DNA of 64,000 nucleotides from assembly GCA_963847445.1 (NCBI GenBank), contig CAWJZV010000046.1:408749-472748 (forward strand). Reading direction: 5' to 3'. The position numbers were made by a program, and so were the translations under genes. Below, one piece after another: positions 1 through 64,000 of the stretch (position 1 is the first letter of the stretch; the number at the start of each line of letters is the position of its first letter). Under the pieces are notes generated by a model. It did no database searches. It saw only the letters and a list, made by a program, of their open reading frames with translations, and was not told the origin of the DNA. The stretch comes from an uncultured delta proteobacterium. GTDB lineage: Bacteria > Desulfobacterota > Binatia > UBA9968.

Positions 1-75
1 GTTGATCGAGGCGAGCAAGCGTTACGGGATTCCGGAGGCAAAGTATGTCGAAGTGCTCGAGGCTGAAAGCCGCTG

Positions 76-501
76 GTGGGAACGCTGGCGCGAGAGTTTG
101 ACGACTCTACCGGATCACCTTGCAGGCGGCGATGTGTGAGGTCGCTCAAGGGCGGCCAATTGGTTTATCACGGCCGAGCGGGACAACAGCTGCTACCCGG
201 CATCAGTCATGTCTTACGCGTGCTGATCGTCGCGCCGATGGACTATCGCATCGGTGTCGTTCGTGCCCAGAAGGGCATGGATGAGCAGAATGCCCGGCAG
301 TTTATTCATGAACTCGATCGCGTGCGCGGCCGGCGCTTTCGCGCCTTGTTCAACGACGATTGGCAAGACCCAGTGGGTTACGATCTCGTGCTCAATAGCG
401 GGCGGGTGAGCGCTGAGACTGCGGCATCGATCGTTGTTGCATTGTCCGACGCAGCGAGTTTCAATCGACTGCCGCTTCCAAGGCGGCGTTCGACGATCTG
501 A
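76..501 (+). CDS. cytidylate kinase-like family protein, C-terminal part (gene enters from the left edge; apparent indel near 110-135)
   Basis: The translation LVYHGRAGQQLLPG...VLRVLIVAPMDYRIGVV...ARQFIHELDRVRGRRF...DWQDPVGYDLVLNS follows the C-terminal pattern of cytidylate-kinase-like proteins. Upstream residues continue in another frame from position 2 (LIEASKRYGIPEAKYVEVLE). Confidence 0.5.
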   Translation: MGTLAREFDDSTGSPCRRRCVRSLKGGQLVYHGRAGQQLLPGISHVLRVLIVAPMDYRIGVVRAQKGMDEQNARQFIHELDRVRGRRFRALFNDDWQDPVGYDLVLNSGRVSAETAASIVVALSDAASFNRLPLPRRRSTI

Positions 502-515
502 CCACGACGGCACGT

Positions 516-719
516 GTGCAGGCGGCGCTGATCACGTCGCAAAAAACCCGCAACGTGGTTCTGAACGTGCGCAGCGAGGCCGGTCGTGTCAGTATCTCGG
601 GTATCCTCGCCGATCCGGAATTGGAAAAAGAGGTCGTACGGGTTGCCCAGACCGTGCCCGGCGTCACTGAGGTCGTCACCGACATCGAACCGCCGCCGAT
701 GGAGTATATGCACCCGTGA
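516..719 (+). CDS. BON domain segment, probably the C-terminal domain of the preceding gene separated by an indel near 460-515
   Basis: VQAALITSQKTRNVVLNVRSEAGRVSISGILADPELEKEVVRVAQTVPGVTEVV fits the BON-domain pattern. This frame is open back to 417 and overlaps the end of the 76..501 ORF. Confidence 0.45.
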   Translation: MQAALITSQKTRNVVLNVRSEAGRVSISGILADPELEKEVVRVAQTVPGVTEVVTDIEPPPMEYMHP

Positions 720-785
720 CGGATCAGTGCTTTCGGTAGTGAAAAGTCCATGTTGCCAACGAGGTTTGAGCGAATCTATCGATCG

Positions 786-1284
786 ATGAGTGCTGCCGAC
801 GAAGAATTCATGCGCTTGGCCTTGGCTCAGGCCGTCGCAGCGGCGCGCCAAGACGAGGTACCGGTCGGTGCGGTGATGGTTGGCCAATGGGAAAGTCGTT
901 GGCAGCGGCTTCAATCAACGTGAGTCCCGGCAGAATCCGCTGTGCCACGCCGAGATCGCCGCCATCGACGCGGCGGCCAAACAATTGGGCAGTTGGCGGC
1001 TAAGCGACTGCACGATTTACGTTACACTCGAACCCTGCATCATGTGTGTCGGAGCGATATTACAGGCTCGTGTCGGCAAGCTCGTGTTCGGTTGCCTCGA
1101 TGCCAAGGCCGGTGCGGTTGAATCTCTTTATCGTTTATGTGAGGATCGGCGCCTGAATCACCAACTCCCAGTAGTTGGTGGCGTACTGGCGAACGAAGCC
1201 GGCGCGCTTTTATCGGAGTTTTTTACCCGTCTGCGCGCGCGCAAGCGCGAGTCCAAAATTGGGGAGAGGTGGCCGAGCGGTTGA
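786..1284 (+). CDS. tadA: tRNA adenosine(34) deaminase TadA (one apparent frameshift near 875-882)
   Basis: The deaminase zinc motifs HAEIAAI and PCIMCVGA are present. The N-terminus MSAADEEFMRLALAQAVAAARQDEVPVGAVMV lies in the frame starting at ATG 786 and joins the 880..1284 ORF after a 1-nt shift. Confidence 0.8.
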
Positions 1285-1352
1285 AGGCGCTTGACTCGAA
1301 ATCAAGTGTACGGGGAACCGTACCGGGGGTTCAAATCCCTCCCTCTCCGCCA
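1263..1352 (+). tRNA. tRNA-Ser (anticodon CGA)
   Basis: Acceptor stem GGAGAGG pairs with CCTCTCC. The anticodon loop CTCGAAA gives CGA. There is a long variable arm (GTACGGGGAACCGTAC), a T-arm GGGGTTCAAATCCC and an encoded CCA. Confidence 0.9.
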
Positions 1353-1664
1353 AACCTTTCTTGATCAATATTCAGCGGTTTGACCCTACTCATTGCGTAG
1401 GGTGCCGACGATTTAGAAATTCAGCGTTACTCGCTCAAAAATATGGCAACCCATTTCGCACGGATCAGTTCGATCCCAGAGGGTACAGCTGGCTTAGCCA
1501 AGATAAAGACCGTTGCAAATTAGATTGCTAGGCGAGCGCTATAAATCTCGGTCCTGCTCGTGGTCTACGAAGAAGATAATTGCAGAGGCTTTGACGGAGC
1601 GGCCGCAGTAGCAAACGCGCCAAACTAGATGCCAGCGCGAAGTCAACACCAAAGGAGCAAGTCG

Positions 1665-2726
1665 ATGGGAGCGATTGACGCTGACGCTCATGTGATAGAG
1701 ACGGTACAGACGTGGAGTTATCTGGAAGAAAATGAGCGGCGTTTCACACCGCAACTGATGTCGCAGACATCTGGAGCGGCACTTCTCAGCAATGAAGGCA
1801 TCGTCGTGCGTGACTTCTGGGTGATCGAAGGCCGGGCGCACGGCAAAGACCGCAACGTCGGCACCGACACCCCTCAGGAATCCCGTGAGATGCTCAGCGT
1901 CGAGGCTCGCCTCGCTCATATGGATAAGCTCGGCATCGAGACACAGGTGCTTTATCCGACGCTCTTTCTCCGCCCGATCGTGCAGGAAGCCGAGCGTGAG
2001 CAGGCTCTGTGCAAATCCTATAATCGCTGGATGGCCGACCTTTGGCGACAGGGTAAGGGGCGCTTGCGTTGGGTGGCGAAGCCGCCGCTGCGCCTCCTGG
2101 AAAAAACGCGGGCAGCAGTAAAAGACGAACTCGATCGAGCCAAGGACAACGGCGCCTGCGGTATCTTCATGCGGGGACTCGAATGCGAGCGAGCGCTCGG
2201 CTCGCCTTATTTCTATCCGCTTTGGGAGATGTCCGGCGATCTCGATCTACCGGTCTGCGTCCATTCCGCCAACGGTAGCTTCGTTCATCACGACTTCTTT
2301 GCCGACGATACGACTTTTACCAAATTTAAGCTGGCCGTCGTGGGCGCGTGTCATACGCTTGTCGAAAAGGAGATCCCGAAAAAGTTTCCCAAGGTCCGTT
2401 GGGGTTTCGTTGAGGTAAGCGCGCAGTGGGTGCCTTATGTTCTTAACGATCTGGCCGACCGCTTCCGGCGACAGGGCAGGACCCTCCCGACAGGCGCGCT
2501 CGCCGCCAACAACATGTGGGTGGCCTGCGAGAACACGGATGATCTGTCCTATATCTTGAGTTATACCGGTGAGGATCGCCTGATGATCGGGACCGACTAC
2601 GGTCACCATGATCCATCATCCGAGCTCAATGCCATTAATCTGCTGCGTAACGATAATCGGCTGACATCCGAAGTCGTAAGAAGAATTCTTGAAAGTAATC
2701 CGCGAAACTTTTACGGCCTTGATTGA
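1665..2726 (+). CDS. amidohydrolase family protein (Amidohydro_2 / ACMSD-like)
   Basis: IDADAHVIE near the N-terminus and GTDYGHHD near the C-terminus are typical metal-ligand motifs. ATG 1665 is preceded by AAGGAG at 1652-1657. Confidence 0.75.
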   Translation: MGAIDADAHVIETVQTWSYLEENERRFTPQLMSQTSGAALLSNEGIVVRDFWVIEGRAHGKDRNVGTDTPQESREMLSVEARLAHMDKLGIETQVLYPTLFLRPIVQEAEREQALCKSYNRWMADLWRQGKGRLRWVAKPPLRLLEKTRAAVKDELDRAKDNGACGIFMRGLECERALGSPYFYPLWEMSGDLDLPVCVHSANGSFVHHDFFADDTTFTKFKLAVVGACHTLVEKEIPKKFPKVRWGFVEVSAQWVPYVLNDLADRFRRQGRTLPTGALAANNMWVACENTDDLSYILSYTGEDRLMIGTDYGHHDPSSELNAINLLRNDNRLTSEVVRRILESNPRNFYGLD

Positions 2727-2943
2727 GTTGACTGATTCATATCCAAATACGCCGCCAATTTTGACGTGACCCCAAGCCATCGAAGATGTTCGGCGCTTGA
2801 ACCGGGTTCTGGGAGCAAGACTCAGCGGCCTTATAGCCATTTGCCTCCGACCAACTCGGACCATCAGCGTGCGGCGGGCAATCTTAGGCCTTCAGTACTT
2901 TTTGTCGAAGTCGGTCTAATGGTGACCTTAGATGGATTGGTTT

Positions 2944-2988
2944 GGAGAGGTGGTCGAGCGGTTGCAGGCGCACGACTGGAATCGTGTA
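2944..2988 (+). pseudogene. truncated tRNA-Ser(GGA): 5' half only (acceptor 5' strand, D-arm, anticodon arm), no variable arm or T-arm
   Basis: GGAGAGGTGGTCGAGCGGTTGCAGGCGCACGACTGGAATCGTGTA matches the first ~45 nt of the intact tRNA at 3688 with 3 substitutions and a 1-nt loop deletion. Similarity ends after the anticodon stem. Confidence 0.7.
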
Positions 2989-3060
2989 ACTCGCAACAAT
3001 TTCGCATTTCGTCTTTGCCGCTGAAAATTTTCTGTGGTAGGTGAGGCGCGGAGGCCCCGA

Positions 3061-3498
3061 ATGAATAAATGCCTTCCCGTCCTATGGGCAATAGGGGTGC
3101 TCTGGTTGGTTCTTGTCAGTGTGGGCTGTTATATCCCAGACCCGCACTTGGAAGCCATTCTGCGCGATGCATCCAGTCGAAAGCAAAATGCAGCAAGCCA
3201 AAACGCGCCTACCCCTCGTACCCCTCTTAACCTTCCCACCCATCCCACAGTTGCAGGCACTGCCATGACTTGGACAAACGGACCGCAGACCTGGGCTGGA
3301 AATCCATTCTGCGCGATGTCAGGCAATCTCCCGTCAGCAAATAGCCCTACGGTGGATCGTGGCAGCCTAACCCCAGGGTTTCATTGCCCAAAGCCCGGCT
3401 CGGCTCTCGATCAGCCACGAAAAAGCAACGGCGACTATTGCCAAGAGTGGTATGGGAGTTCACCCGATCTCGGGGCCTGTGAGTATGTGCCACAATGA
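3061..3498 (+). CDS. hypothetical small Cys-rich protein with a lipoprotein-like signal (LVSVGC)
   Basis: This is the only long ORF between the tRNA fragment and the intact tRNA. It has a hydrophobic N-terminus followed by a Cys. I recognise no family. Confidence 0.3.
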   Translation: MNKCLPVLWAIGVLWLVLVSVGCYIPDPHLEAILRDASSRKQNAASQNAPTPRTPLNLPTHPTVAGTAMTWTNGPQTWAGNPFCAMSGNLPSANSPTVDRGSLTPGFHCPKPGSALDQPRKSNGDYCQEWYGSSPDLGACEYVPQ

Positions 3499-3687
3499 GC
3501 GCTTCTTTCATCTCATGGTTTAAAATCCCGTGTCTCGCATTCTGTCTTTGCTACCGCGAAAGCTTGTGTTAACTTCTGAAAACAACAGCTCAGCAAAACG
3601 ACCCAAAAAAAGCTCCGTGGAGACATTTTGCAGACATTGACAGTCGAACCAGCGGAGCAGGGGCGTAAGTTCGCAATATGCCAATAG

Positions 3688-3779
<92 letters not shown>

Positions 3780-3923
3780 GGTTCCTGAATCTGGCGGGCT
3801 CATCGGCCGCTTTCGATTAAGTCGGCCGCGGCAAGCAGGAAATCTTGAAACCGCCCAGTGATCAAGGTACTGTTTTTCAAGAAGCATCGGATTAGGCGAT
3901 ATTTCGTTGCGTGCGGATGTCGA

Positions 3924-4034
<111 letters not shown>

Positions 4035-4141
4035 TGGGCATCCTCATCTCGTGGCTCTCTAATTGTATAATCGCCGATCGCCGCTCTTGTGCAGTTCGCT
4101 GAGAGTCGGCGGCTTTTAGTTTGAGATTACCCAAGGAATTT

Positions 4142-5828
4142 ATGTCTTACCTGGTTTTGGCGCGGAAATGGCGGCCGCAAAATTTCGAGGATGTCGCCGG
4201 CCAAGAACCGATCACCCGCACACTCAAGAATGCCATCAAGGCCAACCGCATCGCTCATGCCTACCTGTTCACCGGCGTGCGCGGTGTCGGTAAAACCACC
4301 GCGGCGCGGATCCTTGCCAAAGCGTTAAATTGTCGAGAAGGGGCCCACCGCGACGCCGTGCAACCAATGCAGCCATTGTGAAGAGATCACCAGCGGCAGC
4401 TCGATAGACGTGCTTGAGATCGACGGCGCGTCGAACCGTGGCATCGACGAGATCCGCCAAATCATCGAAAACGTCCGCTACCAGCCGGCCAAGTGCCGTT
4501 TCAAGATCTATATCATCGACGAAGTGCATCAGGTTACCAAGGATGCTTTCAACGCCTTGCTGAAAACCTTGGAAGAGCCGCCGCCGTCGGTCAAGTTTAT
4601 CCTTGCGACCACTGAGCCGCAGCGTCTGCCCGAAACGATTTTGTCGCGTTGCCAGCGCTACGATTTTCGCCGCATCAGCCTGCGCGAGATCGTCGAGCGG
4701 TTGGCCGCCATCGGTAAAAGCGAAGGTCTGCGCATCACCGACGAAGCGCTGGTGTTGCTGGCACGGGAAGCGGACGGCAGCATGCGCGACGCCCAGTCGC
4801 TGTTGGAACAGGTGCTCGCCTGCGCCATGCCGGCGGCTGGCGACGAGCAGCAGACGACGGTGGACGCTACCTTGTTGCAAGAAATTCTTGGCTTGGCCGA
4901 GCGTAAGTGTCTCTACGACTTGTCCCAGGCGGTGCTCGACGGCGACCCGCGCCGGTGCGTCGAACTGATCGCCGAGGTGATGAATCAGGGGCGGGATTTG
5001 AGCCGGTTGTGCCGCGATCTGGTGGAGCATTTTAGGAATTTGCTAGTCGCTCGCTTGTCCGCCAGCCCGGTGGGCGCAGCGCGCGTCGGTGGCGCCGACA
5101 TGGCGCAACTACTCGATCTCCCTGACCAGGAGATTGCCGATTTAATCCGCCAGAGCAGTCCGGTGTCGGTTGAGTCGCTGCTCGATTACCTCGATTTTAT
5201 CGCTGCCGGCGATGACGAGGTGGCGCGCTCGACGACGCCACGCTTCGCCCTCGAAGCGGTGCTGATCCGCATGGCGAGTCTGCCGCAGTCGTTGCCGGTC
5301 ACGGAAATTCTCACCCGGCTCGAAGGTTTAGAGGGGCGGGTATCTGGCGAAGTACGGTCCCAAGTTGCGACGCAGCGACCCAAGTCTGTCACGATAGCCG
5401 CGCCGGTAACGAAGCCAGGTGTCACGGCGGCGCTGGAAACCGTCCCACCGGCGGGTGACGATGCTTCGATATGGCGCGAGTTTGTGACCTTTGTCGGCAA
5501 GGAGAAAAAGTTTTTAGCGTCGCAATTGGCCGCCAGTGCGGCGCTCTCGTTGCCGCCGGCGCCGCTTAAAATCAGTGTCGCCGAGCGGCATCAATTGGGC
5601 TTTCTCAATGACGCCGATAATCTTGCGGCGCTGCGGGAGTTGGCCAAGAGGTTTTTCGGTGTCGATGTCACGATTCAGTTGGTCGCTGCGGCTGTCGACG
5701 CCGCGCCACTGGCCGGTTCGGACACCGCCCGCACCGAGGGAGCGGTGGAGGACCGTAGCGAAATGGTCAAGGAAGCGTTGCGCATTTTTGGCGGTTCAGT
5801 GCGTTCGGTGCGGCGAGAAAATCCCTAA
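4142..5828 (+). CDS. dnaX: DNA polymerase III subunit gamma/tau (one apparent frameshift at G-run 4340-4343)
   Basis: N-terminus [22 protein letters not shown] and Walker [10 protein letters not shown] are present. After the shift the sequence reads [39 protein letters not shown] and continues into ORF 4410..5828. Confidence 0.9.
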
Positions 5829-5873
5829 GCCGATCAGCCAGCGCGGCTCAGAGCTGAAGGTAGGAGGCAAAAC

Positions 5874-6197
5874 ATGGCGAGCATTCCGGGAATGGGTAAT
5901 CTGCTCAAGCAAGCGCAGGATATGCAGGCGCGCATGGCCAAGGTTCAGGAGGATCTGGCGCATAAGACCGTCGACGGTTCCGCCGGCGGCGGCATGGTTC
6001 AGGTGACGGTGAACGGCCAGTTCAACCTGACCGCTGTAAAGATCGAACCGTCGGTGATCAGCGTTGAAGAAAAGAGCATGCTCGAAGATCTAGTTCTCGC
6101 CGCCGTCAATGACGGCATGCGTAAAGCTCGCGAGATGGCATCGGCGGAGATGGCCAAGCTCACCGGCGGTTTTAAGATTCCCGGGCTGATGCCGTAG
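5874..6197 (+). CDS. ybaB: YbaB/EbfC family nucleoid-associated protein
   Basis: NLLKQAQDMQARMAKVQEDL...VTVNGQFNLTAVKIEPSVI is the typical YbaB pattern, in the conserved position between dnaX and recR. Confidence 0.9.
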   Translation: MASIPGMGNLLKQAQDMQARMAKVQEDLAHKTVDGSAGGGMVQVTVNGQFNLTAVKIEPSVISVEEKSMLEDLVLAAVNDGMRKAREMASAEMAKLTGGFKIPGLMP

Positions 6198-6286
6198 TTT
6201 TTTCAGAGACTTGTGCCCAAGACAGATAAGTCAACAGCGAGCATGAAAATATTGAACATCGCTGCCTCGCCAAGCGAGGCCCGCTC

Positions 6287-6907
6287 ATGAGCATGTATCC
6301 CGCGCCTTTGGCCCGCTTGATTCAAGAACTCTCCAAGTTGCCGGGTGTCGGTGAAAAATCTGCGGCGCGTTTAGCGTTTCACATGTTGAAGGGCAAACGG
6401 GACGACGTCTTTCGTCTCGCCGACAGCATCGGCCGGTTGCGTCAGGAAATGGGGCTGTGCGACCGCTGTTTCGGCTTCAGCGAAGTCCATGCGCACAATG
6501 AAGATGGCACGCAGTGCGACGTTTGCCGTAACTCGGATCGCGAGGACGACAAAATTTGCGTGGTCGAAGAGCCGGCGGACATGATCGCGGTGGAAAAGTC
6601 TCAAGAGTACCGCGGCCAGTATCATGTGCTGCATGGCACGATCTCGCCGCTCGATGGCGTCGGCCCGGACGCCCTGCGCATCAAAGAATTGCTCGAGCGG
6701 CTGCGCGACAATGTCGTTAAGGAAGTCATCGTCGCCACTAACCCGACCATGGATGGCGAAGCGACGGCGCTTTATCTGTCGAAGTTGATCAAGCCCCTCG
6801 GCGTTTCCGTCACCCGCATCGCCCGCGGTTTGCCGATGGGCGGTGATCTCGAATACACCGACGCCGTCACCTTGGGCAAAGCCTTGGAAGGGCGTCGGGA
6901 GATTTAG
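6287..6907 (+). CDS. recR: recombination protein RecR
   Basis: LIQELSKLPGVGEKSAARLAFH (HhH), a Cys4 zinc finger (CDRC...CDVC) and a Toprim segment ICVVEEPADMIAVE are present. Confidence 0.9.
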   Translation: MSMYPAPLARLIQELSKLPGVGEKSAARLAFHMLKGKRDDVFRLADSIGRLRQEMGLCDRCFGFSEVHAHNEDGTQCDVCRNSDREDDKICVVEEPADMIAVEKSQEYRGQYHVLHGTISPLDGVGPDALRIKELLERLRDNVVKEVIVATNPTMDGEATALYLSKLIKPLGVSVTRIARGLPMGGDLEYTDAVTLGKALEGRREI

Positions 6908-7101
6908 CGCGTTCTTTGCAACAGCGAGCCTACCGTTCCCCAGTTTCCCCTCGATAAATACCGATTGAAGTTGCCGCGAGATCTAGACGCGATCTCCTCG
7001 ATGTGTCGTAGCTCATGAACGATGCCGGCGTGGCTCCGCCGGGCTTGAAGCCCATCCAGAAGCCGATGAAATTAATGTCATGAGGCAACGGGAATTGCGG
7101 C

Positions 7102-7142
7102 TTGACAAAAAACCGCGAAGTCCGCTAGAACTGGTCAGACCA
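7102..7142 (+). promoter_or_regulatory. putative sigma70 promoter (TTGACA at 7102-7107) with a perfect palindrome TGGTCAGACCA (7132-7142), a candidate GntR/FadR operator
   Basis: The TTGACA hexamer is followed 17-18 nt later by CTAGAAC. The palindrome TGGTC-A-GACCA lies 20 nt upstream of the regulator ATG and resembles the GT...AC core of GntR-family operators. Confidence 0.45.
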
Positions 7143-7161
7143 CCAGACCGCTGGACACTCT

Positions 7162-7902
7162 ATGCTACGCGCGATCAAGAAGACTAGGATTCATGAGGAA
7201 GTATTTAGCCAGATTCATGAGCTGATCAAGGAAGGCAGATTCAAAGCGCGCGATCAGCTGCCGTCGGAGCGCGAGCTGGCCGAGATTTTTAAAGTGAGTC
7301 GAACCTCTGTGCGGGAGGCGCTTCGGGCGTTGGAGAGCCAAGGACTGATCGTCAGCCGAACCGGCATGGGAAATTTTATCGTGGATCTGCCGGTGGAAGC
7401 ACTGGTCGGGCCGCTGGCGTACTTGCTGATTGACGAAAAGAAGGCGCTGGCGGACGTGTTTGAAATGCGCAAGCTGATCGAGCCGCAGATTGCCGCGTTG
7501 GCCGCGGAACGAGCCACAAGGAAAGATGTGGCGCAGTTGAAAAGGATTGTTGCGAAGCAGACCGAGGCGGTAAGCAGCGGCACGACGGGAGTCGAAGCGG
7601 ATGCGGAGTTTCATTTTACGATTGGGCGAGCCACGCGGAACCAGGCGCTGCAAAAACTGGTTTCCGGTTTGATGGAGCTTTTAAGTCGAAGCCGTGAGGA
7701 TTCGCTGCAAACCGATGTGCGTAGGAAGGCCTCCGTCGACGCTCATCGCCGGATTATCGGCGCGATCGAAATGCACGACAAAACTCGCGCGCGGGGCGAA
7801 ATGCTGCGCCACATCGAGGAGGTCGAAAAAAGTGTCGGTGGAATACACCGCGGGTTTGGAGGCAACAAGAAACGGTTCCATCCTCCCGGAAGAGCCGCGT
7901 GA
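7162..7902 (+). CDS. GntR/FadR family transcriptional regulator (wHTH plus FCD domain)
   Basis: LPSERELAEIFKVSRTSVREALRALESQGLI is the GntR wHTH signature. The C-terminal helical domain has the FCD-like pattern (EFHFTIGRATRN). Confidence 0.85.
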   Translation: MLRAIKKTRIHEEVFSQIHELIKEGRFKARDQLPSERELAEIFKVSRTSVREALRALESQGLIVSRTGMGNFIVDLPVEALVGPLAYLLIDEKKALADVFEMRKLIEPQIAALAAERATRKDVAQLKRIVAKQTEAVSSGTTGVEADAEFHFTIGRATRNQALQKLVSGLMELLSRSREDSLQTDVRRKASVDAHRRIIGAIEMHDKTRARGEMLRHIEEVEKSVGGIHRGFGGNKKRFHPPGRAA

Positions 7903-8068
7903 TAGGGCAATCCGCCTGAGAAAAATTATCCGGCGCGTAATCGACCGCTAGCCATTGGCCGGCGTGGCGCTGACTGGGTCAAATTTCGTCAAGCTATATT
8001 GCAGTGCGACAATGCGGAACTCAAGGCGCCGATTCGCTCGACTGAACTAATTCAAGAAAGAGGAAACC

Positions 8069-9785
8069 ATGGCGACGATAACAAATAGCGACAAAAAGGA
8101 AGCGACTGGGCCGGTGATCTCAGGCGGTCACTTGGTCGCCAAAGCGCTCAAGAACGAGGGCGTCGACGTGATCTGGACGCTGTGTGGCGGCCATATCATC
8201 GACATTTACGATGGCTGTCTCGACGAGGGTATTAAAATCATCGACGTGCGCCATGAGCAGGTCGCGGCCCATGCGGCGGACGGTTATTCGCGCCAGAGCG
8301 GCAAGATCGGCTGCGTGGTGACGACGGCGGGGCCGGGCACGACCAACGCCATGACCGGCATCGCCAATGCGTTTCGCGCCGAGAGTCCGCTGGTGATGAT
8401 CGGCGGCCAGGGCGCGCTGTCGCAGCACAAGATGGGTTCGCTGCAAGATTTGCCCCACGTTGACATCATGGCGCCGATCACCAAATTCGCCGCCAGCGTG
8501 CCGCACACCGAACGGGTCGCCGACATGGTGTCGATGGCGTTTCGCGAAGCGGTGAACGGCGCGCCGGGACCGAGCTATCTGGAAATTCCCCGCGACGTGC
8601 TCGACGCCAAGGTGCCGCTGGAGCGCGCGCGCATTCCGAAAGCCGGCGCTTATCGCGCGTCGACAAAATCGGTCGGCGATCCCGCCGACATCGAAAAGCT
8701 CGCCGACATTCTGGTCAACTCGGAAAGACCTTGCGCTTTGTTTGGCACGCAAGTGTGGACCTCGCGCGGCCACGACGACGCGGTATCACTCTGCCGCGCG
8801 CTCAACATGCCCGGTTACATGAACGGTTCGAGCCGCGGCATCTTCGCGCCGGGCGATCCGCATGGATTTAACCGCACGCGCCGCGCGGCTTTCGACAAAG
8901 CCGACGTGATTCTCATCGTCGGCTGTCCGTTCGATTTCCGTTTGGGTTATGGCCGGCGGCTGCGCGCCGATGCGACCGTGGTGCAGATCGATCTTGACTA
9001 CCGCAACGTCGGCAAGAACCGCGACATCTCGCTTGGACTCGTCGGCGATTGCGGCGCGATTCTCAAAGCGGTCGAGCAAGCGGCGAGCGGCCGCGTGTCC
9101 AAAGGTAACAGCCAGCGCGCCGAGTGGATGAAAGAACTGCGCGCCGGTGAAACCAAGGCCTACGAAAAACTTGCTGCCATCGTTCAAATCGGAATCGATG
9201 CCGATCAACCCTTATCGCGTCGCTTACGAGATCAATGAATTCCTGACCGACAACACGGTCTATATCGGCGACGGCGGCGACGTGGTGACGATTACCGCGA
9301 CCGCTGTCGAGCCGCGCAAGGCCGGTAATTGGATGGACCCGGGGCCGCTCGGCACTTTGGGCGTCGGCACTTCGTTCTCGATGGCGACCAAGTTCGTCCA
9401 TCCGCAAAAAGAAGTGCTGTGCTACTACGGCGACGGTTCCTTCGGCATGACCGCTTGGGACATGGAAACCGCGCAGCGCTTCAAGCTGCCCTACATGGCG
9501 GTGATCGGCAACAACTCGGCGATGAACCAAATCCGCTGCGGCCAGATCGGCAAATACGGACCGGAGCGCGGCGGTGTCGGCAACAAGCTGGGCGATGTCG
9601 ATTTCGAAAAGTTCGCCGAATGCTTCGGCGGCTGGGGCATCGCCGTGCGCGAGCCGAGCCAGATCCGTCCGGCGCTGGAAAAAGCCCGCGAGCGCGTCGC
9701 CGGCGGCCAATGCGCCATCGTCAATATCTGGGTCGACATCAATGAATACGCGCCCGGCACCAAGGCGCAGACGATGTATAAGTAA
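8069..9785 (+). CDS. oxc: thiamine-diphosphate enzyme, probable oxalyl-CoA decarboxylase (one apparent frameshift near 9165)
   Basis: N-terminal TPP-pyrimidine domain (VRHEQVAAHAADGYSR, TTAGPGTTN) and C-terminal TPP motif YYGDGSFGM...IGNNSAMN. Combined length is about 572 aa. It lies immediately upstream of frc. Confidence 0.7.
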
Positions 9786-9804
9786 GCAACAGTGAATTAG
9801 ATAA

Positions 9805-9895
9805 TGGAGAATGGAAAATTGATAATGCTCGGAGACGATCCGAATCTTCGGATCTTCTATTCTCCGACCTTCGTGGGCTTCGTGCCTTCGTGGTG
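9805..9895. repeat. intergenic palindrome (GGAGAATGGAAAAT ... ATCTTCTATTCTCC) followed by a CTTCGTG x3 arm ending in GGTGA
   Basis: Inverted repeats are read directly. The 3' arm (9866-9895) is the reverse complement of the arm at 62712-62740, apart from 3 nt. Confidence 0.7.
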
Positions 9896-9928
9896 AGAGT
9901 GAATTTTCTTAAGGAGACAACATGATCG

Positions 9929-11173
9929 ATGGCAAAAGCGCTCGATGGAATTCGAATATTGGATATGACCCATGTGCAGTCGGGGCCGACTTGCACGCAG
10001 ATACTCGCTTGGTTCGGCGCCGACGTGATCAAGGTCGAGCTGCCGGGGCGCGGCGACATCACCCGCGGCCAGCTGCGCGACAAGCCCAATGTCGACAGCC
10101 TTTATTTCACCATGCTCAACAGCAACAAGCGCAGCATCACGATCAACACCAAGCATGAAAAAGGCAAGGAAGTGTTTCGCAAGCTGATCAAGGCCTGCGA
10201 CGTGATGGTCGAGAACTTCGCGCCCGGCGCGCTCGATCGCCAAGGTTTTACCTGGGAAGTGATTCACGAGCTCAACCCGCGCCTGATCTACGCTTCGGTC
10301 AAAGGTTTCGGCCCCGGCCCCTACGAAGATTGCAAAGTCTACGAAAACATCGCCCAGTGCACCGGCGGCTCGGCGAGCACCACGGGATTCGACGACGGCC
10401 CGCCGCTGGTCACCGGCTGCGCAGATCGGCGATTCGGGCACCGGCATTCATCTCGTCGCGGGAATTCTCGCGGCGCTGTTTCAGCGCGAGAAGAAGCGGC
10501 CAAGGCCAGCGCGTCACCTGCGCCATGCAAGACACCGTGCTCAATCTTTGCCGCGTCAAATTGCGCGATCAGCAGCGCTTGGCCGCTGGACCGCTGACGG
10601 AATATCCGCAGTATCCCAACGGCGTCTTCGGCGACGCCGTGCCGCGCGCGGGCAACGCTTCGGGCGGCGGGCAGCCGGGTTGGGCGGTGAAGACCAAGGG
10701 CGGCGGGCCCGAACGATTATATTTACGTGATCATTCAGCCGCCGGGCTGGGAGCCGTTGATGAAGCTGTGCGGCCGCCCTGAATTGATCACCGATCCCGA
10801 GTGGGCGACGCCGGAAAAACGTTTGCCCAAGCTCGACAAGTGCTTCGACATCGTCGAACAGTGGGCGATGACGTTCGACAAGTTGGCAGTCATGCGCGAG
10901 CTCAACAAGTTCGACATTCCCTGCGGGCCGATCTTGGACATGCGCGAGATCGCCGAAGAACAGTCGCTGCGCGAAACCGGCACGGTGGTCGAAGTCGATC
11001 ATCCCAAGCGCGGCAAGTTTTTGACCGTCGGCAATCCGATCAAGCTTTCCGATTCGCCGACGGATGTGACACCGTCGCCGCTGTTGGGCGAGCATACCGA
11101 TGAGATTCTCAAATCCATCGTCGGCTGGAGCGACGCGGAGATCGCCGCGGCGCGCAAAGATGGCGCGGTCTGA
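9929..11173 (+). CDS. frc: formyl-CoA:oxalate CoA-transferase (three apparent frameshifts near 10415, 10495 and 10715)
   Basis: [96 protein letters not shown] and [11 protein letters not shown] closely track Oxalobacter Frc as I recall it. The pieces lie in three frames. Confidence 0.85.
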
Positions 11174-11277
11174 CGAGCAAGAGGTTAACCACAGGGTGAC
11201 GCAGAGATTACGTAGGGGGATTCGGGTCGGCAATTTAGTCGGCAGAGAACGCAAAGTGCGCAAAGAAATTGAGAATT

Positions 11278-11313
11278 GTAGGGGCGAGTTTAAACCCCGT
11301 CCTCTTGGTTTTC
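11278..11313 (+). repeat. REP-like element GTAGGGGCGAGTTTAAACCCCGTCCTCTTGGTTTTC (second copy at 58700)
   Basis: It is near-identical to 58700-58735 and has an internal hairpin GGGGCG..CGTCC/CGCCC. Confidence 0.7.
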
Positions 11314-11388
11314 AGCGAAAGTTTACCCGGCCGAATAACTACTACCAGTATCGCAAAGCAGCGGAGGGATTGATGGACAAGAGAGGCT

Positions 11389-13497
11389 GTGCGTACCCTC
11401 ATCGACTCAGTCCGGAAGTCCGGCCGGCGCGCTCTGAGCGCGCCTGAAGCCCAGCAGTTGTGCGATGCCTACGGCATTCCTACGCCGAAGCAGGCGCTGG
11501 CCAAGAGCGCGGCTGAGGCAGTCAAAATCGCCGCGCGTTTACGTTTCCCGGTTGTCCTCAAAATCGTCTCGGACGATATCCTCCATAAAACCGAAGCCGG
11601 CGGCGTGATCGTCGGTCTCAAGAGCGCCGGCGAAGTGCGCCGCGCTTTCGATCGCCTCGTCAAAAGCGCCAAGGCTTATAAGAAAAACGCCGCGATCCAA
11701 GGGGTTCAGGTGCAGCAGATGCTTGGCGGCGGCCGCGAGGTGATGGTCGGTGCGGTGACCGATCCATCGTTCGGCAAGTTGGTCGCCTTCGGCTTAGGCG
11801 GCGTCCTCGTCGAAGTGATGAAGGACATCACGTTTCGACTGGCACCGGTGAGCAAGAAAGACGCGCTGTCGATGCTCGACGGCGTCAGCGGCGCGGAAAT
11901 TCTCCGCGGCGTGCGCGGCGCTAAAGGCGTCGATCGCGCGCGCTGGCCGACATCTTGCAAAAAGTTTCGCAGCTGGTCAACGACTTTCCCGAAATCCTCG
12001 AAGTCGATTTGAATCCGATCTTTGCCACCGACAAAGGGCGCGCACGGCGGTGGACGTGCGCATCGTCGTCGGCGAGCCGTTGCCGCAACGCCAACGATTT
12101 AGTCAGCCCGACATCTTGAGCGCCATGCAGCGGATCATGAATCCGCGCGCGGTCGCGGTGATCGGCGCGTCGGCGGAGGACGGCAAGATCGGCAACTCGG
12201 TGATGAAGAATCTCATCAACGGCGGCTACGCCGGCAAGATTTATCCGATTCATCCGAAGGCCGATGAAATCCTCGGGCGCAAGGCGTATGCGAGCGTGCT
12301 CAACGTGCCGGAGGAAATCGACGTTGCGGTGTTCGCGATCCCGGCGAAATTTTGTGCCGGCGCGATGGAGGAAGTGGGGCGAAAACAAATTCGCCGGCGC
12401 GGTGATGATTCCCTCCGGTTTCGCCGAGGTCGGCGAGCAGGGGTTGCAGGACGAATTGCTCGCCGTCGCCCAGCGCCACAACGTGCGCATTATGGGGCCG
12501 AATATCTATGGATTCTACTACACGCCGCAAAATCTTTGCGCGACTTTCTGCACGCCCTACGATGTCAAAGGCAAGGTGGCGCTTGAGCTCGCAGTCCGGC
12601 GGCGTCGGCATGTCGATCGTCGGCTTCTCGCGCACCACGCGCATGGGCGTGTCGGCGATCGTCGGACTGGGCAACAAATCGGATCTCGACGAAGACGATC
12701 TGCTGACCTACTTCGAGCAGGACGACAACACCCAGGTGATCGCCATGCACTGCGAAGATCTGAAAGACGGCCGGTCGTTCGCCCAAGTGGCGAGCCGGGT
12801 GTCGAAGAAGAAGCCGGTGGTCATGCTCAAGGCCGGCCGCACCGCTCTCGGCGCGCGTGCCGCCGCCTCGCACACCGGCGCGCTGGCCGGCAACGATAAA
12901 ATTTACGACGACGTGCTGCGCCAGTGCGGCGTGATTCGCGCCAAGAGTTTAAATGACTTGTTGCAGTTCGCCCGCGGCCTGCAGGTGCTGCCGACGCCAA
13001 AGGGCGAAAATATTATTATCATCACCGGCGCCGGCGGTTCGGGAGTTTTGCTTTCGGACGCTTGCGTCGACAACGGCCTGTCATTGATGAAGATGCCGCC
13101 GGACCTCGACGCCGGGTTTCGCAAATTTATCCCGCCCTTCGGCGCCGCCGGCAATCCGGTGGACATCACCGGCGGCGAACCGCCGACCACTTACGCCAAC
13201 ACGATTCGCTACGCCCTCGCCGAGCCGCGCATTCATGCGCTGATCTTGGGCTACTGGCACACGATCATCACGCCGCCGATGGTGTTCGCCAAACTCTGCG
13301 CCGAAGTGGTCGAGGAGGCGCGCGCCAAGGGGATCGACAAGCCGGTGGTGGCTTCGCTGGTCGGCGATGTCGAGGTCGAACAAGCCTGCGACTATCTCTA
13401 CGAGCGCGGCATCGTCGCTTATCCGTACACGACGGAACTGCCGGTCGCCGTGCTCGGCGCCAAGTACAAATGGGCGCGCGGCGCGGGTGTGCTTTAA
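11389..13497 (+). CDS. ADP-forming acyl-CoA synthetase, fused ATP-grasp (beta) then CoA-binding/ligase (alpha) domains (about four apparent frameshifts near 11940, 12040, 12380 and 12585)
   Basis: The ATP-grasp part reads FPVVLKIVSDDILHKTEAGGV. The CoA-binding part reads NPRAVAVIGASAEDGKIGNSV and YPIHPKADEILG. The ligase part reads SQSGGVGMSIVG, GLGNKSDLDEDD and ASHTGALAGND. The pieces tile contiguously across frames. Confidence 0.75.
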
Positions 13498-13707
13498 TCG
13501 CAGAGCTGGCTTATCCCACGCGCCAATTTCAATTAAGCATAAGACACTGTCGAGCCGTCTCGCCGTTAACTGTCTGTTAACTGACCTGAGCCCATTTCTA
13601 ACCAGACTGCACGCTTCCCAAAGCCTCGGCTGATGGAGTAATACTCAGGGTGACTTTCGCACACTTGGGCTATTGCGAAGTTGTGAAGTCAAAGAACGGA
13701 GACACCC

Positions 13708-14808
13708 ATGGCAGAACAAACCCTAACCGCGGTGGTGACCGACAAACGCAAGATCGAGATGCGTTACTTTCCGGTGCCTAAGCCGTCTTCGGACGATGCC
13801 ATCTTGAAGGTCGAGCTGTGCGGTATCTGCGGCAGCGATTATCATTACTACGTCGAGGGCCACCATTGGCCGTACCAGCCGCCGCCGCAGATTCTCGGTC
13901 ATGAGGTGGTCGGGCGCATCAGCGATATTTCTAGCGAGGCCGCCAAACATTGGAAGGTGAAAGAAGGCGATCTGGTCATTGTCGAGTCGGCGGTCACTTG
14001 CCACCGCTGCCGCTATTGCACCACCGGCAATTCTTCGCTGTGCTCGACCAAACGGAGCTACGGCATGAGCGCGAGCATGAACGAGCCGCCGTACTTATGG
14101 GGCGGCTATTCGCAGTACATGTATCTTCATCCCGATGCGATTCTTCACGTCGTGCCGGCCGGAGTTTCTGAGCATGAGGCGGTGCTGTTCAGTGGGCTGG
14201 CCAACGGCGTCAAGTGGGCGCAGCGGATTCCGGCGTTGAGCCTCGGCGATGCCATCGTCATTCTCGGTCCGGGCCAGCAGGGTTTGGGATGCGTGCTGGC
14301 GAGTTCGATGACCGGCGCCAATCCGATCATCGTCGCCGGCCTGGAGCGTGACGCCAAGCGCTTGGAAATTGCCAAAACATTGGGTGCCACGCATACGATC
14401 TTTTCCGACCAAGCGCCGCTGCTGGAACAGATTCGAAACATTACCGGCCCAGAGCTGGCCGATGTGGTGGTCGATGTCACCGGCAGCACCGCCGCTCAGG
14501 AAGTCGCCGTCGATCTGGTCCGGCGCGGCGGCACGGTAGTGCTCGCCGGACGGACGCCGAAAAAAACCATTCCCTTCGTCATGGACAAACTCACCAGCCG
14601 CGGCATCAAAATGATCGGCGTGCGCGCCCACGACTCGGAAGACGTGCGCAAGGCGGTGGCGGTCATCAGCGCGCGCCGGCATCAGCTGGCCAATCTGCTC
14701 ACCCATGAAGTGTCGCTTAAAGAGGCCGATCTTGCCTTGCGGCTGATCGGCCAGGAAGTTCCGGGCGAGGAAGCGATTCACGTCGCGATCAATCCATGGC
14801 GTGACTGA
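13708..14808 (+). CDS. zinc-dependent alcohol dehydrogenase family protein (MDR), paralog 1
   Basis: CGICGSDYHYY, GHEVVGRI and a structural-zinc Cys cluster CHRCRYCTTG are present, with an ILGPGQQG Rossmann motif. Confidence 0.85.
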   Translation: MAEQTLTAVVTDKRKIEMRYFPVPKPSSDDAILKVELCGICGSDYHYYVEGHHWPYQPPPQILGHEVVGRISDISSEAAKHWKVKEGDLVIVESAVTCHRCRYCTTGNSSLCSTKRSYGMSASMNEPPYLWGGYSQYMYLHPDAILHVVPAGVSEHEAVLFSGLANGVKWAQRIPALSLGDAIVILGPGQQGLGCVLASSMTGANPIIVAGLERDAKRLEIAKTLGATHTIFSDQAPLLEQIRNITGPELADVVVDVTGSTAAQEVAVDLVRRGGTVVLAGRTPKKTIPFVMDKLTSRGIKMIGVRAHDSEDVRKAVAVISARRHQLANLLTHEVSLKEADLALRLIGQEVPGEEAIHVAINPWRD

Positions 14809-14854
14809 GTCCGGATGACCGCCATCGCTACATAACCCAACCAAGGAGTTCACA

Positions 14855-15955
14855 ATGGATAAGAAATCTCTCGCTGCCGTCATCGTCGACAAACGGCGCA
14901 TGGAGATGCGCGAGTTCGCCGTGCCCGACCCCGGCGCCGATGACGCGGTTCTGAGAGTGGAAGCCTGCGGCATCTGCGGCAGCGATTATCACTACTACAA
15001 GGAACTCGATCACTGGCCCTATCTGCAGCCGCCGCATATCATGGGCCACGAAGTAGTCGGCCGCATCGGCGCCATCGGCCGCGACGCCAGCCGGCAGTGG
15101 AAACTCAAAGAGGGCGATCTGGTCGCCGTCGAAGCGCCGGTGACCTGCCAGCGCTGCCGCTATTGTCTCACCGGCAACGCGACGTTGTGCGCCGACAAGC
15201 GCAGCTACGGCATCAGCGCCAGCATGGCCGATCCGCCGCACCTATGGGGCGGCTACGCGCAGTACATGTATCTCCATCCCAATTCGATTCTGCACCCGGT
15301 GCCCGCCGGCGTGACGCCGCAGGCGGCGGTGCTCTACACCTGCGTGTCGAACGGTTTGAAATGGGCGCAGCGCGTGCCGGCGCTCAGCCCCGGCGACTCC
15401 ATCGTCATTCTCGGCCCCGGCCAGCAAGGTCTCGGCTGTGTCTTGGCCGCGGCGATGGCCGGCGCGGCACCGATCGTTGTCGCCGGTCTGGAAGCGGATG
15501 CGCAGCGGCTCGCCGTGGCCAAAGAGTTGGGAGCGACACACTTGATCTATTCCGAGCGTGGGCCGCTCGCCGAGCAGGTAAAAAATATTCTCGGTTCCGA
15601 GATGGCGGATGTGGTCGTCGACGTCACCGGCAGTGTGTCGGCCCAACAAGCAACCGTCGATCTGGTTCGTCGCGGCGGCACGATCGTATTGGCCGGCCGC
15701 ACACCCAATCAATCCGTGCAGTTCGAAATGGACAAAGTCGCCAGCCGCGGCATAACCATGATCGGCGTGCGCGGCCATGAGTCCGACGACATCCGGCGCG
15801 CCCTGAGCGTCATCGCCGCGCGGCCCGACGCCGCAGCGCGACTGACGACTCATGAAGTGCCATTGAAAGACGCCGATTATGCGCTCCGGCTGATCGGCCA
15901 GGAAGTGCCCGGCGAGAATGCGATTCATGTTTCGCTCAATCCGTGGATGTCGTAA
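14855..15955 (+). CDS. zinc-dependent alcohol dehydrogenase family protein (MDR), paralog 2
   Basis: It has the same length (366 aa) and the same motifs as the upstream gene, and is collinear throughout. Confidence 0.85.
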   Translation: MDKKSLAAVIVDKRRMEMREFAVPDPGADDAVLRVEACGICGSDYHYYKELDHWPYLQPPHIMGHEVVGRIGAIGRDASRQWKLKEGDLVAVEAPVTCQRCRYCLTGNATLCADKRSYGISASMADPPHLWGGYAQYMYLHPNSILHPVPAGVTPQAAVLYTCVSNGLKWAQRVPALSPGDSIVILGPGQQGLGCVLAAAMAGAAPIVVAGLEADAQRLAVAKELGATHLIYSERGPLAEQVKNILGSEMADVVVDVTGSVSAQQATVDLVRRGGTIVLAGRTPNQSVQFEMDKVASRGITMIGVRGHESDDIRRALSVIAARPDAAARLTTHEVPLKDADYALRLIGQEVPGENAIHVSLNPWMS

Positions 15956-16145
15956 GTGTCAGGACTCAGCAATTTGCAAATCGCGGGAATCCAGGTTCTG
16001 ACGCTTCCACCTCACCGCAGCTTGGACCAGCGGTCCAAAATTGATGGTGATAGTGTTCAAAGCGAAAGAAGGATGGACGTTAATTCTCCGAGCGCCGCCT
16101 GATCCCAAATGACAGGTGCCGCGCGAGTAACAATTTGCACATAAA

Positions 16146-16805
16146 ATGGAGGCGATCTTGAAAACCAGCGTCAAAAAAGTCGATGTGCCGGCGGAGCACT
16201 ATGATCGATTATTTATTCCGGTCGCCTGCGTCGTGTCGATCACCACTGTAGATACGGCCGGTCGGGTCAACGGCGCATCGTTTGCGACCTGCGTGAGAGT
16301 GCATCATGAGCCCACCTGCATCGCGTTCTGCGTCGACTCGCATAAGGACACTTACAAAAACGTGCTCGCGACCAAGCAGTTTGTCGTCAACATACCGTCT
16401 TTCGATCGGGAGATTTTGGAAAAAGTCCGGACTCTGGGATTGCCCTTCGCGCCTGGTGTGAACGAGCTGGAAAAAGCCGGGCTGACGGCGCTGCCGTCGA
16501 AGGTGGTCAAGCCGCCGCGCATCGCCGAGTACAAAAGTCATTTCGAATGCCAGGTCGAATGGACCAAGGAATGGTTTGGCACGCGGCTCATGGTGGTCGG
16601 CCGAGTGGTCGCTGCGTCGGTCGATGAAGACTGTATCGATGAAAAAGGCTGGGCGATTCTCGACAAGCTGCGGCCGGCGCACTACTGTGGCCAGGCCTAC
16701 TCGGGGGACAATAAATACCGCTTCGTCGCGTCCTATGAAATGATGGAGATCGACACCGTCTATGATGGCCCCGAAGCGAGCGGCAAAGACACGCGCAAAC
16801 CATAG
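16146..16805 (+). CDS. flavin reductase-like domain protein
   Basis: PVACVVSITTVDTAGRVNGASFATCVRVHHEPTCIAFCV fits the split-barrel flavin reductase pattern. The assignment is by pattern only. Confidence 0.55.
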   Translation: MEAILKTSVKKVDVPAEHYDRLFIPVACVVSITTVDTAGRVNGASFATCVRVHHEPTCIAFCVDSHKDTYKNVLATKQFVVNIPSFDREILEKVRTLGLPFAPGVNELEKAGLTALPSKVVKPPRIAEYKSHFECQVEWTKEWFGTRLMVVGRVVAASVDEDCIDEKGWAILDKLRPAHYCGQAYSGDNKYRFVASYEMMEIDTVYDGPEASGKDTRKP

Positions 16806-17058
16806 GAGAGATGACGTCGTGAAGCCCCGGTATTCTCTTTCACTGTATCGATCGCTTGGCCTGTCCGCGGAGCTCTGGCTCGGTCGGCTTACGTGAAGAG
16901 CTGCAATCGTTAGCTGACCGCCTGATGGTGCAGCCCGCCGAGGTGGTCAATCAGGTCAAGAAGATTTTGCGCCGAAATAAGCGAGGTGATGAGAGCATGC
17001 GCTGCTGGTTCGGTTGCCATCTAGGTATCAGCGAGAGGCTTTGCTACTTTACCGGTGA

Positions 17059-17464
17059 ATGCATCAAAGTTGGAGGCTCTCCATGCCAACTGTCCGGTAC
17101 CTAACGATCTTGTTCGCCTTGTTTCTCTCAATGCCGGCGGCGGCGCAGATACAGTATCAATTTCAGGACCAGCCCCGGCCTGAAGCCGACGTGGTCGTGG
17201 TAAACCATACGCTTCAAGTGCGCGGCTCGGCTGACGTTGTGGATGGTCGGCCGCGTGTTCAATCGCGGGCTCAAACCGGCGCGTAACGTCCGCGTAGTGC
17301 CGCTGCTGACGAACCTTTACGGCTCCCGGTTGCCAACCAATACCATCTATCTCAACCCGTCGGACGTGCTGCCGACGAGCTTCGCAAACTTTGAGGCGCG
17401 CGTGGGATCGTCGATGGATGTTCGCGATGTGATTTCGCATGCAACGGCCGAGTGGGATCCATGA
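17059..17464 (+). CDS. hypothetical secreted protein (one apparent frameshift near 17240)
   Basis: A signal peptide (MPTVRYLTILFALFLSMPAAAQ) is present. The two ORFs 17059..17286 and 17237..17464 join to one ~135-aa beta-rich protein. Confidence 0.35.
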
Positions 17465-17614
17465 TCGGATTGAGAACACAATCGGCAAATTGTCAATGGT
17501 TGAGGCGGACAACCTGACCCCGGCAATTGGCGGTGCGGAATACAGCGCAGATCGCCGCAATCCAGCACGACAATTCATGCGCAGGATCTACACGGACCAT
17601 GCCCGCCTCGATCG

Positions 17615-17932
17615 TTATAACGCTTCGGCGTGTAAACGAACGCCAAGGGCCTTGGCAACTCTCAGGACTGTGGCAAAGCTTGGATTACCTTTATTGCTCA
17701 GCGCCTTGTATAAGCTTTCGCGACTAAGGCCCGCATCGCGTGCCACACTCGACATTCCTTTGGCACGAGCGATATCGCCGAGCGCTCTAGCGATACCGGC
17801 CGGGTCATCTGGCGCTTCGTTCAGCCACGCGTCGAGATACGCAGCCCTTTCATCCGGTGTGCGCAGCTGTGCTGCTACATCATAAGGCACAGTCTTTGTT
17901 TTTCCGGTGGATTTAGATAACTTTTTGCGCAT
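17615..17932 (-). CDS. addiction-module antidote protein (HigA family HTH antitoxin)
   Basis: VPYDVAAQLRTPDERAAYLDAWL...IARAKGMSSVARDAGLSRESLYKALSNKGNPSFATVLRVAKALG is the typical putative addiction-module antidote pattern. It lies 10 nt downstream of the toxin gene. Confidence 0.8.
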   Translation of the reverse strand: MRKKLSKSTGKTKTVPYDVAAQLRTPDERAAYLDAWLNEAPDDPAGIARALGDIARAKGMSSVARDAGLSRESLYKALSNKGNPSFATVLRVAKALGVRLHAEAL

Positions 17933-17942
17933 GATTGTTCTC

Positions 17943-18218
17943 CTACAGATTTTGCGCCAGCGAAATGGCTTTTTGTATGTCTCGCTGTTGAGTTGATTTG
18001 TCCCCACCTGCTAGCAGAATGATGATTTCGTCTCCGCGTTCCATGTAGTAGACCCGATACCCGGGACCAAAATCGATCTTAAGCTCGCAGACACCTTCGG
18101 TGAGCCGCCGATATTGCCCGGGGTTTCCGTGCACGAGTCGATCGACCCGCACCTGAATGCGCGCGCGGCCTGTACGGTCTTTGAGAGAGTTGATCCAGTC
18201 CCGATAGACCTCGGTCAT
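17943..18218 (-). CDS. addiction-module killer protein (RelE/HigB-type toxin)
   Basis: RIQVRVDRLVHGNPGQYRRLTEGVCELKIDFGPGYRVYYMERGDEIIILLAGGDKSTQQRDI matches the killer-protein family pattern. Confidence 0.8.
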   Translation of the reverse strand: MTEVYRDWINSLKDRTGRARIQVRVDRLVHGNPGQYRRLTEGVCELKIDFGPGYRVYYMERGDEIIILLAGGDKSTQQRDIQKAISLAQNL

Positions 18219-18239
18219 CCCCACTCGCATAGTTGCATT

Positions 18240-18255
18240 GTAACCTATAGGCTAC
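18240..18255 (-). promoter_or_regulatory. near-perfect palindrome GTAACCTATAGGCTAC upstream of the toxin gene, a candidate TA autoregulatory operator
   Basis: The palindrome is read directly (one mismatched pair) and lies 22 nt upstream of the toxin start. Confidence 0.4.
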
Positions 18256-18404
18256 ATGCGTCAAGGGAGAAGTTGTTGATTCTAGGGAGAAGACCGCGAT
18301 CACAGTCAGGAACTCTGTGCTAGCTCGATGAAATCCAGGAAGGGTTCAGCGTTTGCCATTGCGGTTGCCGATTACGTGGAATCGGCTGGTTACTCTGTGA
18401 CATT

Positions 18405-19710
18405 TTACTGTTTGATATCTCGCGGCGCGGTCTTTTTTAGCAACAAGGCGAGAAGCTCGAGGCGCTCCTTAGAAAGATTCTTGAGCGCGGATGACGAACC
18501 ATCGCTCTCGCGGGCATACGCCTCTTGCTTCACCGCAGGCACAGCAGCCAGATTTTCCAGATATTCCTCAACCGGCGCGATCGAAAGCTTCGAAACGTAA
18601 TTCTCTGCGGCCTCCCGGGAGGCTGTGGATAGCTCGTCATAATGCTGCCGATCAGAGAGAAGTCGCTTCAACGCGTCGAGCCAAGGCCGAATATCTTGAT
18701 CGGGGACGAACGGGACTGGAAGCATCTGGTCATCTCGGCGCGTCTGGTAGCGCGCGATGGGCTCAACCGGCAAGAGATAGTCCACGCCTAGTTTTGCTTC
18801 GGGTAGGCCGCCAAGATTGCTAGCCAAGACCGGGATTCCTCTGAGCATCGACTCGACGACGATCTTGCCAAAGGCTTCCCCCCACAGCGATGGCACCAGC
18901 ATAATGCGGGTCCGGGCGAAAATCTGATCTATATCCTCGGTCGGCTGAAGCAGCTCCACATTAGGAAATTGTTTTAGGGCAACCCGGTCTGCAGCGGTAG
19001 TGGCCCAAGTCGGCACTGCGGCAAACCTTTCCGCAGGTAAAGCGCGCGCCAGCTCTAAAAAAATGGCAATGCCTTTGATCGCCGACGGGTTGACCATCGT
19101 AATGAAGGCGTTATCCAATGATCCGGAGTGGGGCCACGGTGGGCTCCCGTAAGCCGGCAAGGAAATGGCGACCGAGTCCAGGCCGCCCCATTTATAAATA
19201 TAACTCTTCAGGTAATTGCTGACCGCTATGATTCCAGCCGTCCGCTGTAGCATTTGTGTCCTTCAACGGATCCGGCGAAAAACACTCGGGACCGAAAGGC
19301 AGAGTCGCCTGGCTGTGCGATAGATAAACAACACGTCCCGGCATGCTCTCCAGGGCAGCCGCCAGGGCAAGATAACTAGGATCCTCGGATATCAAAATCC
19401 AATCCGGCGAAAACTCTCCGACCTGCTTCAGAAGCTGGCCGCAAAATTGACTGGTGTCGGCGAGTTGGTGAACCTGAACGCCCTGGAGATCAAATCTCTC
19501 GGTGCAAGGCGAGAATCCCGCTTCGGTCGGATTCAATGACTCGTTGCGCGATCCGCGGCGCGACGCGAAATGCGTTGCGGTGTGCGCCAACGCGAGGACT
19601 CTGCACAGGTGGCCTCTTCGGCTAAGATATTGCAGCAGCTCGCGGTTTGATTTTGCCGCCCCGGTCCAGCTCGGCGAATACGATAATTTCTGCGCCAGAA
19701 ATATTTTCAC
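18405..19710 (-). CDS. glycosyltransferase family 1 (GT4-type) (one apparent frameshift near 19200-19250)
   Basis: The N-terminus MKIFLA...RELLQYLSRRGHLCRVLA is GT4 N-domain-like. The C-domain contains the EAFGKIVVESMLRGIPVLASNLGGLPE (E-x7-E region) motif. Confidence 0.75.
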
Positions 19711-19723
19711 GAAATCGCCAAAC

Positions 19724-21922
19724 TCAGTCCTGGCTCTGATCTCTTCTGGCTAGCAAGGATTCAACCTGATCATCGGATAGTCCTTCGATTTTCTTCAAAA
19801 CCGCATCAAGTTCATCGACGCTGGCTGCATCGGCTTGTGCCATTAGAATCTCTCGGCAGAGTCCGCCAATAGTAAGTTTAGTCGTAAAGAATAGTCTCAC
19901 TGGGAGCTCAACGCCCAAATCTTTTCGGATGCGGGAGAGAACCTGCATACCGAGAAGGGAGTGACCTCCCAAATCGAAAAAGTTGTCATCGACGCCAATA
20001 CGCTCCAATCCCAGCAACTCCGACCACATGTGAGCCAGACGGTACTCGAGCGGAGAACGCGGAGGCACGAACGGCACGACGTCCCGCGGCAGAGGACGGC
20101 GCGTTTGTAAAACCACCTGGTGGATTCGCTCGGCGTCATTAAGTTCAATGGCAATAGAACTTAACAGCGACGCCTTTTCTCGGGCATCTCCCGAATCGGC
20201 GGAAATGACCGAAGGAGCCTCGTTCTCGGCGCTCGTCGCGGTGATTGTCGCCGCCTCCGGCGGCCGGTATTCGATGGCCGCCGCATACACGGCGGGAAAT
20301 CTGAAAAGAAAACCTCCGTCAATTGTTTCCTTCAAATCCGCGCCGACAATCTCCAAAAACTCCAAGGCGGGGCGATTTTTCTTGGTTTGGAGATAGCGCA
20401 CTTCGACTCGGTTTAAACCTCGCTGCATGGCAATTTCGCCTAGTCTCGACAGCAGGCGATGCTCGACGCCTTTGCCGAGCGCGCGACAGCTCAGCAGGAA
20501 GGTGTCCACGAGAATGCCATCAACGGCGGTAAAAATTATCACGCCAACGAGGCCATAGTCGCCAAACCGGTCTCTCAGGTTTACGATGAGACACTCCGCG
20601 TCGTGTCCTTGACAGAGGCGCTGAATGTCGCTCTCGGAACGTCGCTGGGTCGTAAAGTTAAACTGATTGGTTCTCTGGGTTAATTCCGCCACGCGGGGAA
20701 TTTGCTGCGGAACTAATGGCGAAATCTCAATTTTCAGATCGAGACCCGCTAGAAAATCCCTGAAACTAAGCGATGCATTGTGAAAGCTCGTCCGCTCTGA
20801 GCTCTGTTTGTAGGCTAGATTGCGTTGTTGCCCCTCGGCGGTGACCTTGAGATGATCAAAGATCCACAGATGTGATAAAAACCGCCCCGCCTGTTCCGGG
20901 TCCCGCGGAACTTGGAAGGTTAACACTTCAGGGCAGTGCGATTGCACTTCCGCGCACTCGACAGGATCGTCATCGAGAAAGATGAAACTGTCGCTGCCGA
21001 GGTTCAACTCCTGCGCTAAAGCTCTGATGTTTTCCGATTTTTGCCGCCAATTGATTCGCCGGGCGACAAAATGTTCGAGTTTCAAAGGCATATCGGAACG
21101 ATTTGCAAACACCTCGACGACATCCGCTTCATTGTTTTTGCTGCACAAACAAAGAAGCATTCCGGCATGATATTGTTCGAGCAGGAACTCTTGGATTTTT
21201 TTCCACGGCGGAGTTATCGCTATGCCAGCCGCGCCTTCTTCGCCGCATACCCCGCCCCAGAGCGTCTGATCGCAATCCAACACGATTACCTTATAGGGGT
21301 TGCTCGTAAGGCTGTAAATCTTCCGCGCGAGCATTGTCGCCAAGGCGCTGAAGAATAATGGCGTGTACGGGATATGGGCTAAACTGTCAGTGTGAGGATC
21401 ATGATATTCCGCTACCGGATAGCAGGCGAATAGTTCAGCTGGCGAAATGACGTGGACTCCAGGTATTTCTTGCAATTCGGCCTGCAGCGACGCTGCTATA
21501 TCTTCGAAAAATCGTTTTCTGTCCGGGTCCATCACAACCGCCGGTGACGCCGGACACAAACAGACGATCTGCGGCGTCGCCGAGCGCTCGGCGGCGGTTG
21601 TAACGGCGCGCGCAAAGTCGCGCGCGTCACGTTCGAGCGCCGGAAACGACAGTTCGGCAGCTTGCCGCCCTGCGGCACTCTTTTGCCAGTCTTCAAAGCA
21701 TACCAGAATAATATTGACACCCGTGCGGTTGGTGCCGAGCAAGCTAGACGGATCCACGAGCTGTTGAAATACCTGGTTGTACGGCGCAAAAGTGATCCGC
21801 GCCGGTATCTGGAGTTCCTCCAGCCAGAACGTCAGCGGTCGCTCGAGGGGCTCCGCCGTAAAGGTAGCAGTGATCGCAATCGTTCGCTCTGCGTTCCTAG
21901 GATCCAATTCATCATTCAACAT
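19724..21922 (-). CDS. FkbH-like HAD-IIIC phosphatase/acyltransferase fused to a C-terminal carrier (PP-binding) domain
   Basis: The HAD motif I context is KVIVLDCDQTLWGGVCGEEG, followed by a GNAT-like segment (DRFGDYGLVGVII...LLSCRALGKGVE). The C-terminal part FFDLGGHSLLGMQVLSRI carries the phosphopantetheine Ser motif. Confidence 0.8.
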   Translation of the reverse strand: MLNDELDPRNAERTIAITATFTAEPLERPLTFWLEELQIPARITFAPYNQVFQQLVDPSSLLGTNRTGVNIILVCFEDWQKSAAGRQAAELSFPALERDARDFARAVTTAAERSATPQIVCLCPASPAVVMDPDRKRFFEDIAASLQAELQEIPGVHVISPAELFACYPVAEYHDPHTDSLAHIPYTPLFFSALATMLARKIYSLTSNPYKVIVLDCDQTLWGGVCGEEGAAGIAITPPWKKIQEFLLEQYHAGMLLCLCSKNNEADVVEVFANRSDMPLKLEHFVARRINWRQKSENIRALAQELNLGSDSFIFLDDDPVECAEVQSHCPEVLTFQVPRDPEQAGRFLSHLWIFDHLKVTAEGQQRNLAYKQSSERTSFHNASLSFRDFLAGLDLKIEISPLVPQQIPRVAELTQRTNQFNFTTQRRSESDIQRLCQGHDAECLIVNLRDRFGDYGLVGVIIFTAVDGILVDTFLLSCRALGKGVEHRLLSRLGEIAMQRGLNRVEVRYLQTKKNRPALEFLEIVGADLKETIDGGFLFRFPAVYAAAIEYRPPEAATITATSAENEAPSVISADSGDAREKASLLSSIAIELNDAERIHQVVLQTRRPLPRDVVPFVPPRSPLEYRLAHMWSELLGLERIGVDDNFFDLGGHSLLGMQVLSRIRKDLGVELPVRLFFTTKLTIGGLCREILMAQADAASVDELDAVLKKIEGLSDDQVESLLARRDQSQD

Positions 21923-21943
21923 TGTGTCTATTGCTCCATCGAT

Positions 21944-22342
21944 TTAGGCGATGTGACCTGACCATAAATGTGCAGCAGCCTTACTGCTCTCGAGCTGGTG
22001 CACCGTCACGAGGCGTCCGACAACGGCTTCGGCGAGCGCGACGCGCGGATAGCGGCCCTGTGGCCCGCCCCCGGAAGCATCGATGTTTTTAGCGCCGGCG
22101 AGGTTGACCCAAAAGGGATCATCTTCGGTCCTCGGCTTATCTGGGCCGACCATACGGCGCAGCGCGGCCGCGCTGCGCCAGCTTGCGGCTCCAACGGCAA
22201 TCCAGCATTGGTAGCGGTCCGGACTAGTCGTTAAAGTCAAAAACGCGTGAGGTCGCACCGCTTCGGCTGCCTGAGAATCGAGTTGATCGACCATTACCAT
22301 CAAGGGTTCGCCCGGCCGGTCATTGGTCAGAGGCCGGATCAT
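21944..22342 (-). CDS. RepB'-type primase-like domain, probably the C-terminal domain of the upstream GT2 gene (1-nt break in T-run 22347-22349)
   Basis: The motif order is NVMIRP, MVMVDQLD, TTSPDRYQCWIAV, LAGAKN. It continues from DRFDLLL...LPAHLQAADDRKL at the end of the GT2 ORF and resembles plasmid RepB' primases as I recall them. It needs HMM confirmation. Confidence 0.45.
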   Translation of the reverse strand: MIRPLTNDRPGEPLMVMVDQLDSQAAEAVRPHAFLTLTTSPDRYQCWIAVGAASWRSAAALRRMVGPDKPRTEDDPFWVNLAGAKNIDASGGGPQGRYPRVALAEAVVGRLVTVHQLESSKAAAHLWSGHIA

Positions 22343-23444
22343 AACGTTTAAGTTTCCGATCGTCTGCAGCTTGCAAATGCGCTGGCAATCTCTCGAATAG
22401 TTGGTCGGGATCTAAAGCAGCCTCGGAAACAAGCAACTCGCCGGAATCAGTCGTCAGCAACAAGTCAAACCGATCCTTATCGACAGACAAAAATAGCGCA
22501 ATGATGAGCTGCGCCTGCTCCAAGCAGGAGCGGGAATCAGTCGGTCCAGTTTCGCGGACGTCGAGACCGGTCATCAGGCGACGGTGCCCTCGGGCCCAGC
22601 GTGAAGTTGTGTGATCCGCTTCAGGTGCAGTCTTGTCTGTAAAGAAGCGCACGGTCGCGACGTTCCACTTTTGATTAAAATGCTGGACTGTCCTCAGGTT
22701 CCAAGCTTCACTCCAGCGCAACATGAAATAGGGTAGATCCGACTCTTCACAAGGAGGCGGCGGAACGTAGCTGGTGACCGCCGTCGGCTCGATGTATACC
22801 GCTCCTCCGGCCTTTTGCACTTCCAAACACAGGTCAATGTGCTCCTGGTGGCTCAATAACTTTTCATCCAGCGGGCCGAGTTTCGCGAACACGTCCGTGC
22901 GAACCAACATGCAATGGAATTCCGCGTAGTCCCAAGCGCTTCTTTGGAGCGGCACTTCTAGGTTAGCCATGGGAGTATCGAAAAGATATTGCTCGTCGTA
23001 AAGCACTCTTTGCCCTTGTTGCTCGGTGAATTTTAAAATTCCCCCCGCCATGTGGATCTTCTGGCGCTCGATCTCACCAAAAAGATAAAGCGGTCCGACA
23101 ATCCATGCTCCTGTTTCTTCGGCGCATTGCACTAAGGCCTCGAGCCAACCGCGCGTGACCAGCGCATCATTGTCCACGAAGACGATGTATTCGGTGCTGA
23201 TCTCGCTGGCGCCGAGATTTCGCGCTTGGTTAGGCGACAAAAATTGGTCCGTGTGGATAAGTTTGAAGCCCTTTGATTCCGCCTTCGCTGCGATCCGACG
23301 GTACATAGGTTCGGGGGTGCCGGCGCTGACGTAAATCAGTTTGAAAGGAAGTGTCGTTTCCTGGTAAACGTTTTCGAGGGTGCGCTCACTATGGCTGAAA
23401 CGCTCCCTCGGTACTATCACGACGGTGACTTGTGGTTCTGACAT
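22320..23444 (-). CDS. glycosyltransferase family 2, with a C-terminal extension that continues into 21944..22342
   Basis: VTVVIVPRERFSHSERTLENVYQ and YIVFVDNDALVTRGWLEAL (DxD region) are typical of the GT-A fold. The last ~75 aa are not GT-like. Confidence 0.75.
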   Translation of the reverse strand: MSEPQVTVVIVPRERFSHSERTLENVYQETTLPFKLIYVSAGTPEPMYRRIAAKAESKGFKLIHTDQFLSPNQARNLGASEISTEYIVFVDNDALVTRGWLEALVQCAEETGAWIVGPLYLFGEIERQKIHMAGGILKFTEQQGQRVLYDEQYLFDTPMANLEVPLQRSAWDYAEFHCMLVRTDVFAKLGPLDEKLLSHQEHIDLCLEVQKAGGAVYIEPTAVTSYVPPPPCEESDLPYFMLRWSEAWNLRTVQHFNQKWNVATVRFFTDKTAPEADHTTSRWARGHRRLMTGLDVRETGPTDSRSCLEQAQLIIALFLSVDKDRFDLLLTTDSGELLVSEAALDPDQLFERLPAHLQAADDRKLKRYDPASDQ

Positions 23445-23834
23445 AATAAAAGACTCAGGTATCGGCCGATCCCGTTGCAGATCATTCCAGCTTCTAACTT
23501 CCTTTTGCGGAATCTGACCGGCCGCATGCGGTCCTGACTTCTTGCTCCTTTTTGTCCATCACCGGCATTATCGTACATTATCCACGTATCCGCCAAGCGA
23601 ATACATTATCGGCAGTCGATCGAGCTTCGGCGGTCTGAGCTGCAATATGACGGAGTTCGCTCTAGCGGTTAAAATCAGTCAGAGTCTTCGGGTCGGAAGT
23701 CTCAGGGCGGGTTCAGACTTCGTGACAAACTAAGCCTAGTCGCGCCTGCCGGTCGGTAGTGCAAAGCTCAAAATGAAATCCACGGGGGTTCGGTTTTTAC
23801 CTTATCAGTTACCGCTGGCAAAACCCGAAAATGA

Positions 23835-24857
23835 TTAAGCTGATTGGGGCTTGGTTTTTCCCATTCCAAACGACTCCGCCAGCAGTTCGTAGGAGCGATG
23901 GCGCGGCGCGGGATCGTAAGTCCATGTGACCACGACCAGCTCGTCGAGGTCGAGACCTTTCGCGAGTTCTTTCAATCGCGTGGTGACCTGGTCTGAAGAC
24001 CCGACAATCGCTTTCCGGTGTAACTTTTCCGCAATCGCCAATTCAGCGGGCGAATACGGGCGGGTGGCTTCCTCCGGCGACATCAGCGGCTGGCGGATGC
24101 CTAGTTTGCGATCGATCATGGCGCGCTCGCGCGATTTGAACTGGAACAGGGCTTCTGCTTCGGTATCGGCGGCCAGCGCCCAGACGCATATCGTGCAGAT
24201 CGGCTTGGGATTATTTTCGCTCGGGCGATAGTTCTTGCGGTAAAGATCCAGTGCTTGCTCGACACCAAAGCCGTCGCTGAAGAAGTAGGCGAAGGCGTAG
24301 GGCAAACCAAAATAGGCCGCGAGTTGGGCGCCGTAGTCTGAGCTGCCGAGAATCCACATCTCCGGACTCGTCGGTCCCGTCGGTTGGGCAACGATTTTCT
24401 GAAACGGGTGGCCTTCGGGCAGCGGTTTCCCGGACACCCAGTGTTGCAGCTCCTGGACTTGCCGGGGAAATTGATCATGGACATTCTGCGGGTTCGGATT
24501 GAGCGCGTAGGACGTCAATTGATCCGATCCGGGGGCGCGGCCGATACCCAGGTCGATGCGTCCCGGCGCGATGGCCTCCAGGACGCGGAACTGCTCGGCG
24601 ACTTTCAGCGCCGAATAGTGCGGCAGCATGACGCCGGCGCTGCCGATACGGATGCGCGGCGTGGTGGCGGCGATCGCCGCCATGAGGATCTCGGGCGCGG
24701 TGCCGACGATATTACCGGAGTTGTGATGCTCCGAGACCCAGTAGCGATGATAACCCAGCGCGTCGCAATGGCGCGCGAGCTCGAGGGTCTCACGGATCGC
24801 ATTGTCCTGCGCTCGGCCCTTGGCCGCCGTCGATTGATCGAGTACTGACAATTTCAT
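23835..24857 (-). CDS. LLM-class flavin-dependent oxidoreductase (luciferase-like, YhbW-type)
   Basis: MKLSVLDQS...LGYHRYWVSEHHN...PRIRIGSAGVMLPHYSALKVAEQF is typical of this family. The start is chosen at the internal ATG 24857. Confidence 0.8.
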   Translation of the reverse strand: MKLSVLDQSTAAKGRAQDNAIRETLELARHCDALGYHRYWVSEHHNSGNIVGTAPEILMAAIAATTPRIRIGSAGVMLPHYSALKVAEQFRVLEAIAPGRIDLGIGRAPGSDQLTSYALNPNPQNVHDQFPRQVQELQHWVSGKPLPEGHPFQKIVAQPTGPTSPEMWILGSSDYGAQLAAYFGLPYAFAYFFSDGFGVEQALDLYRKNYRPSENNPKPICTICVWALAADTEAEALFQFKSRERAMIDRKLGIRQPLMSPEEATRPYSPAELAIAEKLHRKAIVGSSDQVTTRLKELAKGLDLDELVVVTWTYDPAPRHRSYELLAESFGMGKTKPQSA

Positions 24858-25088
24858 GGATGACCTGCGTGTCGGGCACAGTTCATTGTCGAGTTTGTTG
24901 GGAAGAGCATTCATCACGAATAATACAGTGCGGCAAGGCCGCAACCAAACACCGGAATATCTCGCGCCAAGCTCGCAAAGACCACCAAGTTGTGAGATCA
25001 AATCTCCTTGGGGCCGGGGTTGGGAGGCGTTCGCGTGCGCGCACTTGGCGCGAGAAACGCCTCGGTTAACCGAGCCGATCGCCGACGT

Positions 25089-25982
25089 TTAATCCCGCCT
25101 GTTTGGCAAATTCCGCAGCCGCTGACTCTTGGCGCCTGCGCCGCGGGCTTTTTTCACGGTTAGAGTGCCACCGTTGAGGGCGATGGTGATTTCTGCTCCA
25201 CCGATGCCGGTCACCTGTCCGGCTGGCGCGGCATTATTGCCAGTCTGCAGCCGCGCGTCGAAGATGCGCACCAGCTTGCCGTTGTAGGTCGTGTGCGCGC
25301 CGGGTTGGGGGTCGCAGCCGCGGATTAGGTTATAAACTTCCTGCGCCGGTTTGGACCAGTCGATCTTGGCATGGGCGTCGTCGCAGATGGGGTCGTAATT
25401 GGCTTTGGATTCGTCTTGGACGATGCGCGGCGGGTTGCCGGCTTTGATGAGGTCGACCGCTTCGCCGATCGCTTCGATGCCCAGGGGAAAGATTTTGTTG
25501 AAGTACAACGATCCGGTGGTGTCGTCCGGCTCGATCTTCACTTCCTTTTGCAAGAGGATCGGCCCGGTGTCGATGCCTTTGTCGACCCAAAATAGCGAAA
25601 GTCCGGTGACCGATTCGCCTTTGATCAAGGCCCAGTTGATGGCGCTGGCGCCGCGATACTTGGGCAAAAGCGACGGATGAAAGCAGATGCTGCCGAGTTT
25701 TGGCACGCTGAAAACTTGCTGCGGGACGATCTGGGTGACGAACGCGAGAATCGCTAGATCGGCGTTCAACGCGACGAATTCGTCACACACTTCCGGCGCT
25801 TTGAAGGATTTAGGCTGGCGCACCTCGATGTGGAGATCGATGGCTTTCTGTTTTACCGGGTCGAATTTGCCGTTGGGCGGATCGGGCGGGCAATAGACCG
25901 CGACCACTTTCTCGCCTTTGCCGACGAGTTTTTCCAGAGTCTTTTCGGCAAACGCCGCTTGTCCGATCAATATTATTCGCAT
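25089..25982 (-). CDS. formyltransferase family protein (Fmt-like)
   Basis: MRIILIGQAAF, HPSLLPKYRGASAINWALI and LFWVDKGIDTGPIL are formyl-transferase N-domain motifs. A C-terminal Fmt-like beta-barrel segment is present. Confidence 0.8.
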   Translation of the reverse strand: MRIILIGQAAFAEKTLEKLVGKGEKVVAVYCPPDPPNGKFDPVKQKAIDLHIEVRQPKSFKAPEVCDEFVALNADLAILAFVTQIVPQQVFSVPKLGSICFHPSLLPKYRGASAINWALIKGESVTGLSLFWVDKGIDTGPILLQKEVKIEPDDTTGSLYFNKIFPLGIEAIGEAVDLIKAGNPPRIVQDESKANYDPICDDAHAKIDWSKPAQEVYNLIRGCDPQPGAHTTYNGKLVRIFDARLQTGNNAAPAGQVTGIGGAEITIALNGGTLTVKKARGAGAKSQRLRNLPNRRD

Positions 25983-26047
25983 TTGGTGAAACTCCGAAAT
26001 TGTAGAGCTAGCGCGTTACGAAGACGAGCCACGATCACGATTTCTCG

Positions 26048-26575
26048 TTAGCCGATGATTTTAAAGTCGCCGCCCTTGTAGCTCCGGCATAGATTGACGT
26101 AGGTGGTTGAGCCCATCTTGATCCAGTGCAGCGCTTCGCCGGTAATTTCCTTCTTGACCTTGGCGGGCGCGCCGGCAGCGAGCACTCGAGGCGGGATGAT
26201 CGTGTGCGGCGTTACCACGCTGCCGGCGCCGATCAGGGCTTCTTCGCCGATCTCGACATGTTCGAGCAGGGTGACGTTCATGCCGATGATCGCGCCGCGC
26301 TTGACCAGCGGACCTTCCATGATTGCGCCGTGGCCGATGGTGCAATCTTCTTCGATGATCGTCGGTGCTTCGCCGGAATGAATCACGCAGTTGTCTTGCA
26401 CGCTGGTGCGGGCGCCGATGACGATGGGATTGGCGTTTTGATCCGAGCGCAAGACCGCGCCCCACCAGATGCTCGCTTCATCGCCGATGGTGACATCGCC
26501 GATGATCACTGCGGTGGGCGCGATGAACGCCGTGGGAGAAACATGGGGCCGTTTGCCTTTGTATTCGATGAGCAT
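26048..26575 (-). CDS. gamma-carbonic-anhydrase-like / hexapeptide-repeat (LbH) family protein
   Basis: Hexapeptide periodicity runs throughout (IGDVTIGDEASIWWGAVLRSD...IGHGAIMEG). Confidence 0.8.
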   Translation of the reverse strand: MLIEYKGKRPHVSPTAFIAPTAVIIGDVTIGDEASIWWGAVLRSDQNANPIVIGARTSVQDNCVIHSGEAPTIIEEDCTIGHGAIMEGPLVKRGAIIGMNVTLLEHVEIGEEALIGAGSVVTPHTIIPPRVLAAGAPAKVKKEITGEALHWIKMGSTTYVNLCRSYKGGDFKIIG

Positions 26576-26785
26576 GAAGAGCGAACCTCCGTAGATAAGT
26601 CACGATATTGGACGTGCCCGGGGAAATCAAGATTGTTGGTGCAATGTCGCGAGTGTGGATTGACTCGATTGGTAAAATTGTTAATGCTTTGCCAACTTTG
26701 CAGACCCTCAACCTAGCCCTCTCCCGCATGCCCGGGCGAGGGGAAAAGATTAGGAGAGCGGTCGATACCTATTGGAGGTTAGATT

Positions 26786-27853
26786 GTGAGATATTTTGCT
26801 GTCTTTGCGGTTTCGCTTTGGCCACTCATCGGTGCAGTGGACGTCGCGCTCGCGCAGACCCGCGAGGCGACTCTCGCGGCGCTGGGAAAACTTCCCGCCG
26901 CGGAGCGCCAGGCGCGTTTGGTCGAGGGGGCGAAGAAGGAGAACGGACTGGTTTGGTACTCGAGCACGACGGCGGAAGATGCGCTGGCGCTGAGCAAAAA
27001 GTTCAATGAGCAGCATCCGGCGATCAAGATCAATCACTTCCGTTCGTCCAGTGAGAAGTTGCTCGAACGGATTCTCGCCGAATCCCGCGCCAATGCTTTC
27101 AAAGCCGACATCGTTACCTTGCCCGAGCTGGAACTGTCGCTGATGATCCGGCGCAAACTGTTGCTGCGCTACGAAGCGGTAGAGAATTCTTTCTATCCCG
27201 CCGAGACCAAGGATCCGCGTGGTTTCTGGACCGGGCTGTACACCTCGGCGTGGGTGCCGGGCTACAACACCAAGCAGGTGGCCAAGGATCAGGCGCCGCG
27301 GACTTACAAAGATCTGCTCAACCCCAGGTGGAAGGGCAACATGGCGATGGATAACGAGCCTTTCAACTGGTACGTGATCTCGCTCAATTATCTAGAAAAG
27401 CGCGACGGCAAGGAGGCCGCGGCCAACTACATGAAGCAACTGGCGGCGCAGCAGTTGCAATGGCGCAAAGGCCATTCGTTGATCGGCCAACTGATGGCGG
27501 CGGGCGAGTTTCCCCTCGCCGCCGAGCTGCAAGTGCACACCGTGGAGCGCGCCAAAGCGACCGGCGCACCGGTCGAATGGTCGGTGCTCGACGGCGTGAT
27601 TCCGATTTCTAAAGTCGGCGCGGCGGTCACCAGTACCGGGAACAGTATTTACACTTCGGCGCTGTTTTTTGATTTTCTCTTGTCGCGCGGCGGCATGGAG
27701 ACGATCCGCGCGAGCCGGCGGATCCCGACGCGGCCGGATGTCACGGCGCCGTACTTAAAGCCGTACAAGCTCATCCCATTCGAGCCCCAGGCGATCGACG
27801 ATTTCGACAAATACGTGACGTTGTTCCGCGATACCTTCAAGCCGGGAAATTAA
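26786..27853 (+). CDS. periplasmic ABC-type substrate-binding protein (iron(III)/solute family), orphan
   Basis: It has a signal peptide and overall SBP-like composition (WYSSTTAEDA..., TKDPRGFWTG..., WKGNMAMDN). No permease or ATPase gene lies adjacent. Confidence 0.55.
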   Translation: MRYFAVFAVSLWPLIGAVDVALAQTREATLAALGKLPAAERQARLVEGAKKENGLVWYSSTTAEDALALSKKFNEQHPAIKINHFRSSSEKLLERILAESRANAFKADIVTLPELELSLMIRRKLLLRYEAVENSFYPAETKDPRGFWTGLYTSAWVPGYNTKQVAKDQAPRTYKDLLNPRWKGNMAMDNEPFNWYVISLNYLEKRDGKEAAANYMKQLAAQQLQWRKGHSLIGQLMAAGEFPLAAELQVHTVERAKATGAPVEWSVLDGVIPISKVGAAVTSTGNSIYTSALFFDFLLSRGGMETIRASRRIPTRPDVTAPYLKPYKLIPFEPQAIDDFDKYVTLFRDTFKPGN

Positions 27854-27992
27854 AATACTGGACACTGGAGAATGCAAAATTGACAACGCCGGTCGGAGTT
27901 AAGCGCGTGAGTGACTCTTGGCGTTGAGCTGGTCTCAATTCCTTCTACGGCGTGGCGCGGGTAGAAAGCCTTTCGTTGCTGTGGTTTAACTA

Positions 27993-29451
27993 TTGCGCCG
28001 CTCTGCATTTTGCCGCTACCGACCCGTGATTTCACCGTCATCGACTCATAACAGCGAAACCATTCGCCGTCTGGTTCTGATCAATTCCATCTTGGGTGTG
28101 ACCATCGCGGGAGCTTCCGCGCGGGTCTTCATGATCTCGGTGCCGACGCTGGCAACGGCGCTCGATACCGACATGTTGGGCATCTCTTGGGCGCTGATTG
28201 TTTACCAGATGGCAGGTATCGGCCTGGGCGTGATCTGCGGCCGGCTGGGAGATATTCACGGCCACCACAAGACCTACGGGATCGGTATGTGGGTGATGGC
28301 GCTGGCTTCACTGCTCTGCGGCTTTTCACAAAATATCTGGCAGTTGATACTGTTCCGCTTTCTCCAGGGTATCGGCGGCGCGATAATTCAATCTTCGGGA
28401 CGCACGCTGGCTTTTAAAGCGATGCCCGCCGGCGTCCGAAGGAAAAGCCCAGGGGTTGATGGCGATGTCCCATCAATTGGGCTTCTTTATCGGTCCCCCT
28501 ATCGGCGGGCTGATCATCGATCTGGTGCATTGGCGCGGGGTTTTTTTTCTCCTGTTTGTCCCGAGTCTGGCGGGCGCGGCTTTGTGCATGATGACGGGGC
28601 GCGCCGCGGCTGCCGCACCAATGCGCCGGCAGGCGATCGATTACCGCGGCGCCTTGCTGCTCTTCGCCTTGACGGTACTCGCGACGTTGTTGCTTGATCA
28701 AAAAGTCGCCCAGGCGGTGGGCACCGGCAGCGAGCTGTTGTTGGGGTCGGTATTTCTCGCCGCGCTGTGGCTTTTTCTTGTCCACGAAAAGCGCGCGCCC
28801 AGTCCGCTAGTCGATCTATCGATTTTCTCGGTTAAAGTTTTTGGCTATGGCTCGGTGGGGCTGTTGTTCTGCAACATCAACCAGGGCCTGTCCACCTTCA
28901 TCACGCCTTTTTACCTGCAACAGGTGCTCAACTTATCGCCGACGTTCATGGGCGCGATTTTTCTCGTGCCGTCGTTGTTGAGCATGGTGTTGTCGCCGGT
29001 GAGCGGCGCTCTCACCGACCGCATCGGTTCGCGCTTGCTGTTGATTGTCGGCGTGCTGGTGCTGATGGCGAGCTTTATCATCGGCGCCTACCTGCGCAGC
29101 GATTCTCACTGGCTGCTGCCGACGATTTTGTTAGCTCTTACCGGTATCGGTTCGGCATTTTTCAACACGGCATCGCAGGCGGCGATGATCCGCGCCTTGC
29201 CCAAGGAAAATTGGGGCACGGCGATCGGCATCATCAACGGGGTTTTCGGTCTTGGCCATATGCTCGGCATTTCCTTGAGCGGCATCTTCTTGACCCTGGC
29301 GTTTCGCTACTACACCGGCGATGCCGGCGCGACGCCCGACCCGGCGAATAGCTCTTTGTTCGTGGCGGCGATGAATTTGACCTACGTCTTTGCTTTGGCG
29401 CTCGCCGTCATCCCTTTGTTTACCTCGACTAAGATCAAGGGCAGGGAATAG
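27993..29451 (+). CDS. MFS transporter (one apparent frameshift near 28430; start uncertain)
   Basis: Multiple TM segments and the MFS motif GRLGDIHGHHK after TM2 are present. The second ORF 28456..29451 continues the TM series. Confidence 0.7.
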
Positions 29452-29645
29452 CGCGGCGCCAGTGTCGTCAGCAACGTGTCGTCAGCAACCGTAAATTTAG
29501 GCGCGCGACTCTTGTCATAGAGCTGAAATTTTTATTTTGGACTGCGCCCCTCCGACTGCAGAGATTTCACCAAGAATTGAAGGGGAGCCTGATCGGTTCA
29601 GTTCTGGTTGAGTGTGGGTCACGAATAAGCGTTAGAACCGGCGCG

Positions 29646-30877
29646 CTACTTCAAGGCAAAATTTTTCTCAGCCATGGCGCAAATGCTTTGGCCGATGGCG
29701 AGGGACGCGGTGGCGCCGGGGGATGGCGCGTTCAAGACATGAATCGCGTTCTGGCTCTCTTTGATGACGAAGTCGTCGACCAAGGCGCCGCTGGCGGAGA
29801 CCGCTTGGGCGCGCACGCCGGCGCCGCCGGGAACGAGATCGTCCGCGCCAATCTCCGGCAGCAGTTTTTGCAGGGCACGCACGAAGGCTTTTTTACTCAA
29901 CGAGCGGTAGAGCTCGCCAAAACCGGTCTGCCAATATTTCGCCGGTGATCGCCCAGAAGCCTTTGAATGAGACGGTGCGCCATAGGTCGCTCAAATTGAT
30001 GTCGCTATGGCTGTAACCTTCGCGGGCGTAGGCGAACACGGCGTTGGGGCCGGCTTCGACGCCGCCGCGCGCCATGCGCGTGAAATGCACGCCCAAAAAC
30101 GGAAAAGTCGGGTCGGGCACCGGGTAAATCAGATTTTTCACCAGATGTTCGCGCGCCGGGCGCGATTTTGTAATACTCGCCGCGAAACGGGATGATGCGG
30201 TGCTCCTCGCCTTGGCTGTCGTGATTCTTGCCGCCCATCATTTGCGCGACGATGTCGGATTGCAGGCCGCCGCAGTTGATCAAATTTTTCGTCCGGTAGT
30301 CGCCGCCGGAAGTTTGCAGGATGATCTCTGCGCCGCGATCGAGAATGCCGACCACTCTTTGCGACAGGCGAATATCGCCGTTGGCGTCGCGCACCTTCTC
30401 GCCGTAGGCGGCGGCGACTTTGCGGTAGTCGACGATGCCGGTTTCGGGCACGTAGAGCGCTTTGATGCCGGTGGCGTGGGGTTCGATCTCTTTCAATCTT
30501 TCCGGGCCGATGATCTCCATGCCTTTGAGGCCGTTGGCGACGCCGCGGCGGTGTAGTTCCTCCAGGCGCGGCAGTTCGGCCTCGCTGGTGGCGACGACGA
30601 CCTTGCCGCAGATTTCATAGGGGATGTTGTTGGCGTCGCAAAAGGCGATCAGCTCGGTGCGGCCGCCGACGCAGCTCTGGGCTTTCAACGATCCCGGCCG
30701 GTAGTATAGCCCGGAATGAATCACGCCGCTGTTGTTGCCGGTCTGATGGCGCGCAAGTTGGGCTTCTTTCTCGAGCAGCAATAGCCGGATGTTGGGATGG
30801 GCCGCGGTGATTTTCAGCGCCGTCGCCAGGCCGAGGATGCCGCCGCCGATGATGGTGAGATCGTATTGTGAAGCCAT
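29646..30877 (-). CDS. lhgO: L-2-hydroxyglutarate oxidase-like FAD oxidoreductase (two apparent frameshifts near 29900 and 30140)
   Basis: [17 protein letters not shown] (FAD GxGxxG) and [23 protein letters not shown] are typical of LhgO. Three ORF pieces tile collinearly. Confidence 0.7.
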
Positions 30878-30883
30878 AGTGAA

Positions 30884-30913
30884 GTTCAACGTTCAAGGTT
30901 CAAAAGTTCAAGG
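30884..30913. repeat. tandem GTTCAA array (GTTCAACGTTCAAGGTTCAAAAGTTCAAGG)
   Basis: Four GTTCAA units with 7-8-nt period, read directly, in the spacer between lhgO and the amidohydrolase gene. Confidence 0.8.
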
Positions 30914-30958
30914 TCGGAAGCCGAATCGTTCAGCTACGCCGTACCTTGAGCTGAATGA

Positions 30959-31895
30959 TTATAGGTGCAGCAGGCGGCGTGAATTTTTTTCCGTAAAGCT
31001 CTTAAAATGCGCTGGATCAGCCAGCCCGTTGACCGCGTTGAAGGCTTTGCTGAGCGGTCCCAAGCCGCCGCAGTAGTCCGAGCCGAAGACGATATTGTTC
31101 TCGCCCATCTTGTGCACCAGAAACGCCAGCGTCGTGGCGTCCGAACTGGCGCAGTCGATGAGAAAGTGTTCGAGAAAGATTTCCGCATATTTCTTCTCTC
31201 CGTGCGGTCCTTTGTGCTTCCAGAAAGAAGCGGTGCATCAACAGCGGAATGCCGCCGCCGGAGCTGCGGATGACGATTTGCAGATTAGGATGGCGGTCGA
31301 AGACTCCGCTGGCGATCATGCGCAGGCAGCATTCGGCCACTTCGCCGTCGGACAAGACGGCGTAGGCGACGCCGGCGCCGCCGTCTTCGAGCTTTTTCAG
31401 CGACGGGCTCTGCGCCGTGCCGGCGCCATGGAGAAAGATCGGCAAGTTAAGCGCGTTGATCTTGGCGTAGAGCGGTTCCATGGCCGGGGTGTCGACCAAC
31501 ATTTCGCCGTCGACATGGGGATACATGAGCACGGCGCGAAACCCCTGCTGGGCCATGCGGTCGATTTCGTTTATCGACTCGGCAATGTTTTTCAGCGACA
31601 GCGCAATGATGCCGCCCAGGCGGTCTTGGTGCGGCGCGATGCGCTGGGCCAGGACATCGTTGGACTGGTGCATCACCTCCAGCGCCTGCGCGGCGGTCAA
31701 TTGATCGGCGTAGATGCCGGCGCCCTGGCAAATCAGCTGCATGTCGATGCCGGCCTCGTCCATTTCTTTGACGCGCTTGGCCAGATCCGGGGAGTCGTAG
31801 GCGTCGATATGCGGCTTCTTGCCGGTCAATTGGCCGATGCGCTCGGCGACTTCCGGCGCGGTGTGATGGGCGTGCCAGTCGATTACGGTAGCCAT
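30959..31895 (-). CDS. amidohydrolase family protein (Amidohydro_2) (one apparent frameshift near 31200)
   Basis: MATVIDWHAHH at the N-terminus and IVFGSDY in the shifted C-terminal frame are typical metal-ligand motifs. Confidence 0.7.
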
Positions 31896-32130
31896 GGCGA
31901 GTCTCCTTCGTACTTGTCGGTTGAGTTGGCAATACTGCGTCTGACTTATCACAGTCAAGCGCGCTTTGGTAAGTTCGTGCTTGCCGAGAATGAATGTAGT
32001 TGGGTTTCTACCGGGATCGCCGAGCCGAAAAGATTTCTCGCACGGCTCGAAATGACCGATTGTCTAGAGCGCAACCAGGATGAGGTGCCGAGAGCGCTAT
32101 CTGCGAACGATCTTGAAATGAGCCAGCGGC

Positions 32131-32776
32131 CTATTTCTTCGGCGCGCCGGCGAATTCGTTCTTGTCTTTGAGGCGGCGCACCAGCTCTTCGTAGGAGGAT
32201 TTGGCGATCACGCGGTTGAACTGGGAACGATAGTTGTTGACCAGGCTGATGTTCTCGGCAACGACATCGTAAACCTTCCACTCGTTGCCGACCAATTGAG
32301 CGCGGTAGTTGATCGAGTATTCTTCGCCCTTGCTGGTGACAATTTTGCTGTTCACGTCGGCGTAGCCGCCGTCGACTTTTTCGGTCAAGTAGACGATTTT
32401 TTCGTCGATATAGGACTCGATGATATCGGCGTAGGCACGTTCCAGTACCTCGGTGAACAGGCGGACAAATTCTTCCTGTTCCTGAGGCGTGCGCCGGGTC
32501 CAGTTGGGGCCGAGAGAACGCTTGGCCATTTCGGCAAAATTGAACCGGCTAAATAGCACCTGTTTTAGTTGTTCGCGTCGTTCGGACTGCTTGGTCGGCG
32601 GCTTCAAGCGCGGGATCTCTGAGCACCACTAAGGCCTTGTCGACGGTCGCCTTGATCTGGTCCGTGGGCAGGCCGGCGCGGGCCTGGGAGGCGGTCAGGG
32701 TGACTGCTGCAAACCATAGGGCTATTAGAAGCTTCACTGGATTATTTAGACTTAGGGGTCTCATCTTTTTTTTCAC
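32131..32776 (-). CDS. mlaC: MlaC/Ttg2D family phospholipid-binding protein (one apparent frameshift near 32590)
   Basis: It has a signal peptide, then FNFAEMAKRSLGPNWTRRTPQEQEEFVRLFTEVLERAY, typical of MlaC. It lies downstream of mlaD. Confidence 0.75.
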
Positions 32777-33224
32777 CTTTAGACGTCAGATCGCCGCCAA
32801 CAATTTTACCGATCAAATCGGGAATATCCGGCGGGGAGTCGGTTTCGCGAATTTTCCCGCCGGCAGGGATGATTTTATCCGATGCGCCGGGCGATACCAA
32901 GACAAATTTATCGCCGATCAAGCCGCGCGCCCGAACTGAGGCGATGACATCTTCCTGGAGCTTGACGCCGTCGTTAAGCCGCAGGGTCAAGCGGGCCTTA
33001 TCTTCGGCCAAGGTCATGCCTTCGACCCGGCCGACTTTGACACCGGCGATCTCCACGGGATCCCCGAGCTTTAGACCGGCAACTGAGGCAAAATCGGCGA
33101 AAAGCACGTAACCCTGGGCGCCGAACACTTCAAGCTTGCCGAGACGGATGGCGAGATAGCCCAGGCAGGTAATGCCGACCAGGACAAAGATGCCGACTAA
33201 TATATCAGTGCGTGTATGATTCAC
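32742..33224 (-). CDS. mlaD: MlaD (MCE domain) protein
   Basis: An N-terminal TM helix is followed by FADFASVAGLKLGDPVEIAGVKVGRVEGM, the MCE core pattern. Confidence 0.85.
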   Translation of the reverse strand: MNHTRTDILVGIFVLVGITCLGYLAIRLGKLEVFGAQGYVLFADFASVAGLKLGDPVEIAGVKVGRVEGMTLAEDKARLTLRLNDGVKLQEDVIASVRARGLIGDKFVLVSPGASDKIIPAGGKIRETDSPPDIPDLIGKIVGGDLTSKGEKKDETPKSK

Positions 33225-33235
33225 TGTCGCAACTC

Positions 33236-33984
33236 CTAGAGGACTTGGATCGGTCCTTCGGTTTTCCCATGGATGAATTGCTGTACCACTGGATTCGCCG
33301 ATGCACAGAACTCCGCCGGCGGCGAAATGTTTTCGATGATGCCGCCGGCGAGCATAGCAATGTAGTCTGAGATTTCAAAGACTTGCGGAATGGTATGACT
33401 GACGATGATGCCGGTATAACCAAACTCGTTCTGAGTGCGGGCGATCAGTTGGTGAATGCTGGTGGCCAACACCGGGTCCAAGCCGGTGGTCGGTTCGTCG
33501 AACAGGACGATTTCCGGGTCCATGATCAGCGCCCGCGCCAATCCGGCGCGCTTTCTCATGCCGCCGCTCAGCTCGGCGGGAAATTTGCCGCCCATCTTGC
33601 CCAGGCCGACCTGCTCCAAGCGGCTATCGACCTTCTTCTTGATGTCGCTTTCGCTGGCATGCTGGTTTTTTCGCGCAGGGGAAAGGCGACGTTGTCGAAT
33701 ACACTCAGCGAGTCCAGCAGGGCGGCGCCTTGAAACAGCACGCCGAATTTGGCGCGCACTTCGTAGAGTTCTTTCTGGCGCAGTTTGGTAATGTCGACGC
33801 CGTCGACGAAAACTTCGCCGGCATCGGGCAGATAGAGGGCGTTCAAATGTTTCAGCAAGACGGTTTTGCCGCAGCCGCTGGTGCCGACGATGGTGGTGAT
33901 CTTGCCGGTGGCGAACTCTAGGTTCACGCCGCGCAGGACCTGTTGGCCGCGAAAGCTCTTGTGTAGATTGGCGACTTGGATCAT
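33236..33984 (-). CDS. mlaF: MlaF-type ABC transporter ATP-binding protein (one apparent frameshift near 33600)
   Basis: Walker A GTSGCGKT, signature LSGGMRKRAGLARAL and Walker B IVLFDEPTTGLD are present. Confidence 0.85.
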
Positions 33985-33989
33985 GGCGC

Positions 33990-34705
33990 TCAGAGCATGA
34001 TGGAAGTCAGGAAGTAGTCCCAGACCAGAATGAAGACGAACGACAAGACCACCGACTCGGTGGTCGCTTGGCTGACACCGGTGGCCATGGGCGGGGCGTG
34101 AAAACCCTTGTAACAACAGATCCAGGTGATGATCAGGCCGAAGGAAATCGATTTGACGAAGCCGCTGTAGACATCGTGGAACACCACGCTGTTTTCGATG
34201 CCGGCAAAAAAACTGCCGGAACTAACCCCCAACATGGAGACCCCGACTAAGTAGGAGCCGAAGATGCCGATGACGTCGAAGATGGCGGTCAGCAGCGGCA
34301 TGGCGATCAGACTGGCGATGATGCGCGGCGAAACCAGAACTTGATCGGGTTGATCGCCATGGAGTCGAGCGCGTCGATCTGTTCGGTGGCGCGCATGGTG
34401 CCCAGCTCGGCGGCCATGGCGGAGCCGGTTCTGCCGGTGACCATGAAGGCGGACAGCACCGGCCCCAATTCACGCAACAGACTCAGGGCGGCGGCCGAAC
34501 CGAGATAGCTTTCGGCGCTGAATTTGCGCAGGCTATAGTAACCCTGGAAGCCCATCACCATGCCGGTGAAAAATCCCGACAGCGCGACCACGGACAGCGA
34601 ATCCACGCCGATGGTTTTGATGTGGTAGACGATCAGGTTAAGCTTGGCCGGACGGCGGAACACCAGCATGATCGCCGACAGGAGAAAGTTAAACATTTTC
34701 CCCAT
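33990..34705 (-). CDS. mlaE: MlaE-type ABC transporter permease (one apparent frameshift near 34300)
   Basis: GPVLSAFMVTGRTGSAMAAELGTMRATEQIDALDSMAINP is the conserved MlaE loop. The remainder is hydrophobic. Confidence 0.8.
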
Positions 34706-34941
34706 GCCGGCGATGCGTTCGATGTGAGCGTTGGCCGATGTGGCCTAAGAAAGAAATCATCAGTGTTTACGGTAAAACAGAATGAAATTTGATTTTCGAA
34801 GTAAATATAGAAATCCGCCAATCATTGCAAGGTTTAGCGACAATTACGCCGCGTTCGCAGCGCATGCGTGAGAGGAATTTATTCGGAACATTCGCTGCGG
34901 CAACGACACGAGACGCGTGGTCACTCGAGCAAATTAGCAAC

Positions 34942-35707
34942 ATGAGCGAAGATACGTTGGACACGCTGATCGACGGCAAGCTGCGGCTTTACCAGAGCCG
35001 CACGGGCTACCGGTTCTCTCTCGACGCGTTGTTACTCGCGCATTTTGTCACGGTCAAGCGCGGCGACCGGATCTGTCGATCTTGGCACCGGCAATGGTCC
35101 GATCGCGCTGTTGTTGAGTCATTTGCATCCCTCGGCAGCGCTCGCCGGTTTGGAAGTGCAACCGGAGATGGCAGCGCGGGCCAAGCGCAGCGTCGCTCTC
35201 AACCGGCTCGACGATCGGGTGGAAATTGTTACCGGCGATCTGCGCGAGATCGGCTCAATATTCACGCCATCGTCGTTCCATGTCGTCGTCAGCAATCCGC
35301 CCTTTCGTCCGGCCAGCAGCGGCCGGATCAGCCCTAATCGGGAGAAACAGTGGGCACGCCATGAGATCAAAGGCGGATTGACAGATTTTCTCGCTGCCGC
35401 GGTTTATCTGCTTCGACCAAAAGGGCGGCTGGCGTTGATCTACTCAGCCGAGCGGGCGGTTGAGTTGCTCGTCAGCCTGCGCCGCGCCGGTCTCGAGCCC
35501 AAACGGCTGCGCTGGGTCCATTCCTTCGCCGCGGACGGAGCACTGCTGGTATTGGCCGAAGCGGTCAAGGGCGGTCGAAGCGGCATCGAAGTCGAGCCGC
35601 CGCTGGTGATTTATCGCAAGGGCAAGGAATACACAGCGGAAGTCGCCAATATTGTCGCCGGTATCGCCAAGCCGAGCGCTAGAACGGCGCTGCCCGATGA
35701 CGAGTAG
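34942..35707 (+). CDS. SAM-dependent methyltransferase, tRNA (adenine-N6) TrmN6/YfiC-like (one apparent frameshift near 35070)
   Basis: YRFSLDALLLA, VDLGTGNGPIAL (SAM motif I) and VVSNPPF (NPPF motif IV) are present. Confidence 0.7.
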
Positions 35708-35724
35708 AACCGGTTGTAGCAATT

Positions 35725-36156
35725 TCATTCGGGCTTGGTTGGACGGCGGGCGAAACTATTTAAGAGTTTTTTAAAGGCGTCGCGGATTTCCGGATCTTCG
35801 ATGGTTTCAATGAACCCGGCATCGACCAGCCGTGGCGGCGTCGCAGCTGGCTGATCGGTGCTTGCCTCGGGCGGCAGGTCGATCCGGCCGACGATGAAAA
35901 AAATATTTTTGACGACGTTGCTTTTCAGTTGCTCGTTGAGCTTAGCGGTGATCATTTCCTTCATGAACTGGAGTTGCTGCATCCACACCGGGCTGGATAC
36001 TTTGACGATCAGGGTGCCGTTACGGATCTTTTCCGGTTGGGCGTTACGGGCGATGGCGCTGCCGACCGCTTGATTCCAGATCGTCCAAACGCCGTAGTCT
36101 GCCAGGCGCGAGTCCAAGTCGAGGCGCTTGAGCGAGGTGTCCAGCAACTCGCCCAA
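35725..36156 (-). CDS. DUF721 (DciA-like) domain protein
   Basis: WNQAVGSAIARNAQPEKIRNGTLIVKVSSPVWMQQLQFMKEMI is the typical DUF721 pattern. Confidence 0.6.
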   Translation of the reverse strand: MGELLDTSLKRLDLDSRLADYGVWTIWNQAVGSAIARNAQPEKIRNGTLIVKVSSPVWMQQLQFMKEMITAKLNEQLKSNVVKNIFFIVGRIDLPPEASTDQPAATPPRLVDAGFIETIEDPEIRDAFKKLLNSFARRPTKPE

Positions 36157-36319
36157 GCCGTTCGATCTGTGGGTATTTTCGCGCCATGAATCAGACTTTC
36201 GCCCCTGTAACTACCAGATCGGCGCCGTCCATGCTAGCCGCTGCGATGCTGCCGCAAGTTTAGTAATTTCCGCAAAAGTGGCGAAAAGTCACAACAAATT
36301 CCGCTGCCGAAAATTTTTA

Positions 36320-36394
36320 TTGACAACCAAGGGAATAGTCTCTAAAAATACAAAATCTAGTGTAGATCTGACTGTTTCACACCATATATTGGGC
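36320..36394 (+). promoter_or_regulatory. putative nrdJ promoter (TTGACA 36320-36325, TAAAAA 36343-36348) followed by two NrdR boxes (36349-36364, 36379-36394)
   Basis: TACAAAATCTAGTGTA and ACACCATATATTGGGC both approximate the NrdR box consensus acaCwAtATaTwGtgt. Their centres are about 30 bp apart, as is usual for tandem NrdR boxes. Confidence 0.65.
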
Positions 36395-36423
36395 GTTACC
36401 AGGGAGAAGGGAGAGATGGACCG

Positions 36424-39194
<2,771 letters not shown>

Positions 39195-39222
39195 GTTGTT
39201 GAAGTACATACGCTGGAAGAAA

Positions 39223-39254
39223 ACGGGCCGGTCGAAGGTATTCGGTCGGCCCGT
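39223..39254 (+). terminator. hairpin after nrdJ (ACGGGCCG ... CGGCCCGT)
   Basis: An 8-bp perfect stem lies 29 nt after the nrdJ stop. The downstream T-tract is weak (TGTAGCTTTG). Confidence 0.45.
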
Positions 39255-39281
39255 TGTAGCTTTGATGCAGAGAACTGCAGG

Positions 39282-39310
39282 TTAGCACAAATCTAGAATC
39301 TGGATAGAAT
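39282..39310 (+). promoter_or_regulatory. putative promoter of the TIR gene: TTAGCA - 17 nt - TAGAAT, ending 6 nt before the ATG (leaderless-type geometry)
   Basis: The hexamers and spacing are read directly. No Shine-Dalgarno sequence lies between the -10 and ATG 39317. Confidence 0.4.
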
Positions 39311-39316
39311 TCAGAA

Positions 39317-40225
39317 ATGGCTCTAGTTTTTCTATCGCATAGCAGCTGTGACAAGGAACTCGCCCGGAGACTCGCGATTGATCTGCGTATGTCGCGAATA
39401 CGTGTGTGGTTTGACGAGTGGGAAATCCACGTGGGTCACTCTATAAGTCAGCGCATTGGAAAGGGCTTGGACGAGGCTGATTTTGTTGTTGTTCTTTTGA
39501 CAAAACAGAGCATCGCTTCTGGTTGGGTTCAAAAAGAATGGATGAGTCGGATCGGAGACGAAGCAATTTCTCAGGGTATCTTTGTCCTTCCGGTTCTTGC
39601 AGAAGACTGCGTTATCCCACGCCTACTTCAGGATAAGCGGTATGCCGATTTCCGGTCCGACTACGAATTGGGCCTACGTGACTTAATCTCATCAATCCAG
39701 TTGCATGCAGCAAATGAACTTACGATTTCGGGCGGCGCGACAATTGAGTCGGGGCGAATAGTGTATGAAGACGTGATTCCCGATATTCCGATGATGCGAG
39801 GACTCATAAACACGATAGAAAGCGGATTTTTTGAAAGACACAAATACGGACTCAAAGCGCATGTGCAATTCATATCTTCGCATCAAGCGCTACAGGACTT
39901 CGCGGACACGTGGAGTGCGAACCGGGTAACATTAGAAAGTACTGACTATTCGATTTCATGTGACCCAGGCAAACCCTCAGAATTTGTTGCAACGCGTAGC
40001 ATCAAACTCCCAGCGGGATCGCTTCTTCCAGATATATCGACAGGGAAACAGCTGCGACTTCCGCTTTCCATTGATATGGATGTTGCCACCCGGGTTGTTG
40101 GTAGATTTACAAACGGTACAGTCGTTGGAAAGTTTTATCAGACCACCTTGCTCAGGTCGGCAATTCCACTTCCTATTCCTGATATAAATGTGAGCGGTAG
40201 CTTCAAGGCCATTGTGTCAGTGTAA
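39317..40225 (+). CDS. TIR domain protein with an unassigned ~170-aa C-terminal domain
   Basis: ALVFLSHSSCDKELARRLAIDLRMSRIRVWFDEWEIHVGHSI...ADFVVVLLTKQSIASGWVQKEW fits the bacterial TIR_2 pattern, including the conserved Glu (E74). I recognise no motif in residues ~135-302. Confidence 0.8.
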   Translation: MALVFLSHSSCDKELARRLAIDLRMSRIRVWFDEWEIHVGHSISQRIGKGLDEADFVVVLLTKQSIASGWVQKEWMSRIGDEAISQGIFVLPVLAEDCVIPRLLQDKRYADFRSDYELGLRDLISSIQLHAANELTISGGATIESGRIVYEDVIPDIPMMRGLINTIESGFFERHKYGLKAHVQFISSHQALQDFADTWSANRVTLESTDYSISCDPGKPSEFVATRSIKLPAGSLLPDISTGKQLRLPLSIDMDVATRVVGRFTNGTVVGKFYQTTLLRSAIPLPIPDINVSGSFKAIVSV

Positions 40226-40435
40226 TTTGTTGGTCATCTCGACGAAAAAGAAGAGGTTTCCGATTCCTCAACTCAGCGGTGACTCTGCAATATGCGCTGA
40301 AGATATTAAGCAACGCGGCGAATAGGTGATTATCGATGTCGGCAAAAATCGAAGTGTGTCGTTGACGAAACTACGCAGCGGCAGCCGCAGCGACTTCAGG
40401 GATGTTGTTAGTCAGGCGATCGGGGTCTACTTTTT

Positions 40436-40505
40436 TTCACAACAATCTGAAGAGAAAGTCTTGAAACAAAAGTTTTACTCGTTTTCTTTTTCTTCATAAG
40501 TCGTG
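40436..40505 (+). repeat. island II repeat, 5' module copy 1 (TTCACAACAATCTGAAGAGAAAGTCTTGAAACAAAAGTTTTAC...)
   Basis: It aligns over about 70 nt with 45640-45709 with few substitutions. Each copy lies downstream of a plus-strand cargo gene (TIR, MBL). Confidence 0.75.
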
Positions 40506-40739
40506 CCCCGCTGCGGCCACAGGCGGAACGGACTTAGGGGACATCCTATAATTTTCTTGTCAAGTAGTATTTTAAAAAAACTTATCCGTCGAGCTTTACA
40601 GCCTGAACAATCTTTTTGTCCACCAGCACCAACGGCGAGTCTCTCACTTTATTCGAACTCTGCACCTAAGCGTTACAATTATCCGGCGTACTTGCTTTCA
40701 GTCGCCCAGCATCCCTTATCCAGGTTGCAGCAGTTCAGT

Positions 40740-40812
40740 GAGAGAGGCCCCGAGAAATTGTCCCTTTACGAGGTCCATTTGGCCTCCATGCTATTGACCG
40801 GGGTCCTCTCTC
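40740..40812 (+). other. long imperfect hairpin inside the ORF-poor stretch (GAGAGAGGCCCCG ... CGGGGTCCTCTCTC)
   Basis: A 13-bp stem with one bulge, read directly. The inner segment GAGGTCCATTTGGCCTC can form a second hairpin. Confidence 0.5.
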
Positions 40813-41489
40813 GCCCGCAGAACCGATCTTATTACGGACCGGCTCTGCAGTAGCTCAGCGCGATCTTTCTCACGCTGAGAGTTCGTTTCACCGGTGCGGC
40901 TTTAAAAACGGCTTCCATAAAAGCCCTATAACGCACGCGCCGCGTCGGGTTGGACCTTTGGTATACCTCCGTTTTTCATCTTGGCGTTGCTGGCGGCTGC
41001 GATCATCTGATCGCCGGCACCGAGATAGCCAGGGTCAGGAGAAGGGGTCAGACTCTCATGTCTCGACTTTCTTCATCGGGTTCTCAAATCCCGCCGCATT
41101 TCTTCATCATTTTTCAACCGTGAAGCAATCGATGGACGTTGTTGACTAGCTGGACAACGAGGATCCGAGGGTCAAATAGTTTCGACTTATTGCCAAGCTG
41201 ATTTGAGCCGGTCGAAACCGACTTTTCCTTCGCTTCTACCTTTTCAGAGCATGCTCGGAGGCTCGCTCTTTTTCGCGCTCCCAACGCGGTCGATAATTGC
41301 GTCCAGCAATTCATCGACCCTCTTCGGCTTAAGATTGAACAACAAACCCGCTTCTCATGGTTTCCTTCCTGCTGATCCTGAATCCGGAAATAGAGTTTTG
41401 CTCCGCTCACGCGCTTCGCACAGTTCCTACAAAGACGGCACCACCCATATCTCATGTCGCCGCTGGAATTTATGCAGCGACTCGGCGCG

Positions 41490-41680
41490 CTGGTACCGCT
41501 CGGGCAGTTTGCGCGAGCGTCGGGACAGGGAACAAATCAAGCGCATCCGACCGCTACATCGCCCGAATCGGCCGAAGCAAGATCCGCGATTGTCAATCAA
41601 CACACGTGCGATTGACGGCCCGCCGGTTCGGCGCTATAGCTCCCGTCAGCGAAAAAGGCTGTTTAACTGTCGTATACAGC
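41490..41680 (+). repeat. island II repeat, copy A (core plus 3' module)
   Basis: It contains the core GACAGGGAACAAATCAAGCGCATCCGACCGCTACATCGCCCGAA and the 3' end TATAGCTCCCGTCAG...GTTTAAC shared with copies B, C and D. Confidence 0.75.
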
Positions 41681-41756
41681 AATGGCGTCTCTCTCGTTTG
41701 TCTATTTGCCCGTTCGGCGATGCTCTGTTAAAGTTATGGTGAGTTGAGGATCACTG

Positions 41757-41996
41757 ATGGAAACCGTAAATATCGATGAGATGCATCGTGACTTTGCTCG
41801 CGTCATGGATAGGGTCGCTAAGGGCGAAGAAGTTGTGATTACCAGCGCGGGGAGTCCGGTGGCGAAATTGGTGCCTTTCAATCGGCCTTCTGTGCGGCGC
41901 GTGCCGGGTTGTTGGAAGGGTAAAGTTCGTATCGCTCCTGATTTCGATGTTCTGCCACCAGAAGTGGCGGCGGCCTTTCGCGGCGACGTTCCGTGA
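41757..41996 (+). CDS. Phd/YefM family antitoxin
   Basis: VNIDEMHRDFARVMDRVAKGEEVVITSAGSPVAKLVP is the Phd/YefM N-terminal pattern. It overlaps the downstream PIN gene by 4 nt. Confidence 0.8.
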   Translation: METVNIDEMHRDFARVMDRVAKGEEVVITSAGSPVAKLVPFNRPSVRRVPGCWKGKVRIAPDFDVLPPEVAAAFRGDVP

Positions 41997-42370
41997 ATTT
42001 ACTTCTGGACACCCACGTCCTCCTATGGTGGCTGGCGGACGATGCTCTTCTTCAGCCTGCAGCTCGCGACGCCATCCGAGACCAAGCGAATGTTGTCTAT
42101 GTGAGCGCAGCGACGGCATGGGAAATCAGTATTAAGAAAGCGCTTGGAAAGCTCGATTCACCGGACGATCTCGCCAACACTCTTGAACTCAATAACTTTC
42201 ATCCTCTGGAAATCACCATTGCCCACGCCACGATGGCTGGGTCCCTGCCGCGTCACCATGATGACCCTTTCGACAGAATGCTAATCGCCCAGGCTCAAGC
42301 CGGCCAGCTCACCTTGGTTACACATGATGGATGGTTTCGCGCTTACGGAGTTGCGGTAATTTGGACCTAA
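41993..42370 (+). CDS. vapC: PIN domain toxin (VapC family)
   Basis: LLLDTHVLLWW (first acidic residue), SAATAWEISIK and DPFDRMLIAQA are PIN signature segments. Confidence 0.85.
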   Translation: MNLLLDTHVLLWWLADDALLQPAARDAIRDQANVVYVSAATAWEISIKKALGKLDSPDDLANTLELNNFHPLEITIAHATMAGSLPRHHDDPFDRMLIAQAQAGQLTLVTHDGWFRAYGVAVIWT

Positions 42371-42537
42371 TGAGCAGTGGGCGGCGTGCTCGATGCCATC
42401 TGTGCTAATGCATTCTTCCGACGTTGGGCCGAAGAGTAACTTCAAGGACACAGGCTGTAATGTGGAGTCTTTGCTTGATTGAAATCTACGCTGTCTGCCG
42501 CATTCTCGGTCGATTGTAAGTCGTCGATCACTAGGAA

Positions 42538-42792
42538 CTAAACAATACCTGACAGTTGTTTTCCTCTGTTGAGAGCGGACACTTGTTTTCAACGCAGGCC
42601 GACGATGCTGCTCGGTCACGCGTTTGAGCGAGCGCACCGACAGGGAACAAATCAAGCGCTTCCGACCTCTGCATAGCCCGAACTATCCGAAGCAAAACGG
42701 CGATTATCACCCAACACTCGTGCGCTCGACGACTCGCCGGTGCGTCGCTACGGGTGCCGTCAGAATGTGAGTTGTTTAAATTTCTTATCCAG
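42538..42792 (+). repeat. island II repeat, copy B (5' module, middle, core, 3' module)
   Basis: CTAAACAATACCTGACAGTTGTTTT..., CCGACGATGCTGCTCGG, GACAGGGAACAAATCAAGCGCTTCCGACC and ...GCCGTCAG...GTTTAAATTTC. It is collinear with copy C. Confidence 0.8.
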
Positions 42793-42861
42793 ACAAAGGT
42801 AGATGGCTACTCCGTAGCAGCCGGCGCTTGACGGCGGTGGGTCAATGGCCGCCTTCTGCTT

Positions 42862-43161
42862 TCACGCCGCTAACGCCTTCAGCACGGCTTTCGGGTCAGT
42901 CTTGATCGCTCGCAGCAGAGCCTTTGCCGGGCCAGTGGGCTCTCGTCTGCCCTGTTCCCAATTGCGCAAAGTACCAACGTCGACGTGCAGGAGCTTCGCG
43001 AACTGCGGCTGACTGAGGCCGGTCATGGCTCGAATCTCCTTGACCATTGCGGCATCGACATAGAACTCTCGCGACGGCGCGCGAACGCCGCGCACGATTT
43101 CATCCATCTGACTCATGCTTTCTACTAATCGCTTAAACAGCTTCTTGTCCATCGTTACCAC
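42862..43161 (-). CDS. HTH (XRE-like) antitoxin
   Basis: IRAMTGLSQPQFAKLLHVDVGTLRNWEQGRREPTGPAKALL is a Cro/C1-type HTH. It overlaps the upstream toxin gene by 7 nt. Confidence 0.75.
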   Translation of the reverse strand: MVTMDKKLFKRLVESMSQMDEIVRGVRAPSREFYVDAAMVKEIRAMTGLSQPQFAKLLHVDVGTLRNWEQGRREPTGPAKALLRAIKTDPKAVLKALAA

Positions 43162-43469
43162 CCCGCATTAATTTTGCGCAACACGGTCTTTTCCTTGGGC
43201 GTCAAGTCGTCTTTGATTCCCTTGCGGTAGATCAGAATCAGTCGAATCTGAGCTTGTGCGACCACGTGGTAGTAGATCACGCGCGTGCCACCACGTTTGC
43301 CCCGTCCCGCCGTCGTCCATCGAACCTTTCGCAAGCCGCCGGTGCCGGCAATGACATCCCCTGCATCCGGTTGGCTGACCAGATGCCGCTGCAGGGCAGC
43401 ATAGTCCTTATCGCTGAGCAGCGCTTGCACATCTGCAGTGAAAATCGGCGTCTCAACGAAGACCATCAC
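43155..43469 (-). CDS. RelE/HigB-2-like toxin
   Basis: FVETPIFTADVQALLSDKDY...GTGGLRKVRWTTAGRGKRGGTRVIYYH...LILIYRKGIKDDLTPKE matches the pattern of HigB-2-type toxins paired with HTH antitoxins. Confidence 0.7.
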   Translation of the reverse strand: MMVFVETPIFTADVQALLSDKDYAALQRHLVSQPDAGDVIAGTGGLRKVRWTTAGRGKRGGTRVIYYHVVAQAQIRLILIYRKGIKDDLTPKEKTVLRKINAGW

Positions 43470-43729
43470 TTACAGTACACTAATGGCGTTTACTACGTCA
43501 ATGACTTACCCTCGAAACGGTCAAGACCGAACGCGCGTGGGTCGATGCAAGAAGCGGGGAAATCTTCATGCGTTCTTTTAAGGTGCTCAACAGAAGCTCG
43601 GCCTTTTCATGTCCCGTTCGAATTTCGCCGCTGATCTTGCTCAGACGACGAATTGTGCGATAGAAAAACCATTCGGGTAGTGAAACAGACTACGAAGGAG
43701 CCGCGCCATGTCCAGACGGCTACTAGCAA

Positions 43730-43972
43730 CTAAACAATACCCGACAGTTGTTTTTCTCAGTTGAGAGCCGCAAGCTGGTGCAACGCAAGCCGACGATGCA
43801 ACTCAGTTTCGCGTTCGAGCGGGCGCGCCGACAGGGAGCAAATCAAGCGCATCCGACCGCTGCATCGCCCGAACTATCAGTACCAAACTCGTGATTTTCA
43901 CCTTGACGACTCGCCGGTGTGGAGATATAGCTCCCGACAGAGGAATGAGGGTGTTCAAATTTCCTATACGTA
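43730..43972 (+). repeat. island II repeat, copy C
   Basis: It is collinear with copy B: CTAAACAATACCCGACAGTTGTTTTT, CCGACGATGCAACTCAG, GACAGGGAGCAAATCAAGCGCATCCGACCGCTGCATCGCCCGAAC, TATAGCTCCCGACAG...GTTCAAATTTCC. Confidence 0.8.
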
Positions 43973-44018
43973 GAACCGACTACATTGCCTGAAACACAAA
44001 CCAAGACACATCAACTTT

Positions 44019-45554
44019 ATGAGCACTAAATGCGTCATCAATGTGGATCTGGCCGACGTGTGGGGTGAGGCTGGTCGTAAAAAATTCCTGCGCACACTCG
44101 GGTGGGGCGATGAAGTCCTCGTGACCGGGCAGAGCTCCACCAGCATTGAAATCGAGACGGTTTATTTCAACGAGCAGCCCGATGGCAGCATCCTGTCCGT
44201 GAAGGAGGCGGGCGTCATCGAGCCGAGAAAATCATCCGGCATCAAAACCGCCGATGTGGTGCGCCCGCGCAATCAGAACGACGTCCTCAAGGTCAATTGC
44301 GTGGACGTCCAGCAAGGCGATGGCTCCGTGATCGAGTCACCCGACGGCAAGGTCATTCTCGTGGATGGCGGCGACAACCAGTTGTTTGCCCGTTACCTCG
44401 CGGGGCGGTACCGCGGAACGACGCCTGAGAATCCGAAGGAAATTGATTGCATCCTCGTGACCCACGGTGACGCCGACCACTTCGCCGGCCTGCCTGAAAT
44501 CTTTAAGTCCGAGACCAACAGCAACAAACGAAAGCGCCTCTTCATCCAGCCGAAACGGTATTACCACAACGGCATCGTCAAGCGCCCGAGCAAGAAGAAC
44601 GGCAAGAGCGTGCCGGACGTTGAACTTCTCGGAGCGACGCGCAAGGTTGGGAACCAGACGTTTCTCACCGGCCTGGAATCCGATTTGTTGAAGGTGCCGG
44701 ACGCGGAGATGAATGCTCCGTTCAAGGAATGGAAGGGCGCGCTCCAGGAATACAACAAGCGCTCCAAAATTGAATTCCGCCGGCTTGAGTTCGGCGACAA
44801 TCAGGCCTTCTCATTCTTCAACCAGGGTGACCTCCGCATTGAAGTGCTGGGCCCGTTGGTGACCCAGGTTGGCGGCAAGTCTGCACTCCGCTTTCTCGGC
44901 GACCCTCCGAAGGGACCGCGCGTCGGCCACGAATCCTTGAATCTGGGCGAGGAAGGATTCAAGGGACACTCCGCGTCGCACACCATCAACGGCCACTCCA
45001 TCGTCTTCCGCCTTGTTTACGGCGGCTTCAGCTACCTCTTCACGGGTGACCTGAATGACGAGGCCAGCCGGTTCCTCACCCGTGAGCACAACGCGGGACG
45101 CCTCAACCTCATGGCCGAAGTCTTCAAGGTGCCGCATCATGGGTCCGCGGATTTCTCCGGCGCATTGTTCCAGGCCGTCTCACCCGTCGTCAGCATCGTT
45201 TCCAGCGGCGACGAAAGCGCGCGGAAGGAATACATTCATCCAAGGGCGACCCTCGTGGGCGCTTTGGGCAAATGGTCGCGAGTTCCCGAGCCGCTCATCT
45301 TCGTCACCGAACTGGTGGCATTCTTCAATGTTGAAGGCTGGTCGAAGCTAGCGGACCCAAAGACGAAGGCGCAAAAGGAGCGCGGCGAATTCTTTGGTTT
45401 CAGCCGCACCGCCTTCGGCATCGTCAAGACACGGACCAACGGCAAACGCCTGTTGGTCTATACCGACAGCGGCAATGTGCAGATGAAAGAGGCGTATGCC
45501 TACGCCCTCGACTCCTCCGGCGTTCCGCAGCCTGCCGTTGTTCTGCGCGCATGA
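44019..45554 (+). CDS. soluble ComEC/Rec2-type MBL-fold hydrolase with extra N-terminal (~95 aa) and inserted segments
   Basis: VDVQQGDGSVIESPDGKVILVDGG, ILVTHGDADHFAGL, FTGDLNDEA and KVPHHGSADF follow the ComEC-type metallo-beta-lactamase motif order. No TM competence domain is present. Confidence 0.75.
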   Translation: MSTKCVINVDLADVWGEAGRKKFLRTLGWGDEVLVTGQSSTSIEIETVYFNEQPDGSILSVKEAGVIEPRKSSGIKTADVVRPRNQNDVLKVNCVDVQQGDGSVIESPDGKVILVDGGDNQLFARYLAGRYRGTTPENPKEIDCILVTHGDADHFAGLPEIFKSETNSNKRKRLFIQPKRYYHNGIVKRPSKKNGKSVPDVELLGATRKVGNQTFLTGLESDLLKVPDAEMNAPFKEWKGALQEYNKRSKIEFRRLEFGDNQAFSFFNQGDLRIEVLGPLVTQVGGKSALRFLGDPPKGPRVGHESLNLGEEGFKGHSASHTINGHSIVFRLVYGGFSYLFTGDLNDEASRFLTREHNAGRLNLMAEVFKVPHHGSADFSGALFQAVSPVVSIVSSGDESARKEYIHPRATLVGALGKWSRVPEPLIFVTELVAFFNVEGWSKLADPKTKAQKERGEFFGFSRTAFGIVKTRTNGKRLLVYTDSGNVQMKEAYAYALDSSGVPQPAVVLRA

Positions 45555-45639
45555 CAAAAACTGGCAACAGCGTCCTTCGGCAGCTTGGGCAGTTCGCTCG
45601 CTGCCCACCGACGAAGATTGATAGGAGTCAGATAATTAT

Positions 45640-45970
45640 TTCACGACAATCTGCAAAGAAAGTCTGGAAACAAAAGTTTTACCGATTTCCTTTTTCTACA
45701 GAAGTCGCGCAGCGCTGCGCGTGCAAGGCGCAGGCAGCCGATTTATTCCAAACTGCCTGAAGGTTGGATCCTGGTGCCAACGTAACCGACGGTGCTGCTC
45801 GGCCTCGCGTTGGAGTGAGCGTGCCGCCAGGGCACAAATCAAGCGCATCCGAGCGCTGCAGCACCCCGCTTCACCATCGCCAAATGGCTTCCGGAAATGG
45901 TCTGCGAATATTACCACTTTCCGGCCGCCACGAAAGAACCGGCCGTACATGGACACATTTAAATTATTGG
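45640..45970 (+). repeat. island II repeat, copy D (long 5' module copy 2, middle, core, divergent 3' end)
   Basis: 45640-45709 matches 40436-40505. CCGACGGTGCTGCTCGG and CCAGGGCACAAATCAAGCGCATCCGAGCGCTGCAGCACC match the B/C middle and core. It ends near CATTTAAATT. Confidence 0.75.
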
Positions 45971-46089
45971 GGTTGGAAGAGTTCAGCGAATGGGCGCAGT
46001 TGGATTGAGTTGATTTCTCGAGCGAGCGGGACGTCGATCTACTAGATCCATGATGTGCCAGGTCAATAAAATCGTTGCTCTCCCTCGGG

Positions 46090-46509
46090 TTAGGGCTTGA
46101 ATGGGATAATATGCAGGTTGGCGATCGGGCGATAGTGTTTAAGATTGGCGGTCGCCAGTGATCCGTTTGTGTCCAGCGTCGAAGCGGCAATCAGCGCATC
46201 GACGACACGCAGTCCATTCGGCAATGCGTGTCGATCGAGCAGGTCGCTGGCTTTTCGACAGTTTGTTTCATTCAAGAATATAACTTGAGCGAAATTTTCC
46301 GAGACGAACAGTTTGACTTCGCGTATTTCCGCATTGTTTCGGCAGCCTTGGGTCAACTCCATGATGCTCAGTACGGAGATCGCACGTCTGGAATAGGCGA
46401 TGGCATCGATCGCCCGAAGCGCTTTTTCACTGCCTCGCAAATACCAGATTAAGATGTCGGTATCGAATACTACCGGGTAACGCGAGGTTGCCGAAGTTTG
46501 CTCAGCCAT
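46090..46509 (-). CDS. vapC: PIN domain toxin (VapC family)
   Basis: VVFDTDILIWYL, SVLSIMELTQG and VDALIAASTL are PIN segments. It lies downstream of a Phd-type gene. Confidence 0.8.
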   Translation of the reverse strand: MAEQTSATSRYPVVFDTDILIWYLRGSEKALRAIDAIAYSRRAISVLSIMELTQGCRNNAEIREVKLFVSENFAQVIFLNETNCRKASDLLDRHALPNGLRVVDALIAASTLDTNGSLATANLKHYRPIANLHIIPFKP

Positions 46510-46742
46510 TGTTCCACGTTGCGATTGTCTTTTCGGTCTTTCCAGATGCCAAAGCCGGCCGCTTTCAGCGCTTTGGGTCGCTTTGCGTCGATGGGCGCTA
46601 GCACCGCGATGGGTTTGTTGCGATAAGTGATCGTCACCGGTTGGCCCTTGCGGACTTCGTCGAGAATGAGCGCGGTTTTATTTCGCAAATCTTTAGCTGT
46701 CGCCGTTCTCACGGTTGCCTCCGAATAAAGTATGCACTTCAA
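46470..46742 (-). CDS. Phd/YefM-type antitoxin
   Basis: TATAKDLRNKTALILDEVRKGQPVTITYRNKPIAVLAPI is the Phd/YefM pattern. Confidence 0.75.
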   Translation of the reverse strand: MKCILYSEATVRTATAKDLRNKTALILDEVRKGQPVTITYRNKPIAVLAPIDAKRPKALKAAGFGIWKDRKDNRNVEQWLSKLRQPRVTR

Positions 46743-47047
46743 AGTATATACTTAGGGCAGCGCCGCTACAAGGAATGGGGAGAAAATCTGCCGGATCGCC
46801 TCATCCCCGGCAGCAAGTGGCCGAGGGTCCTCTTTTGCGGTTCGAAAGGACGTTATGTTGCCTGTGATAGGGAATGATATATGGATTAGCCGTGGCAAAG
46901 GATGACTCACTTGCTCGACTCTGCCCAAGGGTCTCATTATTCGGGAAAGTGATACCAAGAGTCTGTTAATAAGTGATTTGGCAACTCGGACGGGACATAG
47001 TAAAGATCGATCACTTGTTTATCTAATAAACTTCAGAGGAGATTTTC

Positions 47048-48077
47048 GTGAAAAGAATTTTGCTACTTTTACTGTTTAGCTTGATTGCGATTTCGCCCGT
47101 CTCAGCCCAGACGCCCTTCTACCAGGGCAAGACCGTGCAGATCCGTGTCGGCTTCGCCGCGGGCGGCGCGTTCGATGTTTGGGCGCGGGTGATCGCTAGT
47201 CATCTCGGCCGCTTCGTACCGGGGAATCCGACGTTTGTCGTGCAGAATATGACCGGCGGCGGGTCGATGGTTGCGGCGAATTATATTTATAGCGTGGCCA
47301 AGCCGGATGGCTTGACGCTCGGTGTGGTCAGCCCGGCGATGTATATCGAGCAGGTGACCGGCAAGAAGGAAGTGCAGTACGACTGGTTCAAGTTTAGTTT
47401 TATCGGCTCGCCGGAGAAGACCGATCGGATTTTCTACATGCGCGCCGATTTGGGAATCAAAACCCTAGAGGACATGCGCACGGTGGCGGAAACGCCGCGG
47501 TGCGGGTCCACCGGCATCGGCAGTGCGGCCTATTATTTCCCGCGTTTGTTGCAAGATACGTTTGGGCTCAAGCTCACCATCGTGCCGGGTTATCCTGGAG
47601 CTGCCGATGTCAATCTTGCCATCGAAAAGGGCGAGGTGCACTGCTTTAGCGGCACGTTGCAAGCGTACTTTGGCAGCGAGCCGTTGCGCACTTGGTCAAA
47701 GACCGGATTCGCCCGTGTGCTGGTGCAGGGCGGGACCAAGCGCGATCCGCGCATGGCGAGCGTGCCGACATTGTGGGAGTTGATGGACAAGCATAAGTCC
47801 AACGAGATTTACCGCCGTTTGGCGAGAGATACTGCTCATTCCCGACGATATGGGCCGGCCGCTGTTCGGCCCGCCGGGCATGCCGGCTGATCGTTTGAAG
47901 GCGTTGCGTGACGGTTTCAATAAGATGATAGCCGACCCGGAGCTGCTCGCCGAGGCGAAGAAAAAGGGTCTCGATGCTACGCCGCTGAGCGGCGAGGAAC
48001 TCGACGCGCTGATTAAAGAAGCCGGCGTGCCGTCGGCGGATACCATTCAACGGCTGAAGCCGCTGATGGAAAACTAG
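47048..48077 (+). CDS. Bug/TctC family tripartite tricarboxylate transporter substrate-binding protein (one apparent frameshift near 47825)
   Basis: It has a signal peptide, then FYQGKTVQIRVGFAAGGAFDVWAR and NMTGGGSMVAANY, typical Bug-family motifs. It is a paralog of 60082..61197. Confidence 0.8.
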
Positions 48078-48218
48078 CTCACCGGCGTATGGACAGGAGT
48101 TCGCAGAAATAATTAAGCGTGCACTGGAAACCGCAGCGAGATAGGCCCGGTCACGGTGCGCCGGCCATCCATGCGGCGTGAAAATATTGCGATCGCGCAA
48201 ACGCTCCGACGAAAACAC

Positions 48219-48259
48219 AAAGGCCAAGAAACACCGGCTCCTCGGCGTGCTTGGCCTTT
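48219..48259 (-). terminator. hairpin AAAGGCCAAG ... CTTGGCCTTT downstream of the SWIB gene
   Basis: A 10-bp stem, followed on the minus strand by GTGTTTTCG. It lies between the convergent tctC and SWIB genes. Confidence 0.5.
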
Positions 48260-48281
48260 GTCACTCGCGAGCGAGTAAAAG

Positions 48282-48591
48282 TTATTTAACGTGCTTGCTG
48301 ACCAGCTTGGTCATCTCGAACATGGTGACGGTCTTCTTGCCGCCGAACACGTCCTTCAACGCGTCGTCGGCGTTGATGTTGGTGCGTTTCTTTTGATCCT
48401 GCAGGCCGTTCTTCTTGATGTACTGCCCACAGCTTCTTGGTCACTTCGGTGCGTGGGATCGGCTTGCTGCCGACGACCAGGGCGAGTTTGGCGTCAGGCT
48501 GAACCGGCTTCATGAACGCCGCGTTGGGTTTTCTCTTCTTTTTCGCGGCGGCTTTCTTTTTCGCGGGCGCTTTCTTTTTCGCTGCTGCCAT
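48282..48591 (-). CDS. SWIB/MDM2 domain protein with a Lys/Ala-rich N-terminal tail (one apparent frameshift near 48425)
   Basis: After the tail AAAKKKAPAKKKAAAKKKRK comes PNAAFMKPVQPDAKLALVVGSKPIPRTEVTKKLW. The shifted frame continues YIKKNGLQDQKKRTNINADDALKDVFGGKKTVTMFEMTKLVSKHVK, the SWIB core pattern. Confidence 0.7.
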
Positions 48592-48631
48592 ATTGTTTTC
48601 CTCCTTCAGGAAATAAATTTATTTCGTCAAC

Positions 48632-50404
48632 TTATAGCAGAGGTACTCCGATCTTTGCGAGCGAATTATCCGAATTTTCCTCGTAAATGGCGTAGTTTCT
48701 CCCTCGTGGAGAGCTCGGCTCGCCGTCGACGATATGGGCGGCGACGCCGTAGTCGGACTGGGCGCGGGCAACGGAGACATAGCCCTGGCGCAGGTCTTCG
48801 AGGACTTTTTCGACGGGGCGTTCGAGCGGATTTCCCAGGCCGCCGCCGCCGGGGCGTTCGACGCGGATGGTATCGTTTCGCCTTAACCGATGGTCGCCGA
48901 AGCGGGACGGCAGCGCCTTTTCATCTTTGGTCGATGGATTGATCCGGCAGGCACCTTTAGCGCCGGGTAGGCCGGCGGAGCTGCCGAAGGGCTCGACGGC
49001 ATGCTTGTCGGTGCGCATCGAGAAGCGCACTTCGTCGGCGAGTATTCGATATTCGCGGACAAAGCCCAAACCGCCGCGCCACTCGCCGGCGCCGCCGGAG
49101 TCGGCGAGCATCTCGAAGCGCTCGACCCGGGTGGGGAACTCGGACTCGATGATCTCGATGGGCGCGGTCTTGCAGTTGCTCAGGTGAAACGCCGTCGCCG
49201 AGACACCGTCCTTGCCGGCGCGGGCGCCGGTGCCGCCGCTGAAAATCTCATAGTGGACATAGGCGCGCTGGCTGTGCGCGTCGCGGCCGCCCAAGACCAG
49301 CGCCGCGCTGCCGGAGCCGCCGGCGATGCGTTTGTCGGGGACGAAGTGCGCCAGGGCGCGCAGGATCGCTTCGGTGGCGCTGAGCGCCGTCGGCATATAG
49401 GTATTCACCGCGGCGGGAAAGCGCGGATCGACGACGCTGCCTGCGCGAAAGGTGGCGTCGACGCAGCGGGCTAGTCCATGATTGATCGGCAGGAAGCGGT
49501 CCACCAGGGCGACTAGACAATAGGCGCAGGCGGCGCGCACCAGCGGCGGGCGGATGTTTGCCGGTCCTTGGGTCTGATCGCTCGATTCGCTGAAGTCGAA
49601 GTGCAGCCGGTCGCCGGTCTTTTTTACTTTGACATGAATGCGAATCGGTTTAGTCAGATCGATGCCGTCGTGATCGACGAAGCTCTCGCCCGCGGATTCG
49701 CCGTCCGGCCACGCGGCGATAGCCCGGCGCACCCGGTTCTCCGTGTGGGCGGAAAGCAGCTCGGTGGATTCCAAAATGATCGCTTTGCCGTAGCGCTCCA
49801 TGAGCTCGCTGACGCGCCGCTCGCCCAACCGCGCCGCGCCGACCTGGCCGCGCAGGTCGCCCAACACCAGCGCCGGTGTGCGGCTGTTGGCCGCGATCAC
49901 GGCGTCGATCTCCTTGACCGGCTGAAGCCGCGCCATGAACTTGACCGGCGGCAGGTGCAACCCTTCCTGGTAAATCTCCCGCGCCGTGCCGCTGCCGCTG
50001 CCGGGCACGGTGCCGCCGATGTCGCTCTTGTGCGCCATGTTGGCGGCGAAGCCGACCCATTCGCCGCGAAAATAGATCGGCGTGAACACGCCCATGTCGG
50101 GGGCGTGGGGGCTGCCGCCCAAGTACGGATGGTTGGTGATGAAGGCGTCGCCGTCGTGAATGTCGTCGGTGGAGAATGTTTTCAGAATCGCCGCGGCGCA
50201 GGCGGGAAAGGCGCCCATGTGGAGCGGCAAGACAACATGCTGGGCGATCACCTCGCCGCGGGTGTTCAACACCGCGCAGCTGGCGTCCTGGGATTCCCGG
50301 ATGATCGTCGAATAGCCGGTGCGAAATAAAGAGTTCTGCATCTCCTGGACGATGCCGGCCAGGCGCGCTTGGATGACTTGCAGGGTGATGGGATCGACGG
50401 TCAT
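48632..50404 (-). CDS. hydantoinase B/oxoprolinase family protein, copy 2
   Basis: DPITLQVIQARLAGIVQEMQNSLFRTGYSTIIRESQDASCA and ITNHPYLGGSPHAPD are HyuB signatures. The start is chosen at ATG 50404. Confidence 0.85.
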   Translation of the reverse strand: MTVDPITLQVIQARLAGIVQEMQNSLFRTGYSTIIRESQDASCAVLNTRGEVIAQHVVLPLHMGAFPACAAAILKTFSTDDIHDGDAFITNHPYLGGSPHAPDMGVFTPIYFRGEWVGFAANMAHKSDIGGTVPGSGSGTAREIYQEGLHLPPVKFMARLQPVKEIDAVIAANSRTPALVLGDLRGQVGAARLGERRVSELMERYGKAIILESTELLSAHTENRVRRAIAAWPDGESAGESFVDHDGIDLTKPIRIHVKVKKTGDRLHFDFSESSDQTQGPANIRPPLVRAACAYCLVALVDRFLPINHGLARCVDATFRAGSVVDPRFPAAVNTYMPTALSATEAILRALAHFVPDKRIAGGSGSAALVLGGRDAHSQRAYVHYEIFSGGTGARAGKDGVSATAFHLSNCKTAPIEIIESEFPTRVERFEMLADSGGAGEWRGGLGFVREYRILADEVRFSMRTDKHAVEPFGSSAGLPGAKGACRINPSTKDEKALPSRFGDHRLRRNDTIRVERPGGGGLGNPLERPVEKVLEDLRQGYVSVARAQSDYGVAAHIVDGEPSSPRGRNYAIYEENSDNSLAKIGVPLL

Positions 50405-50411
50405 AGGAAAA

Positions 50412-50503
50412 GTTTCGAGTTTCGGGTCACTAGTTTCGTGTGGGATAGCCGAACTCGATCGATAGTCTTTTAACGCGAAACCCGACACGCGAAACCCGAA
50501 ACG
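50412..50503. repeat. intergenic palindrome built from GTTTCG / CGAAAC units
   Basis: GTTTCGAGTTTCGGGTCACTAGTTTCGTGTGGG ... CGCGAAACCCGACACGCGAAACCCGAAACG, read directly between the two hyuB copies. Confidence 0.7.
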
Positions 50504-52249
50504 TCTAGTTCTCTGGCCTGCGCGCGCAGCTGCGCTGTCGCGGTTTGGTTAATGATGAAATCGCTGTCGGCACTGTCGATGGCGACGCGATAGACTTCGC
50601 GCGCACGCTGCCTGCGTCACGTAGCCGTTGCGCACGTCGTTCAAGACGCGCTCGGGATCGCGTTCCAAGGGGTTGCCCAAACCGCCGCCGCCGGGGGTGT
50701 CGAGGCAAAAAACTTCGCCGGGGTGGAGCACATGGTCGGAGAAGCGCGACGGGATCACGCGTTCATTGATTGCGCCGGGATTCAACACGCAGTGGCCGGT
50801 CTTGCCGTCGGCGCCGCCGTCGATGCCCTTGGGCGCGATGTCGTGTTTAGTCGAGCGCAGGGAAAAGCGCGCGTCGTTGTCGAGCACTTCATACTCGCGG
50901 ACAAATCCCAAACCGCCGCGGAACTTGCCGGCACCGCCGGAGTCGGCGATGAGCTCGAAACGTTTCAACCGGGTGGCGAATTCCGACTCGATGATTTCAA
51001 TCGGCGCGATTTTCGCATTCGATTGATTGACGTTGGTGCCCGACACGCCGTCCTTGCCGCTGCGCCCGCCGGAGCCGCCGCCGAAGATTTCATATTGCAC
51101 ATAACCCTTGCCGGTCTTGTTGCTGCGGCCGCCGATGATAATCGAGCGGCTGCTGCAGCCGTCGCCGACTTTTTTATGCGGCGTGATCCGGCTCGACGCT
51201 TCAAGGAGCGACTCGACCAGGGCGTGGACCGTGGGATTGTAGGTATTCACCGGCGCGGGGAAGATTGGATTGACCACGCTGCCGTCGCGCACTTTGATTT
51301 CGATGCAACGGGCTAGACCGTAATTGATCGGCAGCGCTGGATCGACCAGACAGGTGAGCAGATAGGCGCAGGCGGCGCGCACGATGGTCGGGCGAATGTT
51401 GGCCGGTCCTTTGGTCTGGTCGGCGCAGCCGGTGAAATCGAACAGCAGCCGGTCGCCTTTCTTCTCCATGCGCACATGCAAACGCACCGGTTTGTCGAGG
51501 TCGATGCCGTCGCTGTCGACGAAGCGCTCGCCTGTGCCCTCGCCATCGGGCCAGGAGGCGATCTCGGCGCGGACTTTCGCTTCGGTCAAGGCGAATAGTT
51601 CTTCGAAGGATTGTAAAATCGTCTCCTTGCCGTAACGTTCCATCAGTTCTTGAAAGCGCCGCTCGCCCAAGCGCGCCGCGCCGACCTGGCCGCGCAGGTC
51701 GCCGATGACTAATTCCGGCGTGCGGCTATTGGCGCCAAGCATGGCTTCGATGTCCTTGCTGATTTGCAATTTATGCACGAACTTGATCGGCGGGACATGC
51801 AGCCCTTCCTGGTAAATCTCCCGCGCCTGGCTCCAGCAGCTGCCCGGCACCGGCCCGCCGATGTCGCTCTTGTGCGCCAGATTCGCCGCGAAGCCGACCC
51901 ACTCGCCGTGAAAAAATATCGGTGACAACACCGCCATGTCGGGAGCATGGGGACTGCCGCCGAGATAGGGATGGTTGGTGATGAAGGCGTCGCCTTCGTG
52001 CACTTCGTCGGGCGTATAATTTTTCAAGATACCCGCGGCGCAGGCGGGAAAGGCGCCCATGTGGAGCGGCAGGACGACATGTTGAGCGACCACTTCGCCT
52101 TGGCGATTGAGCAGCGCGCAGCTGGCGTCTTGCGACTCGCGAATGATCGTCGAGTAGCCGGTGCGAAACAAGGAGTTCTGCATCTCCTGGACGATGCCGG
52201 CGAGACGCGCTTGGATGACTTGCAGAGTTACCGGATCTACGTTGGACAT
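50470..52249 (-). CDS. hydantoinase B/oxoprolinase family protein, copy 1 (apparent frameshift near 50610; 3' end approximate)
   Basis: It has the same motifs as copy 2 and is collinear. The C-terminus is restored as GYVTQ..AREVYRVAIDSADSDF in a shifted frame. Confidence 0.8.
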
Positions 52250-52263
52250 AATTCCTCATAACG

Positions 52264-52350
52264 TTTTGAACTGCTTGAACGACTTGAACGATTTGAACGA
52301 CGCGCCGCACTGAGGTTCCAGCCGGTCAAAACGTTCAAAACGTTCAAGTC
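52264..52350. repeat. intergenic palindrome built from TTGAAC x4 and GTTCAA x2-3 units
   Basis: TTTTGAACTGCTTGAACGACTTGAACGATTTGAACG ... CAAAACGTTCAAAACGTTCAAG, read directly between hyuA and hyuB. Confidence 0.75.
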
Positions 52351-52361
52351 GCCGGAGTCGA

Positions 52362-54431
52362 TCATGATTTTTTTTTGATGATGATATTCCGATACTCATC
52401 CACGGCGGCTTCTTGTTCGGGTTGAATTACCGTCGTGGTGTCCAATTGCTCGACGATGGCGGGCCCGGTGATCTGGTGGCCGGGCTCGAACAGGTCGCGG
52501 TTGTAGACCTGGGTGGTGAGCACACCATGCTCTTTGCCGAAATAAACTTTGCGTTCGCCGAGTTGCGCTGCTGCAATCTTTCGTCCCGTGACTTTGCCGG
52601 GAGACAGTTTGGCCTGTGGCACCAAGCCGAGGGAGATCAAGCGCAAGCTCACCAGCTCCACCGGTTCACTCTCGGCTTTATGGCCGGAATTCTGCTCGTG
52701 AATGGTGTCGAAACGGCCGCGCATGATGGTCAGATCATGCTGGGTGTATGGCGGCATCGGCGAGGGGACGGTGAGCTCGTAGCCCTGGCCGGCGTAGCGC
52801 AGATCGAGATAGGGCTCGATCTTGATCTCTTCGTCCGTGAAACCTTCGCTCATGAGATCGGCTTTAGCGCGCTCGATCAGCTGATAAAACATATGGTTGA
52901 TCTCGGTGAGATCTAAATCTTCCAGGCCCACCAGTTTGGAGCGCACATAGTCGTGTTTGACGTCTGACATCAGCAAGCCCAGCGCCGAATGGACGCCCGG
53001 GGTGAGCGGCACGAGCACCGATGGAATGCCCAAATCCAGCGCCATGCGACCGGCGTGCATCGGTCCGCCGCCGCCGAAGGCGACCAGGGTGAAGTCGCGG
53101 ATGTCGTAGCCGCGCGCCGATGACACCGCTTTGATCGCTTCTTCCATCTTGGCGTCGATGATTTTCAAGACGCCGTCGGCGGCTTCGAGGAGATCGAGCT
53201 TCAACGGCTTGGCTAACTTTTCCTCGAGGACGCGCTGCGCCTTCTGCTTGTCGAGCTTCATGCGGCCGCCTAGGAAATGATTGGGATCGAGGACGCCGCA
53301 GACCATATTGGCATCGGTGACGGTGATGTTTTCGCCGCCGCGGTCGTAGCACACCGGACCGGGATCGGCGCCGGCGCTGTCGGGGCCCACTTGCAAGCCG
53401 CCCACCGCGTCGATGCGCGCGATGGTGCCGCCGCCGGCGCTGACTGTGTGGATGTCGAGCATCGGCAGGGCGATGGGGCGCAGGTTAATTTTCCCTTGCG
53501 TGGTGATCACCGGATTGCCTTCGTGGATCAGCGCGACATCGCAGCTGGTGCCGCCCATGTCGAAGGTGATGATGTTGTCGATGCCGACCCGCTCGCAAGT
53601 GCCCATGGACGCGATGACGCCGCCGGCGGGGCCGGAGAGCACCGTCGCCACCGGTTTTTCCGCCGAGCCTTTGAAGGTCGACACACCGCCATTGGATTGC
53701 ATGATGTAGAGCTTGGGCGTGGTCACGCCCATCTCGCGCATGCGGTTCTCCAGGCGGCCCAGGTAGCTCGCCATGACCGGCTGGATGTAGCCGTTGATCA
53801 CCGTCGTGCTCAAGCGGTAGAACTCGCGAATCTGCGGCAGGACTTCATAGGACAGCGATAGCCGCGCTTCGGGAAACTCCTGGGCGAACAGCTCTTTGAT
53901 CTTGAGCTCGTGGTCGGGATTCAAAAACGAAAACAAACAGCACACCGCCACCGACTGCACGCCTTTTTTCTTGAGCCGGCGGATCGCTGCGCGCGATGCT
54001 TCGACGTCGATCGCTTTCAGCACGTTACCTTTGAAATCGACGCGCTCGGGAATCTCTTCGGTCAAATAGGGCGGCGCGAGCAAGCGCGGCTTCTCGAAAA
54101 ACAGATCGTAGGTCGCCGGGCCGTAGCCGCGGGTCTGTTCCATGACTTCGTAGATGCCGCGAAAGCCCTGGGTGACCATCAAGCCGGTCTTGGCGCCTTT
54201 TTCCTCGAGCAGCGCGTTGGTGCCGACGGTGGTGCCATGGCAGAAGAATGAAATATCGCCGGCGGCCACGCCCCGGTCGAGCAGTTCTTTGACGCCGTTC
54301 AAAACCGCTTGAAACGGCTCCTTCGGCGTCGACGGAACTTTGGTGATGGCGATCTCGCCGCTGTCTTCGTTGAAGAAAACAAAGTCGGAAAAAGTGCCGC
54401 CGGTGTCGACGGTAACGCGGTACTTGGACAT
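52362..54431 (-). CDS. hydantoinase/oxoprolinase family protein (HyuA-type, A subunit)
   Basis: RVTVDTGGTFSDFVF and DMGGTSCDVALI are the two ASKHA-fold phosphate motifs typical of HyuA. Confidence 0.85.
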   Translation of the reverse strand: MSKYRVTVDTGGTFSDFVFFNEDSGEIAITKVPSTPKEPFQAVLNGVKELLDRGVAAGDISFFCHGTTVGTNALLEEKGAKTGLMVTQGFRGIYEVMEQTRGYGPATYDLFFEKPRLLAPPYLTEEIPERVDFKGNVLKAIDVEASRAAIRRLKKKGVQSVAVCCLFSFLNPDHELKIKELFAQEFPEARLSLSYEVLPQIREFYRLSTTVINGYIQPVMASYLGRLENRMREMGVTTPKLYIMQSNGGVSTFKGSAEKPVATVLSGPAGGVIASMGTCERVGIDNIITFDMGGTSCDVALIHEGNPVITTQGKINLRPIALPMLDIHTVSAGGGTIARIDAVGGLQVGPDSAGADPGPVCYDRGGENITVTDANMVCGVLDPNHFLGGRMKLDKQKAQRVLEEKLAKPLKLDLLEAADGVLKIIDAKMEEAIKAVSSARGYDIRDFTLVAFGGGGPMHAGRMALDLGIPSVLVPLTPGVHSALGLLMSDVKHDYVRSKLVGLEDLDLTEINHMFYQLIERAKADLMSEGFTDEEIKIEPYLDLRYAGQGYELTVPSPMPPYTQHDLTIMRGRFDTIHEQNSGHKAESEPVELVSLRLISLGLVPQAKLSPGKVTGRKIAAAQLGERKVYFGKEHGVLTTQVYNRDLFEPGHQITGPAIVEQLDTTTVIQPEQEAAVDEYRNIIIKKKS

Positions 54432-54779
54432 GGTCCGTTTCGTCTACCATGGAATTTTCGCGCCTTCAATCGCGCGACGGAAACTGCACGGCGTTGCGCC
54501 AGCGCGTCGCGCGTTCTGGTCGGCGCCGGAGATTGGCGCGCGCAACTGCGCCAGCTCTTGTGCTTGTAACGAGTCTGTTTTACAGCTTGGGTCATCGTCC
54601 GGGCCGAGGAGAAGTGGCCGGCGCCAGCAATCACCGGACCGGCAACCAGGTCAGCCGCTCGGTGAGCGATGCGCTTTGGCTCAAATAAAAGATTCACCAC
54701 GAAGTGTTTCATGATCTTACGCTCGTCTACAGAAAATGAAAATGGCTGGGATTCCCTCCATAGGCGGTCTGCTTGACGC

Positions 54780-54855
54780 GTCATTCCCGCGCACGCGGGA
54801 ATCCAGGTTTGGTCTGCGCCCAATTAGCCTGGATACCCGCTTTCGCGGGTATGAC
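54780..54855. repeat. pair of REP-type hairpins (ATTCCCGCG..CGCGGGAAT and ATACCCGC..GCGGGTAT)
   Basis: Read directly. Translated, they give the SFPRTRESR / IPAFAGMT-type peptides that commonly appear as spurious ORFs. Confidence 0.7.
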
Positions 54856-54879
54856 GGAACCCCGGTGGTGGAGACCCTC

Positions 54880-55176
54880 CCCTTACATGTATTTTCTAAG
54901 AAGGCGAGCGATTATCTGCGCCGGCAAATGCGCGACGGGCGCATCTATGTCGGCTTCGACGTCGACGACGACGGTTTGGGCTTCGCCGTGCAAAAAGCCG
55001 GACCGGACGCGTTTATTTTTGGCAGCGACTTTCCCCACGAGGTTTTCAACGCCGAGAAATGCCGTCATGAGATCGACCAGCTGCTCGCGCGCGGCGATCT
55101 CGACAGCGCCGACAATGCGGCGGTGCTCGGTGGCAACGCGCGCCGGTTTTATCGGTTGGGCGCCAATGGCAGATAG
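54880..55176 (+). pseudogene. C-terminal remnant of an amidohydrolase (Amidohydro_2) gene
   Basis: FIFGSDFPHEV...AAVLGGNARRFY is the C-terminal metal-ligand and tail pattern. No N-terminal two-thirds exists upstream, where the REP hairpins lie. Confidence 0.55.
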
Positions 55177-55324
55177 TTTGTTGGCGTCTTGGCGGGAGTC
55201 AATCTCCTCTTCGGGTATTCCAGATCACCCGAAATTTTGCGCGCGCCGCGTCAGTGAGAGTGCTAGTAAGTATCGCTAGCGTGCGCAGCACAATCTTAAC
55301 AAGAGCGGAGCAACAAACACGACG

Positions 55325-56782
55325 ATGAATAACCAACAGCGCTTGCAAGCGGCACTCGACCTGCGGAGTTTTATTGACGAAGTTCGAGTCGCCGGAGAGC
55401 TAAAAGAGATCTCGGGGGCGCATTGGAATCTGGAAATCGGCGCGTTGACCGAGATCTTCGCCGAACAGACATCGACGCCGGCGCTGCTGTTCGACGCCAT
55501 TCCAGACTATCCCAAGGGCCGGCGCGTCTTGAGTAACTTGCTGTACTCTCCGCTGCGCCAGGCTCTGGCTTTGGCCATGGCGCCGGAGCTGCGCGGCATT
55601 CCCTTGGTGCAGGCGGTCAAGGCGCGGTTGGCCGAGCTCAAACCGCTGCCCCCGGTTGAAGTCGCCGGCGCGCCGGTCATGCAGAACATTATCGCCGGCG
55701 ATCGGGTCGACGTTCTTAAGTTTCCCGCGCCGCACTGGCATGAAAAAGACGGCGGCCGCTATATCGGCACTTTTGATGCCGTGATCAGCCGCGATCCCGA
55801 TAGCGGGTATGTCAATGTCGGCACCTACCGGGTGCAAGCGCATGACGACAAGACCGTCGGCTTGTGGATCATTCCCGGCAAGCATGGCAATTTGATCGGG
55901 CAAAAATATTGGAGCAAGGGGCAGGGCTGTCCGTTCTTGATCGCCTGCGGTGTGGCGCCGTCGATGCTGTTGGCGAGCGCCGTGGGCATTCCCTGGGGTG
56001 TGAGCGAGTATGATTTTCTCGGCGGCCTGTTGGGCGCGCCGGTGCCCATCGCCATCGGCAAACAGACCGGCTTGCCGATGCCGGCCAATGCTGAATTAGT
56101 TCTCGAAGGTTTCGCCCCTCCGCCGGAGAAGGTTTCCCGTCCTGAGGGACCATTCGGCGAGTGGCCGGGCTACTACGCATCCGGTACGGTGGATCGCCCG
56201 GTGGTGCAAGTTTCGACGGTCTATCATCGCGACGATCCGATCATCACCGGCGATCCGCCGTTCAAGACTTATCTCAACACCGATATCTACATGTATATCC
56301 GTTCGGCCAACATCTGGTCGGCGATGGAGCGCGGTGGCATCCCCGATATTCGCGGTGTGTGGTTTCCGCGCCAAGGCCGCTTCGTCGTCGCCGTGGCGAT
56401 CAAGCAACGCTATCCCGGCCATGCGCGCCAGGCGGCCCATGGCGTGCTGGCGACCCGCGACGGCGGACGCGACACGCGTATGGTCATCGTCGTCGACGAT
56501 GACATCGACATCACCAATTTGAACGAAGTGTTGTGGGCGGTGGCGTCGCGCTGGGATCCCAAGCGACAGTCGGAGATCGTCGAAGTGCCGGCGAGCGATT
56601 TGAACCCCACGCTGACGGCGCAGCAGCGGGCGGCAGGCGAGATGGTCAGCTCGTGCCAGATCATCGATGCCTGCCGGCCATTTGCGCGAAGAGATGAGTT
56701 TCCCCAGGTGAGCAGTGCAAGTCCGGAGTACAAAGCGAAGATCATGCAGCAGTGGGGCCATTTGTTTGGCCTGAAAGATTGA
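55325..56782 (+). CDS. UbiD family (prFMN-dependent) decarboxylase
   Basis: The length (485 aa) and segments RYIGTFDAVISRDPDSGYVNVGTYRVQ and GEWPGYY are typical of UbiD enzymes. Confidence 0.8.
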   Translation: MNNQQRLQAALDLRSFIDEVRVAGELKEISGAHWNLEIGALTEIFAEQTSTPALLFDAIPDYPKGRRVLSNLLYSPLRQALALAMAPELRGIPLVQAVKARLAELKPLPPVEVAGAPVMQNIIAGDRVDVLKFPAPHWHEKDGGRYIGTFDAVISRDPDSGYVNVGTYRVQAHDDKTVGLWIIPGKHGNLIGQKYWSKGQGCPFLIACGVAPSMLLASAVGIPWGVSEYDFLGGLLGAPVPIAIGKQTGLPMPANAELVLEGFAPPPEKVSRPEGPFGEWPGYYASGTVDRPVVQVSTVYHRDDPIITGDPPFKTYLNTDIYMYIRSANIWSAMERGGIPDIRGVWFPRQGRFVVAVAIKQRYPGHARQAAHGVLATRDGGRDTRMVIVVDDDIDITNLNEVLWAVASRWDPKRQSEIVEVPASDLNPTLTAQQRAAGEMVSSCQIIDACRPFARRDEFPQVSSASPEYKAKIMQQWGHLFGLKD

Positions 56783-56908
56783 ATCTCAACGGATCTGTCA
56801 CACCCTTGAGACGACAGAAAGTGTTTCTCCATTTGTCATTGCGAGCGTAGCGAGAAATCTCTTCGGTGTTTGCGCGAGTCAGTTACCGATCAGGTGAAGG
56901 GAATCAAA

Positions 56909-57625
56909 ATGATTACCAAAGAGGATGTTTTACAAGCGGTCGCCGAGTCATGGTGGGAAGCCACGCCGAGGATTATCGAGTTCGTCAACCATCATCTTAC
57001 CAAAGCAGGGGCGCGGATCTTTACGCCCGAGCATACCTATTTCGCGGCGCATTTTCCGCGCTGGTTCGGAAATGTCATCGCCAACTGCCCGGACATCGGG
57101 CCGCGCTCCTACATGATCGGCAACATTTATGTAGAGGAAGTCGACGATCCGACGATTCACGACACCCATCATGGCAGCATGGTGACTTTCGGCGAAGGCT
57201 TGGGCATGACGCGCGATGAGGTGCTCCATCATGTGCCGAGCATTCCGATGCGCATGGGCATTCACTACTGGGACAACATGAGCCGCACCCGGCCATGGCT
57301 CGAAGGCTTTGCCGCGGTGGGTTCGCTGGAACTTACCAATCACGGCGCGCTGGCGGCGCGCTACGGCGAGGTTGCGCTCAATGCTCGCAAAAAATGGCAG
57401 CCGCTGGGGCTCGATGCCAAATATCTCGTTCATTGGGAAGCGGCGGATGCCGCCGATCCAGGAGAGGGCGGCCATGCCGACGAGACCGCGCGCATACTCG
57501 TCCAGTATGCCAAGACCGATGACGAAGGCCGGCGCGTGCTCGAAGTGGTGCGCGAAAGCATCAGCGTGTTTCGCTTTATTTATGACCATATCGCCGAGCG
57601 GGCGATCGCGGCAGGAAAGAAATAG
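56909..57625 (+). CDS. heme-oxygenase-like (TenA/PqqC-type) iron-containing redox enzyme family protein
   Basis: It is all-helical with the pattern HFPRWFGNVIANCP...YVEEVDDP...HHGSMV...WEAADAAD, resembling this fold family. The assignment is by pattern only. Confidence 0.45.
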   Translation: MITKEDVLQAVAESWWEATPRIIEFVNHHLTKAGARIFTPEHTYFAAHFPRWFGNVIANCPDIGPRSYMIGNIYVEEVDDPTIHDTHHGSMVTFGEGLGMTRDEVLHHVPSIPMRMGIHYWDNMSRTRPWLEGFAAVGSLELTNHGALAARYGEVALNARKKWQPLGLDAKYLVHWEAADAADPGEGGHADETARILVQYAKTDDEGRRVLEVVRESISVFRFIYDHIAERAIAAGKK

Positions 57626-57692
57626 GGGTGGCCGCACCCTTCGACATGCTCCGGGTGACCGTTCTTCGCCACGAGTGCGAGACCACTTGGCA

Positions 57693-58469
57693 ATGCTCAT
57701 GATCGCAAATAACCCGATATCAAATCTGAACAGACCGCCGGTGCTCCTAGTGACCGGCGGGGATTCGGGCATCGGCCTTGGAATCGCGCGCAAGTTCGTC
57801 GAAGCAGATTATCGCGTGGCGATCGGCGGTCTGGACCGGCGCAAAGGGAGCCGGGTTGTGGCGACACTGCGGGCCCAGGGCGGCGACGCGGTCTATTTTC
57901 TTGCGGATGTGCGCAGCGAGTCGCAAATCCGCGCTCTGATCCGCCGCACCGTGCAGCGCTTTGGCCGCATCGATGTCCTGTGCAACAACGCCGGCATTCA
58001 GAAACTCGCGCCCATCGACAAGGCTTCGGCGGCGCAGTGGGACGATGTCATGGCGGTCAACGCGCGCGCGGCATTTCTCAGCAGCAAATATGGCTTGCCC
58101 CACCTCAAGTGGAGCAAGGGGACGATTATCAACATCGCTTCAACCGCCGGACTGGTTGGTTATGCCGGCGGCTTGGCCTACTGCGCGTCGAAAGCCGCAC
58201 TGGTGATGATGAGCAAGACCACCGCCCTGGAATTCGCGGCCTATGGCATTCGGGTGAACTGCATCTGCCCCGGCGCGACGCGCACGCCGTTGATTCCAAC
58301 CCACAAGATCAAGAACTTGCCCAAGCAGATTCCCCTCGGCCGGATCGGCGAGCCGAGTGACGTGGCGGAGTTGGCGTTGTTTCTCGCCTCGGAAAAAGCC
58401 CGGCAGATCACCGGCGGTGTCTACGTCATCGACGGCGGTAGCACGGCTGGGCGGGCAAGGTTGGCGTGA
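57693..58469 (+). CDS. SDR family oxidoreductase
   Basis: VTGGDSGIGLGIA (TGxxxGIG), NNAG, and the catalytic YCASKAA (YxxxK) are present. Confidence 0.9.
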   Translation: MLMIANNPISNLNRPPVLLVTGGDSGIGLGIARKFVEADYRVAIGGLDRRKGSRVVATLRAQGGDAVYFLADVRSESQIRALIRRTVQRFGRIDVLCNNAGIQKLAPIDKASAAQWDDVMAVNARAAFLSSKYGLPHLKWSKGTIINIASTAGLVGYAGGLAYCASKAALVMMSKTTALEFAAYGIRVNCICPGATRTPLIPTHKIKNLPKQIPLGRIGEPSDVAELALFLASEKARQITGGVYVIDGGSTAGRARLA

Positions 58470-58538
58470 GAAGAATTGGATGATTAACCGCAAAGGGCCT
58501 AGCCCGGCAGAGCCGCAATCAATGAAGAAACCGGGAAT

Positions 58539-58626
58539 TCACCGCAGAGGCGCGGAGTTCACAGAGTTCGGAATGTGTCTTTATCAAGAAATTCTTGACT
58601 CTGCGTTCTCGGCGTCTCGGCGGTGA
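58539..58626. repeat. long imperfect palindrome TCACCGCAGAGGCGCGGAGTTCACAGAGTTCGG ... GACTCTGCGTTCTCGGCGTCTCGGCGGTGA
   Basis: Both arms are read directly. Each arm is made of about three 8-9-nt sub-repeats (GCAGAGG / GCGGAG / ACAGAG). Confidence 0.7.
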
Positions 58627-58699
58627 GTCTTCCGAAAGTTTGCGCAGACGACGCAAATTCTTATGGATAGCAGTGCAAAGAACGCAAAAAAATTCCAGC

Positions 58700-58735
58700 G
58701 TAGGGGCGGGTTTGAAACCCGCCCTCTTGGTTTTC
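58700..58735 (+). repeat. REP-like element GTAGGGGCGGGTTTGAAACCCGCCCTCTTGGTTTTC (copy of 11278)
   Basis: It is near-identical to 11278-11313. The hairpin is GGGCGGGTTT..AAACCCGCCC. Confidence 0.75.
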
Positions 58736-58769
58736 GATCGCGGTAATTGGGAGAATCTGCCGGGTTATT

Positions 58770-58796
58770 GTCGGGGCGAAAAACTTTCGCCCCGAC
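58770..58796. terminator. perfect 12-bp hairpin GTCGGGGCGAAA-AAC-TTTCGCCCCGAC between the convergent SDR and BNR genes
   Basis: Read directly. It lies 22 nt beyond the minus-strand stop at 58818. The flanks are only weakly T-rich. Confidence 0.4.
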
Positions 58797-58817
58797 TTAC
58801 TTAATTGAAGCCGTGAA

Positions 58818-59897
58818 TTATGCCGCTTGCACCAGCGCCCGGTAATGTCCAGCCTTGGAGATCGGCGCCAATCCTTTGACGACGACCTTCCAGCTATCGC
58901 CGAGATCCTGGCTGCAGAGGATTTCGCCGGCGGTGGTCGCGGCGTAGATCTCGGTGGATGATCCCGCTTCTTCCAGACAGAACGCTTCGATGCTCGCTTG
59001 CAACCGGTCGGGGAGACCGTTCTTCAATATTTCCCAACTGCGGCCGCCATCTTTGCTGCGCGAGATGCGCGCGCCGGCGAAGTGGGTGTGACGCCAGGTG
59101 CCCGGCGCGTCGTGGGCGGCGGTCATGAAAAGTAGTTTCGCATCGCTGGGGCGAAAGACGAAGCCGTCGGGGTAGCCGCCGATTTCGTCTTCTCTTTTGG
59201 TCCACTGCTCCCAGCGCGCGCCGCGCTCCGGGCCGGTGTAGAGGCCGCGGCCGGTGACGGCGTATAGGAAGCTCGTGTCGGTTGGATGAATCATCAAGCG
59301 ATGCACGTCTTCGTAGAGGCCGGGAAATTCGTGCCAACTCTCGCCGCCGTCGGTGCTGCGCAACAAGCCGCCGACTTCGACCGATGCATAGATCGTATTC
59401 GGCTTGTCGGGATCGAAATTGATATGTTTGACATGGCCAACATGGGGCGGCGCCGGGAAGCTCCACTTGGGCACGCTCGGCACCGAACGCAGAGCGGGCA
59501 GTTCGCGCCATTTGAGACCCAAGTCTTCGCTGACGAAAAGATGCGCCGGCTCGGTGCCGGCGAAAAGGCGCACATGGCCGTGCATATTTTTCGCTGCCAG
59601 CGAGTAGACATTGTTTTGCGTCATGCCGTTGTTGCGCGCTTCCCAGCTTTTACCCTCGTCGGCGCTGACCATGACGCCGCCTTGAAACGCCCCGGCGAAG
59701 ACCAGGCCGCTCTCCGGTTCTTTCATGATCGCGCTGATATGTTTGTCGGTGACGGCGCGCTGGCCGATGCGCCATGGCGCGCCCGGTGCGTCACGCTCGA
59801 TGCTGACCGCGCCTTCGCGAGTGCCGACGAGGATTCGCTTTGAAGGTGTCGGCGATGAATATATGGTCGTGCCGCCGTGGGACAAACCGATGGTCAT
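58818..59897 (-). CDS. BNR/Asp-box repeat protein (sialidase-like beta-propeller fold)
   Basis: Three Asp-boxes are present (SADEGKSW, STDGGESW, SKDGGRSW). ATG 59897 is preceded by AGGAGG. Confidence 0.75.
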   Translation of the reverse strand: MTIGLSHGGTTIYSSPTPSKRILVGTREGAVSIERDAPGAPWRIGQRAVTDKHISAIMKEPESGLVFAGAFQGGVMVSADEGKSWEARNNGMTQNNVYSLAAKNMHGHVRLFAGTEPAHLFVSEDLGLKWRELPALRSVPSVPKWSFPAPPHVGHVKHINFDPDKPNTIYASVEVGGLLRSTDGGESWHEFPGLYEDVHRLMIHPTDTSFLYAVTGRGLYTGPERGARWEQWTKREDEIGGYPDGFVFRPSDAKLLFMTAAHDAPGTWRHTHFAGARISRSKDGGRSWEILKNGLPDRLQASIEAFCLEEAGSSTEIYAATTAGEILCSQDLGDSWKVVVKGLAPISKAGHYRALVQAA

Positions 59898-60081
59898 AGT
59901 TTTGTCCTCCTGATGATTGGTTCTTGCGGCGCAATGATGCCACAGACAGCGCCCACCATTCCACCGCGCTGTTTTTCTGTCAAGGCGATAACCGCGCGGT
60001 TGCGGGCGTTGGCATAGCCATTGTTTCAATGGCCGGATCAAATTCACTGCCCGTATCGGAGTAGGTTATCGGCTGAACGGC

Positions 60082-61197
60082 TTGACGGGAAGGTTAGCGA
60101 GCTATAAACGATTGATCTACGGCAAATGGCAATTGGCCGCTACACCGAACGGGATTGTCGGAGGATTTTTGCGACGCCTTGGGCTATCGATATGGATTAT
60201 TTGTTGGCTTGGCGCAGGGGCACAGGCGCAGAGCAACTTCTACGAAGACAAAACCATTCGCCTGGTCATCGGCTTTTCCGCCGGCGGCATCAGCGATCTG
60301 TGGGGGCGGGCGCTGTCGCGAGCGATGAGCCAGCATATTCCCGGCAAACCGCAGATCATTCTCCAAAACATGCCCGGCGCCGGTTCCCTGACGGCGGCGA
60401 ATTATCTCTATAGCGTCGCCAAACCGGACGGTTTGACCATGGGTTTTTTCACGCCAGGGCTGTTTTTCAATCAACTGATCGGTGCCAAGGAAGTGCAGTT
60501 CGATTGGGCCAAGTTCGTTTGGCTCGGCTCGCCGGAACAGACCCAGCGGATTATTTACATTCGCGGCGATTCGCCGTTTAAAACCATCGAGGACATGCGC
60601 GGCGCCGCCGAGGGGCCGCGCTGCGGCGCCACGGCGCTGGGCACGGTGGGACATTACTTCCCGCGCTTGGTTGAAGAAGCGTTAGGGGTGAAATTCAATC
60701 TCGTCCTCGGCTATCCCGGCGCGGCGGAAATCGATCTGGCGATTCAAAAGAACGAAGTGCAGTGCCGCGCCGGCAGTTTGGAAGGCTACTTCGGCAGCGA
60801 GCCGAGCAAGAGCTGGGCGAAGAACGGCTTTGCCCGGGTGCTGATCACCGGCGGCGCCAAGCGCGATGCGCGGATTGCCGACGTCGCGACGCTTCATGAA
60901 TTGATGGACAAACGCAAAGCGCCGGATGTCACGCGCCGATTGGCGACGGTCTTGCTTTCGCCGGACTACATCGGCCGGCCGCTGGCGACGACGCCGGGCG
61001 TGCCCGCCGACCGGGTGAAGCTCTTGCGCGACGCCTTCAACAAGGCGCTGACTGCGCCGGAGTTAGTCGCCGAAGCAAAGACCCGCGGTTGGGAACTCGA
61101 ACCGGTGACCGGCGAGGAATTGGAAACCATCGGCAAACGCGTCATGACCCAGCCAGCCGACGTGATCGAGCGCATGAAAAAGATATTGGGACAGTAG
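60082..61197 (+). CDS. Bug/TctC family substrate-binding protein (start uncertain)
   Basis: FYEDKTIRLVIGFSAGGISDLWGR and NMPGAGSLTAANY are present. It is collinear with 47048..48077. Confidence 0.8.
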   Translation: MTGRLASYKRLIYGKWQLAATPNGIVGGFLRRLGLSIWIICWLGAGAQAQSNFYEDKTIRLVIGFSAGGISDLWGRALSRAMSQHIPGKPQIILQNMPGAGSLTAANYLYSVAKPDGLTMGFFTPGLFFNQLIGAKEVQFDWAKFVWLGSPEQTQRIIYIRGDSPFKTIEDMRGAAEGPRCGATALGTVGHYFPRLVEEALGVKFNLVLGYPGAAEIDLAIQKNEVQCRAGSLEGYFGSEPSKSWAKNGFARVLITGGAKRDARIADVATLHELMDKRKAPDVTRRLATVLLSPDYIGRPLATTPGVPADRVKLLRDAFNKALTAPELVAEAKTRGWELEPVTGEELETIGKRVMTQPADVIERMKKILGQ

Positions 61198-61408
61198 GAA
61201 AAAGAATTTAACCACAAAGAGCACAAAGGGCACAAAAAGTAGATTGGCTCGAATGCGACGGCGCTCGGACGTCGCCTACTGAGTCGTTGAGCGCATGCAA
61301 AAATACGTCCAACCTGCGCGAAGAGTTGGCGATCCCTATCCGAGACGGCTTCTCACCTTTGCGATCTCTGTGCTACTTTGCGGTTAAATATCCGGAGGAA
61401 TTATTTCA

Positions 61409-62632
61409 ATGTACAAAACCACCAAAGAAGAAAATGAAATTCTCACCCGCACCGGCAAGGGCACGCCGATGGGGGAGTTTTTGCGGCGCTATTGGTGGCC
61501 CGTCGGGATTTCCGCGCATTTGAAAATCAAGCCGACGTTCATTCGCGTGTTCGGCGAAGATTTAGTCCTGTTTCGCGACGGCAACGGCAAAGCCGGCGTC
61601 ATCGGCGCCTACTGCGCGCACCGGCGGGCGAATTTATGTCTCGGCGATGTCGAGAAGGACGGCGTGCGCTGCCGTTATCACGGCTGGTTGTACGACCGCG
61701 ACGGCCGCTGCCGGCAGATTCCCGGCGAGCCGCCCAACAGCGAGTTGAAAAAAGAGTCGATCCGCCTGCCGGCCTATCCCGTCGAAGAACTCGGCGGTCT
61801 GATCTTCGCTTACTTTGGACCGCAGCCGGCGCCGTTGGTGCCGCGCTATAATTTCCTCGTCGGCGACGGCGAAGTTTATATTACGATCCAAGGCATACAG
61901 AATTGCAATTGGCTGCAGTGCGTCGAGAATGGCATGGACCCGGTGCATCCGAGTTTCACCCATGGCGGCGCTTGGCCGGATATCATGAGCAGCGAGCCGG
62001 AGCTGGGCTTTCACGAAACCGAATGGGGCATGGTTTACAAAGCCTATCGCAATACTAAAGAGCCGGGCCTGCTCAACTACCGCGAGCATCACTTGCTCAT
62101 GCCCGGGGTCAGTTGCGGCGGCAGCGGCGGGCGCTATTTGTCCGGTCAGAACGCCAACACGCCGGTGTCGGCGGCGCGTTGGAGCGTGCCCATCGACGAC
62201 ACCCACACGTTGCTCATGCGCGTGCGCTTCAAGCCGTCGGACAATCCCGGCAAGTATGAAGGCGATCCGTTCAGCAAGCGTTGGAAGCCGCCGCAGCAGT
62301 TCATCGTGCCCTACAAAGAATATATGGATTCCGACAATCCCGAGCTCGGCTATCCGATCCCGCCGCTGCATTTCATCGAGGACGGCATGGTGGTCGACAG
62401 CATGCCGCCGATCGCCGACCGCGAAAATGAAAATCTCGGCCCGGCCATCGACGACGGCATTATTAAATTGCGCCAGATGTATTTGCGCGAGATCGACAAG
62501 GTAAAGCGCGGCGAGGATCCGCGATGCATCGTGCGCGACCCGGCAAAGAATAAAATGATCGTCATCCCCGCTTACGAAAAATGGGTGCCGGAGAGCGAGC
62601 GCAACCTGGGAATAACCGCGACGGTGGGATAA
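61409..62632 (+). CDS. Rieske (2Fe-2S) aromatic ring-hydroxylating oxygenase alpha subunit-like protein
   Basis: The Rieske motif CAHRRANL...CRYHGW is followed by a catalytic domain with the DPVHPSFTH mononuclear-iron region. Confidence 0.8.
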   Translation: MYKTTKEENEILTRTGKGTPMGEFLRRYWWPVGISAHLKIKPTFIRVFGEDLVLFRDGNGKAGVIGAYCAHRRANLCLGDVEKDGVRCRYHGWLYDRDGRCRQIPGEPPNSELKKESIRLPAYPVEELGGLIFAYFGPQPAPLVPRYNFLVGDGEVYITIQGIQNCNWLQCVENGMDPVHPSFTHGGAWPDIMSSEPELGFHETEWGMVYKAYRNTKEPGLLNYREHHLLMPGVSCGGSGGRYLSGQNANTPVSAARWSVPIDDTHTLLMRVRFKPSDNPGKYEGDPFSKRWKPPQQFIVPYKEYMDSDNPELGYPIPPLHFIEDGMVVDSMPPIADRENENLGPAIDDGIIKLRQMYLREIDKVKRGEDPRCIVRDPAKNKMIVIPAYEKWVPESERNLGITATVG

Positions 62633-62711
62633 GCGGGATTGGCCGCACCCTTCGACAAGTCTCAGGGCGATCGGCAAGCGCAACGGGCAGCAGAGTTAGG
62701 ATAGGGATGAT

Positions 62712-62790
62712 TCACCACGAAGGCACGAAGACACGAAGTTCGGAAAATCGATATGTCCGAAACTTCGTGCTCTTCGCGTCTTCGTGGTGA
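62712..62790. repeat. 79-bp palindrome TCACCACGAAGGCACGAAGACACGAAGTTCGG ... CCGAAACTTCGTGCTCTTCGCGTCTTCGTGGTGA
   Basis: Both arms are read directly and consist of three CACGAAG units with 8-nt period. The arm sequence recurs at 9866-9895. Confidence 0.8.
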
Positions 62791-62821
62791 AAAGCGAGCT
62801 TCATATTACGCTGGAGGGGTT

Positions 62822-63142
62822 ATGGCGATACATGTAGTGAATGAAAATGATGTCGAGCAGGTCAAGAGCGGGCGCGGCTTTACCAAGTGGCTGCATGTCT
62901 CGCCGGGTGGAAGCGGACCGGAGATGATGATCCGCCACTGGGGGCCGGACACCGATATTCCGGTGCACAGTCATCCATATCATGAAATGTTTTATGTGCT
63001 CGAAGGCGAGATCGAGGTCGGCGGCACGACCTATTCCGCCGGCTCGTGCATCTACATCGAAAAAGACACGCCCTACGGGCCGACGCGCGCGCCCAAGGGC
63101 GGCAAGGTGCTGCGTTATGCCGAAGCCGGCATTGGCAAATAG
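62822..63142 (+). CDS. cupin domain protein
   Basis: HSHPYHEMFYVLEGEIEV is the cupin motif 1 region. ATG 62822 is preceded by GGAGGGG. Confidence 0.75.
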   Translation: MAIHVVNENDVEQVKSGRGFTKWLHVSPGGSGPEMMIRHWGPDTDIPVHSHPYHEMFYVLEGEIEVGGTTYSAGSCIYIEKDTPYGPTRAPKGGKVLRYAEAGIGK

Positions 63143-63951
63143 CGTGGAAGCTTACATCGATGCCGACGGGCTGAAAACATTCTACGTCAAGGCCGGCAGC
63201 GGCTTTCCCGTGGTGTTGTTTCATGGCGCGGCGCCGGGCGCATCGGCTCAGGTCAATTGGCAGTTGAATATTGAACCGCTGGCCGCCGCCGGATTCACCG
63301 TCTACGCCTACGATCAAGCGGGGTACGGCCGCAGTGACAATCCCGCCGATCTGTCCATCGAATATCGCGTCACCCATGCCAAGGCGTTCGTCGATGCCGT
63401 GAAACTCGATCGTTACCACGTCATCGGCAACTCCGTCGGCGGTTATATCGCCGCGCGCTTGGCCCTCGAAGATTCTCGCGTCGGCAGGTTCGTCACCACG
63501 ACTAGCGGCACCTTGGCGCCGAAAGGATCGGCCGCAGTCCCAAGCCTTGGGGCAGAAACATTCCGAAGAGCTGCGCGAGTATGTGCCGAGTCTGGAAAAC
63601 ATGCGCGCGCTGACGCTGGGCACGCTGCACCGCAAAGAGCTGGTCACCGAGGAGTTGGTGCGAGCGCGTTACGAGATGAGCATCGGCAAGAATCAAGCAG
63701 CGGCGCAAGCGCGCCAAGGCGTCAAACCGCCGCGCTCGCTCACCGACGAACTGCCCAAGCTCAAAACCAAGACGTTGCTTTTGTGGGGCAACCAAGACCG
63801 CGGTGTTTCAGTCGAACGCGGCCTGTTGCTGTTTCAACTGATTGCCAACGCGGAGTTTCACTTGTTCGACCAGTGCGCCCACTGGGTGCAGTGGGATCAA
63901 GCCGACCGTTTCAACCGGCTGGTGAGTGGATTTCTTGCCGGCGACCGGTGA
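63117..63951 (+). CDS. alpha/beta hydrolase (meta-cleavage-product hydrolase-like) (one apparent frameshift near 63530)
   Basis: VVLFHGAAPG, the nucleophile elbow GNSVGG, and C-terminal WGNQDRGV...QCAHWVQWDQADRF (catalytic His region) are present. Confidence 0.75.
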
Positions 63952-64000
63952 AGGCGGCGTGACCCCGCGCGGAGTTCGTGAAAGTAAAAGTACCATGCTA

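Follow-up and report, generated by a model that had tools for sequence, protein, structure and literature searches.

Archaeo-eukaryotic primase (AEP) domains are known as nucleic-acid enzymes of replication, repair, and defence. FkbH-type enzymes, known from the methoxymalonyl-ACP and tetronate pathways, load a glyceryl unit onto a carrier protein. With the RepB' primase of plasmid RSF1010, primer synthesis is lost in each of the mutants D77A, D78A, and D134A and nearly lost in R145A; the isolated catalytic domain of RepB' is inactive, the helix-bundle domain being required for dinucleotide formation, and binds ssiA hairpin DNA specifically (PMC8567376). PtmJ, from pactamycin biosynthesis, is a glycosyltransferase that acts on a carrier (ACP)-bound intermediate (PMC9092360). 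Here we describe a gene in which a family-2 glycosyltransferase (GT2) is joined to a RepB'-like domain and lies beside a gene of the FkbH type.

A single gene presented as two ORFs

Within the window (the whole stretch of DNA that was analysed, 64,000 nucleotides), the locus comprises the following features.

21944..23444, minus strand: whole gene, GT2 plus RepB'-like domain; 499 aa plus stop after frame correction, two ORFs in the window
22320..23444, minus strand: GT2 ORF, 374 aa, C terminus ...LPAHLQAADDRKLKRYDPASDQ followed by the stop
21944..22342, minus strand: second ORF, 132 aa from ATG, N terminus MIRPLTNDRPGEPLMVMVDQLDS...; its frame is open further upstream (..NLNVMIRP)
22575..23444, minus strand: region assigned to the GT-A fold family-2 glycosyltransferases, aa 1-290; PF00535 E 5.8e-12
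23166-23174, minus strand: DXD motif DND, aa 91-93 of the GT2 part
22356..22526, minus strand: N-terminal third of the RepB'-like domain, aa 307-363, in the GT2-ORF frame; HMM positions 1-59
22353..22355, no strand: frameshift site, TTT on the plus strand of the window (coding AAA); two bases in three related contigs
21947..22352, minus strand: C-terminal two-thirds of the RepB'-like domain, NLNVMIRP ... HLWSGHIA; HMM positions 58-193
22283..22288, minus strand: DQ pair at the RepB' D77-D78 position, from alignment columns
22103..22129, minus strand: TEDDPFWVN, with T in the column of catalytic D134 and the last N in the R145 column of RepB'
19724..21922, minus strand: FkbH-domain protein with C-terminal carrier domain (TIGR01686 and PF00550); GGHSL at 19955-19969
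18405..19710, minus strand: GT4 glycosyltransferase, cassette gene 3, broken by a window-only 1-nt insertion near 19259-19260

Positions 21944-23444 of the minus strand are one gene for a two-domain protein of ∼499 aa, with GT2 at the N terminus and a RepB'-like domain of ∼190 residues at the C terminus. As the first-pass annotation had described, the window presents this gene as two ORFs (minus strand, 22320..23444 and 21944..22342) that overlap by 23 nt in different frames, and a one-base deletion joins them into a protein of 499 aa. The annotation had looked for the surplus base at 22347-22349, but the relatives place it 6 nt away: DNA alignments to L001, L002, and L084 each give the window one base too many in the run 22353-22355 (coding GGAAAC versus GGAAC), and therefore the true junction reads ...AADDRNLNVMIRP, in agreement with the orthologue sequences NRNLNV and NRNLNI. 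The run holding the extra base is short, with only 2-3 A.

The fusion itself, likewise claimed earlier, recurs in other genomes and in metagenome contigs. Uninterrupted GT2-domain ORFs of 473-504 aa were found in 14/14 genome loci, the genome scan having used a 6-sequence alignment because a 16-sequence one was too diverse, and the metagenome loci with upstream sequence have a single open frame in all cases except L096, where an in-frame stop sits in the linker between GT2 and the domain. Intact orthologues are P0007 (499 aa, on the short-read contig L080) and those at L002-L015 and L084-L113, the copy at L084 sharing 96 % aa identity with the window over the domain. That the window holds two independent genes was rejected, as the orthologues are in frame and the shift bisects the domain profile (positions 1-59 in the GT2-ORF frame and 58-193 in the next). 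Programmed +1 ribosomal frameshifting could in principle join the ORFs, since the frame would be regained by a +1 shift at CGG AAA CUU AAA C; however, the orthologues are all in frame here and differ from the window in a single base at the site, which is without a stop or rare codon and without a conserved stimulator, so that we give this explanation practically no weight.

Because the orthologues are uninterrupted and the adjacent GT4 gene, which is in frame in L002, L003, L008, and L084, has lost its frame through an insertion confined to the window, an erroneous base insertion in the assembly is the most likely cause of the two-ORF split. The seeming two-gene arrangement would then be one indel artefact among several in the same window, where single-base insertions absent from both L002 and L084 occur at about 28433, 25126, 25117, 24890, 22353, and 19260. 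If this organism did carry the frameshift, the gene would be a recent pseudogene, possibly along with the rest of the cassette and its GT4, or a truncated GT2 and an orphan fragment would be expressed. In the window, the frame is indeed broken in two of the three cassette genes, and L096 provides another contig with a stop, in its linker. However, further unique 1-nt insertions fall in unrelated adjoining genes when compared with two references, the pattern expected of assembly noise; the break in the window lies within a folded domain; and dN/dS along the window lineage (0.16-0.18, unrelaxed) is that of the intact copies. We therefore consider a genuine frameshift unlikely.

The two domains and the fate of the primase residues

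The N-terminal part is, on its profile matches, a family-2 (GT-A) glycosyltransferase. On the frame-corrected protein PF00535 scores 46.3 bits against a cut-off of 23.3, PF10111 and PF13641 likewise exceed their cut-offs, and (F/L)DND is conserved across all full-length relatives, with the DXD motif intact in the window. The best named NCBIfam matches (MftF at 4.9e-17, EpsD, AglG, and HpsN) all fall far under their equivalog cut-offs.

For the C-terminal domain, NCBIfam and Pfam searches of the frame-corrected protein returned a single match, to RepB_primase. This model (PF16793), which the first-pass annotation had named as a check, does match the window domain, but at 12.9 bits and E 0.1 it stays under the gathering threshold of 24.3, and it matches at E ≤ 1 in only 2/16 clade representatives; Pfam and NCBIfam alone could therefore not settle the identity of the domain. 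A profile of the clade, run against the PDB (177,635 sequences, E ≤ 10), matched only 3H25/3H20, both RepB', at E 7e-8, with profile positions 16-174 spanning RepB' 18-177, the full catalytic domain; such a likeness lies well outside what chance would give. The N-terminal third (helix LEQAQLIIALF, RFD strand, and LP helix) aligns to RepB' residues 18-58. Comparison by hhalign of the fusion-clade profile with the canonical one gave 100 % probability and E 2e-48, both profiles having been cut from one joint alignment. Among 461 relatives found, Pfam RepB_primase is present in 29/34 longer ones (best 4e-17), and the RepB_primase_C helix bundle in 12/34.

Structure prediction pointed the same way. 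The AlphaFold2 model (pLDDT 92.1, pTM 0.89) was built from an 84-sequence alignment, used in place of a 5-sequence one that gave pLDDT 39; because canonical RepB relatives dominate that alignment, the model is not fully independent of the RepB' match. Foldseek placed 3H25_A and 3H20 on top (E 2.5e-8 and 3.1e-8, prob 1.00, TM 0.60-0.66), followed by the AEP/Prim-Pol domains of S-2L PrimPol and CAPP Prim-Pol. The RepB'-type assignment of the first-pass annotation thus stood up to profile and structure comparison alike, and the motifs it had listed are present and match those it had given for RepB', which are the ones printed in the 3H20 alignment. Overall, profiles and model show that residues 307-499, although diverged, are truly homologous to the catalytic domain of the RSF1010 RepB' primase and share its AEP fold. 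Searches of PLSDB plasmids by tblastn with the domain and with its nearest canonical relative, P0010, gave no match, and RSF1010 RepB' remained the closest named plasmid relative.

The same annotation had remarked on a DD-to-DQ change and suspected altered catalysis. The change is real and has company, as a comparison of alignment columns between 29 fusion-clade members and 106 canonical relatives revealed. Whereas D77 is kept in 24/29 fusion-clade members (104/106 canonical relatives), D78 is kept in 11/29 (99/106), the same 11/29 still having DD, D134 in 2/29 (95/106), R145 in 8/29 (99/106), and N151 in 9/29 (102/106); S101, the Ser of ETSP, is kept in 1/29. The window has D, Q, and T at the catalytic aspartates D77, D78, and D134 and N before LAG at R145, an Arg of the nucleotide pocket, and retains N151. 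Moreover, the helix-bundle domain (PF22448) is absent, the window protein and all orthologues ending right after the catalytic-type domain. Judged by these columns, the clade has lost its primase catalytic residues, and the DQ of the window is one sign of a clade-wide erosion.

Erosion of the active site is not matched by decay of the domain. Conserved positions are mainly in the core (A316, F318, F326, W414, and G450), the IRP, YQxW, and LAG motifs are retained, and dN/dS is 0.16-0.37 for the domain compared with 0.07-0.18 for GT2. Because the catalytic residues are unconserved and the helix bundle is absent while fold residues are kept under purifying selection, the domain is best read as a functional pseudo-enzyme, neither a primase nor a decaying remnant. 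We hold this two-domain anatomy together with the loss of primase function to be highly probable from the alignments. Some capacity to bind metal or nucleotide may conceivably be left, as DD persists in 11/29 members and an acidic EDD directly follows the Thr at the D134 position in the window.

A stronger proposal is that nucleotidyl-transfer or primase-polymerase activity has been kept, for example in making or attaching a nucleotide-linked intermediate or in priming the replication of a cassette-bearing mobile element. The persistence of D77 and, in 11/29, of DD, the intact fold with its three motifs, and the mobile-element contexts of the nearest canonical relatives would fit such an activity, but the state of D134 (2/29), R145 (8/29), and S101 (1/29) and the absence of the helix bundle speak against it, since RepB' is inactive when any one of these is missing (PMC8567376), and we rate it as very improbable. 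We are just as sceptical of retained single-stranded nucleic-acid binding that would regulate or localise the enzyme. The RepB' catalytic domain does bind DNA specifically (PMC8567376), and Foldseek indicates that the fold is retained; however, the W50 column, implicated in hairpin handling, is unconserved in the fusion clade, and a non-exhaustive look at the loci, with ssi hairpins outside it, found no conserved non-coding element or hairpin-bearing origin.

The FkbH-carrier cassette and a proposed role

What the fusion is linked to is carrier-protein enzymes, which also tells against nucleic-acid binding. A gene for an FkbH-carrier protein lies next downstream of the fusion in 14/14 genome loci versus 0/64 GT2-only loci (Fisher p = 1e-15, a value that overstates independence because the loci are phylogenetically related). 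With metagenome contigs included, the gene is downstream in 31/33 evaluable loci; locus L087 has no FkbH gene within its contig, and the contig of L088 ends too early to tell. In the window, the FkbH domain matches TIGR01686 at E 1.3e-91 (307 bits versus a curated cut-off of 146.65) and the carrier domain PF00550 at E 1.1e-15 (58 bits), with the phosphopantetheine site GGHSL at aa 652-656. Further usual neighbours are a gene for an HD-domain protein and another glycosyltransferase gene, GT4 or GT1, and several loci have carrier proteins or adenylation-carrier didomains upstream of the fusion. The upstream genes for a luciferase-like monooxygenase, a formyltransferase, and a hexapeptide protein are syntenic in close relatives only and were therefore left out of the conserved cassette. 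This biosynthetic synteny holds across phyla, and no conserved integrase or replication genes were found at the fusion loci examined, both of which further oppose a retained polymerase activity.

We propose that the dead primase domain would serve as a recognition or docking module of GT2. Through this module, the FkbH-loaded carrier protein, or the glyceryl-type unit attached to that protein, would be brought to the active site of GT2, and glycosylation would take place on, or directly after, the carrier-bound intermediate; in origin, the domain would be an exaptation of a mobile-element primase. A docking or recognition role in a carrier-protein-dependent glycoconjugate cassette, suggested by gene linkage, is a tentative proposal. 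Its fullest form, in which an AEP domain from a mobile-element replication protein became a non-catalytic module through which the GT-A enzyme recognises the FkbH-loaded carrier and glycosylates the tethered glyceryl unit, is more speculative still. Taken as a whole, the explanation that blends the anatomy, the lost primase function, and the docking role is one that we consider probable.

The non-catalytic domain might instead have another job: it could bind a glycan or lipid that is acceptor or product, act as an allosteric site for a nucleotide or a phosphate-bearing ligand, or mediate GT2 oligomerisation. Accessory modules at the C terminus of other glycosyltransferases often have roles of this kind, conservation lies mainly in the core residues named above, and nothing points directly to a carrier-protein interface. 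However, such a job by itself leaves the link of the domain to the FkbH-carrier gene unexplained, and the cyanobacterial stand-alone relatives of GT2 work without the domain. We hold it to be about as probable as the docking role, short of an even chance.

A literature search for the fusion, PF16793, and FkbH with glycosyltransferases returned nothing relevant, the fusion being undescribed there. Judging from the sequence comparisons, a biosynthetic pathway seems to have taken over the fold of a replication enzyme, which would be a clear case of such a fold serving as a pseudo-enzyme module in the making of small molecules or glycans. The ∼190 residues left blank by standard annotation thereby gain a name and a testable hypothesis, and a recurrent four-gene cassette in uncultured soil bacteria is flagged. 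If the docking reading is true, a widespread, unannotated glycoconjugate cassette of GT2-pseudoprimase, HD, FkbH-carrier, and second GT genes would exist in soil Acidobacteriota, Chloroflexota, and proteobacterial lineages.

Comparison with known systems

Stand-alone relatives of the GT2 part are proteins of ∼320-347 aa from cyanobacteria and Pyrinomonadaceae, with 41-50 % identity over residues 1 to ∼271-290. They share with the fusion the DND motif, IHMAGG, EFHC, and the tail MLRWSE..HF..KW, but they end in a short helical tail in place of a RepB'-like domain, often occur as 2-3 tandem paralogues, and had an FkbH neighbour in 0/64 loci examined. This family is unnamed and bears weak NCBIfam similarity to GT2s of the MftF, HpsN, and EpsD types. 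A vestigial RepB'-like domain was considered for those cyanobacterial GT2s whose matches reach residue ∼360 and was rejected, as this region is the short helical tail.

The FkbH partner has the full FkbH domain (TIGR01686) plus carrier domain expected of FkbH-type loading enzymes; the difference is that the cassette pairs it with glycosyltransferases and not with a polyketide synthase or tetronate enzymes. PtmJ offers a precedent for sugar transfer to a carrier-tethered acceptor, an analogy that is mechanistic only and claims no sequence relationship. We know of no primase-like domain in PtmJ.

Among canonical proteins, those nearest to the fused domain are RepB-family proteins of ∼600 aa from uncultured mobile elements, such as P0010, P0021, and P0026 (clade-profile E 1e-20 to 1e-45), and P0026 adjoins integrase, PIN, and HTH_17 genes. 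They have in common with it the N-terminal helix (QAxLMxxAFxSV) and the LP motif; unlike it, they keep QLDDL, GAD, and R-AGS-N and carry an unrelated N-terminal region of ∼300 aa. Among described systems, RepB' of the IncQ plasmid RSF1010 (3H20, 3H25; PF16793) has the same fold and is the best match by structure and the only significant PDB match by profile, with the motif order RFD, xIRP, hhhhD, (E)T.P.YQ.W, and LAG shared across the whole catalytic domain. The fused domain departs from it in leaving D78, D134, R145, S101, and N151 unconserved and in having no helix bundle (PF22448). Finally, whereas RSF1010 RepB' is found in plasmid replication modules, the fused domain stands behind a glycosyltransferase in chromosomal biosynthetic cassettes.

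One gene across two reading frames

The first-pass annotation had described a GT2 glycosyltransferase and a RepB'-like domain as an apparent fusion that removal of a single base would join, and both ORFs were found where it had placed them, in different frames and with a 23-nt overlap:

22320..23444, minus strand: GT2 ORF, 374 aa
21944..22342, minus strand: second ORF, 132 aa from its ATG, with the frame staying open farther upstream

Deletion of one base joined them, as proposed, into a 499-aa protein, but the site is the run at 22353-22355 and not that at 22347-22349, 6 nt away. DNA alignments with three related loci (L001, L002 and L084; 92-94% nucleotide identity) revealed a window-specific extra base in the former run, where the coding strand reads GGAAAC in the window and GGAAC in the relatives. 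The corrected junction, ...AADDRNLNVMIRP, agrees with NRNLNV or NRNLNI in the orthologues. Two independent genes were ruled out because the frameshift bisects a single domain: positions 1-59 of the C-terminal-domain profile lie in the frame of the GT2 ORF and positions 58-193 in the next.

A single fusion protein was further borne out by uninterrupted orthologous ORFs. Two fragments from a word-indexed protein search (P0002 and P0003; 76-77% identity) read through the junction without a break, and an exhaustive protein search yielded P0007, an unbroken orthologue of 499 aa from a contig assembled from short reads. A scan of GTDB species genomes gave 14 loci (L002-L015) with intact fusion ORFs of 473-504 aa, the products of which all terminate directly after the RepB'-like domain. 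Of 31 further loci from a metagenome scan, all with upstream sequence have GT2 and domain in one open frame except L096, a 2-kb contig in which an in-frame stop (1244-1246) replaces His in the conserved linker motif RGHRRLMTGL, either through a nonsense mutation or through a read error. Overall, the architecture is real and recurrent, with at least 47 loci in Acidobacteriota, Chloroflexota and proteobacteria-labelled MAGs.

A genome can hold two diverged copies of the fusion and FkbH cassette (about 46-52% identity): L002 and L010 come from one MAG (MFD02360.bin.2.146), and L007 and L009 from another (MFD02242.bin.2.64). Some contigs carry tandem fusion genes with an HD gene between them (L090 and L088 are among the multi-copy examples), and a second copy may exist elsewhere in the window's organism. 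Separately, P0005 (312 aa, on a JGI contig of 2558 nt) runs from the GT2 tail through the first ~50 primase-like residues into ThuA-like sequence (PF06283), probably because of a frameshift or chimeric assembly.

Sequence comparison indicates that the base splitting the gene into two ORFs was most likely inserted by the assembly. Single extra bases that neither L002 nor L084 has occur in the window at about 28433, 25126, 25117, 24890, 22353 and 19260, the last in a further broken gene that is in frame in L002, L003, L008 and L084:

18405-19710, minus strand: GT4 glycosyltransferase that follows the FkbH gene, 172-aa and 282-aa ORFs, break near 19253-19260

L001, of the same lineage as the window, also has many frame breaks, at other positions. 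For the corrected window gene against its relatives, dN/dS was 0.12-0.18 (GT2) and 0.16-0.18 (domain), and selection is therefore not relaxed. The names of the close relatives' contigs and bins (contig_N, MFD...bin) are presumably those of long-read soil assemblies. The window has one more such insertion against L002 and L084, at ~21928. Several of these extra bases hit genes (ORFs at 27993-29451, the formyltransferase at its 3' end and the luciferase-like gene at its 5' end), and other seemingly split genes, such as 32131-34116 on the minus strand, may share this cause.

A RepB'-like domain with a degenerate active site

The identification of the C-terminal region (residues 307-499) as a RepB'-type primase-like domain was supported by several comparisons. 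The RepB' motifs that the annotation had given (ERFDI, NDVYIRP, LVLVDDL, ETSPKNYQAW and RLAGFTNRK) are all present in the 3H20 sequence. In the Pfam search that it had suggested, the domain itself scored below the RepB_primase cut-off (E 0.1; 12.9 versus 24.3 bits); stronger evidence came from its relatives, profiles and structure. When 1.84 billion representative proteins were searched with a five-sequence profile, 461 matched (E <= 1e-3); Pfam found RepB_primase in 29 of 34 longer matches (best 4e-17), RepB_primase_C in 12 and GT2 in 4. Against all PDB sequences, the only matches of the same profile at E <= 10 were RepB' structures (3H25, E 7e-8; 3H20, E 1.8e-7); the alignment pairs positions 16-174 of the profile with RepB' 18-177, the entire catalytic domain. 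When 29 fusion-clade domains were aligned by hhalign to RepB' and 106 further family members, both profiles being drawn from one joint alignment, the probability was 100% (E 2e-48, 184 columns). For an AlphaFold2 model (pLDDT 92.1, pTM 0.89), built from 84 sequences that are mostly canonical family members, the top Foldseek matches in the PDB were 3H25_A and 3H20 (E 2.5e-8 and 3.1e-8; probability 1.00; TM 0.60-0.66), followed by the cyanophage S-2L PrimPol AEP domain (5.9e-4), a CRISPR-associated Prim-Pol and the catalytic subunits of primases from eukaryotes and archaea. Of 16 clade representatives, just 2 have the domain recognised by Pfam, and precomputed annotations do not list it; the architecture is unannotated and, with no description found in the literature searched, apparently undescribed.

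In RepB', the D77A, D78A and D134A mutants each lack primer synthesis, R145A nearly abolishes it, and the catalytic domain on its own, lacking the helix bundle, shows no activity (PMC8567376). These residues, with S101 and N151, were compared across the joint alignment.

Sequences retaining the RepB' residue (fusion-clade domains; other family members)
D77: 24/29; 104/106
D78: 11/29; 99/106
S101 (Ser of ETSP): 1/29; 100/106
D134: 2/29; 95/106
R145: 8/29; 99/106
N151: 9/29; 102/106

In the window, positions 77/78 read D-Q, position 134 is T, directly before EDD, and position 145 is N. The DQ pair, which the annotation had noted, is common to the close relatives L001, L002 and P0007 (DD, DN, DG, DH, DT, EV or RN elsewhere in the clade) and is one symptom of a clade-wide loss: the altered catalysis that it had suspected is supported by the losses at D78, S101, D134, R145 and N151 and by the absence of the helix bundle from every fusion-clade member. 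The fold-forming F22, R64, P65, Q106, W108 and G148 are kept, and dN/dS of the domain within the clade is 0.16-0.37, with sequences diverging down to about 30% identity. The domain is therefore a primase that has lost its catalysis yet remains under selection for some other function.

Gene neighbourhood

Directly downstream of the fusion lies a gene for an FkbH domain with a C-terminal carrier domain (TIGR01686, E 1.3e-91; PP-binding, GGHSL site). Such a gene is present at 14/14 fusion-bearing genome loci versus 0/64 loci with stand-alone GT2 (Fisher p = 1e-15, a figure that takes the loci, which are related, as more independent than they are). Of the 46 fusion loci, 33 extend at least 1.5 kb downstream, and in 31 of these the FkbH gene lies on the fusion's strand no more than 3.5 kb away; as for the other two, the L088 contig ends, and in L087 an HD-methyltransferase gene takes its place. 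In 20 loci, the window not among them, a gene of ~250 aa stands directly after the fusion, before FkbH:

L004 11427-12242, L005 11489-12253, L087 2001-3140 and 17 other loci: HD_4/DUF6817 gene

The L087 protein is fused to a methyltransferase-like C-terminus, and in Pyrinomonadaceae (L024, L027) the HD_4/DUF6817 gene comes after stand-alone GT2 genes as well. After FkbH comes a second glycosyltransferase, GT4 in 11 loci, those of the window's close relatives among them, and EryCIII-like GT1 in 9. Some loci have free-standing carrier proteins or adenylation-carrier didomains upstream; the genes upstream in the window, for a luciferase-like monooxygenase, a formyltransferase and a hexapeptide protein, are syntenic in close relatives only. 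Just past the cassette, on the minus strand at 17615-18007, lies an HTH antidote-type protein of the HI1420-downstream family (PF21716), perhaps one member of a toxin-antitoxin pair.

Possible origin and role

The GT2 part conserves its DND motif, and its family also has stand-alone members of 320-347 aa, mostly cyanobacterial and often tandem paralogues, none of which has a primase-like domain. In Leptolyngbya-like cyanobacteria (L016, L017, L021, L079 and others), two or three such paralogues lie within about 8 kb; these loci resemble exopolysaccharide loci, and the NCBIfam similarity to HpsN/HpsE is weak.

The nearest canonical relatives of the RepB'-like domain are RepB proteins of ~600 aa, one of them among integrase, PIN and excisionase-like (HTH_17) genes, a context that suggests capture from a mobile element. 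In a large group of RepB-family primases (P0010, P0021, P0026 and about 20 others, ~570-690 aa; L083 6751-8547), a ~300-aa N-terminal region without a Pfam match precedes the primase domain, which is intact, and the helix bundle; the group had no tblastn match in PLSDB.

On a tentative reading, less likely than not and drawn from gene linkage, the dead primase domain could serve as a recognition or docking module through which GT2 would be coupled to the FkbH-loaded carrier protein or to the glyceryl-type unit on it; PtmJ offers a precedent for glycosylation of a carrier-bound intermediate (PMC9092360). The domain might instead bind an acceptor, product or ligand, mediate oligomerisation or, less probably, keep residual nucleotide chemistry or bind nucleic acid. 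The fusion would put a known fold to non-catalytic use in a new architecture.

Follow-up and report, generated by a model that had tools for sequence, protein, structure and literature searches.

What are the repeats that separate the genes of an 8-kb island, and how did they come to alternate with those genes? The window considered here, a 64,000-nt stretch from an uncultured soil bacterium, contains this island between nrdJ and tctC (39195–47047, with tctC at 47048). Downstream of nrdJ, TIR, Phd-VapC, HTH/RelE-like, MBL and VapC-Phd units are separated by four repeat copies on the same strand, the VapC-Phd pair being the final unit ahead of tctC. A sequence-only reading had put the array forward as a candidate for an undescribed mobile or defence arrangement, with the architecture of integron cassettes or attC clusters without an integrase. 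Its basic observation is confirmed. The DNA is AT-richer after nrdJ (GC 0.45–0.48 across 39250–40750, the TIR unit, and 0.50–0.59 elsewhere in the stretch, versus ∼0.60 for nrdJ), and no recombinase was found in the window: tblastn queries of three transposases from the IS91 family and a single tyrosine integrase returned none, ISCR2-type transposases matched only at gene stubs, with no intact transposase, and Pfam analysis of ten further window ORFs without assignment revealed no recombinase.

A repeat search of the window returned a single family of four copies lying between the gene units, all on the plus strand as had been described, with start-to-start spacings of 1115, 1191 and 1996 nt (Table 1). 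Their 26-nt core has four matches at ≤3 mismatches, against 0 expected (100 shuffles), and a repeat profile search found no fifth copy within the 64-kb window. The copies (A, 41498–41680; B, 42471–42793; C, 43722–43972; D, 45621–45866) differ from each other by 17–30%. The coordinates first assigned to A–D were close, apart from a stretch at the end of D (45867–45970) that is not homologous. Each copy comprises a variable stub of a Y2-transposase gene, an in-frame TGA and then a non-coding region of 205–218 nt, the sharp right end of which is GGGTGTTTAAATTTCCTATAC. Copy B has 218 nt between stop codon and terminal motif. In copy A, the oriIS region is joined to the transposase remnant via an internal deletion, and in copy D the nhmmer match covers profile positions 10–89 only and the terminal motif is missing.

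Table 1. Features of the island, in window coordinates
Feature	Position	Strand	Evidence and remarks
Start of variable region: nrdJ stop, terminator-like hairpin (39222–39255), TIR upstream region	39195–39316		Inverted-repeat search
Cargo 1: TIR-domain protein, 302 aa	39317–40225	+	Pfam TIR_2 E 5.8e-27; low GC
M1 copy 1: degenerate transposase-gene 3' end fragment	40429–40523	+	Cut at 40523
Filler between M1 and M3	40524–41121		Six-frame translation gives broken ORFs only
M3-left: 300-nt recurrent module	41122–41421	+	Starts with imperfect palindrome GGACGTTGTTGACTAGCTGGACAAC (41134–41158)
Y2 transposase gene remnant	41422–41498	+	..KDGTTHI/MSPLEFMQRLGALVP
oriIS region, copy A	41498–41680	+	nhmmer E 1.8e-55; terminal motif 41661–41677
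Cargo 2: phd (41757–41996) and vapC (41993–42370)	41757–42370	+	Pfam PhdYeFM_antitox E 1.4e-9, PIN E 1.1e-17
'Type I' left part of copy B	42471–42572	+	Ends with TGA (42570–42572) at transposase stop position
oriIS region, copy B	42573–42793	+	nhmmer E 5.4e-61; terminal motif 42774–42790
Cargo 3: HTH antitoxin (42862–43161) and RelE/HigB-like toxin (43155–43469)	42862–43469	-	Pfam HTH_3 E 4e-8
M4: short module	43630–43714	+	86% identical to L022 2774–2859, there after M3
'Type I' left part of copy C	43722–43764	+	Ends with TGA (43762–43764); 91% identical to 42530–42576
oriIS region, copy C	43765–43972	+	nhmmer E 3.7e-56; terminal motif 43953–43969, then GTA, then GAAC
Cargo 4: metallo-beta-lactamase-fold protein, 511 aa	44019–45554	+	Pfam Lactamase_B E 3.3e-13
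M1 copy 2 and final codons of transposase gene	45621–45760	+	..ADLFQTA, then TGA (45758–45760)
oriIS region, copy D	45761–45866	+	First ∼105 nt only; nhmmer E 2.8e-15
Cargo 5: vapC (46090–46509) and phd (46470–46742)	46090–46742	-	Pfam PIN E 6.3e-13, PhdYeFM_antitox E 8.4e-9

Additional repeated pieces, the modules M1, M3 and M4, had not been separated earlier. M1 copy 1 has 83% identity to 45636–45719, within copy 2 (45621–45719). The region of copy 2 aligns with three related loci (L022, L092 and L102), and in L022 and L075 M1 stands in front of complete oriIS regions. M3 as a whole spans 41122–41498, and its left part is common to L022 (two copies), L092 and L109. The 'Type I' left part of copy B, shared with L071, L091, L066 and L092, is probably a divergent transposase 3' end. 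The DNA separating M1 from M3 may be what is left of a minus-strand gene; it had no match in any of the fetched loci.

The terminal sequence of the repeat is GAAAAAGGGTGTTTAAATTTCCTATAC, and the flanking DNA beyond is unrelated. We aligned this end with those of three known elements. ISCR2/ISVsa3 ends in GAAAAGGGCGTTTATTCTTCCTATAC (GGGCGTTTATTCTTCCTATAC), 233 nt past the transposase stop and adjoining sul2; an ISCR-like element on pO83 ends in CTGTTTATATTCCCTATCC, adjoining mph(B); and the end of IS91 is GGGATTTAAATTCCTATCGAT followed by GAAC (terminal sequence GGGATTTAAATTCCTATCG). The repeat shares the terminal oriIS motif ..GGGYGTTTAnnnTTCCTATAC with ISCR1, ISCR2/ISVsa3 and IS91. A pattern derived from ISCR2 has two matches in the window, in copies A and C only (one mismatch in C), where 0.04 are expected. 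The non-coding region, 205–218 nt after the stop codon here, compares with the 233 nt of ISCR2 and the 232 bp of the ISCR1 oriIS region (PMC6218425). DNA identity with ISCR2 is limited to the last ∼25 nt. Terminal inverted repeats were not detected, there being no inverted terminal 21-mer (≤4 mismatches) in the window or in the repeat-carrying loci.

Metagenome contigs that carry related copies have Y2_Tnp genes immediately ahead of the repeat. L108 carries a 492-aa Zn_Tnp_IS91 + Y2_Tnp gene (16927–18405), with the repeat next (18374–18585). In L102, a Y2_Tnp fragment directly ahead of the repeat (hmmscan E 2e-11, or 1.6e-14 once a frameshift is corrected) shows 41–52% identity to residues 321–469 of the ISCR2 transposase, the C-terminal third (E 5e-31). 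Within the window, the gene survives only as a 77-nt remnant and the final codons; the remnant (41422–41498) is 91% identical over 77 nt to L102 976–1052, inside the Pfam Y2_Tnp match, and has further matches in the L106, L107 and L108 transposase genes. Since the native C terminus in homologues reads ..ARRVDLFQTI before the stop, the stop codon in B, C and D coincides with the left boundary of the core that is conserved. The coding part of the stub has >2300 close homologues in a metagenome protein collection, which suggests a recently active family.

Across ∼35 copies, left ends are ragged and one right end is fixed, with many distinct 5' truncation points, each joined to unrelated DNA. The smallest common repeat unit is ∼145 nt, and typical copies are 205–350 nt. 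It is only through this footprint that rolling-circle transposition, including putative one-ended events, is seen here. Arrays are co-oriented, with 4 of 4 copies in the window, 4 in L075, 3 each in L091 and L106, 7 in L108 and 8 in L107 (7 by nhmmer plus a transposase-gene remnant at 12000–12078), and related soil-metagenome contigs hold 7–8 units per 20 kb.

Based on the terminal motif, the Y2 transposase gene directly upstream and the position of the stop codon, we identify the repeat as the 3' end of an IS91/ISCR-family transposon; the claim of an undescribed arrangement is therefore not supported. The copies are very probably 5'-truncated or internally deleted 3' ends of rolling-circle insertion sequences of this family, left without their transposase. 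Several observations count against this assignment. In L100, copies occur in both orientations. Across 35 termini, no consistent target tetranucleotide abuts oriIS; only R-K-(A) after CCTATAC is conserved, with MBL-linked copies reading CCTATACGTA followed by GAAC. As for the opposite end, no convincing terIS was found. A candidate palindrome (GGAC followed by GTTGTTGACTAGCTGGACAAC) occurs once in the window, at 41134 (0 expected), and the motif alone also precedes shortened copies in L077, L079, L084 and L091, each time sharing the strand of the repeat. M3-left could be a terIS-type left end. The palindrome does not, however, precede the long transposase gene of L108.

Shuffling of the cargo, which the sequence-only reading had predicted, is seen directly. 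The block 43767–45604 (oriIS region plus MBL) is 94–95% identical in L022 and L092, where its neighbours differ, giving three contexts in which the MBL gene is linked to a repeat of the copy C type. The HTH/RelE-like block (42648–43515) has an 89% counterpart in L084 that follows a copy shortened in another way (two contexts), and the junction of Phd-VapC, copy B and HTH is also present in an independent contig (L066, 95% over 1050 nt). In a 94%-identical relative (L109), synteny ends at window position 39196, exactly after the nrdJ stop, and other cargo follows. The recurring cargo has the oriIS region upstream of it. The array does consist of strain-variable cargo and conserved mobile-element sites in fixed orientation, with the enzyme outside the window, but these are not sites of the integron/attC kind.

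In the IS91/ISCR family, the transposase nicks at oriIS and peels one strand leftwards until it reaches terIS or a look-alike tetranucleotide. Early termination produces short right-end stubs; when termination comes late, adjacent genes are taken along as well (one-ended transposition). On this explanation, the island is an accretion, downstream of nrdJ, of early- and late-termination products with stubs all pointing one way. Its cargo units may have arrived through the action in trans of a transposase located elsewhere in the genome, with homologous recombination between the ∼80%-identical stubs reshuffling them afterwards. We infer that one-ended rolling-circle transposition and recombination between stubs together built the array. 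As no intact transposase lies in the window, present-day mobility is putative. In addition, cargo is linked to the oriIS upstream of it, whereas simple leftward one-ended transposition predicts a downstream copy; an extra step is therefore needed, which might be recombination or a circle intermediate.

The copies may be dead relics of old insertions that serve only as recombination scaffolds, all of today's shuffling being homologous recombination with no rolling-circle activity. We regard this as a genuine possibility, if one we lean against. The lack of an intact transposase in the window and the 17–30% divergence among copies fit such an account, as do breakpoints between contexts that fall inside the repeat (e.g. 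near 43767–43781) and the precedent of IS801, most natural fragments of which were ascribed to reorganization rather than one-ended transposition (PMC3189936). On the other hand, many 5' truncation points joined to unrelated DNA call for insertion or deletion events beyond exchange within repeats, one such array (L108) contains a near-full-length transposase, and the abundance of close transposase-stub homologues in metagenomes suggests recent activity. It is also conceivable, though we consider it unlikely, that the stubs are not debris but a functional 'cassette' system based on rolling-circle transfer. A Y2 transposase provided in trans would initiate at one oriIS and halt at the next stub upstream, releasing single-stranded circles of cargo plus stub that would re-enter beside other stubs or recombine with them. 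If true, co-oriented, strain-variable arrays of accessory genes would arise in integron-like fashion without integrase or attC.

The repeat might instead be retained as a portable promoter module, in which TTGACG-17-TATAGC drives the downstream gene. The two hexamers are highly conserved, many copies have an RBS and ATG 15–50 nt past the terminus, and in the oriIS region of ISCR1 POUT promoters drive downstream genes (PMC6218425). The stubs may, tentatively, drive expression in the same way. However, a consensus promoter scan does not call the element, because it has no T at position 6; the –10 hexamer decays to AATAGC in L108-type copies; and the genes next to B and D are convergent, on the minus strand. 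We therefore think it rather improbable that promoter activity explains the repeat, and in any case this function is compatible with an IS91/ISCR origin, not an alternative to it.

An ordinary intergenic repeat of the REP or MITE kind, dispersed across the genome without any relation to cargo, had been named as the alternative that would undo the cassette idea. Lone copies do lie between unrelated genes in some loci (e.g. L077, L081 and L094), but the 64-kb window holds just four copies, all in the 8-kb island and none inverted, arrays are strongly co-oriented, terminal inverted repeats are absent and the sequence runs on into a Y2 transposase gene, making this explanation highly improbable.

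We also looked for attC properties in the repeat. RNAalifold of a 220-nt alignment of 19 distinct copies gave –4.2 kcal/mol (plus strand) and –10.5 kcal/mol (minus strand), with no covarying helix, no helix linking both ends and no compensatory change. No RYYYAAC/GTTRRRY pair is present; the right edge is fixed, but the left edge varies. The sole right-edge GTT reads GTTTAAA, GTTCAAA, ATTTAAA or GTCTAAA, being replaced by ATT in D and by GTC in L058, and the next 13 nt are still conserved. Typical copies exceed the ∼55–141 nt of attC sites. Rfam at gathering thresholds matched nothing in the island. A search with one tyrosine-integrase query (from Caballeronia plasmid locus L097), covering the window and the first 21 repeat-carrying loci, revealed no relative, and the gene tables of seven loci (L100–L103 and L106–L108) list no integrase family. 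The canonical attC reading of the repeats is thus already refuted. An integron cassette array or CALIN with unusually long bottom-strand attC sites and IntI encoded elsewhere could account for co-oriented sites after single genes or TA pairs (TA cargo being typical of chromosomal integrons) and for strain-variable cargo that moves between contexts, but with no attC structure or boxes, no tyrosine integrase, no crossover boundaries between G and TT, and sites descended from the end of a transposon that an HUH Y2 enzyme processes, the resemblance is functional only and the probability of this reading is close to nil.

The suggestion of a defence island is only weakly supported. PADLOC matches are at the level of domains: PDC-S66 and ThsB-like for the TIR protein, and LmuA, RTasMBL and Avs1a, all confined to the MBL domain, for the MBL protein. 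No partner genes that would complete an anti-phage system (Thoeris ThsA + ThsB, Lamassu LmuA + LmuB, Avs) are found in the island. The RelE-like ORF matches PF06296 at 24.4 bits (E 3.6e-5), under the Pfam cut-off of 27. Elsewhere the repeat flanks metabolic genes, among them GST, glyoxalase, nitroreductase, amidohydrolase, CMD and lipase genes.

ISCR elements, of the IS91 family, are among the closest known systems. Besides the shared end and homologous transposase, they have variable captured genes just past the oriIS end and shortened copies in direct orientation. They differ from the present array in host, which here appears to be an uncultured soil lineage (for nrdJ, the best named relative is Binatia), and in cargo, which here comprises TA, TIR, MBL and metabolic genes instead of antibiotic-resistance genes; moreover, 0 of 4 window copies have a transposase, and copies are packed every 1–2 kb. 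In the miniature right-end fragments of IS801 from Pseudomonas syringae, too, the oriIS end is constant and the 5' ends vary. IS801 experimentally gives fragments of 229, 360 and 679 nt through early rolling-circle termination, and its fragments often lie beside accessory (virulence) genes and are recombination substrates (PMC3189936). They start at GAAC-like tetranucleotides, which here may hold for a few copies at best, and co-oriented arrays of 4–8 stubs, as seen here, are not described for IS801 in that study (PMC3189936). Eukaryotic Helitrons resemble the present elements as rolling-circle HUH transposons with one well-defined end, read-through gene capture and many non-autonomous copies, but have a helicase-fused RepHel enzyme and ends of the form 5'-TC..CTRR-3'.

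The array in the window thus belongs to the IS91/ISCR-type elements, a gene-capturing kind that is already known, and its reassignment prevents a false claim of novelty for a supposed mobile or defence arrangement. Most discussion of ISCR-type elements concerns the antibiotic-resistance genes of clinical Proteobacteria. As the window and related loci show, they also assemble small TA/TIR/MBL/metabolic arrays in uncultured soil bacteria, where, judging from the >2300 close homologues noted above, transposase-less oriIS stubs are common. Such stubs can mimic integron arrays by eye, and pipelines that seek only transposase genes will miss them.

Island II (39195-47047) lies between the stop codon of nrdJ, which encodes a B12-dependent ribonucleotide reductase whose best named relatives are Candidatus Binatia, and a TctC-family gene. 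In a composition profile, the TIR unit has a GC fraction of 0.45-0.48 and the remaining stretch 0.50-0.59, compared to about 0.60 for nrdJ. Exact-protein look-ups of the MBL and RelE-like proteins returned no record. Besides the stubs described below, a scan of part of the window's ORFs revealed neither a recombinase nor a transposase.

Features of island II, and positions of the M3 palindrome in the window and in other contigs (L numbers)
Feature	Position	Strand	Basis or remark
TIR_2 protein	39317-40225		Pfam
Filler	40524-41121		
Palindrome GGACGTTGTTGACTAGCTGGACAAC	window 41134-41158; L022 21 and 2495; L092 3202; L109 12300; L077 3732; L084 539		
Module M3	41122-41498		M3-left, 41122-41421
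Repeat copy A	41498-41680	plus	
PhdYeFM and PIN	41757-42370		Pfam
Repeat copy B	42471-42793	plus	
HTH_3 protein and adjoining RelE-like ORF	42862-43469	minus	Pfam; RelE match under Pfam cut-off
Module M4	43630-43714		
Repeat copy C	43722-43972	plus	
Lactamase_B-fold protein (MBL), 511 aa	44019-45554		Pfam
Repeat copy D	45621-45866	plus	
PIN and PhdYeFM, second pair	46090-46742	minus	Pfam

Both flanking genes appear interrupted: nrdJ (36424-39194) appears as two overlapping ORFs, 36424-38763 and 38439-39194, and the tctC-family gene (47048-48077) has an apparent frameshift near 47850. The nrdJ gene is also split in two relatives, L109 and L110, at different positions, and these breaks look like long-read assembly indel errors rather than biology. 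Outside the island, a small minus-strand ORF (17615-18007) resembles by eye a putative addiction-module antidote (HTH) protein, and the adjoining 185-aa ORF (17021-17578) has no Pfam match.

A repeat search placed the four copies in one family, all in the same orientation and spaced by 1115, 1191 and 1996 nt; a 26-nt core gave four matches at ≤3 mismatches, with none expected. By profile search, there are no further copies in the 64-kb window, and copy D matches over the first ~105 nt only. The sequence-only reading had thus described the repeats correctly but set the right limit of copy D too far. When 27 copies were stacked, the right end was constant and sharp (consensus ..TTGACGACTCGCCGGTnCGGCGATATAGCTCCCGTCAGAGAAAAAGGGTGTTTAAATTTCCTATAC, then unrelated DNA). 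The left end was ragged, with left parts of two kinds, of which copies B and C have 'type I', and several copies truncated at differing points and fused to unrelated DNA. The tetranucleotides GAAC, CAAG and CGAC at 5' truncation points are suggestive but ambiguous in L084, L077/L079 and L094. Nearly every multi-copy contig has all of its copies on the same strand.

The right terminus of the repeat resembles the oriIS end, the non-coding 3' end, of IS91-family elements. Among the annotated examples fetched for comparison, E. coli IS91 ends in ..TTTTGGGATTTAAATTCCTATCGAT before GAAC, ISCR2/ISVsa3 beside sul2 ends in ..GAAAAGGGCGTTTATTCTTCCTATAC, 233 nt past the transposase stop, and the ISCR-like element of pO83 beside mph(B) has ..CTGTTTATATTCCCTATCC. 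A pattern derived from ISCR2 has two matches in the window, copies A and C (expected, 0.04). Blastn of the repeat against plasmids gave no match, and likeness to known ISCR elements is confined to ~25 terminal nucleotides and the protein level.

The decisive link came from a protein-collection search with an open frame crossing the repeat. In one matching locus, L102, the match is directly preceded by a Y2_Tnp gene fragment (hmmscan E 2e-11; 1.6e-14 with the frameshift corrected) that shares 41-52% identity with residues 321-469 of the ISCR2 transposase (E 5e-31). Window positions 41422-41498 are 91% identical to the L102 transposase coding sequence (..KDGTTHI.MSPLEFMQ.LGA.VP). The segment SPLEFMQRLGALVP resembled an IS91 transposase motif; tblastn using distant IS91 proteins lent no support, and it was identity at the DNA level with L102 and L108 that established it as transposase sequence. 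Homologues have the native C-terminus ..KIIAAIEDPPVIVKILSHLGLPTRAPPRSPARRVDLFQTI, while the transposase frame of copy D ends ..ADLFQTA (TGA at 45758-45760), and copies B and C have a TGA at the same alignment position. Because the transposase stop codon sits at the left of the conserved core in copies B, C and D, this core is the non-coding oriIS region. It spans 205-218 nt here, compared to 233 nt in ISCR2 and 232 bp in ISCR1 (PMC6218425), and the variable part to its left is, judging from sequence, a transposase-gene stub whose length differs between copies. An array in L108 includes a gene encoding 492 aa with both a Zn_Tnp_IS91 and a Y2_Tnp domain, and the repeat stands directly behind it. 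We conclude that the island repeats are ISCR/IS91-family oriIS stubs with captured genes, a known kind of element. In some transposase copies, among them the homologue P0045 and the L108 gene (insertion at about 18250-18300), the conserved segment KIIAAIEDPP near the C-terminus is enlarged by a short insertion, ..KIIACPEPRRRAAIEDPP... The L108-type gene also has a frameshift in its C-terminal part.

An earlier proposal that the island is an integron-like array with attC sites is rejected in favor of oriIS stubs; its underlying intuition, that the site keeps one orientation and belongs to a mobile system that captures genes and has its enzyme elsewhere, was right. RNAalifold on 19 distinct copies gave -4 kcal/mol for one strand and -10 kcal/mol for the other, without an end-joining helix or any compensatory change; this lack of conserved structure excludes an attC-like hairpin as well as structured RNA. 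Single-sequence folds share no structure, and an Rfam search of the whole window at gathering thresholds returned no match in the island. A 9-bp complementarity (TCAAGCGCA/TGCGCTTGA) likewise shows no compensatory changes, its core being invariant and its partner variable. A transposon or MITE with terminal inverted repeats was rejected, as inverted terminal copies are absent; an xer/dif-like site at the right end of the repeat and an ECF-sigma promoter at GGAAC were weighed by eye and dropped.

Comparison with relatives indicates that the locus is strain-variable. L109, with 94% DNA identity to the window, is syntenic as far as 39196 (the nrdJ stop). Beyond that point it has different genes (10594-12290), one for a Cys-rich protein of 245 aa and one for a Zn_ribbon_8 protein, and then module M3, inside which the contig ends. 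In the more distant L110, nrdJ is followed by pnp and there is no island. To survey the repeat more widely, we scanned a genome collection (one genome per species) with a 17-base core and obtained 64 single hits, against about 70 expected by chance on our own estimate (596 billion bases, both strands); the only real ones were L022, a 2.9-kb contig, and L058, a Binatia MAG. A metagenome scan yielded 32 loci. Counting L022 and L058, 21 loci have a real repeat copy, some of them several. The contigs L100-L103 and L106-L109 come from the metagenomes ERZ250394xx-ERZ250395xx.

Cargo moves from context to context. L022 and L092 both contain the block 43767-45604, which takes in the right part of copy C and the MBL gene, at 94-95% identity and beside different neighbors. 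The block 42648-43515, with the right part of copy B and the HTH/RelE-like pair, is found again in L084. Together with the different genes after nrdJ in L109, these displaced blocks bear out the cassette shuffling anticipated from the sequence. L066 independently confirms the Phd-VapC/copy B/HTH junction. In the case of the MBL, HTH/RelE-like and nitroreductase (L071/L081) genes, the cargo is tied to its upstream oriIS region.

Dense arrays occur on other contigs. Three related ENA metagenome contigs carry co-oriented copies only: L108 (4459-20623) has seven oriIS regions in 20 kb, L106 (5962-16578) has three, and L107 (6573-20386) has eight, seven found by nhmmer plus a transposase-gene remnant at 12000-12078. 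Each gap in these arrays holds 1-3 cargo genes (BrnT/CopG, amidohydrolase, TIR, GST and others). L103, a 15-kb contig with one full repeat copy, is crowded from 170 to 7430 with small TA-like pairs (Unstab_antitox, DUF433/DUF5615 twice, DUF4258/DUF2283), plus single metabolic genes. A DUF433/DUF5615 pair (about 1.2 kb) just upstream of the stub varies in presence between L103 and L088 or L085; independent insertions at one site (L103 versus L088, L085 and L091) were rejected, as the junctions are not identical. The oriIS regions of L089 (5683) and L069 (2128) are broken at the same point, after ..CACTCGTGC, by unrelated sequence that begins AAAAACAAAAAAAGGCCC and continues into a large ORF, by eye a putative DDE-type transposase. 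This looks like a second IS inserted in the stub.

M3-left begins with the imperfect palindrome GGACGTTGTTGACTAGCTGGACAAC, and L022, L092 and L109 contain the module as well. In L077, L079, L084 and L091, the palindrome occurs by itself, upstream of shortened repeat copies. It is always upstream of the repeat on the same strand, and the region upstream of the transposase gene in L108 lacks it. M3-left could be a terIS-type left end, in which case 41122-41680 would be a non-autonomous element of ~560 nt. Alternatively, the palindrome may be an unrelated operator or terminator. Beside it, the window and L109 share the conserved end of a short minus-strand ORF (..VDELL..ID.V.S.KK.EPPSML*).

The label of defence island has weak support. 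PADLOC gave domain-level matches for the TIR protein (PDC-S66 and ThsB-like models) and the MBL protein (LmuA, RTasMBL and Avs1a models), but partner genes of these systems are absent. Elsewhere, stubs flank GST, glyoxalase, nitroreductase, amidohydrolase, CMD and GDSL lipase genes as well as BrnT/BrnA, DUF433/DUF5615 and TIR genes, and hence the element is not defence-specific.

HUH Y2 transposases begin at oriIS and displace one strand toward terIS; in this family, 1-14% of events fail to terminate and carry adjacent DNA along (PMC13181058, PMC3189936). For IS801, 26% of events stop early, giving right-end fragments of 229, 360 and 679 nt, and natural fragments lie near accessory genes and serve chiefly as recombination substrates (PMC3189936). 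The footprint in the window is exactly that of the IS91 family and IS801: the oriIS end is fixed, the 5' ends are ragged and the copies are co-oriented. Cargo-plus-stub units may have built up downstream of nrdJ, moved by a transposase acting in trans, and would later have been rearranged by stub-stub homologous recombination. Since cargo is tied to the upstream oriIS region, recombination or a circle intermediate would be needed; simple leftward one-ended transposition would not predict this linkage. A weak possibility is that the oriIS region contains an outward promoter (TTGACG-17-TATAGC), like POUT of ISCR1; a consensus scan did not call this sigma-70 promoter. What is potentially new here is only how dense and regular such stub arrays are in soil metagenomes, which would matter if the arrays work as a rolling-circle cassette system.

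Follow-up and report, generated by a model that had tools for sequence, protein, structure and literature searches.

What are four similar, co-oriented stretches of DNA doing between the small units of a hypervariable locus in Binatia, a lineage widespread in soils and sediments? The window analysed here, 64,000 nt of contig CAWJZV010000046.1 from the uncultured assembly GCA_963847445.1, carries four copies (A–D) of a repeat, the core being common to each, and a preliminary description made from the letters alone had favoured an RNA or DNA-site function over a coding one. We find that the repeat family is non-coding and confined to one genus-level clade of Candidatus Binatia, and we read each copy, at a probability of about 0.6, as regulatory DNA at the 5' end of a transcription unit comprising one gene or one operon, and as a member of a promoter-bearing family that has been reused before unrelated genes.

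All four copies lie on the plus strand where they had been placed beforehand, and the core word CAAATCAAGCGCWTCCGA occurs four times against 0.14 occurrences expected from shuffles (Table 1). We divided the element into M5 (5' module plus middle, 107 nt), MC (core, 58 nt), and M3 (3' module, 89 nt). Pairwise identity between copies in the window is 73–93% for the core (89–93% among A, B, and C), 47–82% for the middle, 79% for the 5' module of B against C, and 67–75% for the 3' module; the M3 parts taken alone agree at 67–79%. The proposed collinearity of B and C holds for about 250 nt, and the full composite measures 240–260 nt. Copy A consists of core and 3' module as described, with the distal middle present too. 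Copy D does contain the middle and core attributed to it, but what had been taken for its longer 5' module is an independent repeat of 84 nt, found in two copies only, both in the window, when the genome and all fetched loci were searched. Shortened copies greatly outnumber full-length ones: nhmmer module matches in the window's own genome comprise about 14 copies of M3 versus only four of M5 and five of MC.

Table 1. Repeat copies, their modules, and neighbouring features (window positions; module coordinates of copy A are nhmmer matches converted from C46 numbering).
Feature	Position	Strand	Details
84-nt repeat, copy 1	40432-40515	+	207 nt past stop of TIR-domain gene; 83% identity
Copy A	41490-41673	+	distal middle; MC 41524-41577; M3 41586-41673; nhmmer and alignment
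Copy A, M3 hexamers	41612-41617; 41635-41640	+	-35 TTGACG; 17-nt spacer; -10 TATAGC
Phd/YefM antitoxin and PIN toxin operon	41757-42370	+	84 nt 3' of copy A; Pfam PF02604, PF01850
Copy B (full length)	42530-42786	+	M5 42530-42634; MC 42637-42692; M3 42700-42786
Copy B, M3 hexamers	42726-42731; 42749-42754	+	both degenerate: TCGACG; TACGGG
RelE-like toxin and HTH antitoxin operon	42862-43469	-	convergent with copy B; Pfam PF06296, PF01381
Cupin gene remnant	43593-43714	+	5' untranslated region, ribosome-binding site, start codon; adjoins start of copy C
Copy C (full length)	43722-43966	+	M5 43722-43825; MC 43827-43882; M3 43891-43966
Copy C, M3 hexamers	43903-43908; 43926-43931	+	-35 TTGACG; -10 TATAGC
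Metallo-beta-lactamase-fold gene (511 aa)	44019-45554	+	53 nt 3' of copy C; Pfam PF00753
84-nt repeat, copy 2	45636-45719	+	between metallo-beta-lactamase-fold gene and copy D, directly 5' of D
Copy D (incomplete)	45743-45867	+	M5 positions 28-107 (45743-45821); core 45823-45867; no M3
Aldehyde:ferredoxin oxidoreductase remnant	45868-46009	+	last ~145 nt including stop; frame break; fused to core of D
PIN toxin and Phd antitoxin operon	46090-46742	-	beyond oxidoreductase remnant; Pfam

Gene stumps are joined to copies C and D. The oxidoreductase remnant is 91% identical over 147 nt to C21:22878-23024 of the same genome, and its translation matches ..FTIAKWLPEMV..RPYMDT.KLLGLEEFSEWAQLD*; because the sequence from 45868 is the 3' end of this gene, the apparent ..TTTAAAT end of copy D is coincidental. 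The cupin remnant has lost its coding sequence and is 90–94% identical to the 5' flank of intact 383-aa cupin genes (in relatives G003 and G022 and on the window genome's own C21). A 2,253-bp insertion with a GAA duplication, considered for positions 41340-43592 relative to G022, is not secure: its left junction resembles a second, paralogous G022 segment, so that duplication and recombination account for it equally well.

Of the two halves of the earlier suggestion the DNA site fares better; M3 resembles a promoter and stands before co-oriented genes. Its layout looks like that of a sigma-70-type promoter plus leader—TTGACG and TATAGC separated by 17 nt, an invariably placed G at -14, and then a conserved leader of about 40 nt (..CCCGTCAGAAAAAAGGTTGTTTAAATTTCC). 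In a profile of 73 distinct M3 copies, the information is highest at TTGAC, at G-n-TA 17 nt further on, and then in the leader block, with the maxima of the -10 region falling at -14G, -12T, and -11A. A simple sigma-70 consensus scan called no M3 copy, since the -10 hexamer ends in C rather than T and the scan rejects every copy on that account. The palindrome TCGCCG-GTG-CGGCGA in the spacer was dropped as a candidate hairpin or operator; its right half alone is conserved, with no compensation, and it thus reads as an extended -10 region.

A ribosome-binding site and a co-oriented ORF of at least 80 aa, starting no more than 200 nt downstream, follow 52 of 70 M3 copies, versus 10 of 70 on the opposite side. 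Isolated M3 copies in the window's own genome lie 9–200 nt 5' of unrelated genes, and the genes behind such copies encode a nitroreductase, an aldolase, a lipoprotein, a hydrolase, a CoA-transferase, and CMD. Upstream of nitroreductase orthologues, M3 is kept in 15 of 17 genomes; most of these have other sequence in place of what lay 5' of the -35, and M5 and MC remain in four. Within the window, no co-oriented gene follows B or D, and in B this coincides with degenerate hexamers. To read the latter as decay is a weak argument, because the counterpart of the B unit in G023 keeps intact hexamers while also facing a reversed toxin-antitoxin pair (M3 of copy B together with the reversed pair is 89.6% identical to G023:C397). 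The RelE-like/HTH operon is present in both G023 and G003.

These properties invite comparison with putative mobile promoters (Matus-Garcia, Nijveen & van Passel 2012; summarised in PMC3575422), for which the threshold is that sequences preceding non-paralogous genes agree at 80% or more across a minimum of 50 nt. Three pairs of copies reach it: A (before Phd/PIN) and G003a (before a cupin gene), with 80.4% over 143 nt; C (before the metallo-beta-lactamase-fold gene) and G003:C32, with 89.4% over 66 nt; and B and C, with 83% over 122 nt. Both systems consist of highly similar non-coding sequences 5' of unrelated genes, within a genome and across relatives, and neither, as far as the published description of mobile promoters goes, is associated with any mobile element or RNA family yet described (PMC3575422). 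The Binatia unit differs in being modular and up to about 250 nt long, with a conserved upstream core, and in that a hypervariable locus contains single-gene units of this kind arrayed in tandem; for some of its within-genome pairs, identity also lies slightly below the threshold of 80% over 50 nt.

If copies are promoter-bearing regulatory regions, M3 would fire into any gene placed downstream, and the core would lie about 80–135 bp 5' of the presumed start site. Most copies lack M5 and the core, which are thus not needed for the family to persist. The core keeps about 90% identity from locus to locus and genome to genome, with variable flanks on either side; it may hold binding sites for a shared regulator and, as a guess, might insulate against upstream transcription. 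Some 240 nt at 75–90% identity is more than a promoter requires, an observation that counts against the promoter reading, as do the C that ends the -10 hexamer and the lack of a co-oriented gene behind B and D. Spread would have occurred by promoter reuse, leaving the family before unrelated genes, and where units stand in tandem the 240-nt copies could act as dispersed homology for the insertion, deletion, and swapping of genes. In the window the outcome would be a scrambled accessory island, with copies A and D cut down, gene stumps, and a later invasion by toxin-antitoxin and defence genes; the array probably marks single-gene transcription units within it.

The syntenic locus of G003, whose flanking ribonucleotide reductase shares 98% amino-acid identity with that of the window, contains five co-oriented copies with one gene directly behind each (TctC-like, cupin, NHL, CMD, and GST). 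The copies upstream of CMD orthologues differ in the end points of their internal deletions. Such variable deletions, together with the stumps joined to C and D, agree better with rearrangement driven by homology than with crossover at one fixed point. It is decidedly unlikely that the 240-nt promoter-bearing elements are the junctions of a gene-cassette system of this Binatia clade, at which single-gene units with their own promoters are taken up, excised, and exchanged by homologous recombination or some recombinase; if they were, the clade would have integron-like arrays with rapid cargo turnover that use neither attC nor IntI.

Other kinds of element also separate small genes, foremost integron cassettes, and it is highly improbable that these repeats are cassette recombination sites, either overlong attC sites in an integrase-less cluster (CALIN) or sites of another recombinase. 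An attC is an imperfect palindrome of about 55–140 nt with core sites RYYYAAC ... GTTRRRY at its two ends; as a single strand it forms a hairpin in which R''/L'' pair with L'/R', and it stands in an array adjoining intI or in an attC cluster (CALIN). As in integrons and CALINs, the Vibrio cholerae repeats for example, the copies share one orientation between small units, whichever way the genes point, the toxin-antitoxin pairs and the TIR-domain protein are cargo such as cassettes typically carry, and close relatives carry different genes at the same locus; of the 31 genomes in the genus, moreover, 9 contain true integron integrases. Folded as single-stranded DNA, however, B and C form no hairpin (z = +0.20 and +0.10) and sub-segments of the element range from z = +1.2 to -0.7 versus shuffles, whereas control attC sites beside IntI in G014 reach z = -1.8 to -3.1 in four of six sites, with end-to-end GCCTAAC/GTTAGGC pairing. 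The ends of the element, ACTAAAC (6/7 to RYYYAAC) and GTTYAAA (2/4 in the RRRY part), are unlike the GCCTAAC...GTTAGGC of the genus's true attC sites; there is no covariation support among copies, R/L boxes included, and the 240–260 nt composite is too long for an attC. The window's own genome has no IntI (TIGR02249) match above the cut-off, and no copy falls in the 19 kb retrieved at each of three loci where relatives carry IntI. Breakpoints are scattered along the element rather than at one crossover point, and copies stand 5' of genes rather than 3', bearing promoter-like sequence, with isolated M3 copies, themselves orthologously conserved, preceding ordinary chromosomal genes. The repeats do form a cluster, yet folding, covariation, length, end motifs, and context all speak against attC sites, and the preliminary description was right to withhold attC identity. 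An unlikely alternative is that the composite of 250 nt is a non-autonomous miniature transposable element, bounded by the terminal inverted repeats TAGGAAnTAAACAA...TTGTTTAAATTTCCTA and carrying at one end a promoter that points outward, M3-only copies being domesticated stumps. Correia elements, short intergenic repeats that give promoters to adjacent genes, are a parallel, and those of Neisseria are described as promoter-carrying miniature transposable elements (cited in PMC3575422). The idea arose from the consensus ends, which align inverted with a score of 21 that 9 of 2000 shuffles reached, and it agrees with the numerous copies at non-homologous loci and with the TA dinucleotide beside both ends in several of them. 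The end-to-end complementarity reported earlier for copy B (AAACAA..CTGAC / GTCAG..TTGTTT) is indeed there, though statistically weak, and as stated it is absent from C. Tested on five single copies, the inverted match was mostly at chance level (0.94 for C and 0.09 for B of the window, 0.92 for G022b, 0.53 for G022a, and 0.07 for the fifth). Homology between copies extends past both putative ends (..CCATTAG; TATAC after TTTCC), leaving no sharp boundary and no target duplication; nitroreductase genomes without M5 and MC still have M3, so that there is no clean empty site; and the own genome holds no longer element with the same ends. In contrast to Correia elements, copy number is far lower, full copies are few, and most are one-ended stumps that keep the promoter alone. 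Inconsistent per-copy statistics, blurred boundaries, the missing empty site, and the missing autonomous partner together weaken the transposon idea.

M5 plus core might instead be a functional RNA, either a small RNA or part of the upstream gene's transcript, as a 3'-UTR or cis-regulatory element, which we consider very unlikely. Besides the identity of the core, this would account for M5 often starting about 30 nt past a co-oriented stop codon and for a 9-bp hairpin, GCYGCTCGG / TTGAGCGAGC, in nearly all copies. The pairs of the 9-bp hairpin are nearly invariant, however, and thus carry no information for or against structure. The AAACAA/TTGTTT hairpin noted earlier in the 5' module is predicted on folding. 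The RNAalifold check on both strands, suggested beforehand, gave a positive, hence penalising, covariation term for each strand (12 copies from eight genomes), with no compensatory pairs on the plus strand and compensation in only 3 of 17 predicted pairs on the minus strand, and single copies on either strand fold no better than shuffles (z = -0.5 and -0.1 as RNA). Rfam, including HEARO/omega RNA, matched nothing on the repeats at E <= 10; the only matches reaching the gathering score, SRP RNA and two tRNAs, lie in other parts of the window. The RNA half of the earlier suggestion is therefore unsupported by Rfam, fold, or covariation. That the repeat is a decayed piece of a protein-coding gene is scarcely credible, even though copy D past its core is a true gene fragment and the window copies have a plus-strand frame open over the core. 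The claim that one such frame stays open through all copies fails on copy B, which has stops in all three plus-strand frames; no frame is open throughout the 14 copies examined, and indel lengths between copies are not multiples of three. The ten ORFs overlapping copies have no Pfam match at a meaningful E-value, and a genome-wide tblastx search with M5 plus MC returned the four copies alone and no paralogue. We reject a coding origin save for the oxidoreductase stump behind copy D, in line with the non-coding character first proposed. The element being neither an integron site nor a structured RNA nor the remnant of a gene, what is left is probably a fairly ordinary reuse of promoters.

The promoter-bearing family is present in 20 of 61 relatives: 19 of 30 genomes of the same genus plus the window's own, one of six from other genera of the family, and none of the 24 from the rest of the order. 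The exact -10 block occurs only in Binatia-type metagenome-assembled genomes, and scanning the species collection with the core as an exact pattern gave no match. The preliminary description had held that a lack of covariation and fold on either strand combined with a random genomic distribution would speak against its proposal; the lack is confirmed, but the distribution is non-random, so that only the fold and covariation part of that argument applies.

We know of no cultured member of Binatia and of no mapped promoters in the lineage; the element would be a first handle on Binatia promoter architecture and on promoter reuse. It also gives a caution, namely that co-oriented repeats separating small cassettes are not necessarily integron sites. 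The element may mark recombination-prone islands that gather toxin-antitoxin and defence genes, and it could be used as a query to look for accessory transcription units.

Four copies of the modular repeat, A to D, were found in the same orientation within the window as the preliminary description had claimed, with the core word CAAATCAAGCGCWTCCGA occurring four times in the 64 kb against 0.14 expected. The core is the best-conserved part, with 89-93% identity among copies A, B, and C and 73-78% between these and D; the remaining parts (5' module, middle, and 3' module) are less alike (47-82%). The repeat was cut into three modules, and one profile was built for each (M5, MC, and M3; see the table). 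What had been taken for a longer 5' module in copy D is instead a distinct 84-nt repeat, present in just two copies anywhere, found solely after the TIR-domain and metallo-beta-lactamase-fold genes and with no further copy in the window's own genome or any fetched locus.

Modules, repeat copies, and neighboring features (window positions unless a locus is named)
Feature	Position	Strand	Description
Module M5			5' module and middle, 107 nt
Module MC			core, 58 nt
Module M3			3' module with upstream flank, 89 nt
Copy A	41490-41673	+	end of M5, then MC and M3
Copy B	42530-42786	+	complete
Copy C	43722-43966	+	complete
Copy D	45743-45867	+	only M5 positions 28-107 and MC
84-nt repeat	40432-40515 and 45636-45719		83% identity between the two copies
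Class II ribonucleotide reductase	36424-39194		island boundary
TIR-domain gene			island cargo
Phd/PIN pair			island cargo
RelE/HTH pair		opposite	island cargo
Metallo-beta-lactamase-fold gene			island cargo
PIN/Phd pair		opposite	island cargo
TctC-type gene			island boundary
Segment adjoining the cupin stump in a relative	41220-41339
Cupin stump	43593-43714		leader, ribosome-binding site, ATG
Oxidoreductase stump	45868-46009		pseudogene, ~145 nt
GTTCAAnnC arrays, locus L054	2726-3583; 10341-10454
GTTCAAnnC arrays, locus L055	1433-2300; 19291-19336

The 3' module M3 is the commonest piece by far, with ~14 copies in the window's own genome compared with four of M5 and five of MC. Its consensus reads ..GCGATTTTCACCAAACACTCGTGCGC TTGACG ACTCGCCGGTGCGGCGA TATAGC TCCCGTCAGAAAAAAGGTTGTTTAAATTTCCTA, where spaces mark the two hexamers, -35 and then -10. 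In the 73 distinct copies compared, information content has one peak at TTGAC and another, after a 17-nt spacer, at the G, T, and A of positions -14, -12, and -11, and it is also high across CTC, GTCAG, the A run, and TTTAAATTTCC; a simple consensus scan does not call M3 because the -10 hexamer ends in C. In the window's own genome, isolated copies are followed at a distance of 9-200 nt by co-oriented genes that are unrelated to one another. Across all fetched sequence, a ribosome-binding site and a co-oriented ORF (80 aa or longer) that starts no more than 200 nt downstream accompany 52 of 70 distinct copies, compared with 10 of 70 on the other side. M3 is found upstream of a particular nitroreductase gene, which follows one of the copies, in 15 of 17 genomes. 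Most lineages have exchanged the sequence that precedes the -35, and four genomes retain M5 and MC. This bias in ORF position and the retention at nitroreductase orthologues indicate that M3 travels, and is conserved, with the gene that it precedes. Such conduct is that of a promoter plus leader, with promoter activity remaining putative as read from these sequence patterns. At one nitroreductase orthologue (L154, a locus of relative G018, G018:C12, ~2135-2345), a ~170-nt insertion within M3 separates the -35 and -10 regions.

Members of the family can lack the upstream modules M5 and MC, yet copies that have them keep them well conserved. Variation is lowest in ..AACGCAAGCCGACGATGCTGCTCGGTCTCGCGTTTGAGCGAGCG.., a stretch that contains an inverted repeat; conservation is also high at CCGACCGCTGC in the core. 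Two versions of the core exist, AACAAATCAAGCGCATCC and AACACTTTGCGCGCCACC, and the distance from the core to the presumed start site downstream is ~80-135 bp. As a best guess, we infer that this upstream part may carry binding sites for a shared regulator. The repeat was present in 20 of 61 relatives searched, corresponding to 19 of 30 same-genus genomes plus the window's own genome and one of six from the family's other genera, and was absent from all 24 genomes searched elsewhere in the order. When the -10 block was scanned for exactly, matches came from Binatia-type assemblies only.

Several other identities for the repeat were considered. A transposon is the main rival, and the inverted ends that the preliminary description had seen in copy B do recur in the consensus (TAGGAAnTAAACAA), at a score reached by only 9 of 2000 shuffles; however, the match in single copies is mostly at chance, homology among copies extends beyond both putative ends, and neither an empty site nor, in the genome, a larger element with the same ends was found, such that we regard this explanation as unlikely. 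An integron attC site was rejected on the basis of folding and of integrase distribution. Copies B and C fold no better than shuffles (z of +0.20 and +0.10 as DNA, -0.53 and -0.13 as RNA), nor do sub-segments (+1.2 to -0.7), whereas four of six control attC sites fold end to end with z of -1.8 to -3.1. Integron integrases above the NCBIfam cut-off occur in 9 of 31 genomes of the genus, beside canonical attC sites (GCCTAAC...GTTAGGC, about 60-90 nt), but none was found in the window's own genome, and three integrase loci, each fetched with 19 kb of surrounding sequence, held no copies of the repeat. One contig of relative G014 (L055, G014:C15 184000-203500) carries two full-length integrase genes 18 kb apart with canonical attC arrays between them, and tandem 9-nt GTTCAAnnC arrays adjoin the integrase genes of relatives G015 (L054) and G014 (L055).

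A known or structured RNA was likewise rejected, as Rfam gave no match on the repeats even at E ≤ 10 and an alignment of twelve near-full-length copies from eight genomes, folded on both strands, yielded a positive (penalising) RNAalifold covariation term in each case. On the + strand, a single short hairpin had zero compensatory changes, and on the - strand, a weak long-range helix had a few. A coding origin was rejected as well: the copies differ by indels whose lengths are not divisible by three, Pfam gave no meaningful match for ten ORFs that overlap them, and tblastx of M5 and MC against the whole genome recovered the four copies themselves and nothing else. The earlier leaning toward a non-coding DNA site is partly supported. 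The frame then described as open through all copies was not recovered, as no stop-free frame is common to them.

The copies sit in an 8-kb island that also holds gene remnants. From 45868, directly after the core of copy D, the sequence matches at 91% identity the final 147 nt of an aldehyde:ferredoxin oxidoreductase gene that is intact on contig C21 of the same genome, and its translation is the C-terminus of that enzyme, with one frame break. Copy D is therefore a copy from which the promoter end and most of the next gene were deleted. Abutting copy C, a cupin gene has lost its coding sequence; intact versions occur in relatives G003, G022, and G023 and on C21. This stump and the segment at 41220-41339 are adjacent in G022 (L059 5160-5401) and 2,253 bp apart in the window, with GAA at both junctions of the intervening block, which contains copy A, Phd/PIN, copy B, and RelE/HTH and could be an insertion or the product of recombination between paralogous segments. 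A small, possibly ribbon-helix-helix-like ORF crosses the junction on the - strand. The ribonucleotide reductase at the island's edge lies in two overlapping frames (residues 1-641 and the TSCPD end) that form a single frame in a 95% identical relative (L063); an indel introduced in assembly or a genuine frameshift, near 38350-38450, is the probable cause.

At the same locus in G003, flanked by a ribonucleotide reductase with 98% amino-acid identity, five co-oriented copies each lie directly upstream of one gene (TctC-like, cupin, NHL-repeat, carboxymuconolactone-decarboxylase-like (CMD), and glutathione S-transferase), and the only cargo common to both loci is the RelE/HTH pair. Similar clusters occur on C21 and in G022, G023, and G014. 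That on C21 (20000-32843, L062) runs oxidoreductase, cupin, element, CMD, two TIR-domain genes, element, CoA-transferase; its two TIR-domain proteins share 37-43% identity with the window's. Copies upstream of orthologous CMD genes carry internal deletions whose end points are not the same, an additional NHL unit separates cupin from CMD in G003 and has its junctions inside the element, and the copy B promoter module and reversed RelE/HTH pair occur together in G023 (89.6% identity), with an intact cupin further on. Such scattered breakpoints argue against site-specific crossover. The array may be composed of transcription units that each hold a single gene and share homology in their 5' regions; recombination between these regions, along with incoming toxin-antitoxin and defence genes, would have produced the rearranged array.

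Among described categories, the putative mobile promoter comes closest, a highly similar sequence found upstream of unrelated genes without known means of spread, with a threshold of 80% over 50 nt (PMC3575422) that several pairs of copies reach. Rather than a new kind of system, the repeat is a new family of this known kind, in a lineage for which no such family is known.
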